Part shown: piece by piece, positions 1-64,000 of the stretch
Layout: every line of letters starts with the position of its first letter
Position numbering within the stretch: the first letter of the stretch is position 1
From: Mobula hypostoma
Lineage: Eukaryota
Length of the DNA: 64,000 bases
Direction: 5' to 3'
NCBI RefSeq assembly: GCF_963921235.1
Contig: NC_086108.1
Coordinates: 36,644,001-36,708,000 of the forward strand
Position numbers and translations under genes: made by a program
The notes under the pieces: model-generated
Told to the model about the DNA's origin: nothing
What the model saw: only the letters and a program-made list of their open reading frames with translations
The model's database searches: none

Positions 1-756
1 AATGGTGGCCGATTAGGAAAAGGGGAGGTGCAACGAGACCTGGGTGTCATTATACACCAGTCATTGAAAGTGGGCATGCAGGTACAGCAGGCGGTGAAAA
101 AGGCGAATGGTATGCTGGCATTTATAGCGAGAGGATTTGAGTACAGGAGCAGGGAGGTACTACTGCAGTTGTACAAGGCCTTGGTGAGACCACACCTGGA
201 GTATTGTGTGCAGTTTTGGTCCCCTAATCTGAGGAAAGACATCTTTGCCATAGAGGGAGTACAAAGAAGGTTCACCAGATTGATTCCTGGGATGGCAGGT
301 CTTTCATATGAAGAAAGACTGGATGAACTGGGCTTGTACTCGTTGGAATTTAGAAGATTGAGGGGGGATCTGATTGAAACGTATAAGATCCTAAAGGGTT
401 TGGACAGGCTAGATGCGGGAAGATTGTTCCCGATGTTGGGGAGGTCTAGAACGAGGGGTCAAAGTTTGAGGATAGAGGGGAAGCCTTTTAGGACCGAGGT
501 TAGGAAAAACTTCTTCACACAGAGAGTGGTGAATCTGTGGAATTCTCTGCCACAGCAAACTGTTGAGGCCAGTTCATTAGCTATGTTTAAAAGGAAGTTA
601 GATATGGCCCTTGTGGCTACAGGGGTCAGGGGGTATGGAGGGAAGGCTGGGTTCTGAGTTGGATGATCAGCCATGATCATAATAAATGGCGGTGCAGGCT
701 CGAAGGGCCGAATGGCCTACTCCTGCACCTATTTTCTATGTTTCTATGTTTCTATG
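1..756 (+). mobile_element. Young CR1-clade LINE, 3' part of ORF2 plus 3'UTR and (TTCTATGT)n tail; continues upstream of the window
   Basis: ORF 28-657 has CR1 ORF2 C-terminal motifs (LYKALVRPHLEYCVQFWSP, RRLRGDLIETYKI, FFTQRVVNLWNSLP); octamer tail at 734-756; near-identical to 32702-33460 on the minus strand. Confidence 0.95.
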
Positions 757-1269
757 ATACTGTTCCCACCAAGCTGGCAATGCTACCTTGAATGCAGGAG
801 AGTGGCAGAGACTTGTGAATATATCCCTGAGAATGATGGGGACACATAATTTCCTTCATCTATTTACACCTACTTCTGTTCCCTAATTTGTCAAGTTTCT
901 AGTACTCTCAGAGCACTCATTTTCCAATCAGACTCCTAGATCCTGCACTTTATTGCTCTGTGATTCTGAGAGTAAAGCTTGCCTCATTCTTTGGAACAGC
1001 TACTTTGCCACCTTAGAGCATAAGGTGGGTGATGAGGAGGAGGAGTGTAAGGAAAAAAGTACTGTGAAAATCACTACTGCTGAAGTTGACATCAGCTTAG
1101 AAGCTGGCACTGAATTATTTAGAGGGAATGCAAGAGTGAGAGGCTACACATTACTTTTACAGGACAATGGACAAACAAAAAATCCTGCAGCACGAAGTGC
1201 CAGAGGGAAGCTGCTTGGTTTAACAAATCAAATGTTTTGTGCCTTGTAGAACTTCCTTGAAAGGTTAGT

Positions 1270-2260
1270 TGTGGTTGAAACACTGGTTGCGCTCACCCCA
1301 CCTTCCCGCCACCTTAATAGTGATCGAGCTCCTCCTGTCCTCACCTACCAGCCCACCCACCTCAGCATCCACCACATCATCCTCCACAGCTTCTGCAAGG
1401 GATCCTACCACTAAATATATCTTTACCTCCCTCACTCTGTTTTCTACTGGGATTGCTGCCTCCATGATTCCCCTGCCCATTCGTCCCTCTCCATTAATCT
1501 TCCGCACGGCACATATCCCTGTAAGCAGCCTAAGAACTACACCTGCCCATGCATCTCCTTCCTCACCCCCATTCTTGGCCCCAAACACTTCTTCCAGGTG
1601 AGGCAAAACTTCATCTGCAAATCTGTTGGGGCCAACTATTGTGTCCAGTGCTCTCAGTGTGGCCTTCACTATACTGGTGAGACCGTCGTAAATTGGGGGA
1701 CCGCTTCAACGAGTACCTCCACACCATCCGCCACAAGCGAGATTTCCTGGTTGCCAAACATTTTAATTCCGATTCCCATTCCCATTGAGATGTGTTGGTC
1801 CATGGCCTCCTTTTGTGAAAAGATGAGGCCACCCTCAGATTGGAGGAGTAGCACCTTATATTCCAGTTGGGTACCTTCCAACCTGATGGTATGAATATCG
1901 ATTTCTCTTTCCAGTAAACAAATTCCACCGCCCCCACCTTCCTTTATTCAGCACTCTGACCTTCTCAGCTGCCTATTACTTCCCTTACATCCCCTCCTCC
2001 TTCTTTTTCTCCTATGGTCCACTCTCCTCTCCTATCAGATTCCTTCTTTTCCAGCCCCTGACCTTTGCCACCCACTTGACTTCACCTATTACTTCCAGCT
2101 AACCTCCTTCCTCTCCCCATACCTTTGTATTCTGGCATCTACCCCCTTCCTTCTCAGTCCTGGATAAGGGTGGTGGCTCGAAACGTCAACAGGTTTTTCA
2201 TTTCCATAGATGTTGCCTGACCTGCTGAGTTCTAGTGTTTTGCTTTGGATTTTTATGCTT
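1270..2260 (+). mobile_element. Penelope-like element (Neptune-type) 3' fragment: degenerate GIY-YIG region, pyrimidine-rich 3' region and decayed hammerhead
   Basis: ORF 1598-1894 reads NYCVQCSQCGLHYTGET (GIY-YIG); homologous to 57291-58419; decayed AGTCCTG...GAAACGTCAAC near 2156-2190. Confidence 0.85.
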
Positions 2261-2609
2261 CTATTCCTTGATGCAAAGCCTGAGATCCATCCTCCTTGAG
2301 AAGTGTAAATATGTTGACTTGCACCTTTTGCCTCCACAAATGCTGTTTGATTTGTGAATTCTTCCCGCATTCTATTGTTGTCTGAGGTCACAGCATTTGC
2401 AGTCTCTTTTGTCTTTCACCTTTTGCCACCTTATAAAACACCGTTCAACATCAGATGACTAAGGTTTCAGCTCCATTTAATGGCAAAGTACAGCAATGGG
2501 AGTCTGGTCAGTTGCAATGGTAGGTTCTGGATTTCTCAGTATTAAAGAACCTTGTAGAGAATTTCAATGGCGCAAGAGTAGATCACTGGGTAAACTGCAG
2601 TAACCGAGG

Positions 2610-3246
2610 CAAGAGGAGAAGATGGCAGCGTGACGCAGCGCGTGCAGCTCTCCGGTGAAATGATATCGTATCTGCAAGTAGGACGCTGTGTACAATTCTG
2701 ATTTGATGAAGACATACGTGAGAAGCAGAGGAACATCTGGAGAAATTTCTGAAATGTCTGGTTCGCTGCCACTGCTACTGTGAGATTGAGAATCTCCGGA
2801 GGGAAGGCCCCAAAATCCCCGGCTTTGCCTGCTGCTGGTGACTGAGGCTGAGGTCGAAGTGTTCGGATAGAGATGGTGCTAGGTACTTGGTGTCGGAGGG
2901 CTGATCAGAGCTCGAAGTTTTCGGACGACTCAGAGTCGAACTGTGGTCGGGCATGGCAGGGAGAGTTTTCTTCCTTCTCCTGTCTGGATGAGATGTGGGA
3001 CTTTCGAGAGACTTTGAACTTTTTTACTGTGCCATGGCCTGTTCTTCATCAAGTTATGGTATTGTTGCACTGTTGTAACTATATGTTATAATTATGTGGT
3101 TTTTGTTAGTTTTTCAGTCTTGGTCTGTCCTGTGTTTCTGTGATATCATACCGGAGGAATATTGTATCATTTCTTAATGCATGCATTACTAAATGACAAT
3201 AAAAGAGGACTGCGTGTCCTCATAATCTAATCTATTCTAATCTAAT
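2610..3246 (+). mobile_element. Non-autonomous non-coding retroelement, family A (about 640 bp)
   Basis: Starts AAGATGGCAGCG; ends AATAAAA-GAGGACtgcgtGTCCTC-(ATAATCT/AATCT)n; homologous copy on the minus strand at 42568-43250. Confidence 0.75.
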
Positions 3247-3651
3247 AGGGTAGGGATTGTGGTATATGATCTCTGTATAGCTGTGTTACTGCTCTCTTCT
3301 CTAAAGTCTGTCATTGCCTGTGATGAGAGAATGCCTTCCTACTGGGTCATTGCAACCCACAGACTCCGGTTTTGCTTCAGATGTCTAGTGTGAAATGAAT
3401 ACAGTAAATAGAACAAAATAACAGTGCTGACATTCTTTTTATACATTTTGTGTTTGGAGTCTGGGAGTCATAGGTGAGTACTTTCAGATGGTATAGTATG
3501 CAGGTGCCAGTAGTGGCTCATTGTGAATTGCCATTCCTTCCACATTAATAGTTGTGGGTTCAAATCCAACACTAGGGATTTGTGTACAAAACTCTCAGGT
3601 AAAACTCCGATGCAAAAGATCTTGCATTTTAAAGATTAAACAGGCCCTCAA

Positions 3652-5738
3652 ACATGAGAAAGTCTGAAAATGCTGGAAATCCAAAGTGACATATGCAAAA
3701 TGCTGGAGGAACTCAGCAGGCCAGGCAGCATCTATGGAAAACAGTAAACGGTCAATGTTTCAGGCTGAAACGCTTCTTCAGGACTGGGAAGGAAAGGGAG
3801 AAGTCAGAGTAAGAAGGCGGAGGGAGGGGAGGAAGAAGTACAAGCTGGTAGGTGATAGGTGAAACTAGAAGAGGGGGAGGGGTGAAATACAGAGCTGGGA
3901 GGTTGATTGGTCAAAGAGATACAGGGCTGGAGAAGGAGATAGGAGAGGGTAGAAGGCCATGGAAGAAAGGGAAGGGGGAAGAGCATCAGAGGAAGGTGAT
4001 AGGCAGGTAAGGAGGTAAGGTGAGAGAGGGAAACAGGAATGGGAATGGTGAAGGAAACAGTGAGGGGAGCAATTACTGGAATTTCAAGAAATCGATGTTC
4101 ATGCCATCAGGTTGGAGGCTACCCAGATGGAATATGATGTGTTGCTATTCCAACCTGAGTGTGGCCTCTTTGCAGCAGTAGATGAGGCCATGGATTGACA
4201 AGATAGGCCAAAGCCAGCATGGTTTCCTGGAAGGAAAATTCTGTCTGACAAACCTACTGCAATTCTTTGAGGAAATTACAAGCAGGGTAGACAAAGGAGA
4301 TACAGTAGACATGGTGTACTTTGATTTTCAGAAGGCCTTTGACAAGGTGCCACACATGAGGCTGCTTAACAAGATAGGAGTCCATGGAATTCCAGGGAAG
4401 TTACTAGCGTGGGTGGAGCATTGACTGGTCGGCAGAAAACAGAGTGTGGGAATGAAGGGATCCTATTGTGACTGGCTGCCAGTTACCAGTGGAGTTCCAC
4501 AGGGGTCAGTGTTGGGACTGCTGCTTTTTACAATGTATGTTAGTGATTTGGACGACGCTATTGATGGATTTGTGACTGAAGTTGCTGATGATACAATGAT
4601 GGGTGGAAGAGTGGGTAGTGTTGAGGAAACAGAGAGCCTGCCGAGAGACTTAGATAGTTTAGAGGAATGGACAAAGAAGTGGCAAATGAAATATAATGTT
4701 GGAAAGTGTATGGTTATGCACTTTGGTGGAAGAAGTAAACGGGCAGACTATTATTTAGATGGAGAGAGAATTCAAAGTGCAGAGATGCAAAGGGACTTGG
4801 GAGTCCTTGTGCAAGATACCTTAAAGGTTAACCTCCAGGTCGAGTCAGTTGTGAAGAAGGCAAATGCAATGTTGGCATTCATTTCTATAGAATATAAGAG
4901 CAGGTATGTGATGTTGAGGCTCTTTAAGGCACTCATGAGACCACACTCAGAGTATTGTGTGCAGTTTTGGGCTCCTTATTTAGAAAGGATATACTGACAT
5001 TGGAGAGGGTTCAGAGAAGATTCACAAGAATGATTCCAGGAATGAAAGGGTTACCGTATGAGGAACGTCTGGCAGCTCTTGGGCTGTATTCCTTAGAGTT
5101 CAGGAGAATGAGGGGGGAATCTCATAGAAACATTCTGAATGTTAAAAGATTAGATATGGCAAAGTTATTTCCCATGGTAGGGTATTCTAGGACAAGAGGA
5201 CATGACTTCAGGATTGAAAGACGTCCACTTAGAACAGTGATGCAGAGAAATCACTTTAGTTAGAGGGTGGTAAATCTGTGGAACTGGTTGCCATGAGCGG
5301 CTGTGGAGGCCAAGTCTTTGGGCGTATTTAAGGCAGAGATAGATATGTTCTGGGTTAGCCAGGGCATCAAAAGGGTATTGAGTGAAGAAAGGAGAGTGGG
5401 AATGACTGGAAGAATTGGATCAGCCCATGAATGAATGGCAGAGCAGACTCGATGGGCGGAGTGGCCCACTTCTCCTATATCTTATAGTCTTATGGTCTAT
5501 TGTCAGAATGGGAACGGGAAGTGGAATTAAAATATGTGGTTACAGGGAGATCCTGTTTTTTGGGAAGATGGCGCATAGGTGCTCGGCGAAGCAGTCTCCC
5601 AATCTACGTCAGGTCTCACCAATATATAAGGAGGCCACACTGGAAGCTCCAGATACAGTAGGTGACCCCAACAGACTCTCAGGTGAAGTGTCGCCTCACC
5701 TGGAAGGACTGTTTGGAGTACTGAATGGTAGTGAGGAG
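3652..5738 (-). mobile_element. Penelope-like fragment (GIY-YIG region plus 3' tail with decayed hammerhead), interrupted by a CR1 at about 4197-5500
   Basis: 3652-4197 and 5501-5738 join into continuous Penelope sequence (…ccatggattgaca|tgtcagaatggg…), homologous to 55860-56620. Confidence 0.85.
4197..5500 (+). mobile_element. 5'-truncated degenerate CR1 LINE (RT domain to 3' tail)
   Basis: ORFs 4182-4424, 4446-4997 and 4955-5263 carry [25 protein letters not shown] and ADDT motifs; tail TCTTATAG/TCTTATGG. Confidence 0.92.
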
Positions 5739-5742
5739 GGAG

Positions 5743-5838
5743 CTAGTCCTGAAAAAGGGTCTCCCAAAACGTTGACTGTTTATTCTTTTCCATAGATGCT
5801 GCCTGGCTTGCTAAGTTTCTCTAGCATTTTGTGTGTGT
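5743..5838 (+). mobile_element. Penelope pLTR tail with decayed hammerhead, inverted relative to 3652-5738
   Basis: AGTCCTGAAAAAGGGTCTCCCAAAACGTTGACT followed by GATGCTGCCTGGCTTGCT…CAGCATTTTGTGTGTG. Confidence 0.75.
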
Positions 5839-7469
5839 TAAAGAGATCCTGTTTGCTTCCTCAAGGAGATGCAAATGATGGCCTGAATTCCCTCTATTTC
5901 TCTAGCTTCTGCTTACTAACTCTACCACCTTCCCTCATTCTCCCCACCACCACACCAGCTAACATCCAAAGTAGATGACCTGATCATTATTTATTTGTTA
6001 TTTGAAGAGTCTGCTTTTTACAAATTAGCTGCATTTCCTATATTACAACTGCGACTGTGGTTCCAATGTACTTTATTTGGACTTTATATTGAAAATTCCA
6101 ATGCAGATCACCTTCTTACTGTGGATTAGTAGTGCATAACACAGGCAGCTGTCCGTATACGCAATTGAGCCTACTGCCATGGTCACAGCTAATCACCACA
6201 TTCTCATTTCCAATTCCAGAAAAATACCTATGTACGTACATATACACGTGGAGATTTTCTCTGATGAAAATACTGCTATTTTAAGAGATCACAGCAAGAT
6301 GCAGGTGCAGTAACAGCACCAGTGTTGGAGATATTGAATTCAACATATTCAATAACAAGAATTCTATCGCAAACAACAAACTGCAGAAGACTTACTTTCG
6401 ACACTTTCCGCAGTTGTTTCTACTTCCTTTGTTTGCATTACTGTTACAATTCTACTGTCAGAATAAAGTGATCTTTTTACGTGCTTTTTACATCAAGGGT
6501 TCAAAGGTTCATTTTATTTTCAAAGTATGCATGTACAATACAACTCTGACATTCGTCTTCTCCAGATAGCCATGAAATACAGGAAAACCATGGGGGTTGT
6601 TGAAAGAAAAAAAAATTAGCTTCCCTTCCCCACCACATGAAAAAGAAAAATAAACAAAACTTACAACCCCTCCCTCCATTGCACAAAAACTAACAGATCG
6701 CCCACACAGAAAACGGCATCTGGAACATCAACCCCCAAACCCCTAACCCCTTCTCTCACAAAAAAACTAATAGATCGCCCATGTGGAAAACGATGGCTAG
6801 ACATCTTCCATAGGCTTATTAAATATACTGATTTCTTTATCTCCAAGTATTCTGAATTTCAAATTGTTTCTGCTTTCCTCTGAAGCTCTCAAATTCTCGT
6901 TTTCCCTTTGCTTCTTTCGCTTTGAACTGGATTAATAATGGGTTGGCCTACTCTCCAGCTTCAGTTCTAACTAGGACTCAATGCAGCACATGCTGTTAAT
7001 CTATCTTTTCTCTTTTCACACCTCAGCGGACCTGCAGTATGCCTGCAGTGTTTTCTGGGGTTATTTCACAGAACTCTATCAACCATTGATGCAGATCAGA
7101 ACTACTGAAGCTACACTTTATCAAGTGCGAAAACCTGAGACCTGGTCCACCTGCAGTGCACAGGCTGTTGCTTTTTTTTCATCATGACTTATTTATGAAT
7201 TGCTGGCTTTCCTGCCAAGGCCTGTATTTATTGTCCATTCCTAATTGCTCTTGAGAAGTTGGGGGTGAGCTACACTTCTGAATCGCTGCAGTCCTTCTGG
7301 TGAATGTACTCTGAAAAAATGTTCTCAGCCAAATGGTTCCAGGATTTAGTCCTGAGAGTAATGAAAGAATAACAATACATGTCAACGTCAGGATGGTGTG
7401 CACTGGGAGGGAATCCGCAGGGGCTAGTTGTCCCTTTGGTTGGCTCCCTTTATGTTCCTTGGTGGTAGA

Positions 7470-8305
7470 GAGGTCAAAGTCGAAAGTACATTTATTATCA
7501 AAGTACGTGTATGTTATATTATACTACCTTAAAATTCTTGGAGGTTTCTACAGAGAAAAAAAATAATAGAAACTAAAAAAAACTACACAAACTGACAAAT
7601 CCTGACAAAAAAAAAACAATGTGCCAAAGAAGCCAGACTGTGCAAATAAAAATTAATACTGAAAGCATGAGTTATAAAGAGTCCTAGAAAGCGAGTCTTT
7701 GGTTGTGGAGCCATATCAGCATAGTGCTGAATGAAGTTATCCATGCTGGTTCAGGAGTCTGAAGTTTAGAGGGTGATAACTATTCCTAAACCTGGTTGTG
7801 TGGACGCCATTACTTCCTGCAAGAAGAGAGCAAGGCCTGGATGGTGGTGCTCTTTGACGATGGATGCTGCCTTCCTGTGGCAGTGCTCCATGGAAATGTA
7901 CTCACTGGTGGGGAAGGCATTGCCTGTGCCGGACTCAGCTGTATCCACCACTTTCTGCAGCCTTTTCCATTCCTGGGCATTCTTGTTTCCATACTAGGCC
8001 ATAATGCAACCAGTTAAGATTGTGAATTTATAGAAGTTTGTCAATTTTTAGATTACCTTCTAAAAAAGTGCAGGTGCCATTGTGTCTTCATTGAGATGAC
8101 ACTTGTGTGCTGGTCCCAGGACAGGACCTCTCATATGGTAATGCAAATTTAAAGCAATGGCCCTCTCCACCTCTGTTCCCTCTGGAGTAGTGGCTCATGG
8201 ACCTCTGGCTTCTTCCTTCTGTAATCGATAATTTTGCTGAAGTTGAATGAGGGGTCTGTTGTTGTGGCACCACTCAATCAGATTTTCAATCTCCCTCCTA
8301 TATGG
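7470..8305 (-). mobile_element. Rex1/Babar LINE 3' fragment
   Basis: Minus ORF 7766-7951 reads HCHRKAASIVKEHHHPGLALF, matching the Rex1 C-terminus at 13957-14322; 3'UTR resembles 38530-38765. Confidence 0.75.
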
Positions 8306-10862
8306 GTTTAGACCCTACTTTGGTTGAGGGTTTGGAACAAAGAACCTGCATAGCCTGGGTGAGTAACCACAATTTATTTTGTAGACATTACACATTGCAG
8401 CCTCAAGTGTAGCCAGAATGAATTGCGCACATTCATCAAAAAAAGATCTGTAGATGGACAGAACTTATTGTTCTCTTCTTTTCCATTGCTGTGGAATCTC
8501 CTGCAGCATAGTATTCAAAATTTCTTTTGTTCCAATCTATATGAAATAAAACACAATTTAAAGCGAACTAGCAACACATTCAGAGCTGCTAGAGATCGAT
8601 TTATGACTATTGTGTTGCTCCTGTGTTTTGGAGCTTGGAATGGCTCTATTTCCTCTGCACTTGGACGATGGAGGTTCGAGGAACGATCCAGGAGGTAACA
8701 ATGATTATATCCAGTGCAGTACTTATTTCCTCAGAGATGTAAGTTTATGGATGATCTATTAAATTTAGACCTCCCCTTCCAGCTCAGTTGAGCTTGAAAG
8801 AGCATCTATCAGCATTCAGTGAGGGTTATGGAGGTCCCCAATTCCCATGCTATTGGCTATTCTTTGATCACTGATAACAAAAGCAGGTTGGCCGGGTCTT
8901 AGGATTCATATTAATTTACAGGATATTCCTAGAAAAGTGCACTGTCTGCACTTTGGAAGTAGTTCCGTGGCAAGGATACATATTCTGTTGCAGGTGTGAA
9001 ATTTTAAAGTTTATAATTCAAAGCTAATGAGAGATATTTCACTGAAGAAATTTCCCATGTCAAAAGTATTTTCCTTTCTCTCAGCATTTCCGAAGTGAGC
9101 ATAACTGTGGGGAAAGGGACAATTAACTGTACAGTGTAGTGCTAACCACAAATGCATTCCCCTGATATGTCAGAACTCCATCAACTACCTCACAGCTGTA
9201 CTTTGGAGGCTGTTGTTTCCAAGCCTTTCAGTTTACTGGTAGCTCTGCACAAGGACTGGTGACCTCACAGACTTGCACAGAATCTCATCTGTGCTCAGAA
9301 ATATTAACAATGCTCTTAACAAAGATAATCTTTTGTTCTCAAAACATCCTTTCTGGTTATTATTTTTATTTTGCTGTCTTCCAAATTAGCTTCCTTGTTA
9401 ATTTCACTAATCCTGCCCCAGGGTTTATCTCATAGCTGAGGATAAACTTACTTTCCCCAAACTTCCTTCCTTCATGAGTGTCTGTAGCAGTTGGAGGATA
9501 TTTATCCCTTTTCTCAGTTTGTTTTCTTTTGCCTCTGTTTCCAGCCTTGAGCTTTTTCACAGTTTAACAGCACCACCATTGTGCTCAATTCAATTTAAAA
9601 TCAAATTTTGGTGGGAGAAGTCACAGGAATTGTGTGATGCTTGAAAAGCATCTGCTAAAACAAAAATTGATGGAGGGTTGGGTCATACAACTCCACAAAA
9701 CTGAGTGAGACCACTTGGCAGTGACACAGGAAGCCCAGGGCATTCATTTACCACATCTGCACAAACACTGCTACACAAAACAAGCGCTGTATGCTGCCTG
9801 ACATTTCTGCAAATGCCCATTGTCCATTTTATGAACAGATAACTGGGCTATAGCAAATTAAGGTAGTGATCAGATATTTAAATTTTCTTCACTTTTGCTT
9901 TGCGCTACACAATTGAAATAATAGGTGAGGATATTTCTGGCATAAATTACTCATTGTCACTGAATGTAATGCAATTATCCACTTTAGTAGTTTTCAGTGA
10001 ACATTTAAAAATGATCTTTAAATATTCATCTCCTGAGCTTCCTTTCATGTCAATTTGGTTGAACAGCTGAGTCTGGCAATTTTTTTCAGACTGTTGCCTT
10101 TAAAATCCGATGAACTGCATTTCTACTTCGGTTGTGAATATGATTCACATGTGACAATTGAGATATTGGTAAGATGCTTGCGGTATATTGGGAGGTGGCC
10201 TATGCAGAGAGGGTGAATACTTAACAAAATGAGCTCAAGGAGACACTGGAAGCTTCAAAATACATGCTAAATTTCCCTGGTGTGTTTATGATTGAGTCAC
10301 AATCATTTTTATGAATTAAAAACACATCACATTTTTTGAGAGATAGTTTTACCTATATCAGACATTAATAAGTTCAGCTTACTGACTGCCTTTCTCAGAC
10401 TCTTGAATTTTGTTAAGTGTTTGGATCCCTGACAGTCTTTGTTGTTATTTTTTAACCTCAAGATTGTGTGATATGCTGACTCATCTCAGTGTTAACATGT
10501 GTCGGTGGCTGATTCTATACCCACTTGTGGAAATAATTCATCAGGACTTATTTCTCAAGTATGTCTGGAATGTCCTTCACTGAAATCATTTGGACATCTT
10601 GGATACTTCTGAATTTTCCTTACGGACTTATGGTCTTCCTCCAGTTTATATGGGATATGATTTTTTTTGTAATTTATTTTTTTATTGAAGTTCATCATCA
10701 GACAAACATTTCCATAAGATGTATTTCAGATACTGTACATATATATCATATAATCATATTTGTCACAAATCTGCAGGCTTGCAATACCTCACCAACGTCC
10801 TGCTTCTATGTACACACCAGAGACTCAGCAGATACTGGAAAGCCAGAGTAAAAAAAAATTGG

Positions 10863-12775
10863 ATAGACAATAGACAATAGACAATAGGTGCAGAAGTAGA
10901 CCATTTGGCCCTTTGAGCCTGCACCGCCATTCTGAGATCATGGCTGATCATCTACTATCAATACCCGGTTCCTGCCTTGTCCTCATAACCCTTGATTCCC
11001 CTTTCCATAAGATACCTATCTAGCTCCTTCTTGAAAGCAGCGCATTCCACACCTCCACAACTCTCTGGGAGAAGAAGTTCATCCTCAACTCTGTCCTAAA
11101 TGACCTATCCCTTATTCTTAAACCATGCCTTCTGGTACTGGACTCTCCCAGCATCTGGAACATATTTCCTGCCTCTATCTTGTCCAATCCCTTAATAATC
11201 TTATATGTCTCAATCAGATCCCCCCTCAATCTCCTCAATTCCAGTGTGTACAAGCCCAGTCTCTCTAACCTCTCTGCGTAAGGCAGTCCGGACATCCCAG
11301 GAATTAACCTAGTGAACCCACGCTGCACCTCCTCCACAGCTAGGATGTCCTTCCTTAACCCTGGAGACCAAAACTGCACACAATACTCCAGGTGTGGTCT
11401 CACCAGGGCCCTGTACAAATGCAAAAGGATTTCCTTGCTCTTGTACTCAATTCCCTTTGTAATAAAGGCCAACATTCCATTAGCCTTCTTCACTGCCTGC
11501 TGCACTTGCTCATTCACCTTCAGAGACTGATGAACAAGTACTCCTAGATCTCTTTGTATTTCTCCCTTACCTAACACCACACCGTTCAGATAATAATCTG
11601 CCTTCCTGTTCTTGCTCCCAAAGTGAATAACCTCACACTTATTCACATTAAACGCCATCTGCCAAGTTTCTGCCCACTCACCCAGCCTATCCAAGTCACC
11701 TTGAGTTCTACTGCCACCCAGCTTAGTATCATCAGCAAATTTGCTGATGTTATTCACAATGCCTTCCTCTAAATCATTGACGTAAATCGTAAACAGCTGT
11801 GGTCCCAATACCGAGCCCTGTGGCACCCCACTAGTCACCACTGCCATTTCGAGAAACACCCATTCACTGCTACCCTTTGCTTTCTATCTGCCAACCAGTT
11901 TTCTATCCATGTCAATATCCTCCCCCCAATGCCATGAACTCTGATTTTACCCACCAATCTCCTATGTGGTACCTTATCAAATGCGTTCTGAAAGTCAAGG
12001 TACACCACATCCATTGGATCTCCCGCGTCTATCTTCCTGGTTACATCCTCGAAAAACTCCAATAGATTAGTCAAGCATGATTTGCCCTTGGCAAATCCAT
12101 GCTGGCTCGGCCCAATCTTATCACTGCTATCAAGATATGCTGCTATTTCATCTTTAATAATGGACTCTAGCATCTTCCCCACTACTGATGTTAGGCTAAC
12201 AGGGCAATAGTTCTCTGTTTTCTCCCTCCCTCCTTTCTTAAAAAGTGGGATAACATTAGCCATTCGCCAATCCTCAGGAACTGATCCTGAATCTAAGGAA
12301 CATTGGAAAATGATCACCAATGCATCTGCAATTTCCAGAGCCACCTCCTTTAGTACCCTAGGATGCAGACCATCTGGACCTGGGGACTTGTTAGCCTTCA
12401 GTCCCATCAGTCTACTCATCACCGTTTCCTTCCTAATGTCAATCTGTTTCAGTTCCTCTGTTACCCTATGTCTTTGGCCCATCCATATATCTGGGAGATT
12501 GCTTGTGTCTTCCCTAGTGAAGACAGATCCAAAGTACTTATTAAATTCGTCTGCCATTTCTCTGTTTCCCATAACAATTTTTCCCAATTCATTCTTCAAG
12601 GGCCCAACATTGTTCTTAACTATCTTCCTTCTCTTCACATACCTAAAAAAAACTTTTGCTATCCTCCTTTATATTCCTAGCTAGCTTGCGTTCATACCTC
12701 ATTTTCTCTCCCCGTATTGCCTTTTTAGTTAAGTTCCGTTGCTCCTTAAAATTTTCCCAATCATCCGTCTTCCCA
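10863..12775 (-). mobile_element. 5'-truncated CR1 LINE (frameshifted ORF2)
   Basis: ORFs 11835-12638 and 11020-11859 carry [30 protein letters not shown] and KFADDTKL; (CTATTGT)n tail at 10863-10887. Confidence 0.95.
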
Positions 12776-14556
12776 TGTGGAAGCAACATCAGATGCATGG
12801 CAACTCTGGCAGGGTCTGCAAGACATTACATCCTGCAAAGCGAAACCCAATAGCATGAATGGCAGCGATGCTTCACTACCAGATGAACTCAATGCCTTTT
12901 CTGCCCACTTTGAAAGGGAGAACACAACTAGAGCTGTGAAGATCCCTGCTGCACCTGATGACCCTGTGATCTCTGTCTCAGAGGCCGATGTTAGGCTGTC
13001 TTTAAGGTGAGTGAACCCTTGCAAGGTGGAAGGTACCAATGGAGTACCTGGTAAGGCTATGAAAACCGGTGCCAACCAACTAGCAGGAGTATTCAACCTC
13101 TCACTGCTACTGGTGGAAGTTCCCACTTGCTTCAAAAAGGCAGCAATTATACCAGTGCTTAAGAAGAATAATATGGGCTGCCTTAAAGACTATCACCCAG
13201 TAGCACTCACATCAACAGTGATGAAGTGCTTTGAGAGGTTAGTTATGACTAGACTGAACTCCTGCCTCTGCAAGGACCTGAACCCATTGCAATTTGTCTA
13301 TCGCCACAATAGATCAATGGCAGATGCAATCTCAATGGCTCTCCACATGGCTTTCGACCACCTGGACAACACAAACACCTACGTCAGGATGCTGTTCATC
13401 AAATATAGCTCAGCATTTAATACCATCATTCCTGATTGAGAAGTTGCAGAGCCTGGGCCTCTGTACCTCCCTCTGCAATTGGATCCTTGTTTTCCTAACC
13501 GGAAGTCCACAATCTGTGCGGATTGGTGATGATATATCCTCCTCAGTGACGATCAGGGGTATGTGCTTAGCCCACTGTTCTACTCTCTATATACACATGA
13601 CTGTGTGGCTAAGCATAGCTTAACTACCACCTATAAATTTGCTGACGATACACTCATTGTTGGAAGAATCTCAGGTGGTGATGAGAGGGCATACAGGAGT
13701 GAGATATGCCAGCTAGTAGAGTGGTGGCGCAGCAACAACCTGGCACTCAATGTCAGTATGGTGAAAGAGTTGATTGTGGACTTCAGGAAGGGTATGGCAG
13801 AGGAACACCATACCAATCCTCATAGAGGGATCAGAAGTGGAGAGAGTGAGTAGTTTCAAGTTCCTGGGTGTCAAGATCTCTGAGGATCTAACCTAGTCCC
13901 AATATATTGATGTAGTTATAAAGAAGGCAAGACAGCTGTTATACTTCATTAGGAGTTTGAGGAGATTTGGCATGTCAACAAATACACTCAAAAACTTCTA
14001 CAGATGTACCATGGAGAGCATTCTGACAGGCTGCATCACTGTCTGGTATGGAGGGGCTACTGCACAGGACCAAAAGAAACTGCAGAGGGTTGTAAATCTA
14101 GTCAGCTCCATCTTGGGTACTAGCCTACAAAGTACCCAGGACATCTTTAGGGAGCGGTGTCTCAGAAAGGCAGCGTCCATTGTTAAGGATCTCCAACATC
14201 CAGGGCATGCCCTTTTCTCACTGTTACCATCAGGTAGGAGGTACAGAAGACTGAAGGCACACACTCAGCAATTCAGGAACAGCTTCTTCCCCTCTGCCAT
14301 CCGATTCCTAAATGGACATTGAACCCTTGGACACTACTTTTTAATATACAGTATTTCTGTGTTTTGCACAATTTGAAAAAATCTATTCAATATATATATA
14401 CTGTAATTGACTTGTTTATTTATTATTATTATTATGATGTTATATTTTATTTTATTCTTTTTCTCTGCTAGATTATGTATTGCATTGATCTACTGCTGCT
14501 AAGTTAACAAATTTCACGTCACATGCCTGTGATAATAAACCTGATTCTGATTCTGA
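12776..14556 (+). mobile_element. 5'-truncated Rex1/Babar LINE
   Basis: ORFs read [35 protein letters not shown] and HPGHALFSLLPSGRRYR; ends AATAAAC(CTGATT)n. Confidence 0.92.
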
Positions 14557-14789
14557 ATTTAGCAGGCCAGCCCTGATGAAAGATCTTGGACTGAAATGTC
14601 AGCTTTTTATTCCTCTCCACAGATGCTGCCTGACTTGCTGATTTCCTCCAGCATCTTGCATATGTCTCACCTCTGCGAGCTGTGCTTGATTATTGGTCGT
14701 AATGCCCTCTCCTTCTCATATTGGTTGAATTGCCTCTCACCATCTCTTCTCAATGAGCTGTTGGGAAGCAAAACATGATTTCGTTTTAT

Positions 14790-15970
14790 ATGAACACAAG
14801 AGATTCTGCAGGTGCTGGAAATTCAGAATAACACACACACACACACAACTCTGAAGGAACTCAGGCAGCATCTATGGAAATGAAAATACAGGTGATGTTT
14901 CAGGTCATGATGTTTCAACAGAACCGGAAAGGAAGGGGGATGATGGCAGAATAAAAAGGTCGGAGGAGGGGAAGGAGGACAAGCTAGAATGTGATAGGTG
15001 AAGCCAGGAGGGTGGGAAAGGTAAATGCCTGGAGAAGAAGGAAACTTATAGGAGAGGAGAGCGTACCATGAAAGAAAGAGAAGAAGGAGGGGCACCAATG
15101 GGACGTGAGAGCCAGGCAAGTCCATCTTCAATGGAATTGTGCCATCAAACACATCTTTACCTCCACCACCCAATTCTTCACTTTCAATAGCGATTGCTTC
15201 CTCCGTGATTCCCTCGTCAATTCGTCCCTTCCCACTAACTTCCCTCCTTGCAAGCAACAGGCATGCAACACCGGCCCATTCATCAACCTCTTATCTCCAT
15301 TCAGGGCTGCAGTCCTTCAAGGAGAAGCAATATCTTCTATTGCCTATGGTCTATTGTATCCAATGCTTCTGATGCAGTCTTATCTACTTTGGTGACACGT
15401 AACATAAATTGGGGGGCTGCTTTGTAGAGCAGTTCTGCTCCAACACCAAAAACAGAATTTCCTGGTGGCCAACCATTTTAATTTCTATCCCATTTCTGTT
15501 CTGATATGCTGATCCATGCTCTCCCCTTCTGCCATGATGGGGCCACTCTCAGTGTGGTGGAGCAACACCTCATATTCCATCTGGGTAGCTTCCAGATTAA
15601 TGGCATGAACAGCCATTTCTACTTCCAGTAATTCCTTTCCTCTGCCCTTTCCTCCTCTTCCCTTCCCCAGTCTGGCCTCTTACCTCTTCTCCTCACCTGC
15701 CTATCACCTCCCCCCAGTGCCCCTCCTTCTTCCCTTTCAGCCATGGTCCACTATCTTCTCTTATCAGATTCTTTCCTCTCCAGCCCTTTATCTTTCCCAC
15801 CCACCTGGCTTCACCTATCACCTCCTTCACCTTTCAATTCTGGCATCTTCCCTCTTCCTTTCCAGTCCTAATGAAGGATCTTGGCCTGAAATATCGACTG
15901 TTTATTCATTTCCATAGGTGCTGCCTGACCTGCTGAGTTTCTCCAGCATTTTGTGTGTGTTTCTCTGGAT
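14790..15970. mobile_element. Head-to-head inverted Penelope-like pair (minus arm about 14790-15105, plus arm about 15106-15970)
   Basis: Both arms end outward in the GATGCTGCCTG…CAGCATTTTGTGTGTG tail; plus arm has CAGTCCTAATGAAGGATCTTGGCCTGAAATATCGACT (decayed hammerhead) near 15863-15899. Confidence 0.8.
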
Positions 15971-16549
15971 CTTCCCTCTCCTCTGCTTGCTGTCCTCCCC
16001 CTCTTTCTTCCGGACTAGTCTGTGGTAAACCTAGTCACATTTGGAGTTGAGAATCTATCGACAACCTTGTAGGAAGGACTTCCGAGGTGGAACGTGACAT
16101 TGTACAATAGGAAATTAGCTGAACGATGTTTCAATGTTAAATTTGAACAATATTGAAAAGATGATCTTTTTTGAAATATAGGCTGTTTTTCTACACTGTT
16201 TGTGTGGGAAAGGACCACAGTCTTCTGTTACTACGTATGGAGGGGATGAATAGGTGTGAAAGCCCCTCAAACACTGAGGGGACGTATCACTCCAGGGCAG
16301 CCACAAGTGGCAATGGTGTTGTGGTTTAAAAGATAATTAAATTAATCATGAATGCAAAAAGTTTTAAATTGTAATTTTGCATATATTTTAATTATGAATG
16401 AAGATTACTTTTGAAAATAAGTAAAATTGGTATGGGGGACTGTATAAATACTTGGTTCTGTTGCTCTTCATAAAGCTTTCAGACAGATCTGATCTGAACT
16501 GCAGGCACTAGATACCGCATACGCTGGAATTCAGAGCAGCAAAGAATCT

Positions 16550-16790
16550 GCAAAATCCAGAGTAACACACACAAAATGCTGGAGGAACTCAGCAAGTCAG
16601 GCAGCATCTATGGAGGAGAATAGATAATTGATGTTTTGGGCTGAGACCCTTCATCAGGAAGAGAGGAATTCAGAATCGGTACATCAACTGTGATGCAAGG
16701 ATTTGATTTGAAATGTCGACAGCTCATTTCCGCCCGCAGATTTTGCTTGACCCCTTGAATTCCTCTAGCTGATTGTTTGTTGATCTGAAC
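16550..16790. mobile_element. Short inverted pair of Penelope pLTR tails
   Basis: Minus arm reads CCTGATGAAGGGTCTCAGCCCAAAACATCAA plus tail (16560-16659); plus arm reads TGATGCAAGG…GAAATGTCGACAG plus tail (about 16690-16785). Confidence 0.65.
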
Positions 16791-18234
16791 TACAGTTCAT
16801 TATCTAACACAAATTCTTCAGGCATATCACGAGTTGTGAAAATCAATCTCAGCTCTCCACTGTACGTACTGTTGTGCATGATCCTGCATGTCAAACTTTG
16901 ATCCCTTGAGAGTGAATATTGCAAGGGACTAGAAAGTTATTTCCTTTCTGATAAAAATCGATATAGGATCTCTGAAAAGGTGGCCTCAGCTATGTCCATG
17001 TTTATAGGGTTGTTGGTGGTGATTCTGCTTGTTTTTTTTGACAGACTCTGAGGATTATCTGGATCTGTTTCAGCATACAAAGCTTCCTGAAATAGCCTGC
17101 ATATTTATGATGTCATGGATCATGATTTGAAATGGATGATTCCTAACTTCTATTGCAACTTCTTTTCTTCTTTAATGTTAAAGGAACGGACCATAGTGAA
17201 TGGCCTCTATTGTACCTGTAGCAAGAATTTGCATTACTTCCATTTCTGAAGTGCTGACTTGTCTTGGAAATTGAACTTCTGATATGGCCTTCTGATATAC
17301 TGTAATCTGACGTTATATTTGTGGCAGGTGATGTATGAAACCCTCAGGAATTACCACTGAAAGAAAAATTTTGCAAGGCAGGGTGAAAGTAAGATTCTGC
17401 ATGTTAAGCAGTTTGGAATGAATCTGCTAATCATCTAAGCCATACACAAATCTATCCCATTGTGCAAAGATTCAGCAAAGTTTGGACAAATCCTTTAATA
17501 TAGTACCCTATACTTGCTGATTAACCTGCCCACCCTTTGATTCCATGTGAAAAGTTTTCTATTTTTATAAATGGTTATGGATTGAAAAAATTTTCCAATC
17601 TCTATACTTATTCAGTCAATGAAGCAGTCATGACTCTCTGTGCGACTATCATATTAGCAGGTGTTATTGATCTCCAAGCCAACCTCTGTTAACACAGAAG
17701 TCCTCTGTTCCCATGACTGCGTTCTATGGCTGTTTTCAATTGTTCTTCAGCTAAAATATGATTGTAGTGAGGTGTATTTTGATTATTTCCATACATGTTG
17801 TGAATGACTGCATGCTTGATAGTACACACCTAAGCATCCTGCCTGTACTTAAATGACTATTTTGTTCAACTATCTTCTATTTCCAAGACTTCTCAGTAGT
17901 ATTTTCAATGCTCCTGTCTAATTTTCCAGCAGTATTTTGGATATTGATGTTCTTCCATCTCTCAAAGTAAAGTACTATTGACCACAACGGCCTTTCATTA
18001 CCACTGACTGAGCACTAGATGAAGATTTACTGAATCACTGAGCACAGAGAGTCATCAGGAACTTTGTCCTAGATATTTTATTTCCAAAATCCAAAGGTTT
18101 CAGATTTTGTGTTTCGTGCCATTATTCATGGCAGGTTTTACAAAAACTTTCTTTGACATGTACCTTACCTTTCTTGTGGACTCACTGTGATAAATTTCTT
18201 TGAACTATCACTGTCACCTTTTGCAGTCCATTTA

Positions 18235-18670
18235 TGGACTTTTAACATCGTAAACTGGCAGGTCGTTGTTAGGTCTCCCACTCGCTATGAAAATGGGGCC
18301 GACCTCCCTCTCCCTTATTAGGGAGAGAGAGAGAACCTGCATTATGTCGAATGCCAGATGAAATGCGAAGTCTTTGGGGTCACTGCAAGCCTGTGTCTTT
18401 GCTATCGCCTAGCTCATGCTTGTGCTCGGCGTTGGTGCTGATGCTTTCTTAGATTTTGCCGGTGGGAGGAGGGGGGATTGTTGCTTGCTGCAGCTTACAT
18501 GCTTGAGGGGGGAGCCGGGGGGGATACTTTGGGGTTCTCACATTTAACCGCCGTTTATTCTTCGGGGCACTTCTCTTTTTTCGTGGAGGTTTGCGAAGAA
18601 AAAGAATTTCAGGATGTATATGGTATACATTTCTCTAACATTAAATTGGACTTTTGGATCTTTGAACCAT
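18235..18670 (+). mobile_element. Non-autonomous retroelement family C, 3' fragment
   Basis: Homologous to about 54950-55345 (AACATCGTAAA…CCCTTATTAGGGAGAGAGAGAG…AAGAATTTCAGGATGTATA). Confidence 0.7.
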
Positions 18671-19109
18671 TGGATGGTAGTCCAACTACAGTTATTATAG
18701 AGATGTTGCTCATTTATAAATTCTAGGAGATGCTGGGAATTTCAGAATATATGCTAGCTGTTTTTTGAAGATCACTTACCTGTATTCTTGCATTACCCAT
18801 GTCATGATGAGATCGCATCACATGCACGTGTGGCTCGTTTAAGTTTTAACATGCAAATATACCACAGGTGGCATCTCACAGTCCTCAAACCCAGCCATTA
18901 AATCATTGTCTTCAGTGAAGGAAACCTTCAGTTCTCACTCAGTTTAATGCCTGTGTCACTTCAGCTTACAACAATGTGAAGTGCCATGTGGAACCATTTA
19001 GTTGTATTGATAGTACAACTGAGTGGTACACCTCCACCTTGTCAGAGGGTCTAAAGATGGATTAAAGTTTGGGTCTTTCTGACATACTTGCATCATGAGA
19101 ATGAAGATG

Positions 19110-19265
19110 CAAGTAATTTTAAGAGAAGTTTGGATAGGTACATGGATGGAGGAGTTACGGTGGGTTATGGTCCCAGTGCAGGTCAATAGACGTAGGCAGT
19201 TTAAATGGATTGGCATGGACATATACTGTGCTGTTCTTTCCTATGACTCTTTGACTCCATGACTT
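19110..19265 (+). mobile_element. Short CR1 3' end
   Basis: TTTAAGAGAAGTTTGGATAGGTACATGGAT… followed by a (CTATGACT)n-like tail. Confidence 0.6.
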
Positions 19266-21161
19266 TAAAAGATATCTTATTTAAAAAATATACCAAACAA
19301 ATTTAAAATTGATTTTTAAAATTAACTTCAAAGGCCTATCACTCCATTCATTGATGTGGAGGAGACAGATCATTTCATTCATCATCAGTAACCATTCTTT
19401 AAATTTGACTTGTCTTTGCATATACCTTATGCATGAGGTTGATGTGTGACTAAGGAAAACAGTGCTGAAGGCCTGCGACAGGAAGTTCATTAATGAAGTG
19501 CTGGAAAGGCATTTGGAATGAAAGCTAGTAACTAGGAAAGTCAAAGAGTTCTGCCGTAGGAAAGGGGTAAATCATTATGACAGTTTTACAGCACTATTTC
19601 TGAGGTAAATGATGAAAGTAACAAAACAACAGCAGGAGGAAAAAGTTATGGACTTCCTTGTTTATGAGATTTGAGCATTGCTCAGGACTAAATCACATTT
19701 TATGTACAGCTTTCAAAGGTCTTGAGAAAAGGAGAATAGCCAAGAGATTAGATCAGGTCAGAATTCATCATCTTGCCAATGAAGGCAGACCTAACAGAAG
19801 GCAGCAATTATGGAGCAATTAACTAAATTAGTAGCAGAAGCAAAATACTGCTGAATATTATATTTAATAGGGTCAGGAATAAAATTACTCAGGGACTTAC
19901 TGAGGAGGAGCAAGCAGGATTTGGATGAAGGATGAGTCTTAATTGTGTAGATACTAATTACAGACTGTTATTGAGATTTTTAAGAACCATTTATTGTACT
20001 ATAAACCTCAACCCGGTTACAAATATATTTAAAAATTCTGCACATCAGAGCATTCTTGGGTTGGTCAGCACCTAACAGGAAATTGGCCCGAGTTTCCAAG
20101 GAAGATTCACCTTGGCATGGTTGTCTTCCTGCCATCATAACGTTGTCACGTTGTCAAACTGTGCACATTTCTTCCACTGCATTATGTAATCTATGAAGTT
20201 CATTGCCCTCTCACTAAAGAACCAGGGTTGCATTGCATTGGGATCTAGAGTGCCACAGCAGGGAAAACCTGCCCTATAATACCGATGGCCTGTGGTGTTT
20301 CTTATACTGATTGCAACCGCTTTTGCTTTTATTTATATCAATTAAGAGCTCCCATTTGCTATCACCGGGCTACTGACCAGCCTTCGCTTTGCAGCTACCC
20401 CACTCCCATATGTTCTTTGCCTCAGTGGCTGGCAGACCTTTTTGCTTTCAGTACTGAACATCTCCTCAACAGTCCAGATGGCAAACTGCATGCTCAGTGG
20501 GAACTGCACAGATTCAGGACCGAGTTGCATATTGTCCTTAGGGCTAGTAGGATCAAGAGAAATGAGGAGGAAACTAGAATGGGACTCTGATCAGCCACGA
20601 TCATCAGGAATGGAGAAGTAGGCTCGAAGGACCGAATAGTCTACTTTCTGCATCTACTTCTATTTTAGAATGCCATTTTACTCCATTTGCAGCTTTTACC
20701 CCATTTCATTCATCATTTTGGGAGATTGGTGGGGATCAGCTCCATATACAGTATAGGTCATTTGTGTTAGCCCATCGGAAGAGAGAAAGACTCAAAATTT
20801 CTATCCATAAATGACGAACTCTGTCAGCTTTCAGTTGTAGATTTTTGCAGCAGGGAATTGAGATAAATCAAGAGGTAATGATGGAACTGAATGGATATAC
20901 AGAGCAGCAGGCTTCATGATTTCATTTACAGAACTGTTTGAACATAAAATAACCAGTAAAGGTACAAAGTTCAAAGTAAATTTATTATCCAAGTAAATAT
21001 GTCACCATATGCATGAGATTAATTTTCTCACAGACATACTCAATAAATCAATAGTATAATAATAACCATAACAGAATCAATGAAAGACCGTACTGACCAA
21101 TATGCAAAAGTTAATGAACTATGCAAATACAAAAAGAAGGAAATAATAATACATAAATAGG

Positions 21162-21719
21162 TGTAACACGTTGTAATATTTCATGCTAATGTAATGGTTT
21201 CTCTGTAGCAGCAGTGTTAGGGTTATGACTAGAGATAATGGGGACTTTTGAATGTGCTCTGGCCAATGGGGGAAGGTGTTCTTTTTCATGTGTGTCTGAG
21301 CGAAGGTTTCGCAGTCTTTTGTTGGGCGGAAGATGGAGAGAGTAGATGCCAGAACGGGGAAATTGTGGACTGCAGGATGGAGTGGACTTGGAATGGGGTC
21401 GGGAATTGACGTCCGAGGGGAAAATCGATGGACAATGAACAGACAGGAAAACAGTGAACTCCAACGTTGCACATTAGACTGGTTCATGAGAATGGGCCCT
21501 TTTTCTTTTTTGTTACTTTACTAACCCTATAGTCAAATTAAGAATTATAAAGTTCAATCGTTTAATTGCATATGGTGTACTGCTTGTTATTTCAGGGTAC
21601 TGATTTGTAACAGGGGAATACATTACACAGCATTCACCCAAACAAAACCTCACAGAAGTCTGGCTGTGCTGGAGGCTGTCTTCTCCTGGATTAAGCTGCT
21701 AGCCGAACCTAGGGTTACA
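21162..21719 (+). repeat. 5' LTR of Gypsy element
   Basis: TGTAACAC…GGTTACA; direct repeat of 27307-27859 with many substitutions. Confidence 0.93.
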
Positions 21720-21723
21720 ATTG

Positions 21724-21741
21724 TGGGGACTCGTCCGGGAT
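21724..21741 (+). promoter_or_regulatory. Primer-binding site complementary to tRNA-Pro 3' end
   Basis: TGGGGACTCGTCCGGGAT, 17/18 match to the canonical Pro PBS TGGGGGCTCGTCCGGGAT, 4 nt after the 5' LTR. Confidence 0.88.
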
Positions 21742-22009
21742 CGATTTCATTGGATGCTGTGTGATTACCCTGAGCATCAAACGAGTGGGTAGATATTTTA
21801 CTCTGGATGAATTGTTATTTCCCCTGTTAAGTACTGTTAAAGTTGCGATTGTGGGCGGTGGTTTGATAAAATGGTGGGTGCAGCTTTCGTTTTAATGCAG
21901 ACCAGCTTTGACGTAGATGTAGCTGGGGGGGGGGGGCCCAGAGGAAGAGTGAGAATTCTGAGGTAAAATCTGCCCTTATCTCTCTGGCGAATAAGTCCCA
22001 GCAATGGCA

Positions 22010-22778
22010 GGCACCTCCTATTCTCTGGAATAATGCCCACCCATAAAGGAGAAGAGGAGTATGAAACTTGGGTGGAGCATGTTAGATGAGTGACAGTGCT
22101 CTGATGACGTAAAGTGACAGAGATTGGTTGAGAGTTTGAGTGGGCGGGCTGCTGGCATTGTGAGAACTGACATGTTGTGGTATCTCCTAGCAATCGTGAG
22201 CGATTACATGTGAGCCCTGGAAAACTCTTGGCCCGACGGGAAGCTCAATGGAGCTCATGGTGGGGTTTCAGAACTTGCATCAGGAGAAGGGGGAGAAGCT
22301 TTCTGCTCATACTTTTTGGCGAGAGAGGCAGCTAAGTTGCTTGCAGCGCAGAGGAGTCATTCAGGCGGCTCAGGTGGATCAGTTAAGAATGGACCAGATA
22401 GCCAGGGGTACCCAGTCCCAGGACCTGATTGGTTGGGGTCTCCGACTGTCTCGTAAGACGCACCCCCCTTCCTCTTTTGTTGAGCTGATCAGAGAGGTTC
22501 GAGAGAAGGAGAATGTGTTGGAGGCGTGGGAGACCTCCGTCAGTGGAGTACAGTCCTCGGTAGTGGTCTCCTGTGGTGAAGTGACCGCAGATAGCCTACC
22601 CCGGGGAGTGGTAGAGGAGATTGTGACAGAGTTGAGAATTGAGATGTCTTGGCCGTTATCAATGGGTGTGATTCCCTGCCCCCCCCCCCATATGATGGAG
22701 CTGATGAGGGGGCAGATCCCCTCAGGGGATGAACAATGCAAAGGGCAGCTGGCAGCAGATGTCACGCGAGGAAAGTGA
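22010..22778 (+). pseudogene. Gypsy gag, PNMA/Ma-like capsid (disrupted)
   Basis: Translation near 22018 gives LFSGIMPTHKGEEEYETWVEH; ORF 22248-22778 has QEKGEKLSAH and PPSSFVELIREVREKE; in-frame stops and frameshifts. Confidence 0.75.
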
Positions 22779-22899
22779 ACCCACGGGTACCGAAGCAGAG
22801 AGAGTCATGGGGAAAATTTAGAGGAGACCCAGTTGGGGAACAGCCTGGTGTCTCTAGGGGAACATGTTCCCAGCAATATACAAAGGAACCCCTGAAAGC

Positions 22900-25800
22900 G
22901 AAAGGCCCTATTCCTGAAGGTTTAGTGGGACCATACTGCAGTGTGTCGATACGGATAGAGGGTATTTATGCTGAAGCCATACTCAACACCGGGTCACAGG
23001 TCACGTTGTTGTATCGTTCGTTTTACAACCAGCATTTACCATTGACCCTATTCAGGGCACTGAAGATCTGGGGGCTTAGTGCCAATGATTATCCATATGA
23101 CGGTTATTTGTCAGTGAAGTTGGAGTTCTCGGAGGCCGATGTGGGAGCGTCTGAGGTCCTTGATACATTGATGTTGGTTTGTCTGGACCCTGTTGAGAAG
23201 CGCAGCATTTCAATTCTGGTGGAGACCAACACCTCTCTTGTGAAGAGGCTCATGAGGGCCTGCAAGGAGAAGACTGGCGAGAGCTTTCTGGGAACACTCT
23301 CCGTGAACTTGGACTTTCAAGCTGCTTTTGTGGAAGTGCGTGGCTGCATTTGGTCAGGCAACGGATTTAGACGAGGGACTGTGTGGTTCACCCAGTTGAA
23401 GCCAATGGTGGTACGGCCCAGGGAAGTAGCAAGAGTGATGGGGACCCCCAAATTTCCCAGACTTCCTGAGGGCGAGGCATCTTAATGGATGCGCCGGAAG
23501 ACCACGAGGGGGAGTCGGGATTTCCTGCTGGGGTACTGGTGAGGCCCGAATTGTAGAAGCCCTCGGTTGTACAGGCAAGCAGGATGGCAGTGATTGACAG
23601 GAACATTACGAACAGGGAGGTCACCTTCAAGCAAGGGATGCCACGGTGCATTTGTTCCCGGTGACGGTAATGTCTAACATCTCTGTGAGACAGGCCGGGG
23701 AGAAACTATTGGGAAAAGGGTGCAAGTTGACTGCTGAGTCATTAAACTTCGGGGACTCCCTGGTTCCTGTGGGTTGGAAGAGGAGGCTGGTAGAGAAGAT
23801 GTTGAAGCTGAAAGGTCTCTTTTCCACCAACGAGTTTGATGTGGGTTGTTCCAAGAGCACTTGTCACACTATCCAGGAGACTGAGGACACCCCGTTTAGA
23901 GACAGGTTGTGGAGACTGGCCCCTGCAGATGTGAAAGACGGTGCAGCAGCATTTGTGTAAGTTGAAGGAAACTAGGATCATCACTGAGTCCCGAAGCCCC
24001 TATGCATCCCCAATAGTAGTGGCCTGAAAGAAGAATGGGAAGATACAGATGTGTGTGGACTACAAGACTCTGAACAGGCACACTGTCCCTGACCAGTATA
24101 TGGTCCTGAGGATTGAAGACGGCCTGTCTGAGTGGTGAGAAGTGGTTCAGTATGCTGGACTTGAGGAGTGGATATTACCAGATCCCCATGAGTGAGGCTG
24201 ACAATGAGAAGACGGCCTTTTTAGGTCCGCTGGGATTCTTTCATTTCGAAAGGGTGCCCCACGGCATATTGGGTGCCCCTGCAAACTTCCAACGGCCATG
24301 GAGAAGACGGCGGGTGATATGAACTTCCTTGAGGTATTGGTGTATCTGGATGACCTCATAGTGTCTGGATCCACCTTGGAAGAACATGAAGTGAGACTAC
24401 TGAAGGTGCTGGGTTGCCTGAAAGCTGAAGGGTTAGAATTTTCCCTGGACAGGGTCCAGTTCTGCAAAGTGTCTGTTAGCTATGTTGGGCACATAGTCTC
24501 ATAACAGAGCCGGCTAGGATAGAGGTGGTGACCACTTGGCCAAGACCCTAGACTGTGAGCACTTTGCGCTCTTTCCTTGGGTTCTGTTGTAACTATCAGA
24601 GATTCGCGAAAGGCTATGTGAAAGTGAGTTACCCATTGAATCAGCTTCTGTGCAGTTACCCTCCCTTGGGGAAGAAAAGGAGGAGAAAAAAGGACAGGAT
24701 GGTGGAGAGTATCTTAGCCCATCGGAGCCCTTTGGACCGAGGTGGGATGTAAAATGTGAGGACACCTTTCAGTCGCTGAAGGAGTTGCTAACTCAGGTGC
24801 CGGTGCTGGCTTTTGCAGACCCCCGGTTGCCGTATGTGCTGCACACGGATGCCAGCTGAGAGGGTTTAGGGGGCAGACACTGTATCAGGATCAGGGCTCC
24901 GGGTTGAGACCCGTTGCATTTGTCAGCCGGAGTTTGTCACCCTCCGAGAAAATCTATCCCACGCACAAGTTGGAATTTCTGGCGTTGAAATGGGCGGTGG
25001 TGGATAAGCTGAGTGACTACCTCTATGGGACCAAGTTTGAGGTGAGGGCGGACAACAGACCCTTAATTTATATCCTGACCTTGGTGAAACTGAATGCCAC
25101 AGGCCATCGTTGGATGGCGGCGTTGTCTGCCTATGACTTCAGCCTGAAGTACCAGCTGGGAAGCAGGAACTTTGATGCTGGTGCTTTTGTCCCGACGGGC
25201 GCATGAAGGACTGGACATGGTCAAGGAGTGGGAGAGTGTTCCTGCCCCGGTGCTGAAGGCCCTGTGTCAGTTTGCCATCACCGTGAAGGCAGAGGGAAAG
25301 GAGGGGCAGGATCGAGCGGTGGATCAATTGGGAGCTTCTGGTGACGCCATTGCCCACGTTTACTGTAACATGACAGCTCTGAAGACAAATCAGCTGCCGG
25401 AATTGAGTTCTGGGGAAGTGGCAGCTGCTCAGCGAGATGATCCATGCATTGATACCATTTTGTCAGCAGTTGAAAAGGGAGACATGGCTCAGGCAGAGAA
25501 GATGAAATATGTGGCGGTGCCTCTATTACTGAAAGAATGGCCTCAGTTGGAGTTGAAGAACCAGATCTTATACTGGGTCACGTCACCCCCGGACTGACCC
25601 CGGCGTTGCCAGCTGGGTCTGCCAGAGAAGTATCGGAGGATTGTACTGAAGTCACTTCGTGATAATTCTGGACTTTTGGTGGTTGAGAAGATCTATGGAT
25701 TGCTCAGAGACCAGTTTTATTGGCCCTGAATGAAGTCAGAGGTTGAAGAATACTGCAAGTCATGCATTTGATGCATACGGTGGAAGACACTGCCTATGCA

Positions 25801-26858
25801 GGCAGCTCCCTTGTCCCACTTGCAGAGTGCAGGGCCCCTGGACCTGGTGTGTATGGATTTCCTGTCAATAGAACCCGATGCCAGCAAGATGGCGAATGTC
25901 TTAGTCATCACGGATCACTACATCAGATATGCTCAGGCTTTTCCTATCAAGAACCAGAGGGCATCCACGGTGGCCAAAGTGTTATGGGAGAAGTATTTAA
26001 TTTAATATCGCCTTCCCGGGTGAATACATAATGATCATGGATAGGTTTTCGAGACTAGACTCATCTATGAGTTACTGGGCATGCTTGGAGTCGAGAAGGT
26101 GAGGCCATGGCCTATCATTTGCAGGATGATCCCCAGCCCAAGAGGTTTAATCAGACTTTGCTAGACATGCTTGGGACCTTGGAGATCAGAAAGAAGAGCA
26201 GGTGGAGTCAACATATTTGACATCTAGTCCACAGTTACAACTGTACCCGAAATGAAACTACTGGGTACTCACCATACTATCTGATATTTGGGCATGAGAA
26301 GAGGTTGCCCATTGACCTTTGTTTTGGGACTGACGAGGGCGACTTACCACTGAAGACATCTGAAATATGTGTCTGATATGAGAAGAGAGCTGAAAAGGGC
26401 TTATAATTGTTGTGGTAGTGGCTGCCAAGCAGAATCAAGGGAATAAGAGGAGGTATGATCAAAAGATGAGGTTCTCCCAACTCCTGCTGGGAGACAGAGT
26501 CCTCATAAGGAATTTGGGGCAACTTGGGAAGCATATGTTGGTTGACTGCTGGGCGGCTGCGCTCTATGTGGTGGAGAGTCAGATGCCAAACCTACCAGTT
26601 TTCTGGGTGAAACCGGAGGATGGGAATGGGCCTGTCAAGGTTCTCCATCAGAACCACCTGCTGCCCCTGAGACGAGAGATGCAGGTAGACCCAGAGCCTG
26701 ACTTGGAGCCTACACCCAGTAAGAGGACCTGGAAACACGGGGTGACGGCGGGGCCAACAGCAGGAGAGGTTAAGCTGGCCCCCACCCCTGAGAGGGATAC
26801 TGATTCAGAGGATGAGGACCTGGATGTGTGGTATATGCTGCCTTTTTCTAACTCCTGA
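22900..26858 (+). pseudogene. Gypsy pol (protease, RT, RNase H, integrase), fragmented
   Basis: AILNTGSQVT (protease with D>N), FSMLDLRSGYYQI, VYLDDLIV, LHTDAS, RPVAFVSRSL…KLEFLALKWAV, DLVCMDFL…VITDHY; many stops and frameshifts. Confidence 0.92.
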
Positions 26859-27293
26859 TTGATTGAGGAAGAGACTCCTAGCCCTTCTCCCTTCTCTTCT
26901 CAGGTGAAATTGGTGGGGGGGGGGGAGCGGGCTAGCTGTAGACAGCCTGGGTTGCAACGCGATCCTGCCAAGGAATGAAGTGGGACTTGGCCAAGGGACA
27001 GAGGGGTTCAAGTTGCCGTTGGGCATGAGTGAGAGGCTGGGGGAGGCCTCGTCAGGTAGACTAGAAGTATCCCCAGTAGTGTCGGAACCTGAAAAGTTAG
27101 GTGAGGGGGGACGGAGGTTTCAGGGAATTAGGAGACCACTGGATAGGCTGGCCTACGTAGCACCAGGGGAACAGAATGTGGTCCCTCCCATTTTGGGGAA
27201 CTATGTCACTGCCTTTCACACCTGGGTTGGACTTTGTGCTTTGCAGGAAGGGTTGGTGAATTATCTCAACGTCATAAGGACATGACTAAATTT

Positions 27294-27306
27294 AGTGGGG
27301 GGAGAG
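27294..27306 (+). promoter_or_regulatory. Polypurine tract
   Basis: AGTGGGGGGAGAG immediately before the 3' LTR. Confidence 0.85.
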
Positions 27307-27859
27307 TGTAACACACTGTAAGGTTTCATGCTAATGTAATGGTTTCTCTGTAGCAGCAGTGTTTGGATTAGGACTAGAGATAACGGGGACTTTGGAATGT
27401 GCTCTGGCCAATGAGGGAAGATGTTTTTCTTTCTTGTGTGCCCAAGTGAAGGTTTCACGGTCTTCTGTTGGACAAAAGGTGGAGAGAGAAGATACCAGAA
27501 CGGGGAAGTTGTAGTCTGCACGATGGAGTGGACTTGGAATGGGTCGGGAGTCGACGCCCAGGAGGGAATCGATGGAGAATGAACAGACAGGAAAACAGTG
27601 AGCTCCAGCATTGTGCATTAGACTGTTCCATGAGAATGGGCCCTTTTTCTTTTTTGTTTCTCTACTAACCTATAGTCAAATTAAGAATTATAAAGCTCAA
27701 TCTTTTAACTGCATATTGTGTGCTGTTTGTTATTTTGTGGTACTGATTTGTAATGGGGAACACATCACACAGCATCCACCCAAACAAGATTTCTCAAGTT
27801 TGGCCTGGTTGGAGGCTGTCTTCCCCTAGATTAAGCTGTTAACCGAATCTAGGATTACA
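27307..27859 (+). repeat. 3' LTR of Gypsy element
   Basis: TGTAACAC…GGATTACA; direct repeat of 21162-21719. Confidence 0.93.
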
Positions 27860-27877
27860 TAAGCAATAATGAATAAA

Positions 27878-28550
27878 CTCTTCTCAGTCTTCCAGCCAGG
27901 TACAGGTACCAATTTTAACCAACATTTCAATGACAAACTCTGCCATCTTCTTCAGGGATGATGCCTGGGCATGTCTAGACCAGTGGTATATAGGCCCCTG
28001 TCATCTGTCCCTCCTGATTGGTTAGTTCTCATCCAATCAGGTTTCTGTTGTGCCATTTTGTTTACAATCGATTCCAGTTCTTACATAGAGCGAGACCTTT
28101 GTCCTTGTTAAAATACGTTTCCTCTAGTTTTATTTCAATGGCTTCCTTCACCAGGCAGTCCCAAAAGCCATTGGGGTGGCACAATAGTTTTGTGCCATCT
28201 AAGTCAATCCTATGGCCGTTGCGAATGCAATGTTTTGGCACCACTGACTTCTCCGGGTATTGCAAATAGATGCACCTCCTGTGCTCCTTGTGATGGGTTT
28301 CCACCCTATGTCCCATCTGGCTGATACTCGCCACTCTGCATCCACAGGGAATCCTGTAAACACCGGCTGTCCTGAGTCCCAGGTCATCTTTGACCCATAT
28401 TAGCTGTGATTTGAGCTTCCGAATGGGGTTGTGGATGGTAGTAATCCAGTATTTCTTCAGGATCTTGGCAATCCTTCCAGAAACTGTGGAAAAATAGGGA
28501 ATACAGGCAGTAGCAATGGGTTCCTCCTCATTGTTAAGTTTCCTGGTTCG
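27878..28550 (-). mobile_element. Penelope-like element of a second (Poseidon-type) family, GIY-YIG 3' fragment
   Basis: Minus translation AGVYRIPCGC…KEHRRCI…SVVPKHCIRNGHRIDL…KEAIEIKL; hammerhead motif in the 3' tail. Confidence 0.8.
27919..27957 (-). ncRNA. Hammerhead ribozyme motif (decayed) with 8-bp stem II
   Basis: Minus strand CC-CUGAAGA-A-GAUGGCAG-AGU-UUGUCAUU-GAAA-UGUU-GG. Confidence 0.6.
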
Positions 28551-29872
28551 TTCCTTCGATATGGTTGACAGGGAGTACCTATGGCGAATGCTGTCAAAAC
28601 TTGGCTGTCAGCGCAGATTTGTCAACGTTGTCCATCTCTTCTACAATGACATCAGTGGCCTTGTTCTGTCAGATGGGGAGACAACGATTCCGTTCGGCAT
28701 TTCAAGTGGCGTGAAGCAAGGGTGCATACTGTTCATCTGTTCCTCACATGCATACTACACCATGCATTCAGCACCGTATTGTGTGGGATATACATAAGGT
28801 ACAGAATGGACAGATCACTTTTTGACTTGTGTCTCTTGAGGGTTCGTAGGTGAACAATCAGTAATCTCATCTGAGAAGCCCTATGCGCTGATGATTGTAC
28901 CCCAATGGCCCACACAGAAGCCGATCTTTAGCTGCTTGTCAATAGGGTTGCAGAGGCCACACGTCTGTTTGGCCTCACCATCAGCCTACAACAGTCAGAA
29001 GTCCTGTTCCAACCCGATCCAACGTCTATTGCCCCCGTCCCATCCATCTGTGTCGAAGGTACACAGCTTAGAACAGTGGAGGAATTCAAGTACCTTGGAA
29101 GTGTTATTTCCAGTGATGATTTCCTAGACAAAGAAATCAGTGCTGGGATTTGCAAGGCCAGTCAAGCCCTCAGGCACTTGCATTCACATGTACTGAACCA
29201 GCATAACATCTGAAAAGCCACGAAACTCACAGTGCACAAAGTGGTCATCCTTAGCAGTCTATTACTTGGCTGGGAAACCTGAACTGTGTACAGAAAACAC
29301 CTTAAAATGCTGGAACCCTTCCATACATGTAGCCTGAAATCAGTCCGGGGCATCCGTTGGTCGGACCGTGCCACCAACCTGGAAGTCCTCGAAGGAGCAG
29401 AGAGCACAGGCATAGAGGCAATGATCCTGCAGGTCCAGCTTCACTGGACAGGGCATGTTATGCTCATGGAGGATTCCAGAATACCCAAACAATTGCAATA
29501 CGGAGAACTGTCATAAGCAAGTAGAGACAGGGGTGACCTTGTAAGAGGTTTAAGGACTACATGAAAGCCAACCTGGTGCATGCTGACGTTACACCTAAGC
29601 AGCTTGAGTGAAGTGCTCAGGACCGGACTGGATGGGGTGCCCTGGTGAGAAGAGCCTCCAACGACTTTGAGAACAGTTGCCGTGCAGATCTGTCCGCTGC
29701 TCGAGAGAGGGGAAAAATTGTCATATCAGTTGCTCCAACAGCATCCGGAGGGTTCACCTGCCCTCACTGTCACTGCTCACGCCTTTCTAGAATCGAACTG
29801 CAGAGCCACCTCAGAGCACACAATTGATGAGCTGCACAGACGAATGTCGTCGTTGGATACAACGGACAACTA
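28551..29872 (+). mobile_element. RTE-clade LINE 3' fragment (RT and C-terminal C2H2-like finger)
   Basis: FDMVDREYLWRMLSKLGC…GVKQGCI, LHWTGHVMLMEDSRIPKQLQYGEL, FTCPHC…LQSHLRAH. Confidence 0.85.
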
Positions 29873-29899
29873 ACGCTGGGCCATAACCTCTAGCTTTTG

Positions 29900-31445
29900 T
29901 AGGATTTCCCATGCAAAAGCATTGGTATTACCAGGCTGTGAAGCAACCAGTCAATATACTCTCCAACACACATCTATAGAAGCTTGTCAAAGATTTAGAT
30001 GTCATGCTGAATCCTCGCAAACCCCTAAGGAAGTAGAGGCATTTGTGCACTTTCTTCCTAATGGTACTTATGTGCCGGGCCAAGGACATGTCCTCCAAAA
30101 TTATAACACCGAGGAATTTCAAGTTGATGACCTTATGCACCTTAGACCTTCCAGTGAGGACTGGCTCATGGACCTCTGGTTTCTTCCGCCTGAAGCTAAT
30201 AATCAGCTCCTTGGTCTTGCTGATATTCGGTGAGAGGCTGTTGTTGTGGCACCACTCAGCCAGATTTTCAGTTTCTCTTCTATATGCTGATTCATCACTA
30301 TCTCTGATTCAGCCTACGACAATGGGCTCATCAGCAAGTTTGAATATGGCAGTGGAGCTGTGCTTAGCCACATAGTCATAAGTGTAAAGCAAGTAGAGCA
30401 GGGGACCAAGCACACAGCCTTGTGGTGCACCTGTGCTGATGGAGATTCTGGAGGAGACGTAGACACCTATCCAAACTGACTGGGGCCTACAAGTGAGGAA
30501 ATCGAGGATCCAATTGCACAAGGATGTATTGAGGCCAAGGTCTTGAACTTTATTGATTAGTTTTGAGGGGATGATGGTGCTGAATGCCAAGCTGTAGTTG
30601 ATAAAATGCATTCTGATGTATGCATCTTTGCTGTCTAGATGTTGCAGGATTGAGCCAAGAGCCAACGGGATGGCATCTGCTGTGGGTCTGTTGTGCAAAC
30701 TGGAGCAGATCCGAGTCTCTTCTCAGGCAGGAGTTGATATATTTCGTTACCAACCTCTCAAAGCACTTCATCACAGTGGAAGTAAGTGCTACTAGATGAT
30801 AGTCATTGAGGCAGATTACCATGTTCTTCTTAGACACTGCTGTAAGTGAAGCCCACTTAAAGCAGGTGAGTACCTCAGATACTGAGGTGAGAGGCTAAAA
30901 ATCTCAGTCAGTTGATCACCACAAGTCTTTAGTATTTGGCCAGGTACCCCATCTAGATTGGATGCTATTTGTGGGTTCATCCTCCTGAAGGATACTTGCA
31001 TGTTGGCCTCAGAGACGGAAATCACAGGACCATTGGGGGCTGTGGGAGTTCGTGACTGTTTCTCCATGTTTTGATAGTGAAAGTGAGCTTACAAGGCTTT
31101 GAGTTCTGGAAGTCTGGAAGTAAAGAACTGTTATTGCCTATGTCACTTGATTTTTTTAATGAGAGGTGACAGCATTTAAGCACTGCCACAACTGTCACGC
31201 ATCCTTCATTGAGTCATGTTTAGTCCGGATTTGGCACTTCACCTATGAGAGTGCTTTCTGGAGATCATACCTGGACCTCTTGTAACTTTCTTGGTTGCCA
31301 GACTTGAATGCCTCTGACCCAGCCCTCAGTGGCTTCTGATTTGAGAAGACTCTGAATGATCTCATGGGGACACACTCATTTTCATAAAGCTTGTGACAAC
31401 AAAGGTGTATTCATACAGATCCACAGATGAATCCCTGTCCACCAA
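29900..31445 (-). mobile_element. Rex1/Babar LINE fragment
   Basis: Minus ORFs read LNDYHLVALTSTVMKCFERLV, TGAPQGCVLGPLLY and SFYRCVLESILTGC. Confidence 0.9.
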
Positions 31446-31879
31446 CTCGAAGGTACTGTTAAAATTAGAAAGAAATATACCAATAACCTGGTGAATGCAT
31501 TAGCAGATGTGAATACTGAAGACATAAAAAAAAGCTTCTGTTACGAGTTCTTAAGAGGGATTTGAGTGGTAAGCTTAAAATCTGGATCTTGCCAGCACCC
31601 AGCTGAGCTGGATATAGATGCAAAAGCTGAGATTATTAAAAAGGCAAGCCTTATGATTAATGAGTTTGAGATAAGAATATAAACATGGGTAGTTCTGATT
31701 TTCAGATACATGAAAGTTAAGTCTTGAAGGAAGATTTCATCAGCAGCACATAATGCAAGGTTCTATCAGTAAAGAAAATCCCATTTTATTACAAAGATAA
31801 GGATGCAGTAAAAGCTCTAATTATTTTGAAGACCTGGAGGCTTTAGCAATGCAGACATTTCCTGCTAAGAATACATTAC

Positions 31880-34788
31880 TGGAGAGTTTTGTATGTTTGA
31901 CAAAGCCCCTCATGGGAGGCTAATCCAGAAGACTAAGATGCATGGGATCTGTGGTGAATTGGCTGTTTGGATGCAGAACTGGATTGCATGTAGAATACAG
32001 AGGGTAGTGGTTGAAGGGACTTAATCTCAAACTGGAGGTCTGCTATCAGTGGAGTTCTGCAGGGATCTATGCTGCGACCTCTGCCGTTTGTAATGTATAT
32101 AACTGACTTGGATGAAAATGCAAATGGGTGGATTAGTAAATTTGTGGATGATATCAAGTTTGGCAGAGTTGTGGATCATGCAGAAGACTGGAAAAGAATA
32201 CAGCATGATGTAGACCAGTTACAGATATGGGCTGAGAAATGGCAGATGGAGTTTAACTCAGATAAATGTGGAGTGTTGCACCTCAGTAGGGCAAATGCAA
32301 GGAAACAGTAAACTATTAAGGACAAGATCCTTAACAGTGTTGCTGAGCAGGGGGATCTTGGGATTTAAGTTTATAGCTCCTTGACAATGGCTACTCAGGT
32401 CAATGAGATGGTTAAGAAAGCTTATGGAATGCTTGCTTTTCTTAGTCAAGAGGTTACGTTGCAACTCTATAAAACTCTGGTTAGGCCACACCTGGAGTAT
32501 TGCGTACAGTTCTGCCCACCTCAATATAGGAAGGATGTTGAGTCTTTGGAGAGGATGCAAAAGGGATTCACCAGGATGCTGCCTGGTTCAGAGGTCATAT
32601 GCTATCACGAGAGGCAGGATAAACTTGGGCTGTCTTTTCTGGAGTGTCTGTTTTCCAGAGTGTATCTGTTTCCCAGGGTTGAAATACCTAATACCAGAGG
32701 ACATAGAAACATAGAAACATAGAAAATAGGTGCAGGAGTAGGCCATTCGGCCCTTCGAGCCTGCACCGCCATTTATTATGATCATGGCTGATCATCCAAC
32801 TCAGAACCCAGCCTTCCCTCCATACCCCCTGACCCCTGTAGCCACAAGGGCCATATCTAACTTCCTTTTAAACATAGCTAATGAACTGGCCTCAACAGTT
32901 TGCTGTGGCAGAGAATTCCACAGATTCACCACTCTCTGTGTGAAGAAGTTTTTCCTAACCTCGGTCCTAAAAGGCTTCCCCTCTATCCTCAAACTGTGAC
33001 CCCTCGTTCTAGACCTCCCCAACATCGGGAACAATCTTCCTGCATCTAGCCTGTCCAATCCCTTTAGGATCTTATACGTTTCAATCAGATCCCCCCTCAA
33101 TCTTCTAAATTCCAACGAGTACAAGCCCAGTTCATCCAGTCTTTCTTCATATGAAAGACCTGCCATCCCAGGAATCAATCTGGTGAACCTTCTTTGTACT
33201 CCCTCTATGGCAAAGATGTCTTTCCTCAGATTAGGGGACCAAAACTGCACACAATACTCCAGGTGTGGTCTCACCAAGGCCTTGTACAACTGCAGTAGTA
33301 CCTCCCTGCTCCTGTACTCGAATCCTCTCGCTATAAATGCCAGCATACCGTTCGCCTTTTTCACCGCCTGCTGTACCTGCATGCCCACTTTCAATGACTG
33401 GTGTATAATGACACCCAGGTCTCGTTGCACCTCCCCTTTTCCTAATCGGCCACCATTCAGATAATAATCTGTTTTCCTATTTTTGCCACCAAAGTGGATA
33501 ACTTCACATTTATCCACATTAAATTGCATCTACTCACCCAACCTATCCAAGTCACCCTGCATCCTCTTAGCATCCTCCTCACTGCTAACACTGCCACCCA
33601 GCTTCGTGTCATCCGCAAACTTGGAGATGCTGCATTTAATTCCCTCATCCAAGTCATTAATATATATTGTAAACAACTGGGGTCCCAGCACTGAGCCTTG
33701 CGGTACCCCACTAGTCACCGCCTGCCATTCTGAAAAGGTCCCGTTTATTCCCACTCTTTGCTTCCTGTCTGCTAACCAATTCTCCACCCACACCAATACC
33801 TTACCCCCAATACCGTGTGCTTTAAGTTTGCACACTAATCTCCTATGTGGGACCTTGTCAAAAGCCTTTTGAAAATCCAAATATACCACATCCACTGGTT
33901 CTCCCCTATCCACTCTACTAGTTACATCCTCAAAAAATTCTATGAGATTCGTCAGACATGATTTTCCTTTCACAAATCCATGCTGACTTTGTCCGATCAT
34001 TTCACCGCTTTCCAAATGTGCTGTTATCACATCCTTGATAACTGACTCCAGCAGTTTCCCCACCACCGACGTTAGGCTAACCGGCCTATAATTCCCCGGT
34101 TTCTCTCTCCCTCCTTTTTTAAAAAGTGGGGTTACATTAGCCACCCTCCAATCCTCAGGAACTAGTCCAGAATCTAACGAGTTTTGAAAAATTATCACTA
34201 ATGCATCCACTATTTCTTGGGCCACTTCCTTAAGCACTCTGGGATGCAGACCATCTGGCCCTGGGGATTTATCTGCCTTCAATCCCTTCAATTTACCTAA
34301 CACCACTTCCCTACTAACATGTATTTCGCTCAGTTCCTCCATCTCACTGGACCCTCTGTCCCTTACTATTTCTGGAAGATTATTTATGTCCTCCTTAGTG
34401 AAGACAGAACCAAAGTAATTATTCAATTGGTCTGCCATGTCCTTGCTCCCCATAATCAATTCACCTGTTTCTGTTTGCAGGGGACCTACATTTGTCTTTA
34501 TCAGTCTTTTCCTTTTTACATATCTATAAAAGCTTTTACAGTCCGTTTTTATGTTCTCTGCCAGTTTTCTCTCATAATCTTTTTTCCCCTTCCTAATTAA
34601 GCCCTTTGTCCTCCTCTGCTGAACTCTGAATTTCTCCCAGTCCTCAGGTGAGCCACTTTCTCTGGCATGCATCAAAGGTGGGAGGGGATGGGTTCAAGGA
34701 CGATGTGAGGGGTAAGTTTTTTACTCAGAGAGTCGTGGATGCCTGTAATACACTGCCTGGTATGGTGGTAGAGGCAAATACATTAGAA
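31880..34788 (+). mobile_element. Old CR1 fragment (31880-32701 and 34666-34788) split by a young antisense CR1 and cut by a hAT insertion
   Basis: ORFs 32069-32311 (KFVDDIK) and 32381-32722 (LVRPHLEYCVQF); resumes after 34665 with CATGCATCAAAGGTG…TTTTACTCAGAGAGT. Confidence 0.8.
32702..34665 (-). mobile_element. Young 5'-truncated CR1 LINE; ORF2 broken only by a small deletion near 33530
   Basis: ORFs 33530-34675 (381 aa, RT motifs [32 protein letters not shown]) and 32801-33529; (TTCTATGT)n tail at 32702-32725. Confidence 0.96.
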
Positions 34789-37055
34789 CAGTGTTTCCCA
34801 ACCATTTTTAGCACAAAACCCCCCTAAATCACCTTCATTCTTGCCATTGCCTCTCTTAAGCATAATATACTTTCTGGCACCCCCATAGTGTAAAAACATG
34901 TTTACCATATGCTCACATGAGAAAAATAATTCTACTTTAAATTTTTATTTGTCTTTAAACCTAGCTTACGCAGTACCTGTGTGCTGTACAGCAGCTTCGA
35001 TATCAATGTGATCTTTAAGCTTGATGGTTTTTAGCAAGAGTTGAAATATCTGGTTCAAGTTAAATCCCCATGCCTAACAATGTCCTCGTGGTTTCTGTTT
35101 TTTTGTGAGTATGTGGTTCACTGCACTGAAGCCTCTTTCAACAAGGTAGTAGGATGGAAATGCAATGAAGAGCAGTTTGGCTCTTCTCCAAGGACCAGGA
35201 AACTTCGTATGACAGTGCACCCACCTACCGCAAAAGCCCAAAAATTTTTACAAAACATTTTTGCTTCTTCATCATATGGAATTTCAATAATTTCTTCTTG
35301 CAAATTCTCTTCATGTTCTCCTCATGTTCTTGCAGAGAAATGAGTTAGTACCGAGTCTGGAATTTCCAGATCATTCAAATCCTTGAATCGATTCTGAAAA
35401 TTCTTCTTCAGTGACTGCAGGTGTAAGTAGTACGCTTGCAAATCACTGTCTGTGAAAGAGAGTGACATACTTTCCATGCAGGGAGACTGAGAACATTCTT
35501 CTTCCTATGTTTTACTTATATATTTCCAATTTTCTGAAAAAAGTGAACACTGCAGTTTTTGCCTGGGCTAAATTGAAATTTTCACCCTACAGTTTAATAT
35601 TTAGAATGTTCATTTTGGCATACAGATTGGCTAGGTATGCCACATATCCATGTAGAGGTTGAATCTTGTTTCCGAAGCTCTTGTAAACTTTGAGTAAAAA
35701 TGCTACCACAGTGTCAAAAAGATTGAAGAAATATTTTAAGCAGCGTCCTTTTGATAACCAACACACTTCAATGTGAAGAAGCAAGCGTTCAAACTCTTCA
35801 TCTTTATCTTGGTATAACTGGCAAAATATTCTGCTATTTAATGGATGAGCTTTAATTTTGTAGTGAGCAGATATTACAAGAATCATGCTTGAAAAAAGTC
35901 GCTGGCTGAGGTTTTTGGCTATGAGGTGTCGACGATGAATACACAATGGATTGGAAACAGACTTGGAATTTCTTTTCTCATAAATGCCACTAATCCAGCA
36001 TGGCAACCTGTCATATACGGTGCTCCACCTGTTGCGCAGAAAATCATGTTCCTAATTGGAATACTTTTATGCTCAATATATATTTTGAGCTTGTCATAAA
36101 TTGATTCTCCGTTGATATTTGTTTTTAAATTTTTATGAGAGAGTATGTGTAAAATTTTCCATTTTTGATAAACTGTTCATGTGCCATTAGCAATGCCTCA
36201 TTGTCTCACACAGTTGTATCCCAAATTCTGTTTGTTGTAGCTCTGTGCGTGGTTGATACTCAATGTCTTCAATCATTTCATCAATACGATGAGCTACAAA
36301 GTTATTACTTGGAGGAATTGATTTTAAGATACTGGTATCCATTTTGAGAACAGTGGTGAGCACTTCTGATACAGCAGGCATTATTAATCTTTCATCAATT
36401 GTATGAGATTTTCCACACTCTGCTATCATTTTGGAAATGTGATATGAAGCAATGAGACTACTATCAAGATCATTTTTAGCTTTCTTGGCAAATGACTCGA
36501 GTGTGCAATGCTTTTCAAATGTTTCTTTCATCTTCTGGAACTGAATAATACCATAAGTAGCCTTTTCAGTGTGCCTTTTACAGAAGTGTTCCTGCAGTCT
36601 TGATGGTTTCATGACTTCATTAGGCAGTACAGTATACAAATAAAATACATGGGGTCTCACTGATCTGATGAAATTGGAATAAAACCCACACCCCAGGTAT
36701 GTAACATTGTATTGACGCACTTCCTGTTGTTTCTGTTTCTTAGCAGGATTAGAATTCAAGGCTTCACTGCCTTCAGGCACATAGAGATCATGCCATACAT
36801 ATTTATCCATCATTAACAGGGCTAAATTAAATTAAAAAAAGAACACAAACTAGGAATTCCTGTTGGATGTTGATGATGACAGTGAGTTGACACCGATAGA
36901 ACGATGGCAGCGGCACGCAAAGGAACGGCGAGACGAAGATGAAGATGATCACAACAGAGAAAATTACGTTGACAAGGAATCAGATTGGAATCTGAATGTT
37001 GGTCGGGATAGATCTGATGTTCAGGAAGCTACCTTTATTCTATTCCAGCCAGCGT
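34789..37055 (-). mobile_element. hAT (Buster/Charlie-like) DNA transposon relic with one TIR
   Basis: TIR CAGTGTTTCCCAACC at 34789 preceded by CATTAGAA; minus ORFs 36187-36813 (BED-like MKPSRLQEHF…H) and 35587-36006 (CIHRRHL, LLLHIEVCWLSKGRCL); second TIR not found. Confidence 0.88.
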
Positions 37056-37269
37056 GATTGACCAATCATAAAAGGTCTCATAATCCCCAAAGGTGGTTCT
37101 TGACTGCACATTTGAAGCTGATGTTGCTTTGAACACCTCAAGAGGAATCCTCGGGGTTGGCAGATTCACTGATTGGCTCTATTTCACCGTTTGGTTCCAG
37201 CCAGCGCTGTATCATTGTGCGACCTGTTTTCTGTAGACTCTCCAACCTAATGGGACAAACACTGATTTC

Positions 37270-37880
37270 TCTGGAACTTGCGATAATTTTCCCCCTCGCC
37301 TTTCCTCTTCTTCATTTCCCCTCTCTGGCCTCTTATCTCTTCTGCCTATCTCCTCCCCCTGGTGCCCTTCCTTCCCTTTCTCTCATGATCCACTCTCCTA
37401 TCCTGTCAGATTTCTTCTTCTCCAGTTCTTTGCCTTTTCACCTCCTGGCTTCTTTGCTTCTTGGGGAGGAACGAATGGTCAAGGAAATCATGAGGGAAAG
37501 AGGAGTGAGTCCCTGTGGAAAGTGTAGAGTTGGGCGGGGGGGAATGTAAAGATATGTTTGTGGTAGGGTCATGTTGAAGATGGCCTCATCTGCATATCAA
37601 CTTCTACTGGTGCCCCTCCTTCTTCCCTTCCTTCTATGGTCCACTCTTCTCTTATCAGATACTTCTGCTCCATTCCCTTTCCTATCCACCTGGCTTCACC
37701 TCTCACCTTCTAGCTTGGTCTCCTTCCCCTCCCCTCACCTTCTTACTCTGGCATCTTCTCCCTTCCTTTCCAGTCCTGAAGAAGAGTCTCAGCCCAGAGC
37801 GTTGACTGTTTACTTTCCTCCTACCCCCATAGATGCAGCCTGACATTCTGAGCTCCTCCAGCAGTTTGAGTGTGTTGCTA
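37270..37880. mobile_element. Rearranged Penelope-like fragments ending in a decayed hammerhead tail
   Basis: Pyrimidine-rich 3' region (+), short minus piece at about 37460-37580, and CAGTCCTGAAGAAGAGTCTCAGCCCAGAGCGTTGACT at 37771-37807. Confidence 0.7.
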
Positions 37881-38097
37881 AAGTAAAATATACCCAACTT
37901 GAGTACAATTTTCTTTTAAGCAAGTATATTTACAAAAATCAACAACAATATTAAGGGAGGCCATTTAGACTTTTGCATCCATGCCTAATCCCAAGAGAAG
38001 AACCCCCATTAGGCTCATTCTTCTCTTTTCCTGGTTCTCCATACGATTTAATCTCACAAATGACTATTAATTCTTTATGCCATTAATTGAACTAGAA

Positions 38098-38163
38098 CAG
38101 GTGTTTCCAATGTGAGGCCCCTCGGTTAATGGTCCATGGCATAATAATGGTTGGGAACCCCTG
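38098..38163. mobile_element. 66-bp hAT MITE
   Basis: TIRs CAGGTGTTTCCAA / TTGGGAACCCCTG; 8-bp TSD AACTAGAA / CACTAGAA (7/8). Confidence 0.8.
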
Positions 38164-38279
38164 CACTAGAAGGTAACCTACAGTGGGCAATTAATCTGCA
38201 AGCACACCTTTGGGATATGGGACCCAGAGGAAACTGACCCAGTTACCCGGAGAATGTGCAAACTCTGAACAGATAGCTA

Positions 38280-38766
38280 GATGTGGCCCAGTACAACACG
38301 GATAGAGCTCTCCCAACCATTGAGCACATCTGCATGAAATGCTATCGTAGGAAAGCAGCATCCATCATCAGAGATCCCCACCACTCAGTTCATGCTCTCT
38401 TCTTATTGCTGCCATCAGGTAGAAGGTACAAGAGCCTCAGGACTTGCACCCCCAGGTTCAGGAACAGCTACTACCCTCAACCATCAGGCTCTTCAATAAC
38501 AAGGGATAACTACCCTCACTTTCCCCATCATTGAAATGTTTCTACAACCAATGGTCCCACTTTAAGGACTCCTTATCTCACTATCTCGTGTTCCCATTAT
38601 TTATTGCTATTCATTTGTATTTGCATTTGTGCAGTTTGTTGACTTCTGCACTCTGGTTGATCTTTCATTGATCCTGTTATAGTTGCTGAGTATGCCCACA
38701 AGAAAATGAATCTCATACGGTGACGTATAAGTACTTTGATAACAACATTTACTTTGAACTTTGAAT
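38280..38766 (+). mobile_element. Rex1/Babar 3' end
   Basis: ORF 38283-38534 reads KAASIIRDPHHSVHALFLLLPSGRRYKSL; (TTTGAAC)n tail. Confidence 0.85.
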
Positions 38767-39284
38767 CCAAGGTCAGGGTCAAACGTGTACCATTGGAGCA
38801 GTGAGGTAGCAGTAACAGTTTTGTCATCGTGTTGCCGTTAGATGTAGATCAACAAGTGTTTACCACCAATTGTCTGCAGTAATTGTACAGTTCTTGTGTT
38901 GATAAACTGTTTATCTATTTTAAAGTACTCAAGGTCTGTCAAAGCCCACAGAGTGGTATTAAAGTCTGTGTGGACTTACTTCATTGATCATTGTGAAGCT
39001 GTCAATTGATTTCTCAACTCTGAAATATGAGGCTGAGTTGAATTAAATGAATGTAAGGAGGTGTCCTCTCTCACAGAACTTGTAAATGGCTGTCAGGTAT
39101 CCCTGATTTCATGCTTCATTTAGTTAGTCGGTGGTTCCCACACAGTTTTCAAATGCTTGCGATTTGCCTTATTATGAAGGAGCTAATCAGCAATGGTGCT
39201 GGAACATTGGGCTTTAGATCAGAGAGAAAAAAAACCTGTTATGCTCTGCCAAAGGCGGATGAAAATTTAAAAAAAAAACAAATT

Positions 39285-39480
39285 CTGATGCTGGAAATCT
39301 GCAATAAAAGCAGAAAATGCTGGAAAACTCAGCAGGTCAGGTAACAGTGAGAAACAGTTGATATTTTAGCTCAGAGACCATTCATCAGAGATATGTTTAA
39401 TATGAAATGTTAACTATTTGTCTTAATTGATTCTGCCTGACCTGCTGTTTTTTTTTCCCCCGCAGGATTTTCTGTCATTA
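39285..39480. mobile_element. Short inverted pair of Penelope pLTR tails
   Basis: Minus arm CTGATGAATGGTCTCTGAGCTAAAATATCAACT plus tail; plus arm GAAATGTTAACT…CTGCCTGACCTGCTG. Confidence 0.6.
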
Positions 39481-40605
39481 TTCCTGCTGTACCAAAGGGT
39501 TGTCTTTGAAAACAAAGGCTCTGGCAGACTGATGTGATACCAATAGGGAACATTGGTATCTTCTTTGGCAGAGTGCTGACGTGTTGCTTGATCTCTCTGG
39601 AAACTATATCAGGTATAATGTACATTGACAGAACTAGGCTGGAACACTCATCATAAGATTGAAAAATTAGCACATCCAAATATTTATAACTATCTCTCTA
39701 GAGTTGGACTTCAACCCCTAACATTTGCATTCAAATATGAGAATGCTACATTTGTACATTCTCTCTGTGACTGTGCGTGTTTATCTGGCTGTCCCTACTT
39801 CCTATCTTAATTGATCACCCTGAATTACCCCTTTCTTGTGGTTGAGTGGCATAATCAGGTGTGGGGTGGTGGTTGTGGTGAGGTGAAGATGATGTCGGAA
39901 CAATAACATAAAGGAATTAATGTAGAATGAGTGTAAAATGGTGCTTGGTGGCCAGTGTGGATTTGATGGACCTGTGTCTTTGTCATGTCTCTCTGTGACA
40001 CAATGGTCTTTAAGATTTCTGTATGCCAACAGAGTGTACCATGGACCCACATGTTAGATGTTGGTAAGATTACTCAGTATCTTGTGCTTAGTAATGTGTC
40101 ATCAAAGCAGTTATGCATGTTTTGATTGAGGTAACAAAAATAATTTGGATCCAATGTAGTGAAGACTAACAAATAGTAAGTGACAAAACTAGTTATTTAT
40201 AGTAATTTCTTATGAAAAAGAAAGATAAACAAATGGCTGAATACAGAGCATTCAAGAATAGGCACTTTGGACCATTGCATCTGAGCTGACCCTGTTGTCA
40301 GTCTAAATTAATTCCATCTGCCTTGAATATCTGTATCCCAAAATTCCTGCCTGTTCACATGTCTGTCTAAATGCCTTTCAAACGGTGCTGTTGTATCTGT
40401 TTCTACAATCTCAGTTGGCAACACACACCAGGAACTTGCCACTTACTGTGTAAAACAAAAAAACCTGCCTCATAAGTCTACTTCCAACTTTTTCCTTCTG
40501 ACCTTTAATCTACGCTTTCTAGATTTAACACTTACACCTTGTGGGAAAAGGATTTAGTTATCCACCCTACCTATGCTCCTCATAATTTTGTATACTTCTA
40601 TCAGG

Positions 40606-40852
40606 CCAACTCCGCCATGGATGGTCCCAAGCCTGGCTGTGGAAGGAGGAGGGTTGGGCACGGGGCTAGCGATCCCATCCGTTAAAGCCTAGAGCCATAG
40701 AAATGCCAACAGAAGCTCCAAATATCTTATCCCTGGGAGAGGAAGGATCTTCAAAGATGGACTACACCTCTGGACAACTTGAAAGACTGGCACAGGAAAG
40801 AGGACTCTGGTGAGCTGCTGTTGGTGGCCTATGCCCCAGGCTTAACTGGTAA
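40606..40852 (+). mobile_element. Non-autonomous 247-bp retroelement with twister-ribozyme head and RTE-like 3' tail
   Basis: 8-bp TSD CTATCAGG (40598-40605 and 40853-40860); twister motif at the 5' end; 3' end GCACAGGAAAGAGG…GCTGTTGGTGGCCTATGCCCC…TAAC resembles RTE termini. Confidence 0.75.
40608..40657 (+). ncRNA. Twister ribozyme motif (3' cleavage-product form)
   Basis: AA-CUCC-GC…UGG-U-CCC-AA-GC-CUG…GGAG-GA-GGG-UUGG: P2 CUCC/GGAG, T2 GC/GC, T1 CCC/GGG, conserved GA; P4 weakened by CpG-type changes. Confidence 0.75.
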
Positions 40853-42049
40853 CTATCAGGATACTTGTCAGTCTCTAATGCTCCAGAGAAAACAATACAA
40901 ATTTGTCCACACTCTCTTTAATACATACCAATCTAGGCAATATCCTGGTGAACCTCTTCTGTCCCCTCTCCAAAGTCTCCATACCCTTCCCATAGTGTGA
41001 CAAGCAGAACTACACCCAACACTCCAGATACCCGGGCGCTAAATGGAAAGATTCTTCACACTACTTGGTAGTCTTTGCTTTTCAGGCTAAGATTACTAAA
41101 CTGAAAGCTGACTAAAGTGGATGATGGAGTGTACCAATGATACTTATTTTGCAGTTTTGACTGATTAATGTGATGGAATTTTTCCTCACACTGTTAAATA
41201 CATGAGCTTAAAAATCTGTGGTCTGGTGAATAGTCTGTTGTCTGTGATAACAATTCTGTGTGACTTTCAGTAGTTTGGTGATCTGAGATGTCCCAGTGAT
41301 ATTTGTCTTAATTACCATTATCTCGAGTATATTGCTAATTTGACTCCTGCAAAATATATTAGGTGTGCCACAGAACAATAGGAGTATTGAGCAATTACCA
41401 TTATTATGTTAAACTTGATTCAGATTCTGATCACCGGTATTCACTTTCTTTAACTGTTTCTGTCCTGCCCAGGGGATGCTGTAAACTCAGACGCTGAAAT
41501 CAAACCCACTGCATTCACCAAGAACTTCCTAATGCCAGTGAAGTGTATTTACACCTGTCTCTGATAGGATTTTCCTCTACATATCTGAGAACCATTTGTT
41601 AATGATTTTAATAATAGTGAAGCAATAACTAATTAGAATGTATGTTCCCAATTTCTCAGTCTCTTAATATAGTTAGCTTTCTTCAATTGTATTTCCTCAG
41701 CAATGAAATAATTATCCAGGCTGCATTAATTCCTCATGCAGAAAGTAGCTATTAAAAACTATTTTAGCAGACATCTATATATTAAGCCAAGGTGACTGAT
41801 ACAATTATTAATAGTAATATTACCTACGTTTATTGTGGTTATGATGTTAATAAATAATTATGTTGCCCCAGAGGTTGTTAGTTAATATTTCAATTGCTCT
41901 CCACATATGCTTTGCATTCTCAGTAATCTCAAGCTCTTATTCATCACATAAATCATTTAAAAGACTACTCAGTGCCTGATTAACTATATGCCTGTGAAGT
42001 AAACAGATCTTTCTAAAACATAAAACTTGCAAGCATTACCTTTGAATAG

Positions 42050-42255
42050 CTGGCTGGTCGTGTATTGGCATCTGCACTGGACGTCAAGGGAAGTGGTCCT
42101 GAGTTTGAATCTGGCCGGCTCTTTCACGCTTTCTGTCTGTGCTGGGTTGAGTGTTGAGCTAGCAACCCGGGCTCCTAAAAAACAGATAAATGCTAAAGAA
42201 ACGGCAAGATTGCCATCTGATGCACCACAAGGTGTGGAGAGGAACTAACTAACTT
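42050..42255 (+). mobile_element. tRNA-derived SINE (decayed)
   Basis: tRNA-like head with B-box-like GAGTTTGAATCT; (AACT)n tail. Confidence 0.55.
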
Positions 42256-42340
42256 TCCTACGGATGCATCTTCTTCAAATTCCCCACCCCTGCAGTATTT
42301 TGTTTTTGTAGTGAAAATGAATCACGTCAGAAATAAACAC

Positions 42341-42500
42341 CATAGAACATAGAACATAGAGAACCTACAGCACATTACAGGCCCTTTGGCTCACAATGTT
42401 GTGCCGACCATGTAACCTACTCTAGAATTTCCCTACCACATAGACCTCGATTTTTCTAAGCTCCATGTACTTATCTAAGAGTCTCTTAAAAGACTCTTCT
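42341..42500 (-). mobile_element. Short CR1 3' end
   Basis: (CATAGAA)n tail; similar to 58710-58860. Confidence 0.7.
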
Positions 42501-42567
42501 CAGACTCTCCATCTAATTTCTGATCCAAAGTGAACAGAACTGTGGATTTTCTGAATATCTGTGTTTT

Positions 42568-43250
42568 AGATTATTAGATTAGATTATGAGGACACGCAGT
42601 CCTCTTTTATTGTTATTTAGCAATGCATGCATTAAGAAATGATACAATTTGTTCCTCCAGAATGATATCACAGAAACACAAGACAAACCAAGACTTAAAA
42701 AACTGACAAAAACTACATAATTATAACATATAGTTACAACAGTGCAAGCAATACCGTAATTTGATAGAAGAACAGACCATGGACACAGTAAAAAGTCTTA
42801 GTCTCTCAAAAGTCCCATCATCTCATGCAGATGGTTGAAGGGAGAAACTCTCCCTGCCATGAGCTTTCAGCGCCGCAAACTTGCCGATGCAGCATCCTGG
42901 AAGCACCCAACCACAGTCCAACTCCGAGTCCGTCCAAAAACATTGAGCTTCCGACCAGCTCTCAGACACCGAGCACCGAGCACCATCTCTGCCGAGTGCT
43001 TCGACCCCGGCCCCGGCAACAGGCAATAGGCAAAGCCGAGTATTTGGGGCCTTCCCTCCAGAGATTCTCGATCGCACAGTAGCAGCGGCAGCGAAGCGGG
43101 CATTTCAAAAGTTTCTCCAGATATCCCTCCGTGCTTCTTACGGCTGTCTCCATCAAATCAGGATTGTGTATGGCATCCTAGTTCACAAATACGTTATCGT
43201 TCGGAGTGGCAGCATGCTCTGCGTCCCACCACCATCTTTTCTTCCCCCTT
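42568..43250 (-). mobile_element. Non-autonomous retroelement family A, second copy
   Basis: Reverse complement of 2610-3246 including the GAGGAC/GTCCTC hairpin and (TAATC)n tail. Confidence 0.78.
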
Positions 43251-43299
43251 CTTTTGGTTTCCATACGGAAGTCTTGAAGTTCTGGAGTGCATAAATTCC

Positions 43300-43742
43300 T
43301 CAGGAGAGCTAAAGAAATTTGGTATATCTTACCAATTTTTATGGATGCATCACAGCTTGGTAAGCAACTTGCTCCGGCTGAGACTGCGAGAAGTTGTGGG
43401 GTTGTGAAGGTAGCCCAATCCAGAATGCAAACCCCTCTTCCCTTCCTTTGACTCAATCTGCACTTTCCTCTTCTTTGGGAAAGCAGCAAACGTAATCAAG
43501 GACCCTGCCCACCCTGCTCTTTCTCTCTTCTCTCCTCTCTCCTCAAGCAGGAGATGCCAAGGCCTGAGAGCACAAAGTACCCGACTGAAAGGCAGCTTCC
43601 ATCCTACTGTTATCTGACTTCTTGAATGGACCTCTCATACTCTAAATGATGAATTCTTGGTCTTCCTATTCACTTTGTTGTGGCCCTTGTATTTTATTTG
43701 TCTATCTGCCCTGTGCTTTCTCTGCTCTGTAATATGCATTTT
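43300..43742 (+). mobile_element. Decayed Rex1-like 3' fragment
   Basis: GGATGCATCACAGCTTGG…GGAAAGCAGC…ATCAAGGACCC…CAGCTTCCATCC, resembling 14020-14330. Confidence 0.6.
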
Positions 43743-43753
43743 GTTTTCTCATT

Positions 43754-45265
43754 CATCATCATCATCATCAGGTCCCGTGCCCAGTCTGAGCTTTGACTGC
43801 CATGGCCCACACACTCCTGTTTCCGGTCAAGTGGATCAATTCATTGGTATTCATTTCCAGTTCTCTGGCTGCTGTCTCCATCATCATTTGTCTTTGTCTT
43901 CCTCTTTCTTTCTTCCCTTCAATCTTTCCTATAATTATCATGCCTTCTAACTCCTCTTTCCTAATCACATGTCCAATGAAGTCACGTTGCCTTTTCATGA
44001 TCTCATACATTATTTCTCTTTTGGTGTTTGCTCTGTTCATGACATCTTCATTAGATATTCGTTTCGTTCATGATATTCTTTGCATCCTCCTCAAAAAACC
44101 ACATCTCTGCTGCTTCAATTCATTTCCTCGTTACCAGGTATTGTCCAACATTCTGAGCCATATAACATAACTGGATAAACGTAACATTTCAGTACTCTGA
44201 GGCGGGTTGTCATGCCTAGTTTAGTGTTGGTCAGTATATTTTTCATTCTCATTAAGGTGTCTTTTGCCATCCCTATTCTTCTTTTGATGTCCATGTCGCA
44301 CCTGCCATCTGATGTTACCCAGCTTCCTAAGTAGCAAAAGTTCTGTACTTATTTTATGTCTTCCCCGTTTATTTTCAGCCTGCAGATAGGATTCTCCTTC
44401 TTTTTGGATATCACCATACATTCTGTCTTTTTGTAATTGATAGATTGACCCATTTTTGCACTTTCTTCAACAACTATGTGTGGCACGTGGCCAAGTAGTT
44501 AGGGCATTGGACTAATGATCTGAAGGTCGTGAGTTTGTGCCACAGCTGAGGCAGCGTGTTGTGTCCTTGAGCAAGGCACTTAACAACATTGCTCCAGTCC
44601 ACCCAGCTGAAAATGGGTACTGGCAAAATATTGGGGGTTAACCTCACGATAGACTGGCATCCTATCCGGGGGGGGGGTGGGGGGGGGTGTGGGGGGAGTC
44701 TCGTACTCTCAGTCGTTTCATGCCACGGAAACCAGTATAAGCACTGGCCTGATGGGCCACAAGGCTCATGATGGACTTTAACTTTAACTTCAACAACTAT
44801 ATCAATTAAGTTTTGTAGTTCTTCCTCTGTACTTGCAATTAGCACAGTGTCATCCGCATATCTAAAATTATTGGTGTTTTCACCGCCAGCTTTGATTCCC
44901 AAGGTGGCTCTTAGTTTTTGTAATATTGTTTCACTGTACACATTAAACAAATCAGGGGAGAAAACACACCCTTGTCTAGCACCTCTCTTGATTTTCGTAA
45001 ACTGACACACTTCTCCATTTATTCTTACTGTGGCAGTATGTTCCCAGTACAGATTTCTGATTAGGCAGAGGTCTTTCGAATCTAGATCTGCCATTAGCCT
45101 TCAGTTGTATCCTGAGCAGGAACCCTTGCAGGTGCTACCGTTCCGGGTCAGAGCGGCCCTGGGAGCAATGAATGACTAAGGGGTAGCTCCACTTTCCCTG
45201 AAGCTCTGAAAGTCCCAAATCAGAGCCTCATCACCAGTCGCAGTTTAGAGTCATACCCAGGACTC
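43754..45265 (-). mobile_element. Internally deleted RTE-clade LINE: 5' leader fused to RT C-terminal half, (GAT)n tail
   Basis: 11-bp TSD GTTTTCTCATT (43743-43753 and 45266-45276); GARQGCVFSPDLFNVYSE, NNFRYADDT, FIGHVIRKEELE…GKIEGKKERGRQR. Confidence 0.9.
44478..44787 (+). mobile_element. tRNA-derived SINE nested in the RTE
   Basis: 13-bp TSD CTTCAACAACTAT (44465-44477 and 44788-44800); A box TGGCCAAGTAGTTAG and decayed B box; (ACTTTA)n tail. Confidence 0.88.
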
Positions 45266-46233
45266 GTTTTCTCATTACTACTTGCTATAATTAGATATAG
45301 CACTATTGGTCTGGAAGGCTTGAAAATCAAGAAGGTTTTCACGGTATCTTGGCACATGTGATTTTAATAATAAGCCAATACTGAAGTTTGTATTTAAAAC
45401 AGTCATAGGGTGACAGAGCAGGGAAACAAGTGCCCCGTCACGCCCATGTTGACTGTACAGCACCCATTTATACTATTCTACTTTATTCACTTCACATTCC
45501 AGTCAACTCCTTCCAGATCCCATCACCTCTCTACGCATTCAGGGCACTTCAGTGGCCATTTAACTTACTAACCATGCGTGGTTTGGATGTGGAACCGGGG
45601 AATCGAAAGAAAACCCATTAAGTCACAGAGAGAATGTGTAGGCTCCACCCAGACAGTACTCGAGCTCAGCAATGAACCCAAGTTACTGGAGCCGTAAGGT
45701 AATAGCTCTGTAAGCTGCTACATAATTATTAAGCTGCTTAATTACTTATCTGGTGCTTGTGAGCTATGAACTAATTGAATAATTATGTAGGCTCGAGGGG
45801 ATGAATGGTCTTGTATGATTGTCCTTTCCTATCATTATATGCTCTTAATTGGGAAAAAGATCAAAGGTCTGAATACTGCTTGTCACTATAATCGGCGGGA
45901 TCAAATTCCCTGGGAGAGTATTACATGGATTCTCCACTGATACTAATTAATCTGCATGAGTCTGGGGACGTGAATTTCCTACTATCTCATTTACAGCTTC
46001 TGCCCAAACCTTTGGAGTTGCTGGCAGGCTAATAATTTGTCAAGGTGTCCATTTCAAAACAGGGAATATCTTGCACTACAATACCTAATATTTGCCTGTG
46101 TAAAGGGGAATAAATGCCAAATTTCTGCTAGTATCAGGGAAATTGAATGAGGAAATATAGTTGGGCTCGAGAGGAATAAGTCTGTGTGCCAGCCTGATAT
46201 CAATTAGACTGTGGCTTCTCAAACACTTTTGAA

Positions 46234-46387
46234 ATATTACACACTCAAATCTACATATTACACACTCAAATCTACATATATTAAACACTCAGATCTACAT
46301 AATACACATTCAAATCTACATATTACACACTCAAATCTACATATTGAACACTCAGATCTACATAATACACACTCAAATCTACATATT
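46234..46387. repeat. Minisatellite, about 7 copies of a 21-bp unit ATTACACACTCAAATCTACAT
   Basis: Direct reading of tandem units. Confidence 0.9.
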
Positions 46388-47131
46388 GCCTCTGGTTCCA
46401 CTTAAGGGTGTTACAGATCTCAGGATATTAGGAATAAAAAAAGTGAACACCAGGGAATGAAAACTAAATCACTGGAATCCCACAGCACATGCATTAGCAA
46501 CAAATTTTAATAAAGCTGGGACTTTGAAATTAGTATAAGTAAGCCAGCTGCTTCTCTGAATTACGTTATGAATTGAACTATTGAGGAATTTCAAAATGCT
46601 TTGCATTGCAAAGAAAGGGTAAATTTACAACAATTAACAGCAATCAATTTGAGGTTTAGCATTTATATTCTTTCATTCACTATTTGAATGAATATCCAAA
46701 AGACAGGTTCTCTATTCACAATTCAAACATCCTTCTTTATTTTGTGTGTTGGAATTCTTAGGCCTTAGGAGTAAATTTTAAATTAGTATGAATTATGAAA
46801 AAGATAATTATGTACAAAGATCCATTGATGCTGCGAATTCGGAGCTGCTGTGAAGCAAATTTAGTTTTGTATTCATATCAGAACTACAGTTGCTACCTGA
46901 TCTGACTTCTGAATATCACTCTCTGATGGTGATGGTCTCATTTCACCACCAGTCTGGCAGTGTGTTGAATGCAAATACAATGCTAAGTCAAACCTGGTGC
47001 GTGAAGTTCTCAAGGCGCTTTTTTCCAGAATCATAACTAGGTTTAATATCACCACATACATCATGACATTTGATGTTTTGTGGCAGTACAGTGCAATACA
47101 TAAAATTGCATTAAGTTACAATGAAATATAA

Positions 47132-47177
47132 AGTGTGTATGTGTGTGTGTATGTGTGTGTATATATATATATATATA
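47132..47177. repeat. (TG)n(TA)n compound microsatellite
   Basis: gtgtgtatgtgtgtgtgtatgtgtgtgtatatatatatatatata. Confidence 0.9.
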
Positions 47178-48199
47178 AAACATAATATATAATATGTATA
47201 ATGTAAATTAAATTAATTAGGTTGATTGTTTCTTGATTGATCAGGGCATGAAGGCAGGAGATTGGGCTGACAGGAAAACTGGATCTGCCATGATGAAATG
47301 ACAGAGCAGTCTCAATGGGCAAATGGCCTAATTCTGCTCCTATATTTCATATTTTATGTTTTATATTTTATGTCCATATGGTAAAAAGAGAGGAGAAGTA
47401 CTGTTTGTGGTTTGATTCCTATAGGATGTGATAACCCATTTGCCATATGAAGTGGGTGGTATTTTGAAGAACAAAGATGGGAACTTGGTAACATTTATCC
47501 ACCAAGTAATGGGACCCAACAGTTTAGCTAGTCATTATCATTTCGATGTTTATGGGACAAACCAATATGCAAAATGGCTGGCATGTCCCCTTTATTAGAA
47601 AAGTAAAAACTTTGAAAGTTAGTCTCCACTTGTTAAAATACATTTTGTATAAACTTGAGGTAGTGAGAAATGCCATTTAAATGCTAATTAATGTTTTTAT
47701 GTAACCACGTGACCGTAGTAGTCACTTTGCTGATCAAAATGGTTTAATTTAAAGAATTAGAAATACATAGCCCCTCACTATTTTGACCACCTCCAATCTT
47801 AACTGCTCATTACTGTTAAATTTCTACTTGTGACTGAGTGCCGATCTCTCACTTCCAAAGGTTTGTCTGAATATTCTGCAATTTACATCCAGCGTCAAAT
47901 ATGATCACAAATCAAACAGGAAATATAAAGAATTGCATCAATCTACTATAAGTGGTATTCAGTCACATCTCTTTGGTTTTTTATGATTTTCTATTAAACA
48001 ATATTCAAAATGCATCTCCATTCATGAGGCTACATTACCCACACACTTCAGAGCGAGATTCCAGCTGCTGTTTTTCACCCACATCAGGAAACAAATTGTT
48101 TTCCCTGATACTTATCACAAATTTTGGAGAGTTGTCTTTTAATGTATCTCTTCAGATTCCTGGTCTGCGTTCACTTTTTCTTCAAACCCAGCTGAGTGG

Positions 48200-48450
48200 C
48201 AGAGAGATGCAGCTTACTGAGCTGCTGCTTCAGAACTCACAGCTCCAGTGAGCCAAGTTCAAGCCTAACATCTGGTGCATCATCTCCTCCTGACTGCAGA
48301 GATTCCCTCTGCATATTCCAGTTTCCTCGCACATCCCAAAGGGTTGCAGCTCTGAAGCAAATTGTTCCAATGTGTAGGTGTGCTGGGACAAGCCGATGGG
48401 AATATAGGGAGAACAAAGGTGGGATTAGTGGTAATTTCCGAGCCTCTCTG
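48200..48450 (+). mobile_element. Decayed tRNA-derived (HE1/V-type) SINE
   Basis: tRNA-like head (GCTGCTGC…CACAGCTCCAGTGAGCCAAGTTCAAGCC) followed by CCAGTTTCCTCGCACATCCCAAAG. Confidence 0.5.
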
Positions 48451-48536
48451 ATTTGGAAGAGAAAGAAAGAATGCCAGATGATGATCTCCAAGTATACTGT
48501 GCCCACCTGGGTGAGCTGCATAACGACATGTCAGAG

Positions 48537-49170
48537 AGATTTATGGATCTTCTCTCGATCCAAATTCAGATTGGGTAATAAATCCATTCCTGAACACTTA
48601 TGATGAGGAATTAACAGGAAGGATGGAGGAAGAATTGATTTAGCTACAAACTAACTTTGAGCTGAAGCTGAGGTTCAAGAAAATCATATCAAGACTTTTG
48701 GTTGCAGAAAGACATCTGCTCTGCTCAAAAAGGTCAAAATGTTCTTTATTGCCTTTCCAACGTTATATTTAGTGGAGTGCTGTTTCAGTGAATCCACCCA
48801 ACTTCTTTCAAAACAAAGAACCAGACTACAAATTACTGAACGTGGGGATCTGAGCCCCCTTGTGAATGACGTTCAGCCAGGTGTTGAGAAGCTGATATCA
48901 CTGCACCAAGCCCATCCATCTCACTGAAAGGAGAAAAAGCAATGAAGTCGTGAATAGTTGGACTACAAATTGCTCTAAAATTGTTGATGAAAATAATTTT
49001 CAACGTAGTTAAATAAATAAACTATTTTGTTTGTTCCTTTGAATAGATTTGAATGATATTTGAAATTATTTGTCATGGCTTTGCATTTTCAGTTCCTACT
49101 TTCTTTTACTGTGCATTGTAATCAAACTTCTTTATAGTTTTTATATAATGCCCACAAAGGGAGAGGAGGG
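48537..49170 (+). mobile_element. hAT transposase C-terminal (dimerisation domain) relic
   Basis: ORF 48739-48927 reads FIAFPTLYLVECCFS…KQRTRLQITERGDL. Confidence 0.8.
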
Positions 49171-49459
49171 AGCTGTTAATATACATATATATGATTACTC
49201 TATTTCAGTTTTTTCCCCATATTTATCATGTATTGCATTGTACTGCTGCCGCAAAGTTAATGAAGTTCACAACAGGTGCTGGTGATATTAAACCTGATTC
49301 TGTTTCTGAGGTTCCTCTGAGCATCATGACGGGGAAATATTATCACTGTTTCTTCATCATCAGTGGGTCCAGGTCTTAGAACACCTTCTTTACCAGAATT
49401 ATGAGATCTCCTTCACCAAGATTGCTGTGACTCACCACTAACTTCTCGAGATGATTAAA

Positions 49460-50237
49460 CAAAGGCAAGGGCAAGCAGAACAAGTGCCACACCTGCTCCT
49501 GCACCCCCTCTCTCACTACCATTCAGGGCCCCAAACAGTCCTTCTAGGTGAGGCGACACTTGACCTGTTAGCCTGTTGGGGTTCAGTGTGTTCAGTGTGG
49601 CCTCCTGTAGATCAGTGAGGCCCGATGTAAATTGGGAGACTGCTTCACCGAGCACCTATGCTCCATGGCCAGAAAAAGCGGAATCTCCCAATTGCCACCC
49701 ATTTTAATTCCACTTCCCGTTCCCATTCTGATATGTCCTTCCATGGCCACCTCCACTGTTGTGATGAGGCCACACTTAGGTTGGAGGAACAACACCTTAT
49801 ATTCTGTTTGGGTAGCAGCCTCCAACCTGATGGCATGAACATCGATCTCTCGAATTTCTGGTAATGCCCCCAACCCCTCCTCCTTCACCATTTCCTATCC
49901 CCTTTTCCCTCTCTCACCTTACCCTCTTGTCCATCCATCACTTCCCTCTGGTGCTCCTCTCCCCGTTATCTTTCTTCCGTGGTCTTCTGTCTCTTTCACC
50001 AATTAACTTCCCAGCTCTTTACTTCATCCCTTCATCTCCATGTTTCACCTATCAGCTTGTGTTTCTCTCTCCCATCCCCCCACCTTTGAAATCAACTCCT
50101 CATCTTTTTTTCTCCAGTCTCAGCCCGAAACGTCGACTGTACTCTTTTCCTAGATGATGCCTGCCCTGCTGAGTTCCTCCAGCATTTTGTGTGTGTTGCT
50201 CAGATTTCCAGCATCTGCAGATTTTCTCTTGTTTGTC
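49460..50237 (+). mobile_element. Penelope-like 3' fragment; hammerhead core deleted
   Basis: ORF 49658-49864 reads ATHFNSTSRSHSDM…LEEQHLIFCLGS…QPDGMNID; tail CAGTCTCAGCCCGAAACGTCGACT lacks CTGANGA. Confidence 0.85.
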
Positions 50238-51160
50238 AAGGGTGAGTACTCATGCCATGAAAAAATATGTACATGATAAAATGTATTCGGTGGGATTTGT
50301 GTAGATCACAAAACGCAAGTTCTGAAAAACCATACCATGATAAAATATTTATTTACTGGAAGATATTTTTATACTGAAGGAAATGTGGATGATGTTAGTT
50401 CAGTACTTTCCTTAGATTATTGGCATATCACCTATTGCCCAGTTTCCACATTTCAAATCCAGCAGAATGGGTGAGATAGTAAATTCTTGTTTATATGAAC
50501 AGTGGCTTCCTGGAGGGTTTTCCCACCCTACTGCTTTTTAATTTTTTTTTACCACATATGCAATGTATTAACACATCCAGATGAGTTCTGGGATCATTTT
50601 TATCTTGTATTGCAACTTAACTTATCTGCTATATATATATTATCATTTTACTCAATGATTATTGAAAGATAAAATCTGTTAAGTACTGAAATATTTTAAT
50701 AAACTGTATTTTGAAGATTTCACAGCGGGGAGAGAGAAATTTAGAAGTATTTTATGTTAGTTCTTAAACTGTGAAACTGGAAAGAAAAAGTATAGTAAAA
50801 ATTGTAGGCTGATCTTTTTTTGTTTACTTCACTGACTTTGAGTACAGCCTGGAGGTATATTGAAGGATGGAAATCTCATTTTGGGTGAAATTAGATGTGA
50901 AATGGAGTAGTTCCTAACTGTGAGTCCATCTGCAACCTACAAAATGCCCAATGTGGTTCTGTCAAGCCCAATTGGTTTGGACAATATGGTCTGATTTGTC
51001 ACTTGGTTTGTGGATTTTTAGTTTCTGCAAAATAATATTTTGCAAAATGTTATTGTTATGGTTGTGCTTCGTGATTGGGGTTAATTGTTATCATTTGGGT
51101 TGATAATGGAATCAGCTGCTATATATCCTATCTCATGATGTAAAATAATATTGAAAAACG

Positions 51161-51976
51161 CAGTGGATTCTGGTTAGTTGGGACACGTTGGTACATTTTG
51201 GCCCAATTAAATTGTTGTCCCAATTATCCAAAGTTTCATGGAAATAGTTAAAAGGTATAGAAAAGCCAAACTACTGTTTAACTGAGTAACAATTTATGTA
51301 TTAAAATGAAATACAGAACAAATTAGAACACTATCAATACCTCCACCATACCAAAAAGCTGTGTTTTAGTTCCTAATATTAATCAATGGATGAATTTATA
51401 TGTGATGTTCTTTTGATTGACTGCAAATGAACAAAGTTATCACAGGCACATAGTGAAGATAATGGACTGCCTTCATGCGATGCTTTAGATAATTGGTTCC
51501 TCCACATCTTCATGTTCATTGCAACATTCAGGATGGTTGTCGATACCTTCATAGGTCCTAACTTGGTGAAGTAGTGAAATCGTTTCATTTTCACTCTTGG
51601 CTGTTTCTGGCATCTCCAAGCCTGTATGCTTGAAACCATGGTGAGTAAAATAGTGCCACATTGTTTTACTGTTTATTTCTTGCCACCTATCAGTGACAGA
51701 AATCACTGCTTTTTGAACACGAACACAAGGAACTGACACTATTTAAAAACTGATCGCTCTAAGCACAATAGTGTCTAACGACCATGCTAATGTTTGTGAC
51801 TGACGCTAGTTAAAAATTGTTTGGTAATAGTCTCCTGCCCAATTAAATGACATAGTGTCCCAAATAAACTAAGGGAATCCTGGCTATTTTCTTGATTTAC
51901 TTTTTATTCATGAAGAGTTGTCTCAAATAAACGGTTGCTCCGTTTAACCGATGGCCCAATTAACTGGAATCCACTG
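51161..51976 (-). mobile_element. Tc1/mariner (pogo/Tigger-like) internally deleted element
   Basis: TIRs CAGTGGATTCTGGTTAGTTGGG / CCCAATTAACTGGAATCCACTG followed by TA; minus ORF reads KAVISVTDRWQEINSKTMWHYFTHHGF. Confidence 0.8.
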
Positions 51977-53069
51977 TACGAAGGGAAAAAGGGTCATTTG
52001 TCTGTGGGAAAAATTGTTTGTAACTGATTAGATACAATTCAGGCCAGCACGCATTTCCTAATTTTTGCACTTGCTGAGAGAGTTGGGGAACCAAAGCTAC
52101 ATTGAAGGCAGAGCTCTGAAGTTTCTCCTTGAATGCAGACACAATGGAGCAAAAAGGCTGGAGACATGCGTTATATTTTGGAATTTCAATTTCTTGCTCT
52201 CCATTAAACACATTGCTCTAGTCACAACAGGACCTGAATCATGCTATCAATCTCTTTGTGTTCTTCCTGCCATTATCAGTCATGCTGGTCACTCTTAGCC
52301 TCCATTCTCCTACTTGTGTGGTAACTTTTCATACATGTGCCTGTGCAGAATCAGCACCTACTGTTTCGTCCAAACTACATTGCTCACTTATATTTACTTC
52401 CATTCCCTCTTTATCATTGATACATCTATTAACGGTTAATTCCCCAGGTTCCCCTGACTGTACCAACCGTGTCTACAGTGTCTACCACTAAGAAGAACAG
52501 GGGCAATAGCAGGCAGGACCTCTGCCACCCTGTTGAATCTTCTTCAAGTTGCTAACCATCCTGGTCTGGAAATGTACCTTCATTCTTTCATCACTTCTGG
52601 GTCTAAATTCTAGTGTTCCCTAATGAATAGCACCTTGAGTGCACTTTCACTGGAGGAATTACAGTAGTTGAAGAAGCAAGCAACTCACCATCAGCCATTT
52701 GAAGTTCATTTTGGAATCGGCCATAGACATTGGCTTTGCCAGCATTGTTCCTGATTTCAAAAATGTATTAAAATGCACATGTATAAATTATTGGTTGCTT
52801 TATATTAATACCTGTATATTAAATAACACAGAGGGAGTTAAACATGCCCTTTCCATTCAAACAGATGTATATCAGGGATCATCAGTTGACAAACAGAAAC
52901 GAGAAATTCAGGCTAATTGTATTCTTATAAGACAGCCTTGAGATGAGGAGTCTCTCAAACATAATCTCCTTATTGATATTTAAAAGACATTGTTACTTTG
53001 CTCCCTATGTTACACCATTGGAAAATAAATTCATCTAACTTGCCTTGATTCCATGGTATCTAAGTCAGA

Positions 53070-53190
53070 AAGTTATTGGCTCAGGTTCTACTCCAGAGAT
53101 TTGAGCTGACATTCCAGGTCTACAGCGCAGTGGCACACTGAGGGAGTTCTGTACGCTCAGAAGTACAATCTTTCTGATGAGCTGTTAGCA
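53070..53190 (+). mobile_element. Ancient Deu-domain (SacSINE1-like) SINE relic
   Basis: AGTCAGAAAGTT…CTCCAGAGATTTGAGC…CACTGAGGGAG…TCTTTCTGATGAG…GTTA; recognised from memory only. Confidence 0.45.
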
Positions 53191-53627
53191 TTAGCACTTG
53201 CCAGCTTTCTTGCATGAAAGTAAACGATTCCATGTTACAATTAAAATAAAGACCATACGAGTTGTTGCTGGTTTGCGTCAGCTAATTTCATTGAAACAAA
53301 TCTGTTTAGGAATTCAATTATATCGGGTTGTTCTGTTTTCAACAATACGTAATTCAAAATCTATTTTCATGGTAAGAACTATCTAGGTTTTATTTAGCAT
53401 TTGACTGGATACACAATTTCTTTACCAGATACTGAATGGAAAATAACATTATCTTTTTAGTGCAACCATCATCAGTTTTCACAGTGCAAAGTCAATAAAT
53501 TCCTTATTTAACTTTTATCAGACTGACAACCCCATACCACCCCTGCAGTGACCTGCCTCTGTGATCCCAGTGTTGCTGCTGGCCCTGTGGCCTCCTGAGA
53601 GAGGCTGGCTTGCCGATTGACTGATGA

Positions 53628-53726
53628 TGAGTCCTGACGAAGGGTCTCGGCCCGAAACGTCGACTGTACCTCTTCCTAGAGATGCTGCCTGGCCTGCTGC
53701 GTTCACCAGCAACTTTGATGTGTGCG
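53628..53726 (+). mobile_element. 99-bp solo Penelope hammerhead plus tail insertion
   Basis: 13-bp TSD GATTGACTGATGA (53615-53627 and 53727-53739); 53630-53724 matches 58275-58369 except one base. Confidence 0.9.
53630..53665 (+). ncRNA. Minimal type I hammerhead ribozyme, intact core
   Basis: AGUC-CUGACGA-A-GGGU-CUCG-GCCC-GAAAC-GUC-GACU: stem I AGUC/GACU, stem II GGGU/GCCC, palindromic ACGU stem III, predicted GUC cleavage after 53661. Confidence 0.85.
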
Positions 53727-54518
53727 GATTGACTGATGAGATGGTTTAGTGAACCTGCCTTTGTGTGTTTAGGCTAAGTTTTGAGAGAGACAATTAAATG
53801 GCAACCTCATTGGTGATGGCAGCATAAAGTACAAAGGAATTGCAAATAGTTACTGCTGTACATAAGCCTGGAATAGATCAATATGGTTAAATGGAAATAA
53901 AGAAATAAATCTTCCCTGATGAGTTATAAAGCATGAACATCGGAGTCGAATTAGGCCATTCAGCCCATTGTGGCTGCTCCACCATTCCTTCAATGCTGAT
54001 TTATTTTCCCTCTCAACCCCATTTTCCTGCCTTCTCCCTGTATTCTTTGACATCCTGACTAATCAAGAATCTATCAAACTTTGCTTTAAATATAACGTAA
54101 TGACTTAGCCTCTACAACTGTCTGTGGTAATGAAATCCAAAGATTCATTAACTTCTAGCTAAGGAAATTCCTCCTCACCTCTGTTCAAAATGGATGCCCC
54201 TCCTTTCTGAGGTTACACCATCAGGTCCTAAACTCCTCCAGTACAGGATCATCCTCTCCACATCCACTCCATCTAGGCCTTTAAATATTTGATCGGTTTC
54301 AATAAGATCCCCTCTCATTCTTCTCAACTCCAGTGAATACAGGCCCAGAGCCATCAAATGAGCCTCATGCAATAACCCTTTCACTCCTTGAATCATTCTT
54401 GTGAACTTCCTCTGGACCTTCTTCAATGCCAGCATATCTTTTCCTAGATAAGTGGCTCAAAACACCGCACTATATTCCAAGTGTGGTCTGACCAATGCCT
54501 TATAAAGCCTCAACATTA

Positions 54519-55350
54519 TCAAGGGTGGAGCGAAGTGATGATGGCACTAAACGCAACACCTTTGCTTGCATCTTCGGAAACAGCTCTATCTCTATCTTTG
54601 ACATCTCTTTTTTTTTCCCTTTTCAAGGTTCTTTTGAAGACGCAGACCTGGAGTTACACTCTGACTTCAGTTCTTTGTGGGAATGGGACCCCCTTTCAGG
54701 GCCTCACGACTGGTCGCTTCTTGATATTCCAAGGATGTGGCCTGGAAGACTAGTGCACCTGCAGGGTACCAGATTTTCGTGGCTCTGGAGATAGGCTGAT
54801 TCAAGGCCAGTGCCCCTGACTGAGGCATCATGGGAGAACACGGAACATCGGGAGCTGCAGGTTAACTGCCGTGGGCTGTGTGTCCAGAGACCTGAGCCTT
54901 TTTGGGGCTGTCTCTCTGGGCGCGGAGTTCAGAAAAAGTGATGCAACAGACTTTCAACATCGTAAATCAGCAAGTTGTTTGTCATGCCTCCCCTCTCGCT
55001 GTGAAACGGGGACGCCTCTTTTTCCTTATTAGGGAGAGAGAGAGCCTGTGGTATGTTGAATTACTTGATGAATGAGTAGTCTTTGGGGTACTGCAAGCCT
55101 GTATCTTTATTGATGCTTTGCTGCACACTTGAGTGCTCAGTGGGGGCTGTCGATGCTTTTTTGCTGATGGGAGGGGTGGTCGTTACCTTGCTACTACTTG
55201 TGCATGGGGAGGAGCTGGGGTTCTAACATTTAAGTCATTCATTCTTTGGGGCACTTCTCTGTTTTCATGGATGTTTATGAAGAAAAAGAATTCAGGATGT
55301 ATATTGTATACATTTCCCTGACATTAAATGTACCTACTGAAATCTACTGA
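54519..55350 (+). mobile_element. Non-autonomous retroelement family C (about 830 bp, apparently full length)
   Basis: 7-bp TSD AACATTA (54512-54518 and 55351-55357); ends ATTAAA…(CTACTGAAA)2; no credible ORF; partial copy at 18235-18670. Confidence 0.8.
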
Positions 55351-55918
55351 AACATTACATCCTTGCTCTTATATTCTAGTCCATTTGAAATAAATGCTAA
55401 CATTACATTTGCTGTCCTTACTAATGTCTCAATCTGCAAGTTAACCTTCGGGGAATCCAGCAAAAGAACTCCCAAATTCCTTTGCACCTCTGTATTTTTT
55501 AAATTTTCTACCCATTTAGGATCTAGTCTATGCCTTTATTCTTTCTATTGAAGTGCATGACTATACACTTCCTTACACTATATTCCATCTGCCACTTCTT
55601 TGCCCATTCTCTTAATCTGTTTGTCAATCTGCAACGTAAGTCCTTCCTCATCACCACACACCCCTTCACCTATTTTTGTATCATTTGCCAACTTGGCCAC
55701 TAAGCTATCAACTCTGTCATCCAAATCATTGACATAAAGTCTAACGTGAAAAGTAGTGAACCCAGCAGAAACCACTAGTTAATGGCAGCCAGCCAGAATT
55801 GGCCCCATTTATTCCAACTTTCTACCTGCTGCCAGTCAGCCCATCTTCTATCCACGCTACACACATCAAAGTTGCTGGTGAACGCAGCAGGCCAGGCAGC
55901 ATCTCTAGGAAGAGGTGC

Positions 55919-55954
55919 AGTTGATGTTTCAGGCCGAGACCCTTCGTCAGGACT
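55919..55954 (-). ncRNA. Minimal hammerhead, partly decayed
   Basis: AGUC-CUGACGA-AGGGUCUCGGCCU-GAAAC-AUC-AACU; two CpG-type changes in stems I and III. Confidence 0.7.
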
Positions 55955-56244
55955 AACTGAAGGAAGAGTGAGTAAGGGATTTGAAAGTTGGAGGGGGAGG
56001 GAGAGATCCAAAATGATAGGAGGAGACAGGAGGGGGAGGGATGGAGCCAAGAGCTGGACAGGTGATTGGCAAAAGGGATATGAGAGGATCATGGGACAGG
56101 AGGTCCGGGAAGAAAGACAAGGGGGGGGCCCAAAGGATGGGCAAGGGGTATATTCAGAGGGACAGAGGGAGAAAAAGGAGAGTGAGAGAAAGAACCTGTG
56201 TATAAAAATAAGTAACAGATGGGGTACGAGGGGGAGGTGGGGCA

Positions 56245-57205
56245 TTAGCGGAAATTAGAGAAGTCGATGTTCATGCCATCAGGTTGGAGGCTACCCAGAC
56301 GGAATATAAGGTGTTGTTCCTCCAACCTGAGTGTGGCTTCATCTTTATAGTAGAGGAGGCCGTGGATAGACATGTCAGAATGGGAATGGGATGTGGAATT
56401 AAAATGTGTGGCCACTGAGAGATCTTGCTTTCTCTGGCGGACAGAGCGTAGGTGTTCAACAAAGCGGTCTCCCAGTCTGCGTCGGGTCTCGCTAATATAT
56501 AAAAGGCCACATCGGGAGCACCGGACGCAGTATATCACCCCAGCCGACTCACAGGTGAAGTGTTGCCTCACCTGGAAGGACTGTTTGGGGCCCTGAATGG
56601 TGGTAAGGGAGGAAGTGTAAGGGCATGTGTAGCACTTGTTCCGCTTACACGGATAAGTGCCAGGAGGGAGATCAGTGGGGAGGGATGGGGGGGACGAATG
56701 GACAAGGGAGTCGCGTAGGGAGCGATCCCTGCGGAAAGCAGGGGGGGGGGAGGGAAAGATGTGCTTAGTGGTGGGATCCCGTTGGAGGTGGCGGAAGTTA
56801 TGGAGAATAATATGTTGGACCCGGAGGCTGGTGGGTTGGTAGGTGAGGACCAGGGGAACCCTATTCCTAGTGGGGTGGCGGGAGGATGGAGTGAGAGCAG
56901 ATGTACGTGAAATGGGGGAGATGTGTTTAAGAGCAGAGTTGATAGTGGAGGAAGGCAAGCCTTTTCTTTAAAAAAGGAAGACATCTCCCTCGTCCTAGAA
57001 TGAAAAGCCTCATCCTGAGAGCAGATGCGGCGGAGACGGAGGAATTGCGAGAAGGGGATGGTGTTTTTGCAAGAGACAGGGTGAGAAGAGGAATAGTCCA
57101 GATAGCTGTGAGAGTCAGTAGGCTTATAGTAGATATCAGTGGGTAAGCTGTCTCCAGAGACAGAGACAGAAAGATCTAGAAAGGGGAGGGAGGTGTCGGA
57201 AATGT
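56245..57205 (-). pseudogene. Penelope polyprotein C-terminus: RT end, Cys-rich linker and GIY-YIG endonuclease (one frameshift near 56960)
   Basis: LPFLDL…YYKPTDSHSYLDYSSSHP…IPFSQFLRLRRICS; CKRNKCYTC; GVIYCVRCSRCGLLYISETRRRLGDRFVEH…QPDGMN. Confidence 0.92.
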
Positions 57206-57320
57206 TCTTAAACACATCTCCCCCATTTCACGTATCTTAAACTCATCTCCCCCATTTCACGTCTTACAAACATCTCCCCCATTTCACGTATCTTAAACGC
57301 ATCTCCCCCATTTCACATAC
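57206..57320 (+). repeat. Four tandem 27-29-bp copies of TCTTAAACACATCTCCCCCATTTCACGTA at the inversion junction
   Basis: Units start at 57206, 57235, 57262 and 57291; single copy in the opposite arm near 56904-56932. Confidence 0.9.
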
Positions 57321-58274
57321 ATCTGCTCTCACTCCATCCTCCCACCACCCCACTAAGAATAGGGTTCCCCTGGTCCTCACCTACCACCCCACCAGCCTCC
57401 GGGTCCAACATATTATTCTCTGTAACTTCTGCCACCTCCAATGGGATACCACCACTAAGCACATCTTTCCCTCCCCCCCCTCTCTGCTTTCCGCAGGGAT
57501 CGCTCCCTACGCGACTTCCTTGTCCATTCGTCCCCCCCATCCCTCCCCACTGATCTCCCTCCTGGCACTTATCTGTGTAAGCGGAACAAGTGCTACACAT
57601 GCCCTTACACTTCCTCCCTTACCACCATTCAGGGCCCCAAACAGTCCTTCCAGGTGAGGCAACACTTCACCTGTGAGTCGGCTGGGGTGATATACTGCGT
57701 CCGGTGCACCTGATGTGGCCTTTTATATATTGGCGAGACCCAACGCAGACTGGGAGACCGCTTTGCTGAACACCTACGCTCTGTCCGCCAGAGAAAGCAG
57801 GATCTCCCAGTGCCCACACATTTTAATTCCACATCCCATTCCCATTCTGACATGTCTATCCACGGCCTCCTCTACTGTAAAGTTGAAGCCACACTCAGGT
57901 TGGAGGAACAACACTTTATATTCCGTCTGGGTAGCCTCTAACCTGATGACATGAACATCGACTCCTCTAACTTCAGCTAATGCCCCACCTCCTCCTCGTA
58001 CCCCATCTGTTACTTATTTTTATACACACATTCTTTCTCTCACTCTCCTTTTTCTCCCTCTGTCCCTCTGAATATACCCCTTGCCCATCCTCTGGGTCCG
58101 CCCCCCCCTTGTCTTTCTTCCCGGACCTCCTGTCCCATGATCCTCTCATATCCCTTTTGTCTATCACCTGTCCAGCTCTTGGCTCCATCCCCCCCCCCTC
58201 CTGTCTTCTCCTATCATTTTGATCTCCCCCTCCCCCTCCAGCTTTCAAATCCCTTACTCACTCTTCCTTCAGTT

Positions 58275-58310
58275 AGTCCTGACGAAGGGTCTCGGCCTGA
58301 AACGTCGACT
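58275..58310 (+). ncRNA. Minimal type I hammerhead ribozyme, core intact
   Basis: AGUC-CUGACGA-AGGGUCUCGGCCU-GAAAC-GUC-GACU. Confidence 0.82.
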
Positions 58311-58709
58311 GTACCTCTTCCTAGAGATGCTGCCTGGCCTGCTGCGTTCACCAGCAACTTTGATGTGTGTTGCATGAATTTCCAGCATCTGCAGAATTCC
58401 TGTTGTTTGCGTTCTAGGTACGCTAGTATCTTTCCAGTAATACCATGGGCTCTTCACTTGTTTAGCAGCTTATGTGCTGCATCTTGTCAAAAGCCTTCTG
58501 GAAATCCAAGTGCTTTTCGTGGCTGTTGTTTCCTCAAAGAATTCCAACAGATTTGTCGGGCAAGATTTCACGGTAAGGAAACCATGCTGAGCTTGGCCTG
58601 TTTTATCATGTGCCTCCAAGTACCCCTTAATAATGGACTCCAGTAATCTTCCCAATCACTGAAGTCAGGCTAACTGGTCTGTAATTTCCTGTCTTGCCTT
58701 CCTCTCTAA

Positions 58710-61395
58710 ACCTAGAAACATTGAAAACCTACAGCACAATACAGGCCCTTTGGCCCACAAAGTTGTGCCGAACATGTCCCTATCTTAGAAATTACTAGGC
58801 TTACCCATAGCCCTATTTTTTTCTAAGATCCGTGTACCTATCCAAAAGACTCTTAAAAGACCCTGTCGGATCCACACCACCACCTTCGCCGGCAGCCCAT
58901 TCCATGCACTCACCACTCTCTGCGTAAAAAACTTACCCCTGACATCTCCTCTGTACCTATTTCCAAGCACCTTAAAACTGTGCCCTCTTGTGATAGCCAT
59001 TTCAACCCTGGGAAAAAGCCTCTGACTATCCACACGATCAATGCCTCTCATCATCTTATATATCTCTATCAGGTTACCTTTCATCATCTGTCGCTCCAAG
59101 GAGAAAAGGCCAAGTTCACTCAACCTATTCATGTAACGCATGCTCCCCAGTCCAGTCAACATCCTTCTAAATCTCCTCTGCACCCTTTCTATAGTTTCCA
59201 AATCTTTCCTGTAGTGAGGTGACCAGAACTGAGCACAGTACTCCAAGTGGGGTCTAAACAGGGTCTTATATAGCTGTAACATTACCTCTAGGCTCTTAAA
59301 CTCAATCCCATGGTTGATGAAGGTCAATGCACTGTATGCCTTCTTAATCACAGAGTCAACCTGCACAGCAGCTTTGAGTGTCCTATGGACTAGGACTCCA
59401 AGATCCCTCTGATCCTCCACACTGCCAAAAGTCTTACCATTAATGCTATATTCTGCCATCATAGTTGAACTATCAAAATGAACCACCTCACACTTAACTG
59501 GGTTGAACTCCATCTGCCACTTCTCAGCCCAGTTTTGCATCCTATCTATATCCCACTGTAAACTCTGACAGCCCTCCACACTATTCACAACACCCCCAAC
59601 CTTTGTGTCATCAGCAAATTTACTAACCCATCCCTCCACTTCCTCATCCAGGTCAATTATAAAAATCACGAAGAGAAAGGGTCCCAGAACATATCCCTGA
59701 GACACACCACTGGTCACCGACCTCCATGCAGAATATGACCTGTCTACAACCACTCTTTGCCTTCTGTGGACAATCCAATTCTGGATCCACAAAGCAAGGT
59801 CCCCTTGGATCCTATGCCTCTTTACTTTCTCAATAAGCCTTGCACGGGGTACCTTATCAAATGCCTTGCTGAAATCCACATACACTGCATCTATCTTCAT
59901 CAATGTGTTTAGTCATGTCCTCAAAAAATTCGATCAGGCTCGTAAGGCACAATCTGACTTTGACAAAGCCATGCTGACTATTTCTAATCATTTTATGCCT
60001 CCCCAAATGTTCACAAATCCTGCCTCTCAGGATCTTTTCCATCAACTTATCAACCACTGAAGTGCAACTCACTAGTCTATAATTTCCTGGGCTATCTCTA
60101 CTCCCTTTCTTGAATAAGAGAAAAACATCGGCAACCCTCCAATCCTCCAGAACCTCCCCCATCTCCACTGATGATGCAAAGATCATTGCCAGAGGCTCAG
60201 CAATTTCCTCCCTCGCCTGCCACAGTAGCCTAGGGTATATCTCATCCGGTCCAGGAGACTTATCCAACTTGATGTTTTCCAAAAGCTCCAGCACATTCTC
60301 TTTCTTAATGTTTATATGCGCAAGCTTTTCAATCCACCGTAAGTCATCTCTACAATCGCCAAGATCCTTTTCTATAGTGAATACTGAAGCAAAGTATTCT
60401 TTAAGTACCTCAGCTATCTCCTCCAGTTCCATACATACTTTACCACTGTCACACTTGATTGCACTTGTTCTCTCACGTCTTATCCTCCTTCTCTTCACAT
60501 TCTTGTAGAATGCCTTGGGGTTTTCTTTAATCTTATCTGCCAAGGCCTTCTCATGGCCCCTTCTGGCTCTCCTAATTTCATTCTTAAGCTCCTTCCTGCT
60601 AGCCTTACAATCTTCTAGATCTCTATCATTACCCAGTTTTTTGAATCTTTCGTAAGCTTTTCTTTTCTTCTTGACTAGATTTTCAACAGCCTTTGTACAC
60701 CATGGTTCCTGTACCCTACCATCCTTTCCTTGTCTCATTGGAACGTACCTGTGCAGAACTCCACACAAATATCCCCTGAACATTTGCCACATTTCTGCTG
60801 TACATTCCCAATTTATGCTTCCAAGTCCCTGCCTGATGGTTTCACATTTCCCCTTACTCCAATTAAATGTTTCCCTAACTTGTCTGTTCTATCCCTCTCC
60901 AATGCTATGATAAAGGAGATAGAATTGTGATCACTATCTCCAAAATGCTCTCCCACTGAGAGACCTGACACCTGACCAGGTTAATTTCCCAATACCAGAT
61001 CAAGTACAGCCTCTCCTCTTGTAGGCTTATCTACATATTGTGTCAGGAAACCTTCCTGAACACACCTAACAAAGTCTACCCCATCTAAAGCCCTTGCTCT
61101 AGGAAGATGCCAATCAATATTTAGGAAATTAAAATCTTCCACCAGACCAACCCTGTTATTATTACACCTTTCCAGAATCCGTCTCCCTATCTGCTCCTTG
61201 ATGTCCGTGTTACTATTGGGTGGTCCATGAAAAACACCCAGTAGAGTTATTGACACCTTCCTGTTTCTAACTTCCACCCACAGAGACTCAGTCAACAATC
61301 CCTCCATGACTTTCTCCTATTCTGCAGCCGTGACACTATCTCTGATCAGCACTGCCATGCCCCCCACCTCTTTTACCTTCCTCTCTGTCATCTCT
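58710..61395 (-). mobile_element. CR1 LINE of a different subfamily, part of the endonuclease through RT to the 3' tail
   Basis: ORFs 60981-61307 (ESLWVE, EDFNF, PTRGEAVLDLVLGN), 59857-60792 and 58785-59903 (DFSKAFDKVP, FADDTK). Confidence 0.94.
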
Positions 61396-61994
61396 GTCAT
61401 CTAATGCCTGGCTTTTCACAAAAGACTGATTCATTATGCAATAGCATTGTATCATTATACAACTGGAATAAAAGAATAAAGTAACAGAAAATGTATACTT
61501 TACAAAATAAACAAATGTGAATTTGATAGCTGCAATAACACCAATTTCTTAAACCTTTTAGATACAGGAGTACCGATAACAATTTGCTCAAATAAAAGGA
61601 AAATAAAAAATCAACATAATCTAGATTCAGTGCTCAGAAATGATTTTGGTAATAGTTCTCACATTAAAAGTAACTTACATGCAGAAAATGAGAACAAATA
61701 TAAAATAATTTAGAAATAAGCCAATGGCAAGGAAGTGACCCAAGGCTTCTGTTGATCATGGTTTGAACAGTTCTTCACTGGCGTTTTCACTTAAACAGGA
61801 AAAGCAGCCTTACCATTTTCTAAGTGTTGCACTGCCATAACAAAACTGAATTGGCTTCACATTATTGAATGTATCTCTCAGCCCATCCAAGCTGATGACC
61901 TGCAAGCAACCTCAAACTGAAGTCTATATATATAATTTTGAGCACCTGAGAGTCTTAAAATATTGGCTCTTCTGAATGAGTGGACTGACATTTG

Positions 61995-62532
61995 CAAATT
62001 TCTAGTCCTCCGGGACCATTCCAGAATCTAGCGATTCTTTTAAGATCATTACTAATACGTCCTCTGTCTCCTCAGCTACCTCTTTTAAAATGCTGGGGTG
62101 TAATCCATCAAGTCCAGTGACTTATCTACCCTCAGGCTTTTCAGCTTCCCAAGCACCTTTTCCTTTGAAATAGCAGCTACACTCACTTTTGACCATGACA
62201 CTCTCGAATTTCTGGCATACTGTTGGTGCCTTCCACAGTAAAGACTGATGCAAAACACTTATTAAGTTTGTCTGCCATTTCTTTGTCCCCTATTATTACC
62301 TCAACAGCCAATGTCTTCTCTTGCCTGTCCTTTATTTTTCATATCTCAGATAAAAGCTTTTGGTGTCCGCTTTTATATTATTGGCTAGCTTACCTTCATA
62401 TTTCATCTTTTCTGTCCTTACGGCTTTTTTAGTTGCATACTGTTGGTTTTTAAAAGCTTTTGAATCCTCTAATTTCCTACGAATTTTTACTATATTATAT
62501 GCCCTGCCTTTTCCTTTTATGCTGTCTTTGAG
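61995..62532 (-). mobile_element. CR1 fragment, probably the upstream continuation of 53930-58705
   Basis: KMKYEGKLANNIKADTKSF; CCAGAATCTAG…GATCATTACTAAT region as in other CR1 copies. Confidence 0.7.
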
Positions 62533-62539
62533 TTGCGAG

Positions 62540-64000
62540 TGGCAGATGCATTGGCAATCACCAACCACAACATGCAAGTTAGAGCAGCCAAGTGTTATGA
62601 ATGTCAACCAAGGAGTCATATTGCAGCAGCATGCAAGTAACATAACAAATCAAATGATGAAGCAAAAGGCTCCTGAATGAAAATTGACGACGGTGATGAG
62701 GAAAATTCTACTTAGAGTTTATATGCTGCAAGCACACATCCTGAAAAGCAAGTGTTTTTTATCAATAGTGAACACATTGAGGTGAATTTGGTACTAATGC
62801 ATTTAGCCAATAATAAGCCAAGTCAAAATCAGTGTGCCTTAAAGTGGTAGTTGGGAGAAATTCCCAACTGTTGGGACACTTAATTTGCCCCTGGTTTGTA
62901 AGTGAGTGTGGGTGGCAAGATCAATATGCTGGGTCATTTGGAGGAAAGGTGCCAAACTAATGCTGAGTAGGATTGCTAAAAACATCAAAGTACCAATAGG
63001 CACAAGGTACTCTATTCTTACACTTACTTTCCCTATGGCTATGTCATCTCCTAAGGATTTCCAAGCCATCATGCACAAAATAATATGGGAGATGAGCCTC
63101 AGGCAATATATTAGTAGCCACATATACCAAAGAGGAGAAGCTTCAAGTGCGAACGCTGCAGTAGTTATCCTGGCACCAGATAAAACCAGAGATAAACAAG
63201 TGTGTTTTTGTACACCATTTAGGGTTTCCTCATCCTAAGAGTGGATGCACATGGTTTGCAGCCTGTATAAGGGGAAGTTCAAGACATGGCAAGTCCTCTG
63301 AAGCCTGAACTTGCATTTACATTGAGGTCATTATACACATTTCCTACCAAATGCAGCAATGATAATTTTTCCACTTCATCAGCTATTAAAAACTGATGTA
63401 CTGTAGAATGGGGTTAAAAAGTAAAAACGTGCCATTGTCATGAATATGATACAAGTAATGATGAAGATCTATATCTTTGTCCACCACAATACTTCCTAGA
63501 ATCCAGGACAGTGCATGAAGTTTTAGGATTTAATACTGGGGCAGTCATCACATGATTGATGATGAACAGGAAAGATACTTCCACTTTGCCTCATGAAATC
63601 TGAAAAAGTTTGAACATGCTTATACCCAGATAAAGAAGAAACTCTTGGTTTCATATTCAGTTCCTTCTTGAAGCTGAATGGTATACTAAAAGAAATAAAT
63701 CTCAAATCATTTCTGGATGTGAAGTTGGCAATGGCAGCGTCACAACTGCAAAGGTGGACAATTTTTCTAAAGCAGAATACAATGACAAGCTTTGTCCTGA
63801 TTATCTCAGAGATTAAAGCAATGATTGATGATCCTTTTGCAGTAGCTTCTGAAATTGCAGAACAAGTAAGAACAAATCAAATAGCGTGTTGTACTTACAA
63901 ATTAACTCTTAGATGGTAGTCAGAATGGAAAAACTTGTAAAAATGAAGAACTAAGTAATTTTTATTCTCAATGAAACAAATTAATATGTAATTACATTTG
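62540..64000 (+). mobile_element. Highly degraded Gypsy pol relic
   Basis: GTRYSILTLTFPMAMSSPKDFQAIMHKI (RT-like), YTQIKK (RNase H-like), MAASQLQRWTIFL. Confidence 0.6.

Follow-up and report, generated by a model that had tools for sequence, protein, structure and literature searches.

The window analyzed here, a 64,000-nucleotide stretch of the Mobula hypostoma genome, contains a 247-base insertion (40606-40852) that begins with letters resembling a twister self-cleaving ribozyme and ends in a tail resembling that of an RTE retrotransposon. What kind of element carries such a head, and how was its 5′ end made? The initial annotation had proposed a non-coding, SINE-like family with no tRNA head, whose 5′ end is generated by self-cleavage of read-through transcripts and whose 3′ end recruits RTE machinery.

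Insertion site and anatomy of the element

The insertion is bounded by an exact 8-bp target-site duplication (CTATCAGG). When the insert and one copy of the duplication are removed, the empty site reads as an uninterrupted ORF2 C-terminal frame on the minus strand of the host fragment, which we take to be CR1 from its C-terminal motifs and its likeness to the ORF at 58785-59912. The empty-site junction is spanned by two of five BLAST hits to other CR1 copies, with net indels of 0 and -1, in agreement with the earlier proposal of an insertion inside an old CR1. Only CC separates the left duplication from the AA of the ribozyme core, and the element thus starts within 2 nt of the predicted scissile bond, as had also been claimed (Table 1). 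Relative to the family 3′ end, about 12 nt are missing from this copy after position 40839. The locus is an old repeat in neutral decay, with no sign of a host function.

Table 1. Features of the insertion and its host fragment (positions are those of the window)
Feature	Position	Strand	Evidence
Left target-site duplication (CR1 sequence)	40598..40605	+	Exact repeat; empty site collinear with other CR1 copies
CC, two extra nucleotides between duplication and element start	40606..40607	+	Unconserved across the family
P3-less twister core (P2, P4, T1, T2, and G40649 as predicted general base), beginning with the A that follows the predicted cleavage site	40608..40653	+	Rfam twister-P1
Hairpin of the family, behind the ribozyme and sharing bases with the P1 3′ strand; decayed here	40655..40682	+	Covariation in 17 heads
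5′ part, first ~146 nt of the parent RTE (5′ UTR)	40608..40753	+	74-78% identity to long-copy 5′ ends
3′ part, last ~28 codons of the parent RTE ORF, one stop	40754..40839	+	77-86% identity to long-copy 3′ ends; tblastn
3′ terminus, decayed TAAC-like repeats, past the ~12-nt loss	40840..40852	+	
Right target-site duplication	40853..40860	+	Exact repeat
Host CR1 3′ fragment, decayed	40240..41030 (limits approximate)	-	Likeness to ORF 58785-59912

Elsewhere in the window, protease-, RNase H-, and integrase-like motifs in broken ORFs (22200-26858, plus strand) presumably mark a decayed Gypsy-type LTR retrotransposon. We take 28062-28607 (minus strand), 56245-57657, and 1415-1894 to be Penelope-like RT/GIY-YIG fragments, 35587-36831 (minus strand) to be hAT/ZBED-like transposase fragments, and 44474-45100 (minus strand) to be an RT fragment of a second and different LINE with an RTE/BovB-like look. 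Tandem repeats lie at 46234-46387 (21-bp unit, 7.2 copies) and 57206-57316 (29-bp unit, 3.9 copies).

Twister-like head

An element-by-element match of the head to the twister consensus had been claimed, and AA, P2, T2, T1, and the conserved G were located again at the same places: A40608-A40609, P2 at 40610-13/40645-48, T2 GC at 40614-15/40631-32, T1 CCC at 40626-28 with GGG at 40651-53, G40649, and the P1 3′ strand at 40654-57 (T1/T2 naming follows the review PMC5408937). The conserved AA, general-base G, P2, P4, T1, and T2 are present in this copy and as majority letters of the family, in which the outer P4 pair is an A.G mismatch. The upstream P1 strand is absent, as had been noted, and the P1 stem does not form in this copy (three of four positions unpaired). 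The suggestion that the P4 letters reflect CpG decay also held up, with columns 15-16 and 27-28 acting as CpG sites among 124 heads. Every scored twister feature is kept in the copy studied and in only 10 of the 124 heads, the latter figure being too low, as some first A's were lost to trimming in the local alignment.

With the Rfam twister-P1 model (RF03160), which includes P3 and P1, both absent from these heads, the copy scores 23.3 bits (E 0.041), and matches were obtained in 15 of 20 loci chosen for their good preservation (highest score 39.8 bits, E 3.2e-5). Taken alone, the match of this copy is weak, and the family yields stronger ones; the gathering score of 67.2 is reached neither by the 20 picked loci nor by this copy. 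P1 is reported to be dispensable in twisters and P3 to be missing in about 20% of them (PMC5408937; PMC11662667); flaws in P1, P2, and P4 are described as tolerated, whereas pseudoknot or catalytic changes are harmful (PMC11662667).

Covariation of the core helices is not seen in the head alignment, because the search pattern fixed the core pairs. Selection on the ribozyme in genomic copies was considered and rejected: in 27 unbiased copies, mismatch is 11.7% in the core and 11.9% outside it, and such equal decay indicates that genomic copies are not under selection. Pseudoknot-free folding (MFE) was uninformative, being no better than shuffles (z 0.13 to 1.5); the loop CCC and a downstream G-run are predicted to form a rival helix. 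The 5′ end of the element was likely made by the ribozyme, and the chance that this particular copy would still cleave is put somewhat short of even.

Origin from a single RTE retrotransposon

The tail translates as KMDYTSGQLERLAQERGLW, then a stop, then AAVGGLCP. In three loci found by a tail pattern, the tail is preceded by RTE coding sequence, and searches with that coding sequence gave 102 and 175 candidates. The same head lies upstream of RTE coding sequence in 18 of 30 loci from the second of these searches, and head and tail occur in order in 8 of 10 long loci examined, these eight being decayed copies; an autonomous-type RTE sharing both ends of the element, as had been anticipated, is thus present. 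The 5′ part was compared with the 5′ ends of long copies L151, L152, L155, and L156 (Table 1), while the 3′ part matches by tblastn residues 966-999 of a 1004-aa EN+RT protein (P0051). The junction between the two lies ~14 nt before the parent's ATG.

L151, the one long copy translated in full, spans ~3.0 kb with stops and frameshifts and matches, in broken frames, 1000 of 1006 residues of an S. haematobium EN+RT+DUF6451 protein (P0014). One L151 segment matches 197 proteins, many from Schistosoma and others from gastropods, fish, and turtles, and the full-length protein matches, ~1000 aa long, combine endonuclease, RT, and DUF6451 domains. An intact RTE was not found in the genome loci examined, and direct Pfam scans of eight broken segments returned only a weak DUF6451 match and one unrelated weak match. 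The RTE clade name of the parent follows from likeness to Schistosoma elements, and we take the parent to be Perere-3-like from the ~1000-aa Schistosoma matches.

About 146 nt from the start and ~100 nt from the end of one ~3-kb RTE LINE make up the element. Since an internal deletion in one LINE accounts for both head and tail, the element belongs to the bipartite non-autonomous RTEs (SIDE-like), a class already described, and is no novel sort of SINE that gained its ribozyme separately. The marks of that class are all found: the 5′ end of a LINE, the 3′ end of that LINE together with short tandem repeats, multiple copies with target-site duplications and shared junctions, and a parent with a single ORF for APE and RT. 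Of the initial proposal, the multicopy family and the lack of a tRNA head are supported. No small-RNA Pol III head (tRNA, 5S, 7SL) was detected by ARAGORN in six loci (0 genes) or by Rfam at the studied copy, as expected from the earlier claim that no tRNA head exists; the head is RTE 5′ UTR. The term "non-coding" is only half true: it fits the 5′ UTR half, but not 40754-40839, which is the decayed C-terminal coding end of the parent.

Copy number, ends, and target-site duplications

The genome searched, whose richness in CR1 would fit a cartilaginous fish, comprised 3.48 Gb in 200 contigs and gave 5085 first-look candidates. The best 39 other copies, a ranking that favors full-length ones, are 81-85% identical, and 33 of these 39 start at query position 1-3. 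An unbiased sample was drawn with a mid-head 30-mer that is blind to both ends (181 exact matches, the first 30 in contig order). In this sample, model positions 1-8 are reached by 29 of 30 copies and positions 1-2 by 25, and one copy is 5′-truncated; the tail lies within ~200 nt in 29 (short copies), and one runs into the ORF. One copy is interrupted by a later insertion and one is duplicated. Non-CpG mismatch to the majority letter is 11.8% (203/1725 sites, 27 copies), which leads to a copy number of roughly 3,400-15,000, with about 7,500 obtained from the empirical match rate of 2 in 83; the insertion studied is likely one of thousands of copies. The family looks extinct, its copies decaying neutrally.

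Among 91 heads, conservation is 88% and 85% at the two initial A's and at most 45% at any position upstream, which, with the head start reached by 29 of 30 unbiased copies, bears out the prediction of a multicopy family whose 5′ ends pile up at AA. Target-site duplications of at least 10 nt with at most one mismatch flank 34 of 91 short copies versus 4 of 300 swapped-flank controls; the commonest length among those 34 is 12 nt, and 30 of them end within -1 to +2 of the first A. T is enriched just before the AA (45/95 versus a 29% background, p=1e-4), including when query-ranked copies are left out (33/69, p=7e-4), and our guess is that this reflects an untemplated A which the RT adds on reaching the end of its template. 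An argument from an absent cap-derived G was dropped, since G at -1 is not significantly depleted (9/69, p=0.17) and no literature support for it was found.

Four short copies (L055, L056, L084, and L233) are split by later insertions, which are CR1-like in L055 and L084. The family thus inserted into CR1 and was hit by CR1, indicating that both were active over overlapping periods. L089 (G000:C67 ~2775800-2776400, minus strand), a longer deletion derivative, carries the twister head tandemly repeated about four times followed by the rest of the 5′ UTR, and the head of L227 is also duplicated; by analogy with retrozymes, such tandem ribozymes could release monomer RNAs.

Junction classes

Sorting of 115 short head-tail pairs by junction placed 31 in class A (that of the insertion studied), 31 in B, 6 in D, 6 in G (a longer head with a ~65-nt tail), and 41 in none of these, A and B being over-sampled by the queries. 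The 27 loci classed from the unbiased set comprise A 5, B 5, D 1, G 6, and other 10. One diagnostic base occurs in 12/31 junction-B copies, 0/30 junction-A copies, and 1/27 long copies (A versus B, p=2e-6). The 3′ repeat TAAC is found in 18/24 long versus 3/91 short copies, the first 3′ unit of the 91 short copies being TAAG in 44 and TAAC in 6. Bases linked to junction B, together with the differing 3′ repeats, indicate that the short elements were amplified from masters of their own.

Metagenome relatives and the hairpin behind the ribozyme

A pattern scan of metagenome contigs yielded 67 loci, with the same 46-nt head and spacing in 61. RTE-like coding sequence lies downstream of the head in 19 of the 67, many of the others having little sequence. 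No metagenome locus has an RTE C-terminus within 1 kb behind the head; therefore, no short bipartite relative was found in these contigs. Locus L193 is a longer deleted form. The head at L179:374-463 is one base off the best genome copies over the 46-nt core and is followed by an RTE ORF, a likeness that hints at strong constraint or horizontal spread. A second, more diverged EN-encoding group (L160, L164, L171, L178, L202, and L218) combines the same 46-nt twister core with a different and longer 5′ UTR. Metagenome twisters with the same core and a full P1 were also observed (L169, L172, L195, L197, L198, L209, L212-L214, L222, and L223, and further L161, L167, L189, L190, L206, and L216); their upstream strand is complementary to the 3′ strand and conserved, some recur within one contig, no RTE ORF was seen at them, and they are possibly retrozyme-like repeats.

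Immediately behind the ribozyme, a 10-pair hairpin begins inside the UUGG of the P1 3′ strand in a sample of 17 heads, 3 from this genome and 14 hand-picked from metagenome contigs (11 with RTE coding sequence). Pairing is found in 87% of cells versus 45-64% in slid controls, and six pairs change on both sides, with 17 such cells versus 5.2 in shuffles (0/500); the helix was drawn from the same 17 related sequences, making this evidence strong and non-independent. In the copy studied, hairpin pairing is predicted at only 0.02. Partition-function calculations on seven copies from this genome predict that the loop CCC mispairs with the G-run at 0.75-1.0 in all seven when the 3′ arm of the hairpin is absent, versus 0.18-0.41 in five and >0.9 in two when it is present.

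Mechanism and alternative explanations

The favored reading, with a probability of roughly 0.8, is that the element is an internally deleted, protein-less RTE copy, cut free by its twister head and mobilized by the protein of its parent. Host Pol II read-through would supply the RNA, and the P3-less twister would cleave 5′ of the first A without a P1 made from flanking sequence, so that daughters would start at AA and lose the upstream strand. The EN/RT of the parent would recognize the 3′ end and act in trans by target-primed reverse transcription, and several master copies with different junctions would have been amplified. No RNA was listed for this locus, which speaks neither for nor against expression. 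In three contig sets from the same species, guessed to be RNA, 638, 471, and 449 contigs resemble a sister copy, and 39, 23, and 25 contigs extend upstream of the AA; many copies therefore appear uncleaved there, or the runs hold DNA, contigs of this kind being unable to show starts, strand, or cleavage.

Were the 5′ end instead a transcription start set by an internal promoter, the twister-like fold would be vestigial, or would protect the RNA or aid translation. Such an account is in keeping with Rfam scores below threshold, with cleavage that is only predicted, and with the competing fold of the loop CCC and the G-run; it is nevertheless improbable, given that the boundary falls on the exact base left by twister cleavage, that the catalytic and pseudoknot letters are identical to those of cleaving Perere-3 variants in Table 1 of PMC8501958, and that diverged RTE ORFs are preceded by the same head. 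A chimeric SINE, in which the twister head had been acquired independently and the RTE tail borrowed, would be compatible with the lack of a tRNA head but is scarcely credible: all 146 nt of the head are 5′ UTR of the tail's own RTE, and individual loci in which head, ORF, and tail follow one another refute it.

Short copies might also have arisen as one-off RT jumps, at hot spots, from the 3′ to the 5′ end of full-length RTE RNA. The many junctions (41/115 pairs outside the four classes), the short shared words at some of them, and the intermediate deletions L038, L089, L121, and L157 would all fit. Recurrence of junctions A and B in 31 copies each (in samples selected for them) with 0-1 nt of microhomology, the linkage of diagnostic bases to junction B, the difference in 3′ repeats between short and long copies, and the 29:1 ratio of short to long copies leave this explanation only a slim chance, although RT jumps may account for a minority of unique junctions.

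Amplification of internally deleted copies by the parent's protein can be taken a step further, if tentatively. In RTE elements of this lineage, a two-part 5′ module, consisting of the P3-less twister and a conserved hairpin whose covarying arms absorb the P1 3′ strand and the G-run, might render cleavage independent of the insertion site and prevent misfolding, in which case deletions keeping a ~150-nt head and a 65-100-nt tail would be working promoter-less retroelements and would give rise to a swarm of independent twister-headed mini-elements, ~30:1 over the parent. Since any such deletion would work as a retroelement, a vertebrate RTE would thereby have spawned a twister-headed swarm. This extension is regarded as possible, with the odds against it.

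Relation to known elements and implications

Separate publications cover bipartite non-autonomous RTEs, twisters at the 5′ ends of RTEs, and R2 SIDEs headed by a ribozyme. Bipartite RTEs are described as common (PMC5786205; PMC7245038), with RTE-N1_Lch (262 bp), RTE-N2_Lch (286 bp), RTESINE1/2, WALLSI3, and Bov-A as examples, and as usually retaining the LINE's true 5′ end, a feature linked to 5′ ribozymes (Kojima 2018, PMC5786205). Like these, the present family has only RTE 5′ and 3′ ends, a length of about 250 bp, and no small-RNA head; unlike them, its 3′ part is mostly coding, and the passages of PMC5786205 drawn on here name no twister. From RTE-N1/N2_Lch it differs in RTE lineage, the fragments in the supplement of that paper being dissimilar by eye.

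In Perere-3 of Schistosoma mansoni, twister cleavage leaves a 5′-AA whatever base stands at -1 (Liu et al. 2021, PMC8501958). As described there, the T-variants of Perere-3 share with the present family the RTE clade, a single EN+RT ORF, a 5′ AA adjoining the target-site duplication, identical P2, L4, L1, T1, T2, and P1 3′ letters, and 4-nt 3′ repeats. Unlike those variants, the present family lacks P3, has 3 nt more in its 3′ L2 strand and A.G as its outer P4 pair, resides in another animal, and consists mostly of short non-autonomous derivatives. Truncated yet catalytically competent twisters are said to be conserved at RTE-superfamily 5′ ends in one sentence of PMC7761336, marked "in preparation", alongside which that passage gives no data or non-autonomous elements. 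The general premise of the initial annotation, that twisters occur at some RTE 5′ ends and cleave 5′ of an A, is accordingly published (PMC8501958; PMC7761336). R2 SIDEs combine a 5′ self-cleaving ribozyme with a LINE 3′ end (Eickbush and Eickbush 2012, PMC3414825); like them and the trypanosome RIME/NARTc, the present family makes a complete non-autonomous unit of a 5′ ribozyme and a LINE 3′ end. The ribozymes of R2 SIDEs and RIME/NARTc are HDV-like, whereas the fold here is that of a twister, and R2 SIDEs are rare and rDNA-specific, whereas this family inserts genome-wide, likely in thousands of copies. Searches of the open literature returned no paper on a twister-headed bipartite RTE; the family may already be deposited in Repbase or listed in a published supplement.

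The family joins two published threads by placing a twister at the exact 5′ end of bipartite non-autonomous RTEs, and thereby bears on the question, raised by Kojima (PMC5786205), of whether 5′ ribozymes explain why bipartite elements arise so frequently from RTE. With its covarying pairs, the hairpin behind the ribozyme extends the twister-RTE model in a way that can be tested. The swarm of junctions maps the minimal cis needs of RTE RNA, namely a head of ~140 nt and a tail of down to ~65 nt (class G), a map useful for RTE-based insertion tools.

What the first reader, a model, noticed from the sequence alone, without database searches (positions are those of the whole stretch)
53615..53739. 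99-bp insertion that is almost exactly one intact hammerhead ribozyme plus tail
Seen: perfect 13-bp TSD GATTGACTGATGA. Homology to the Penelope pLTR begins exactly at the first base of stem I (AGTC, 53630), and the core, stem II and GUC site are intact. The target itself contains CTGATGA, which resembles the core. Established: Penelope-like elements carry minimal type I hammerheads with a palindromic stem III that cleave mainly as dimers. Inference: the copy derives from uncleaved RNA. It is either a truncation caused by RT stalling at the ribozyme fold or a minimal mobile ribozyme unit, and it could cleave a host pre-mRNA together with a partner such as 58275-58310 on the same strand.
Basis: partly seen in the sequence, partly recalled or inferred. 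Interest (0 to 1): 0.7.

Follow-up and report, generated by a model that had tools for sequence, protein, structure and literature searches.

The report
Penelope stub starting at ribozyme edge
This 99-base insert is a real stub of a very abundant Penelope-type jumping gene, and most of its sister copies also appear to begin just in front of the hammerhead motif rather than at the motif's cut site, which likely marks where the copying enzyme ran off the front end of the element's uncut RNA, so the ribozyme is likely a passenger and not a self-spreading unit.

Summary
Confirmed: a 13-bp duplication flanks 99 bp, 94 of 95 bases matching the end of a Penelope-like element at 58275-58369, with an intact minimal hammerhead. 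The site is empty in two related species and filled in two.

Across the family, depth rises about 3.5-fold at 58256-58291, at most 6% of it at the cut site. 3' ends pile at two sites about 41 nt apart, the known internal RT starts. So the template was uncleaved RNA, and 5' ends cluster from about 15 nt upstream of stem I to its first base.

Plain RT stalling fits poorly, because copies end behind the fold, not in front of it. I favour run-off at the RNA's capped 5' end (0.55): Initiator-like sites and a frequent extra G support it, but both are weak, and no RNA data were laid.

An independent mobile ribozyme or host-mRNA cleavage is unlikely. The monomer is predicted to lock its core, and no host exon was found.

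This is a known kind of element. The run-off reading was not found in my paper searches, but this scan has noted it on several other genomes.

The parts
53615..53627 (+). left copy of the 13-bp target-site duplication
   Evidence: single copy at the empty site in X9 and X10
53628..53629 (+). two extra bases TG; G stands where the element has T (58274): a copied RNA cap or a slipped TGA triplet (both inferred)
53630..53665 (+). minimal type I hammerhead motif: stem I AGTC/GACT, core CUGACGA, bulged A, 4-bp stem II with G10.1-C11.1, palindromic ACGU instead of stem III; predicted cut 53661/53662
   Evidence: sequence, compared with the description in PMC4209133; folding
53666..53724 (+). element sequence downstream of the ribozyme, up to the 'near' 3' end (58369-58372 in the long copy), the likely internal RT start
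53725..53726 (+). CG not matching the element at this place; part of a longer duplication, slippage or untemplated (unresolved)
53727..53739 (+). right copy of the target-site duplication
57291..58411 (+). long, 5'-truncated sister copy: GIY-YIG region, pyrimidine-rich UTR, hammerhead 58275-58310 (G10.1-U11.1), ends at the 'far' site with a 42-nt tail; used as reference
55860..57227 (-). inverted long sister copy (RT C-terminal part, CX4CxxC linker, GIY-YIG region, mutated hammerhead), ends at the 'near' site; forms one divergent two-armed unit with 57291-58411
58260..58275 (+). zone where most family copies appear to begin; Initiator-like A at 58260, 58271 and 58275 (consensus recalled)
16536..16664 (-). 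older-subfamily stub that also starts at the stem I edge, with a perfect 10-bp duplication (16526-16535, 16665-16674)

Best explanation
The insert is a stub of an endonuclease-bearing Penelope-like retrotransposon that spans the hammerhead's predicted cut site, likely made when the element's reverse transcriptase primed at a nick in the target, started inside uncleaved RNA about 63-65 nt past the cut site, and ran off the likely capped 5' end of that RNA at stem I. Shown: real insertion with duplication and empty sites; identity to the element's end; two preferred 3' ends about 41 nt apart; 5' ends of most family copies lying between about 15 nt upstream of stem I and its first base; almost none at the cut site. 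Inferred: that this zone is the transcription start, that the extra G is the copied cap, and that the 3' ends are RT starts (by analogy with the anole element). The copy has no ORF and likely no promoter of its own, so it is likely a dead end with a passenger ribozyme that is predicted to fold inactive.
For: (a) Depth on 58100-58430 rises from 2.4-4.2 M in most UTR bins (58124-58255, dip to 1.7 M) to a plateau of 14.6 M in X1, and from 0.9-2.7 M to 9.4 M in X5. The highest UTR level is 0.29 and 0.28 of the plateau. (b) A k-mer ramp model calibrated on the 3' ends (near 58371-72, far 58412-13) puts a single step at 58264-58266; an added step at the cut site takes 6% (X1) and 3% (X5). (c) In the window, 5 of 8 copies with an internal start begin within profile positions 299-306 (stem I = 302), P about 1e-4 for any 8-nt zone; 6 further copies reach the start of the profile. 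(d) Of the 11 distinct go-back joints shown, 7 land at 58271-58279 and none at 58100-58270. Of the 4 landing at 58271 or 58275 with known linker letters, 3 have a single G, as does the focal copy. (e) Loose ends before 53630 are heterogeneous (agreement 0.37-0.40), like true 3' junctions (0.39-0.43), not like one alternative upstream sequence. (f) Three Initiator-like sites lie in 58258-58277, P = 0.016 by shuffling (consensus recalled, window chosen after the fact). (g) PMC11167929 (parts 1-2 of 4 read): RT starts at two internal sites that define the tail, uncleaved RNA is the main substrate, and shortening the RNA's 5' end shortens the product. PMC2377424 (parts 2-3 of 4 read): the start site lies inside the pLTR. 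PMC11702581 (one passage): full-length L1 insertions carry an extra G from the cap.
Against: No RNA was examined. Depth is summed contig depth in 12-base bins, which the tool says is no copy number; reference variants in the C-rich UTR depress the baseline. The best fit needs much of the step near 58260; steps fixed at 58271 or 58275 alone fit 2-4 times worse, so stem I itself is not the single start. G linkers are not specific: 2 of the 6 joints landing elsewhere also have a single G and 4 of 6 end in G. The focal G can be a slipped TGA. Two of the five window stubs (16664, 39388) have no G in front. In D. virilis Penelope the start (position 371) lies about 120 nt upstream of the intron end (491), which abuts stem I. 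The TATA-like stretch at 58243-58250 is a poor match.
Confidence: 0.55

Rival explanations
1. Fold-dependent termination: RT copies through the 36-nt hairpin, and refolding of RNA or cDNA behind it, next to a U/C-rich template, releases the cDNA 0-15 nt past stem I. This is a modified form of the first reader's stall.
For: The predicted monomer is one long hairpin (-11.9 kcal/mol). The fitted step centre (58264-58266) lies about 10 nt beyond the hairpin base, and the spread over about 15 nt suits a soft stop.
Against: The cDNA hairpin is weak (-3.8 kcal/mol). In vitro, product length of the anole enzyme followed the RNA's 5' end, on templates tiled from -126, upstream of its ribozyme. It does not explain repeated landings at exactly 58275, often behind a G.
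Confidence: 0.2
2. Ordinary random 5' truncation. The depth step is an artefact of UTR variation or of a sister subfamily with another UTR, and this copy ends at stem I by chance.
For: The C-rich UTR has indels and variants (G inserted at 58220, A>G at 58148) that lower mapped depth, and no 5' loose-end peak is among the rows shown.
Against: In-window clustering, 5 of 8. 7 of 11 go-back joints land at 58271-58279. No high-agreement loose end at 58255-58275 among the rows shown. The step is the same in two species.
Confidence: 0.1
3. An independent, SINE-like or retrozyme-like mobile ribozyme unit that is transcribed and copied on its own.
For: Roughly 70% of family depth is short copies; tandem hammerhead duplications exist elsewhere in these genomes.
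Against: The copy is a monomer, one base from an ORF-bearing copy. It shares both 3' ends with long copies, and no short-copy-specific variant reaches 10%. TRF finds no tandem array at this place. Retrozyme units run from cut site to cut site (established knowledge); this one does not.
Confidence: 0.07
4. The RNA front end is made by splicing: the pyrimidine tract with CAG (58270-72) or TAG (58274-76) is a 3' splice site, as in D. virilis Penelope.
For: The sequence fits a branch-like site, pyrimidine tract and AG (consensus recalled). PMC4209133 maps the D. virilis intron end to the 5' end of helix I.
Against: A spliced template would put one shared first exon before the acceptor. Loose ends are heterogeneous, no strong skip joint lands there among the rows shown, and this copy keeps the AG.
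Confidence: 0.05

Closest known systems
Endonuclease-positive Penelope-like elements, Neptune type by linker (Craig et al. 2021, PMC8557442, passages read; Arkhipova et al. 2013, PMC3846280, passages read)
   Same: C-terminal GIY-YIG, CX2-5CxxC linker, heavy 5' truncation, inverted partner copy, optional 30-40-bp tail (42 here), hammerhead in the terminal repeat, TSD
   Different: The passages read describe truncation as variable and name no preferred 5' end at the ribozyme edge.
Poseidon element PAc of Anolis carolinensis (Frangieh et al. 2024, PMC11167929; parts 1-2 of 4 and passages read; supplement 2 held only figure labels)
   Same: Two internal 3' ends that define the tail; uncleaved RNA as template; both target strands can be extended (matches the two-armed unit 55860-58411)
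   Different: Different clade; the ORF start here was not located. The parts read do not map genomic 5' ends or a cap.
Minimal hammerheads of metazoan PLEs (Cervera and De la Pena 2014, PMC4209133; parts 1-2 of 4 read)
   Same: Bulged base between 9 and 10.1, G10.1-C11.1, palindromic 15.2-16.2, short stem I; mostly single motifs ascribed to truncated PLEs; no cleavage as monomer and low cleavage as dimer
   Different: Stem II has 4 bp, not the 7-8 of the Schistosoma motifs. C7 lets the core pair with CGUC into a predicted inactive hairpin.
Animal non-LTR retrozymes (Li et al. 2026, bioRxiv 10.64898/2026.07.22.740005; parts 1-3 of 5 read; supplements closed)
   Same: Type I hammerhead, derived from PLE terminal repeats, non-coding
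   Different: Defined as tandem repeats with at least two hammerhead units; this is a solo copy with a TSD.

Membership tests
EN+ Penelope-like element | C-terminal GIY-YIG endonuclease upstream of the same terminal sequence | tested here: met
   Frame 56245-56967(-): ESM Atlas hits at 0.97 to clusters with PF01541 on 13-60% of members. Pfam scans of the same frame gave no hit.
EN+ Penelope-like element | RT of the PLE clade by phylogeny | not tested
   Only the C-terminal RT part is in the window; no tree was built.
EN+ Penelope-like element | Terminal repeat with hammerhead, optional 30-40-bp tail, inverted truncated partner, TSD | tested here: met
Neptune/Nematis clade | CX2-5CxxC zinc-finger-like linker between RT and EN | tested here: met
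   CX4CxxC in frame 56245-56967(-); definition
Minimal type I hammerhead | Core CUGANGA, GAAA, stems I and II, palindromic 15.2-16.2, NUH site | tested here: met
   sequence; no Rfam model reaches gathering score
Minimal type I hammerhead | Self-cleavage (as dimer or protein-assisted) | not testable with these tools
   Predicted open fold has probability 8e-4; the dimer is about 10 kcal/mol uphill, tertiary contacts ignored.
Non-LTR retrozyme | Tandem array of at least two hammerhead-bearing units | tested here: not met
   single copy with TSD; no TRF array here
Non-LTR retrozyme | Expressed circular RNA monomer | not tested
   No RNA run was laid.
Full-length (cap run-off) retrocopy | Extra untemplated G at a transcription start | tested here: inconclusive
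   G present here and in 3 of 4 joints at 58271/58275, but also at other landings; start site not mapped.

The most novel reading that the evidence does not exclude
These Penelope-like elements put the hammerhead at the very front of a capped RNA and prime about 95 or 137 nt behind the cap. Their default product is then a short strong-stop-like cDNA, which either lands as a stub (most copies) or jumps to another RNA position to build terminal repeats and longer copies. Jumps from stem I back to 58305-58313 make 35-39-nt head-to-tail hammerhead pairs, a direct route to the birth of animal retrozymes.
Probability: 0.3. Interest if true: 0.7.

Novelty: new member of a known kind. Interest (0 to 1): 0.4.

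Why it matters
The insert itself is an ordinary dead stub, one of roughly 20,000 by a crude estimate. What matters is the pattern it belongs to. The papers read leave open what the hammerhead of Penelope-like elements does and how their terminal repeats are regenerated. Genomic copies that begin just before the ribozyme and almost never at its cut site say that cleavage does not make the template. They give a cheap test, CAGE plus an endpoint histogram, of whether the element works through a short run-off cDNA. This locus is also a clean marker, filled in organisms A and B and empty in C and D.

Tried and rejected
No genome was held for the window, so no assembly-wide endpoint histogram could be made. 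Pattern scans found 0 matches: metagenome contigs twice, viral contigs once, prokaryote genomes once. Rfam at gathering score gave 0 matches in 64 kb. No RNA holder was listed for 52600-54400; this says nothing on expression, and no RNA run was laid.

Host gene: 120 frames were scanned with Pfam at E 0.01 (115 of the 162 unmasked frames of 42 aa or more, plus 5 others). The only hit above a curated cut-off was a LINE RT; three more were below cut-off. Short or unconserved exons would be missed, so a host intron is not excluded.

Considered and rejected: a role for the target's CTGATGA as an annealing site, because the junction keeps AGTC whole; and templates cut by the ribozyme, because there is no step at 58307. 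A 15-17-bp TSD with a mutated left copy is possible but less simple. The empty-site contigs join at 53614/53727, which suggests they lack G at 53614 (read from the tool's placement rule; the base was not shown).

TSD searches on older stubs found none for 14566 or 5742 and only a 10-of-12 match for 39388. Whether organism A also has an empty allele was not visible (128 joints hidden).

Literature: 'Penelope-like + strong-stop + hammerhead' gave 0 papers. 'Penelope, hammerhead, capped, truncated copies, transcription start' (4 of 5 terms) gave 2 plant retrozyme papers. Searches showed nothing on preferred 5' ends in their listings. The library lacks most subscription journals. Figure S2 of PMC11167929 is an image and could not be read; it may show 5' ends. 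The bioRxiv supplements are closed.

Full report
Observation. The 13-mer GATTGACTGATGA stands at 53615-53627 and 53727-53739 with 99 bases between, and nowhere else in the window; chance is about 1e-5. Bases 53630-53724 match 58275-58369 at 94 of 95 and 55954-55860 (- strand) at 91 of 95. Laying public contigs on 53250-54150 shows a true insertion. In organisms C (X9) and D (X10), one contig each runs from 53614 directly to 53727. Organisms A (X1) and B (X5) carry both junctions. Flank differences from the window were 15 of 686 bases for B, 21 of 552 for C and 29 of 525 for D, so the insertion most simply arose after the split from C and D and before A and B parted (inference).

What it belongs to. 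The same end follows a GIY-YIG region and a pyrimidine-rich UTR at 57291-58411 (+) and 55860-57227 (-), which form one divergent two-armed unit. The frame at 56245-56967 (-) resembles GIY-YIG clusters in the ESM Atlas at 0.97. Pfam gave no hit. It has a CX4CxxC linker, the mark of Neptune/Nematis elements in PMC8557442 (passages). The host is probably a ray; this rests on recalled repeat motifs and earlier scan notes and was not tested. A profile search found 15 stretches in the window, 14 with the ribozyme or tail.

3' ends. Laying X1 and X5 on 58100-58430 gives loose ends at about 58373 and 58413 with heterogeneous flanks. A k-mer ramp model fits two drops at 58371-72 and 58412-13. The focal copy and the minus arm end at the near site, and the plus arm at the far one. 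This matches the two internal RT starts that define the PLE tail in PMC11167929 (parts 1-2 read); the equation is by analogy.

5' ends. Depth rises from at most 4.2 M in the UTR to 14.6 M in X1, and from 2.7 M to 9.4 M in X5, between 58256 and 58291. The ratios are 0.29 and 0.28, or very roughly 30,000 copies of which 9,000 are long; the tool warns that this is no copy number. One step fits best at 58264-58266. A step at the cut site takes only 6% and 3%, and a single step at 58307-58311 fits about ten times worse. Mixtures of starts at 58260 plus 58271 or 58275 fit best, and 58271/58275 alone fit poorly. In the window, 5 of 8 internal starts lie at profile positions 299-306 (stem I = 302), P about 1e-4. 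One of them (16536-16664) has its own perfect 10-bp duplication; 14566 and 5742 have none found. Of 11 distinct go-back joints shown (101 joint rows hidden; one joint seen in both runs counted once), 7 land at 58271-58279 and none further upstream. So the template was uncleaved and ends cluster at the ribozyme's 5' edge, though over about 15 nt rather than at one base.

Why there. RT moves 3' to 5' and meets stem I at 58310 first, so a plain stall would leave copies that lack the ribozyme; the data show the reverse. I favour run-off at the RNA's 5' end. Initiator-like A's lie at 58260, 58271 and 58275 (consensus recalled; P = 0.016, post hoc). The focal copy has G where the element has T directly before A+1, and 3 of 4 joints at 58271/58275 with known linkers have one G, the mark of a copied cap in full-length L1 inserts (PMC11702581, one passage). 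The D. virilis start site lies inside the pLTR (PMC2377424, parts 2-3), and in vitro product length follows the RNA's 5' end. Against this: G linkers also occur at other landings (2 of 6 single G, 4 of 6 ending in G); the focal G may be a slipped TGA; two of five window stubs lack a G; no 5' loose-end peak is among the 12 rows shown (528 hidden); in D. virilis stem I abuts an intron end about 120 nt downstream of the start; and no RNA was examined. Fold-dependent release after the hairpin stays possible (0.2), as does a mapping artefact (0.1).

The ribozyme. The motif fits the minimal type I form of PMC4209133 (parts 1-2), which shows no cleavage as a monomer and little as a dimer. Here C7 lets GACG pair with CGUC. 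The core is predicted paired with probability 0.96-1.0, the open fold has probability 8e-4, and an active dimer with 58275-58310 is -12.1 against -21.9 kcal/mol for two separate hairpins (secondary structure only). The partner has G-U at 10.1-11.1 and lies 4.6 kb away. No host exon was found. Cleavage of a host RNA is therefore unlikely, though untested.

Not a separate unit. The copy is a solo monomer and fails the tandem criterion for retrozymes in bioRxiv 10.64898/2026.07.22.740005 (parts 1-3 read). The one variant above 10% in ribozyme and tail (58312 T>C, about 22%) is also carried by the long minus arm.

Novelty. The element type, the ribozyme, solo truncated copies, the tail and the uncleaved template are published. 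A preferred 5' end at the ribozyme edge with a cap signature was not found in my searches, with the limits given under Tried and rejected. This scan has noted the same reading on several other genomes. One such note suggested the RNA-start reading as I obtained. I wrote the cap-G idea before seeing the notes. Those notes are unreviewed and are not counted as support. Verdict: a new member of a known kind, interest 0.4; the strong-stop-like reading has probability 0.3 and would merit 0.7.

Noticed in passing
window 55846-58425: The two long copies form one divergent two-armed insertion, one arm ending at the near and one at the far 3' site. It is flanked by a degenerate 14-bp duplication (11 of 14; 55846-55859 and 58412-58425), with a 29-bp tandem stutter at the inversion point (57206-57316).
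   Followed up: partly
joints on window 58305-58313 back to 58271-58276 (runs X1, X5; also X9): Elsewhere in these genomes the hammerhead alone is duplicated head to tail with a 35-39-nt unit; one form has depth 129, about 8 times single copy. These are the pairs that could act as dimers and may be seeds of retrozymes.
   Followed up: no
window 53613-53614: Organism B has TG instead of CC immediately left of the duplication, while the right junction has CG; this may be a longer duplication or CpG decay.
   Followed up: partly
window 3648-5840 and 14794-15988: Two older two-armed Penelope units. In the first, the plus arm starts at stem I (5742) and a LINE fragment (about 4200-5500) interrupts the minus arm.
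   Followed up: partly
window 58298 and 53653: Both long young copies have U at hammerhead position 11.1, whereas the stub keeps the conserved C; no T>C variant of 10% or more was listed there, so the weaker G-U form may be the family majority.
   Followed up: no
window about 21000-27600: Decayed LTR-retrotransposon-like (Gypsy-like by recalled motifs) gag-pol frames with similar sequence near both ends.
   Followed up: no
window 35587-37030: Frames resembling a decayed hAT/SCAND3-type DNA transposase (recalled motifs; no Pfam hit for the one frame of this kind that was scanned, 36190-36831).
   Followed up: no
window 40598-40860: An earlier scan note reports a twister-headed mini RTE element here (e1-7942443); not checked. 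Rfam at gathering score found nothing in the window.
   Followed up: no
window 46234-46387: 21-bp minisatellite, 7.2 copies.
   Followed up: no
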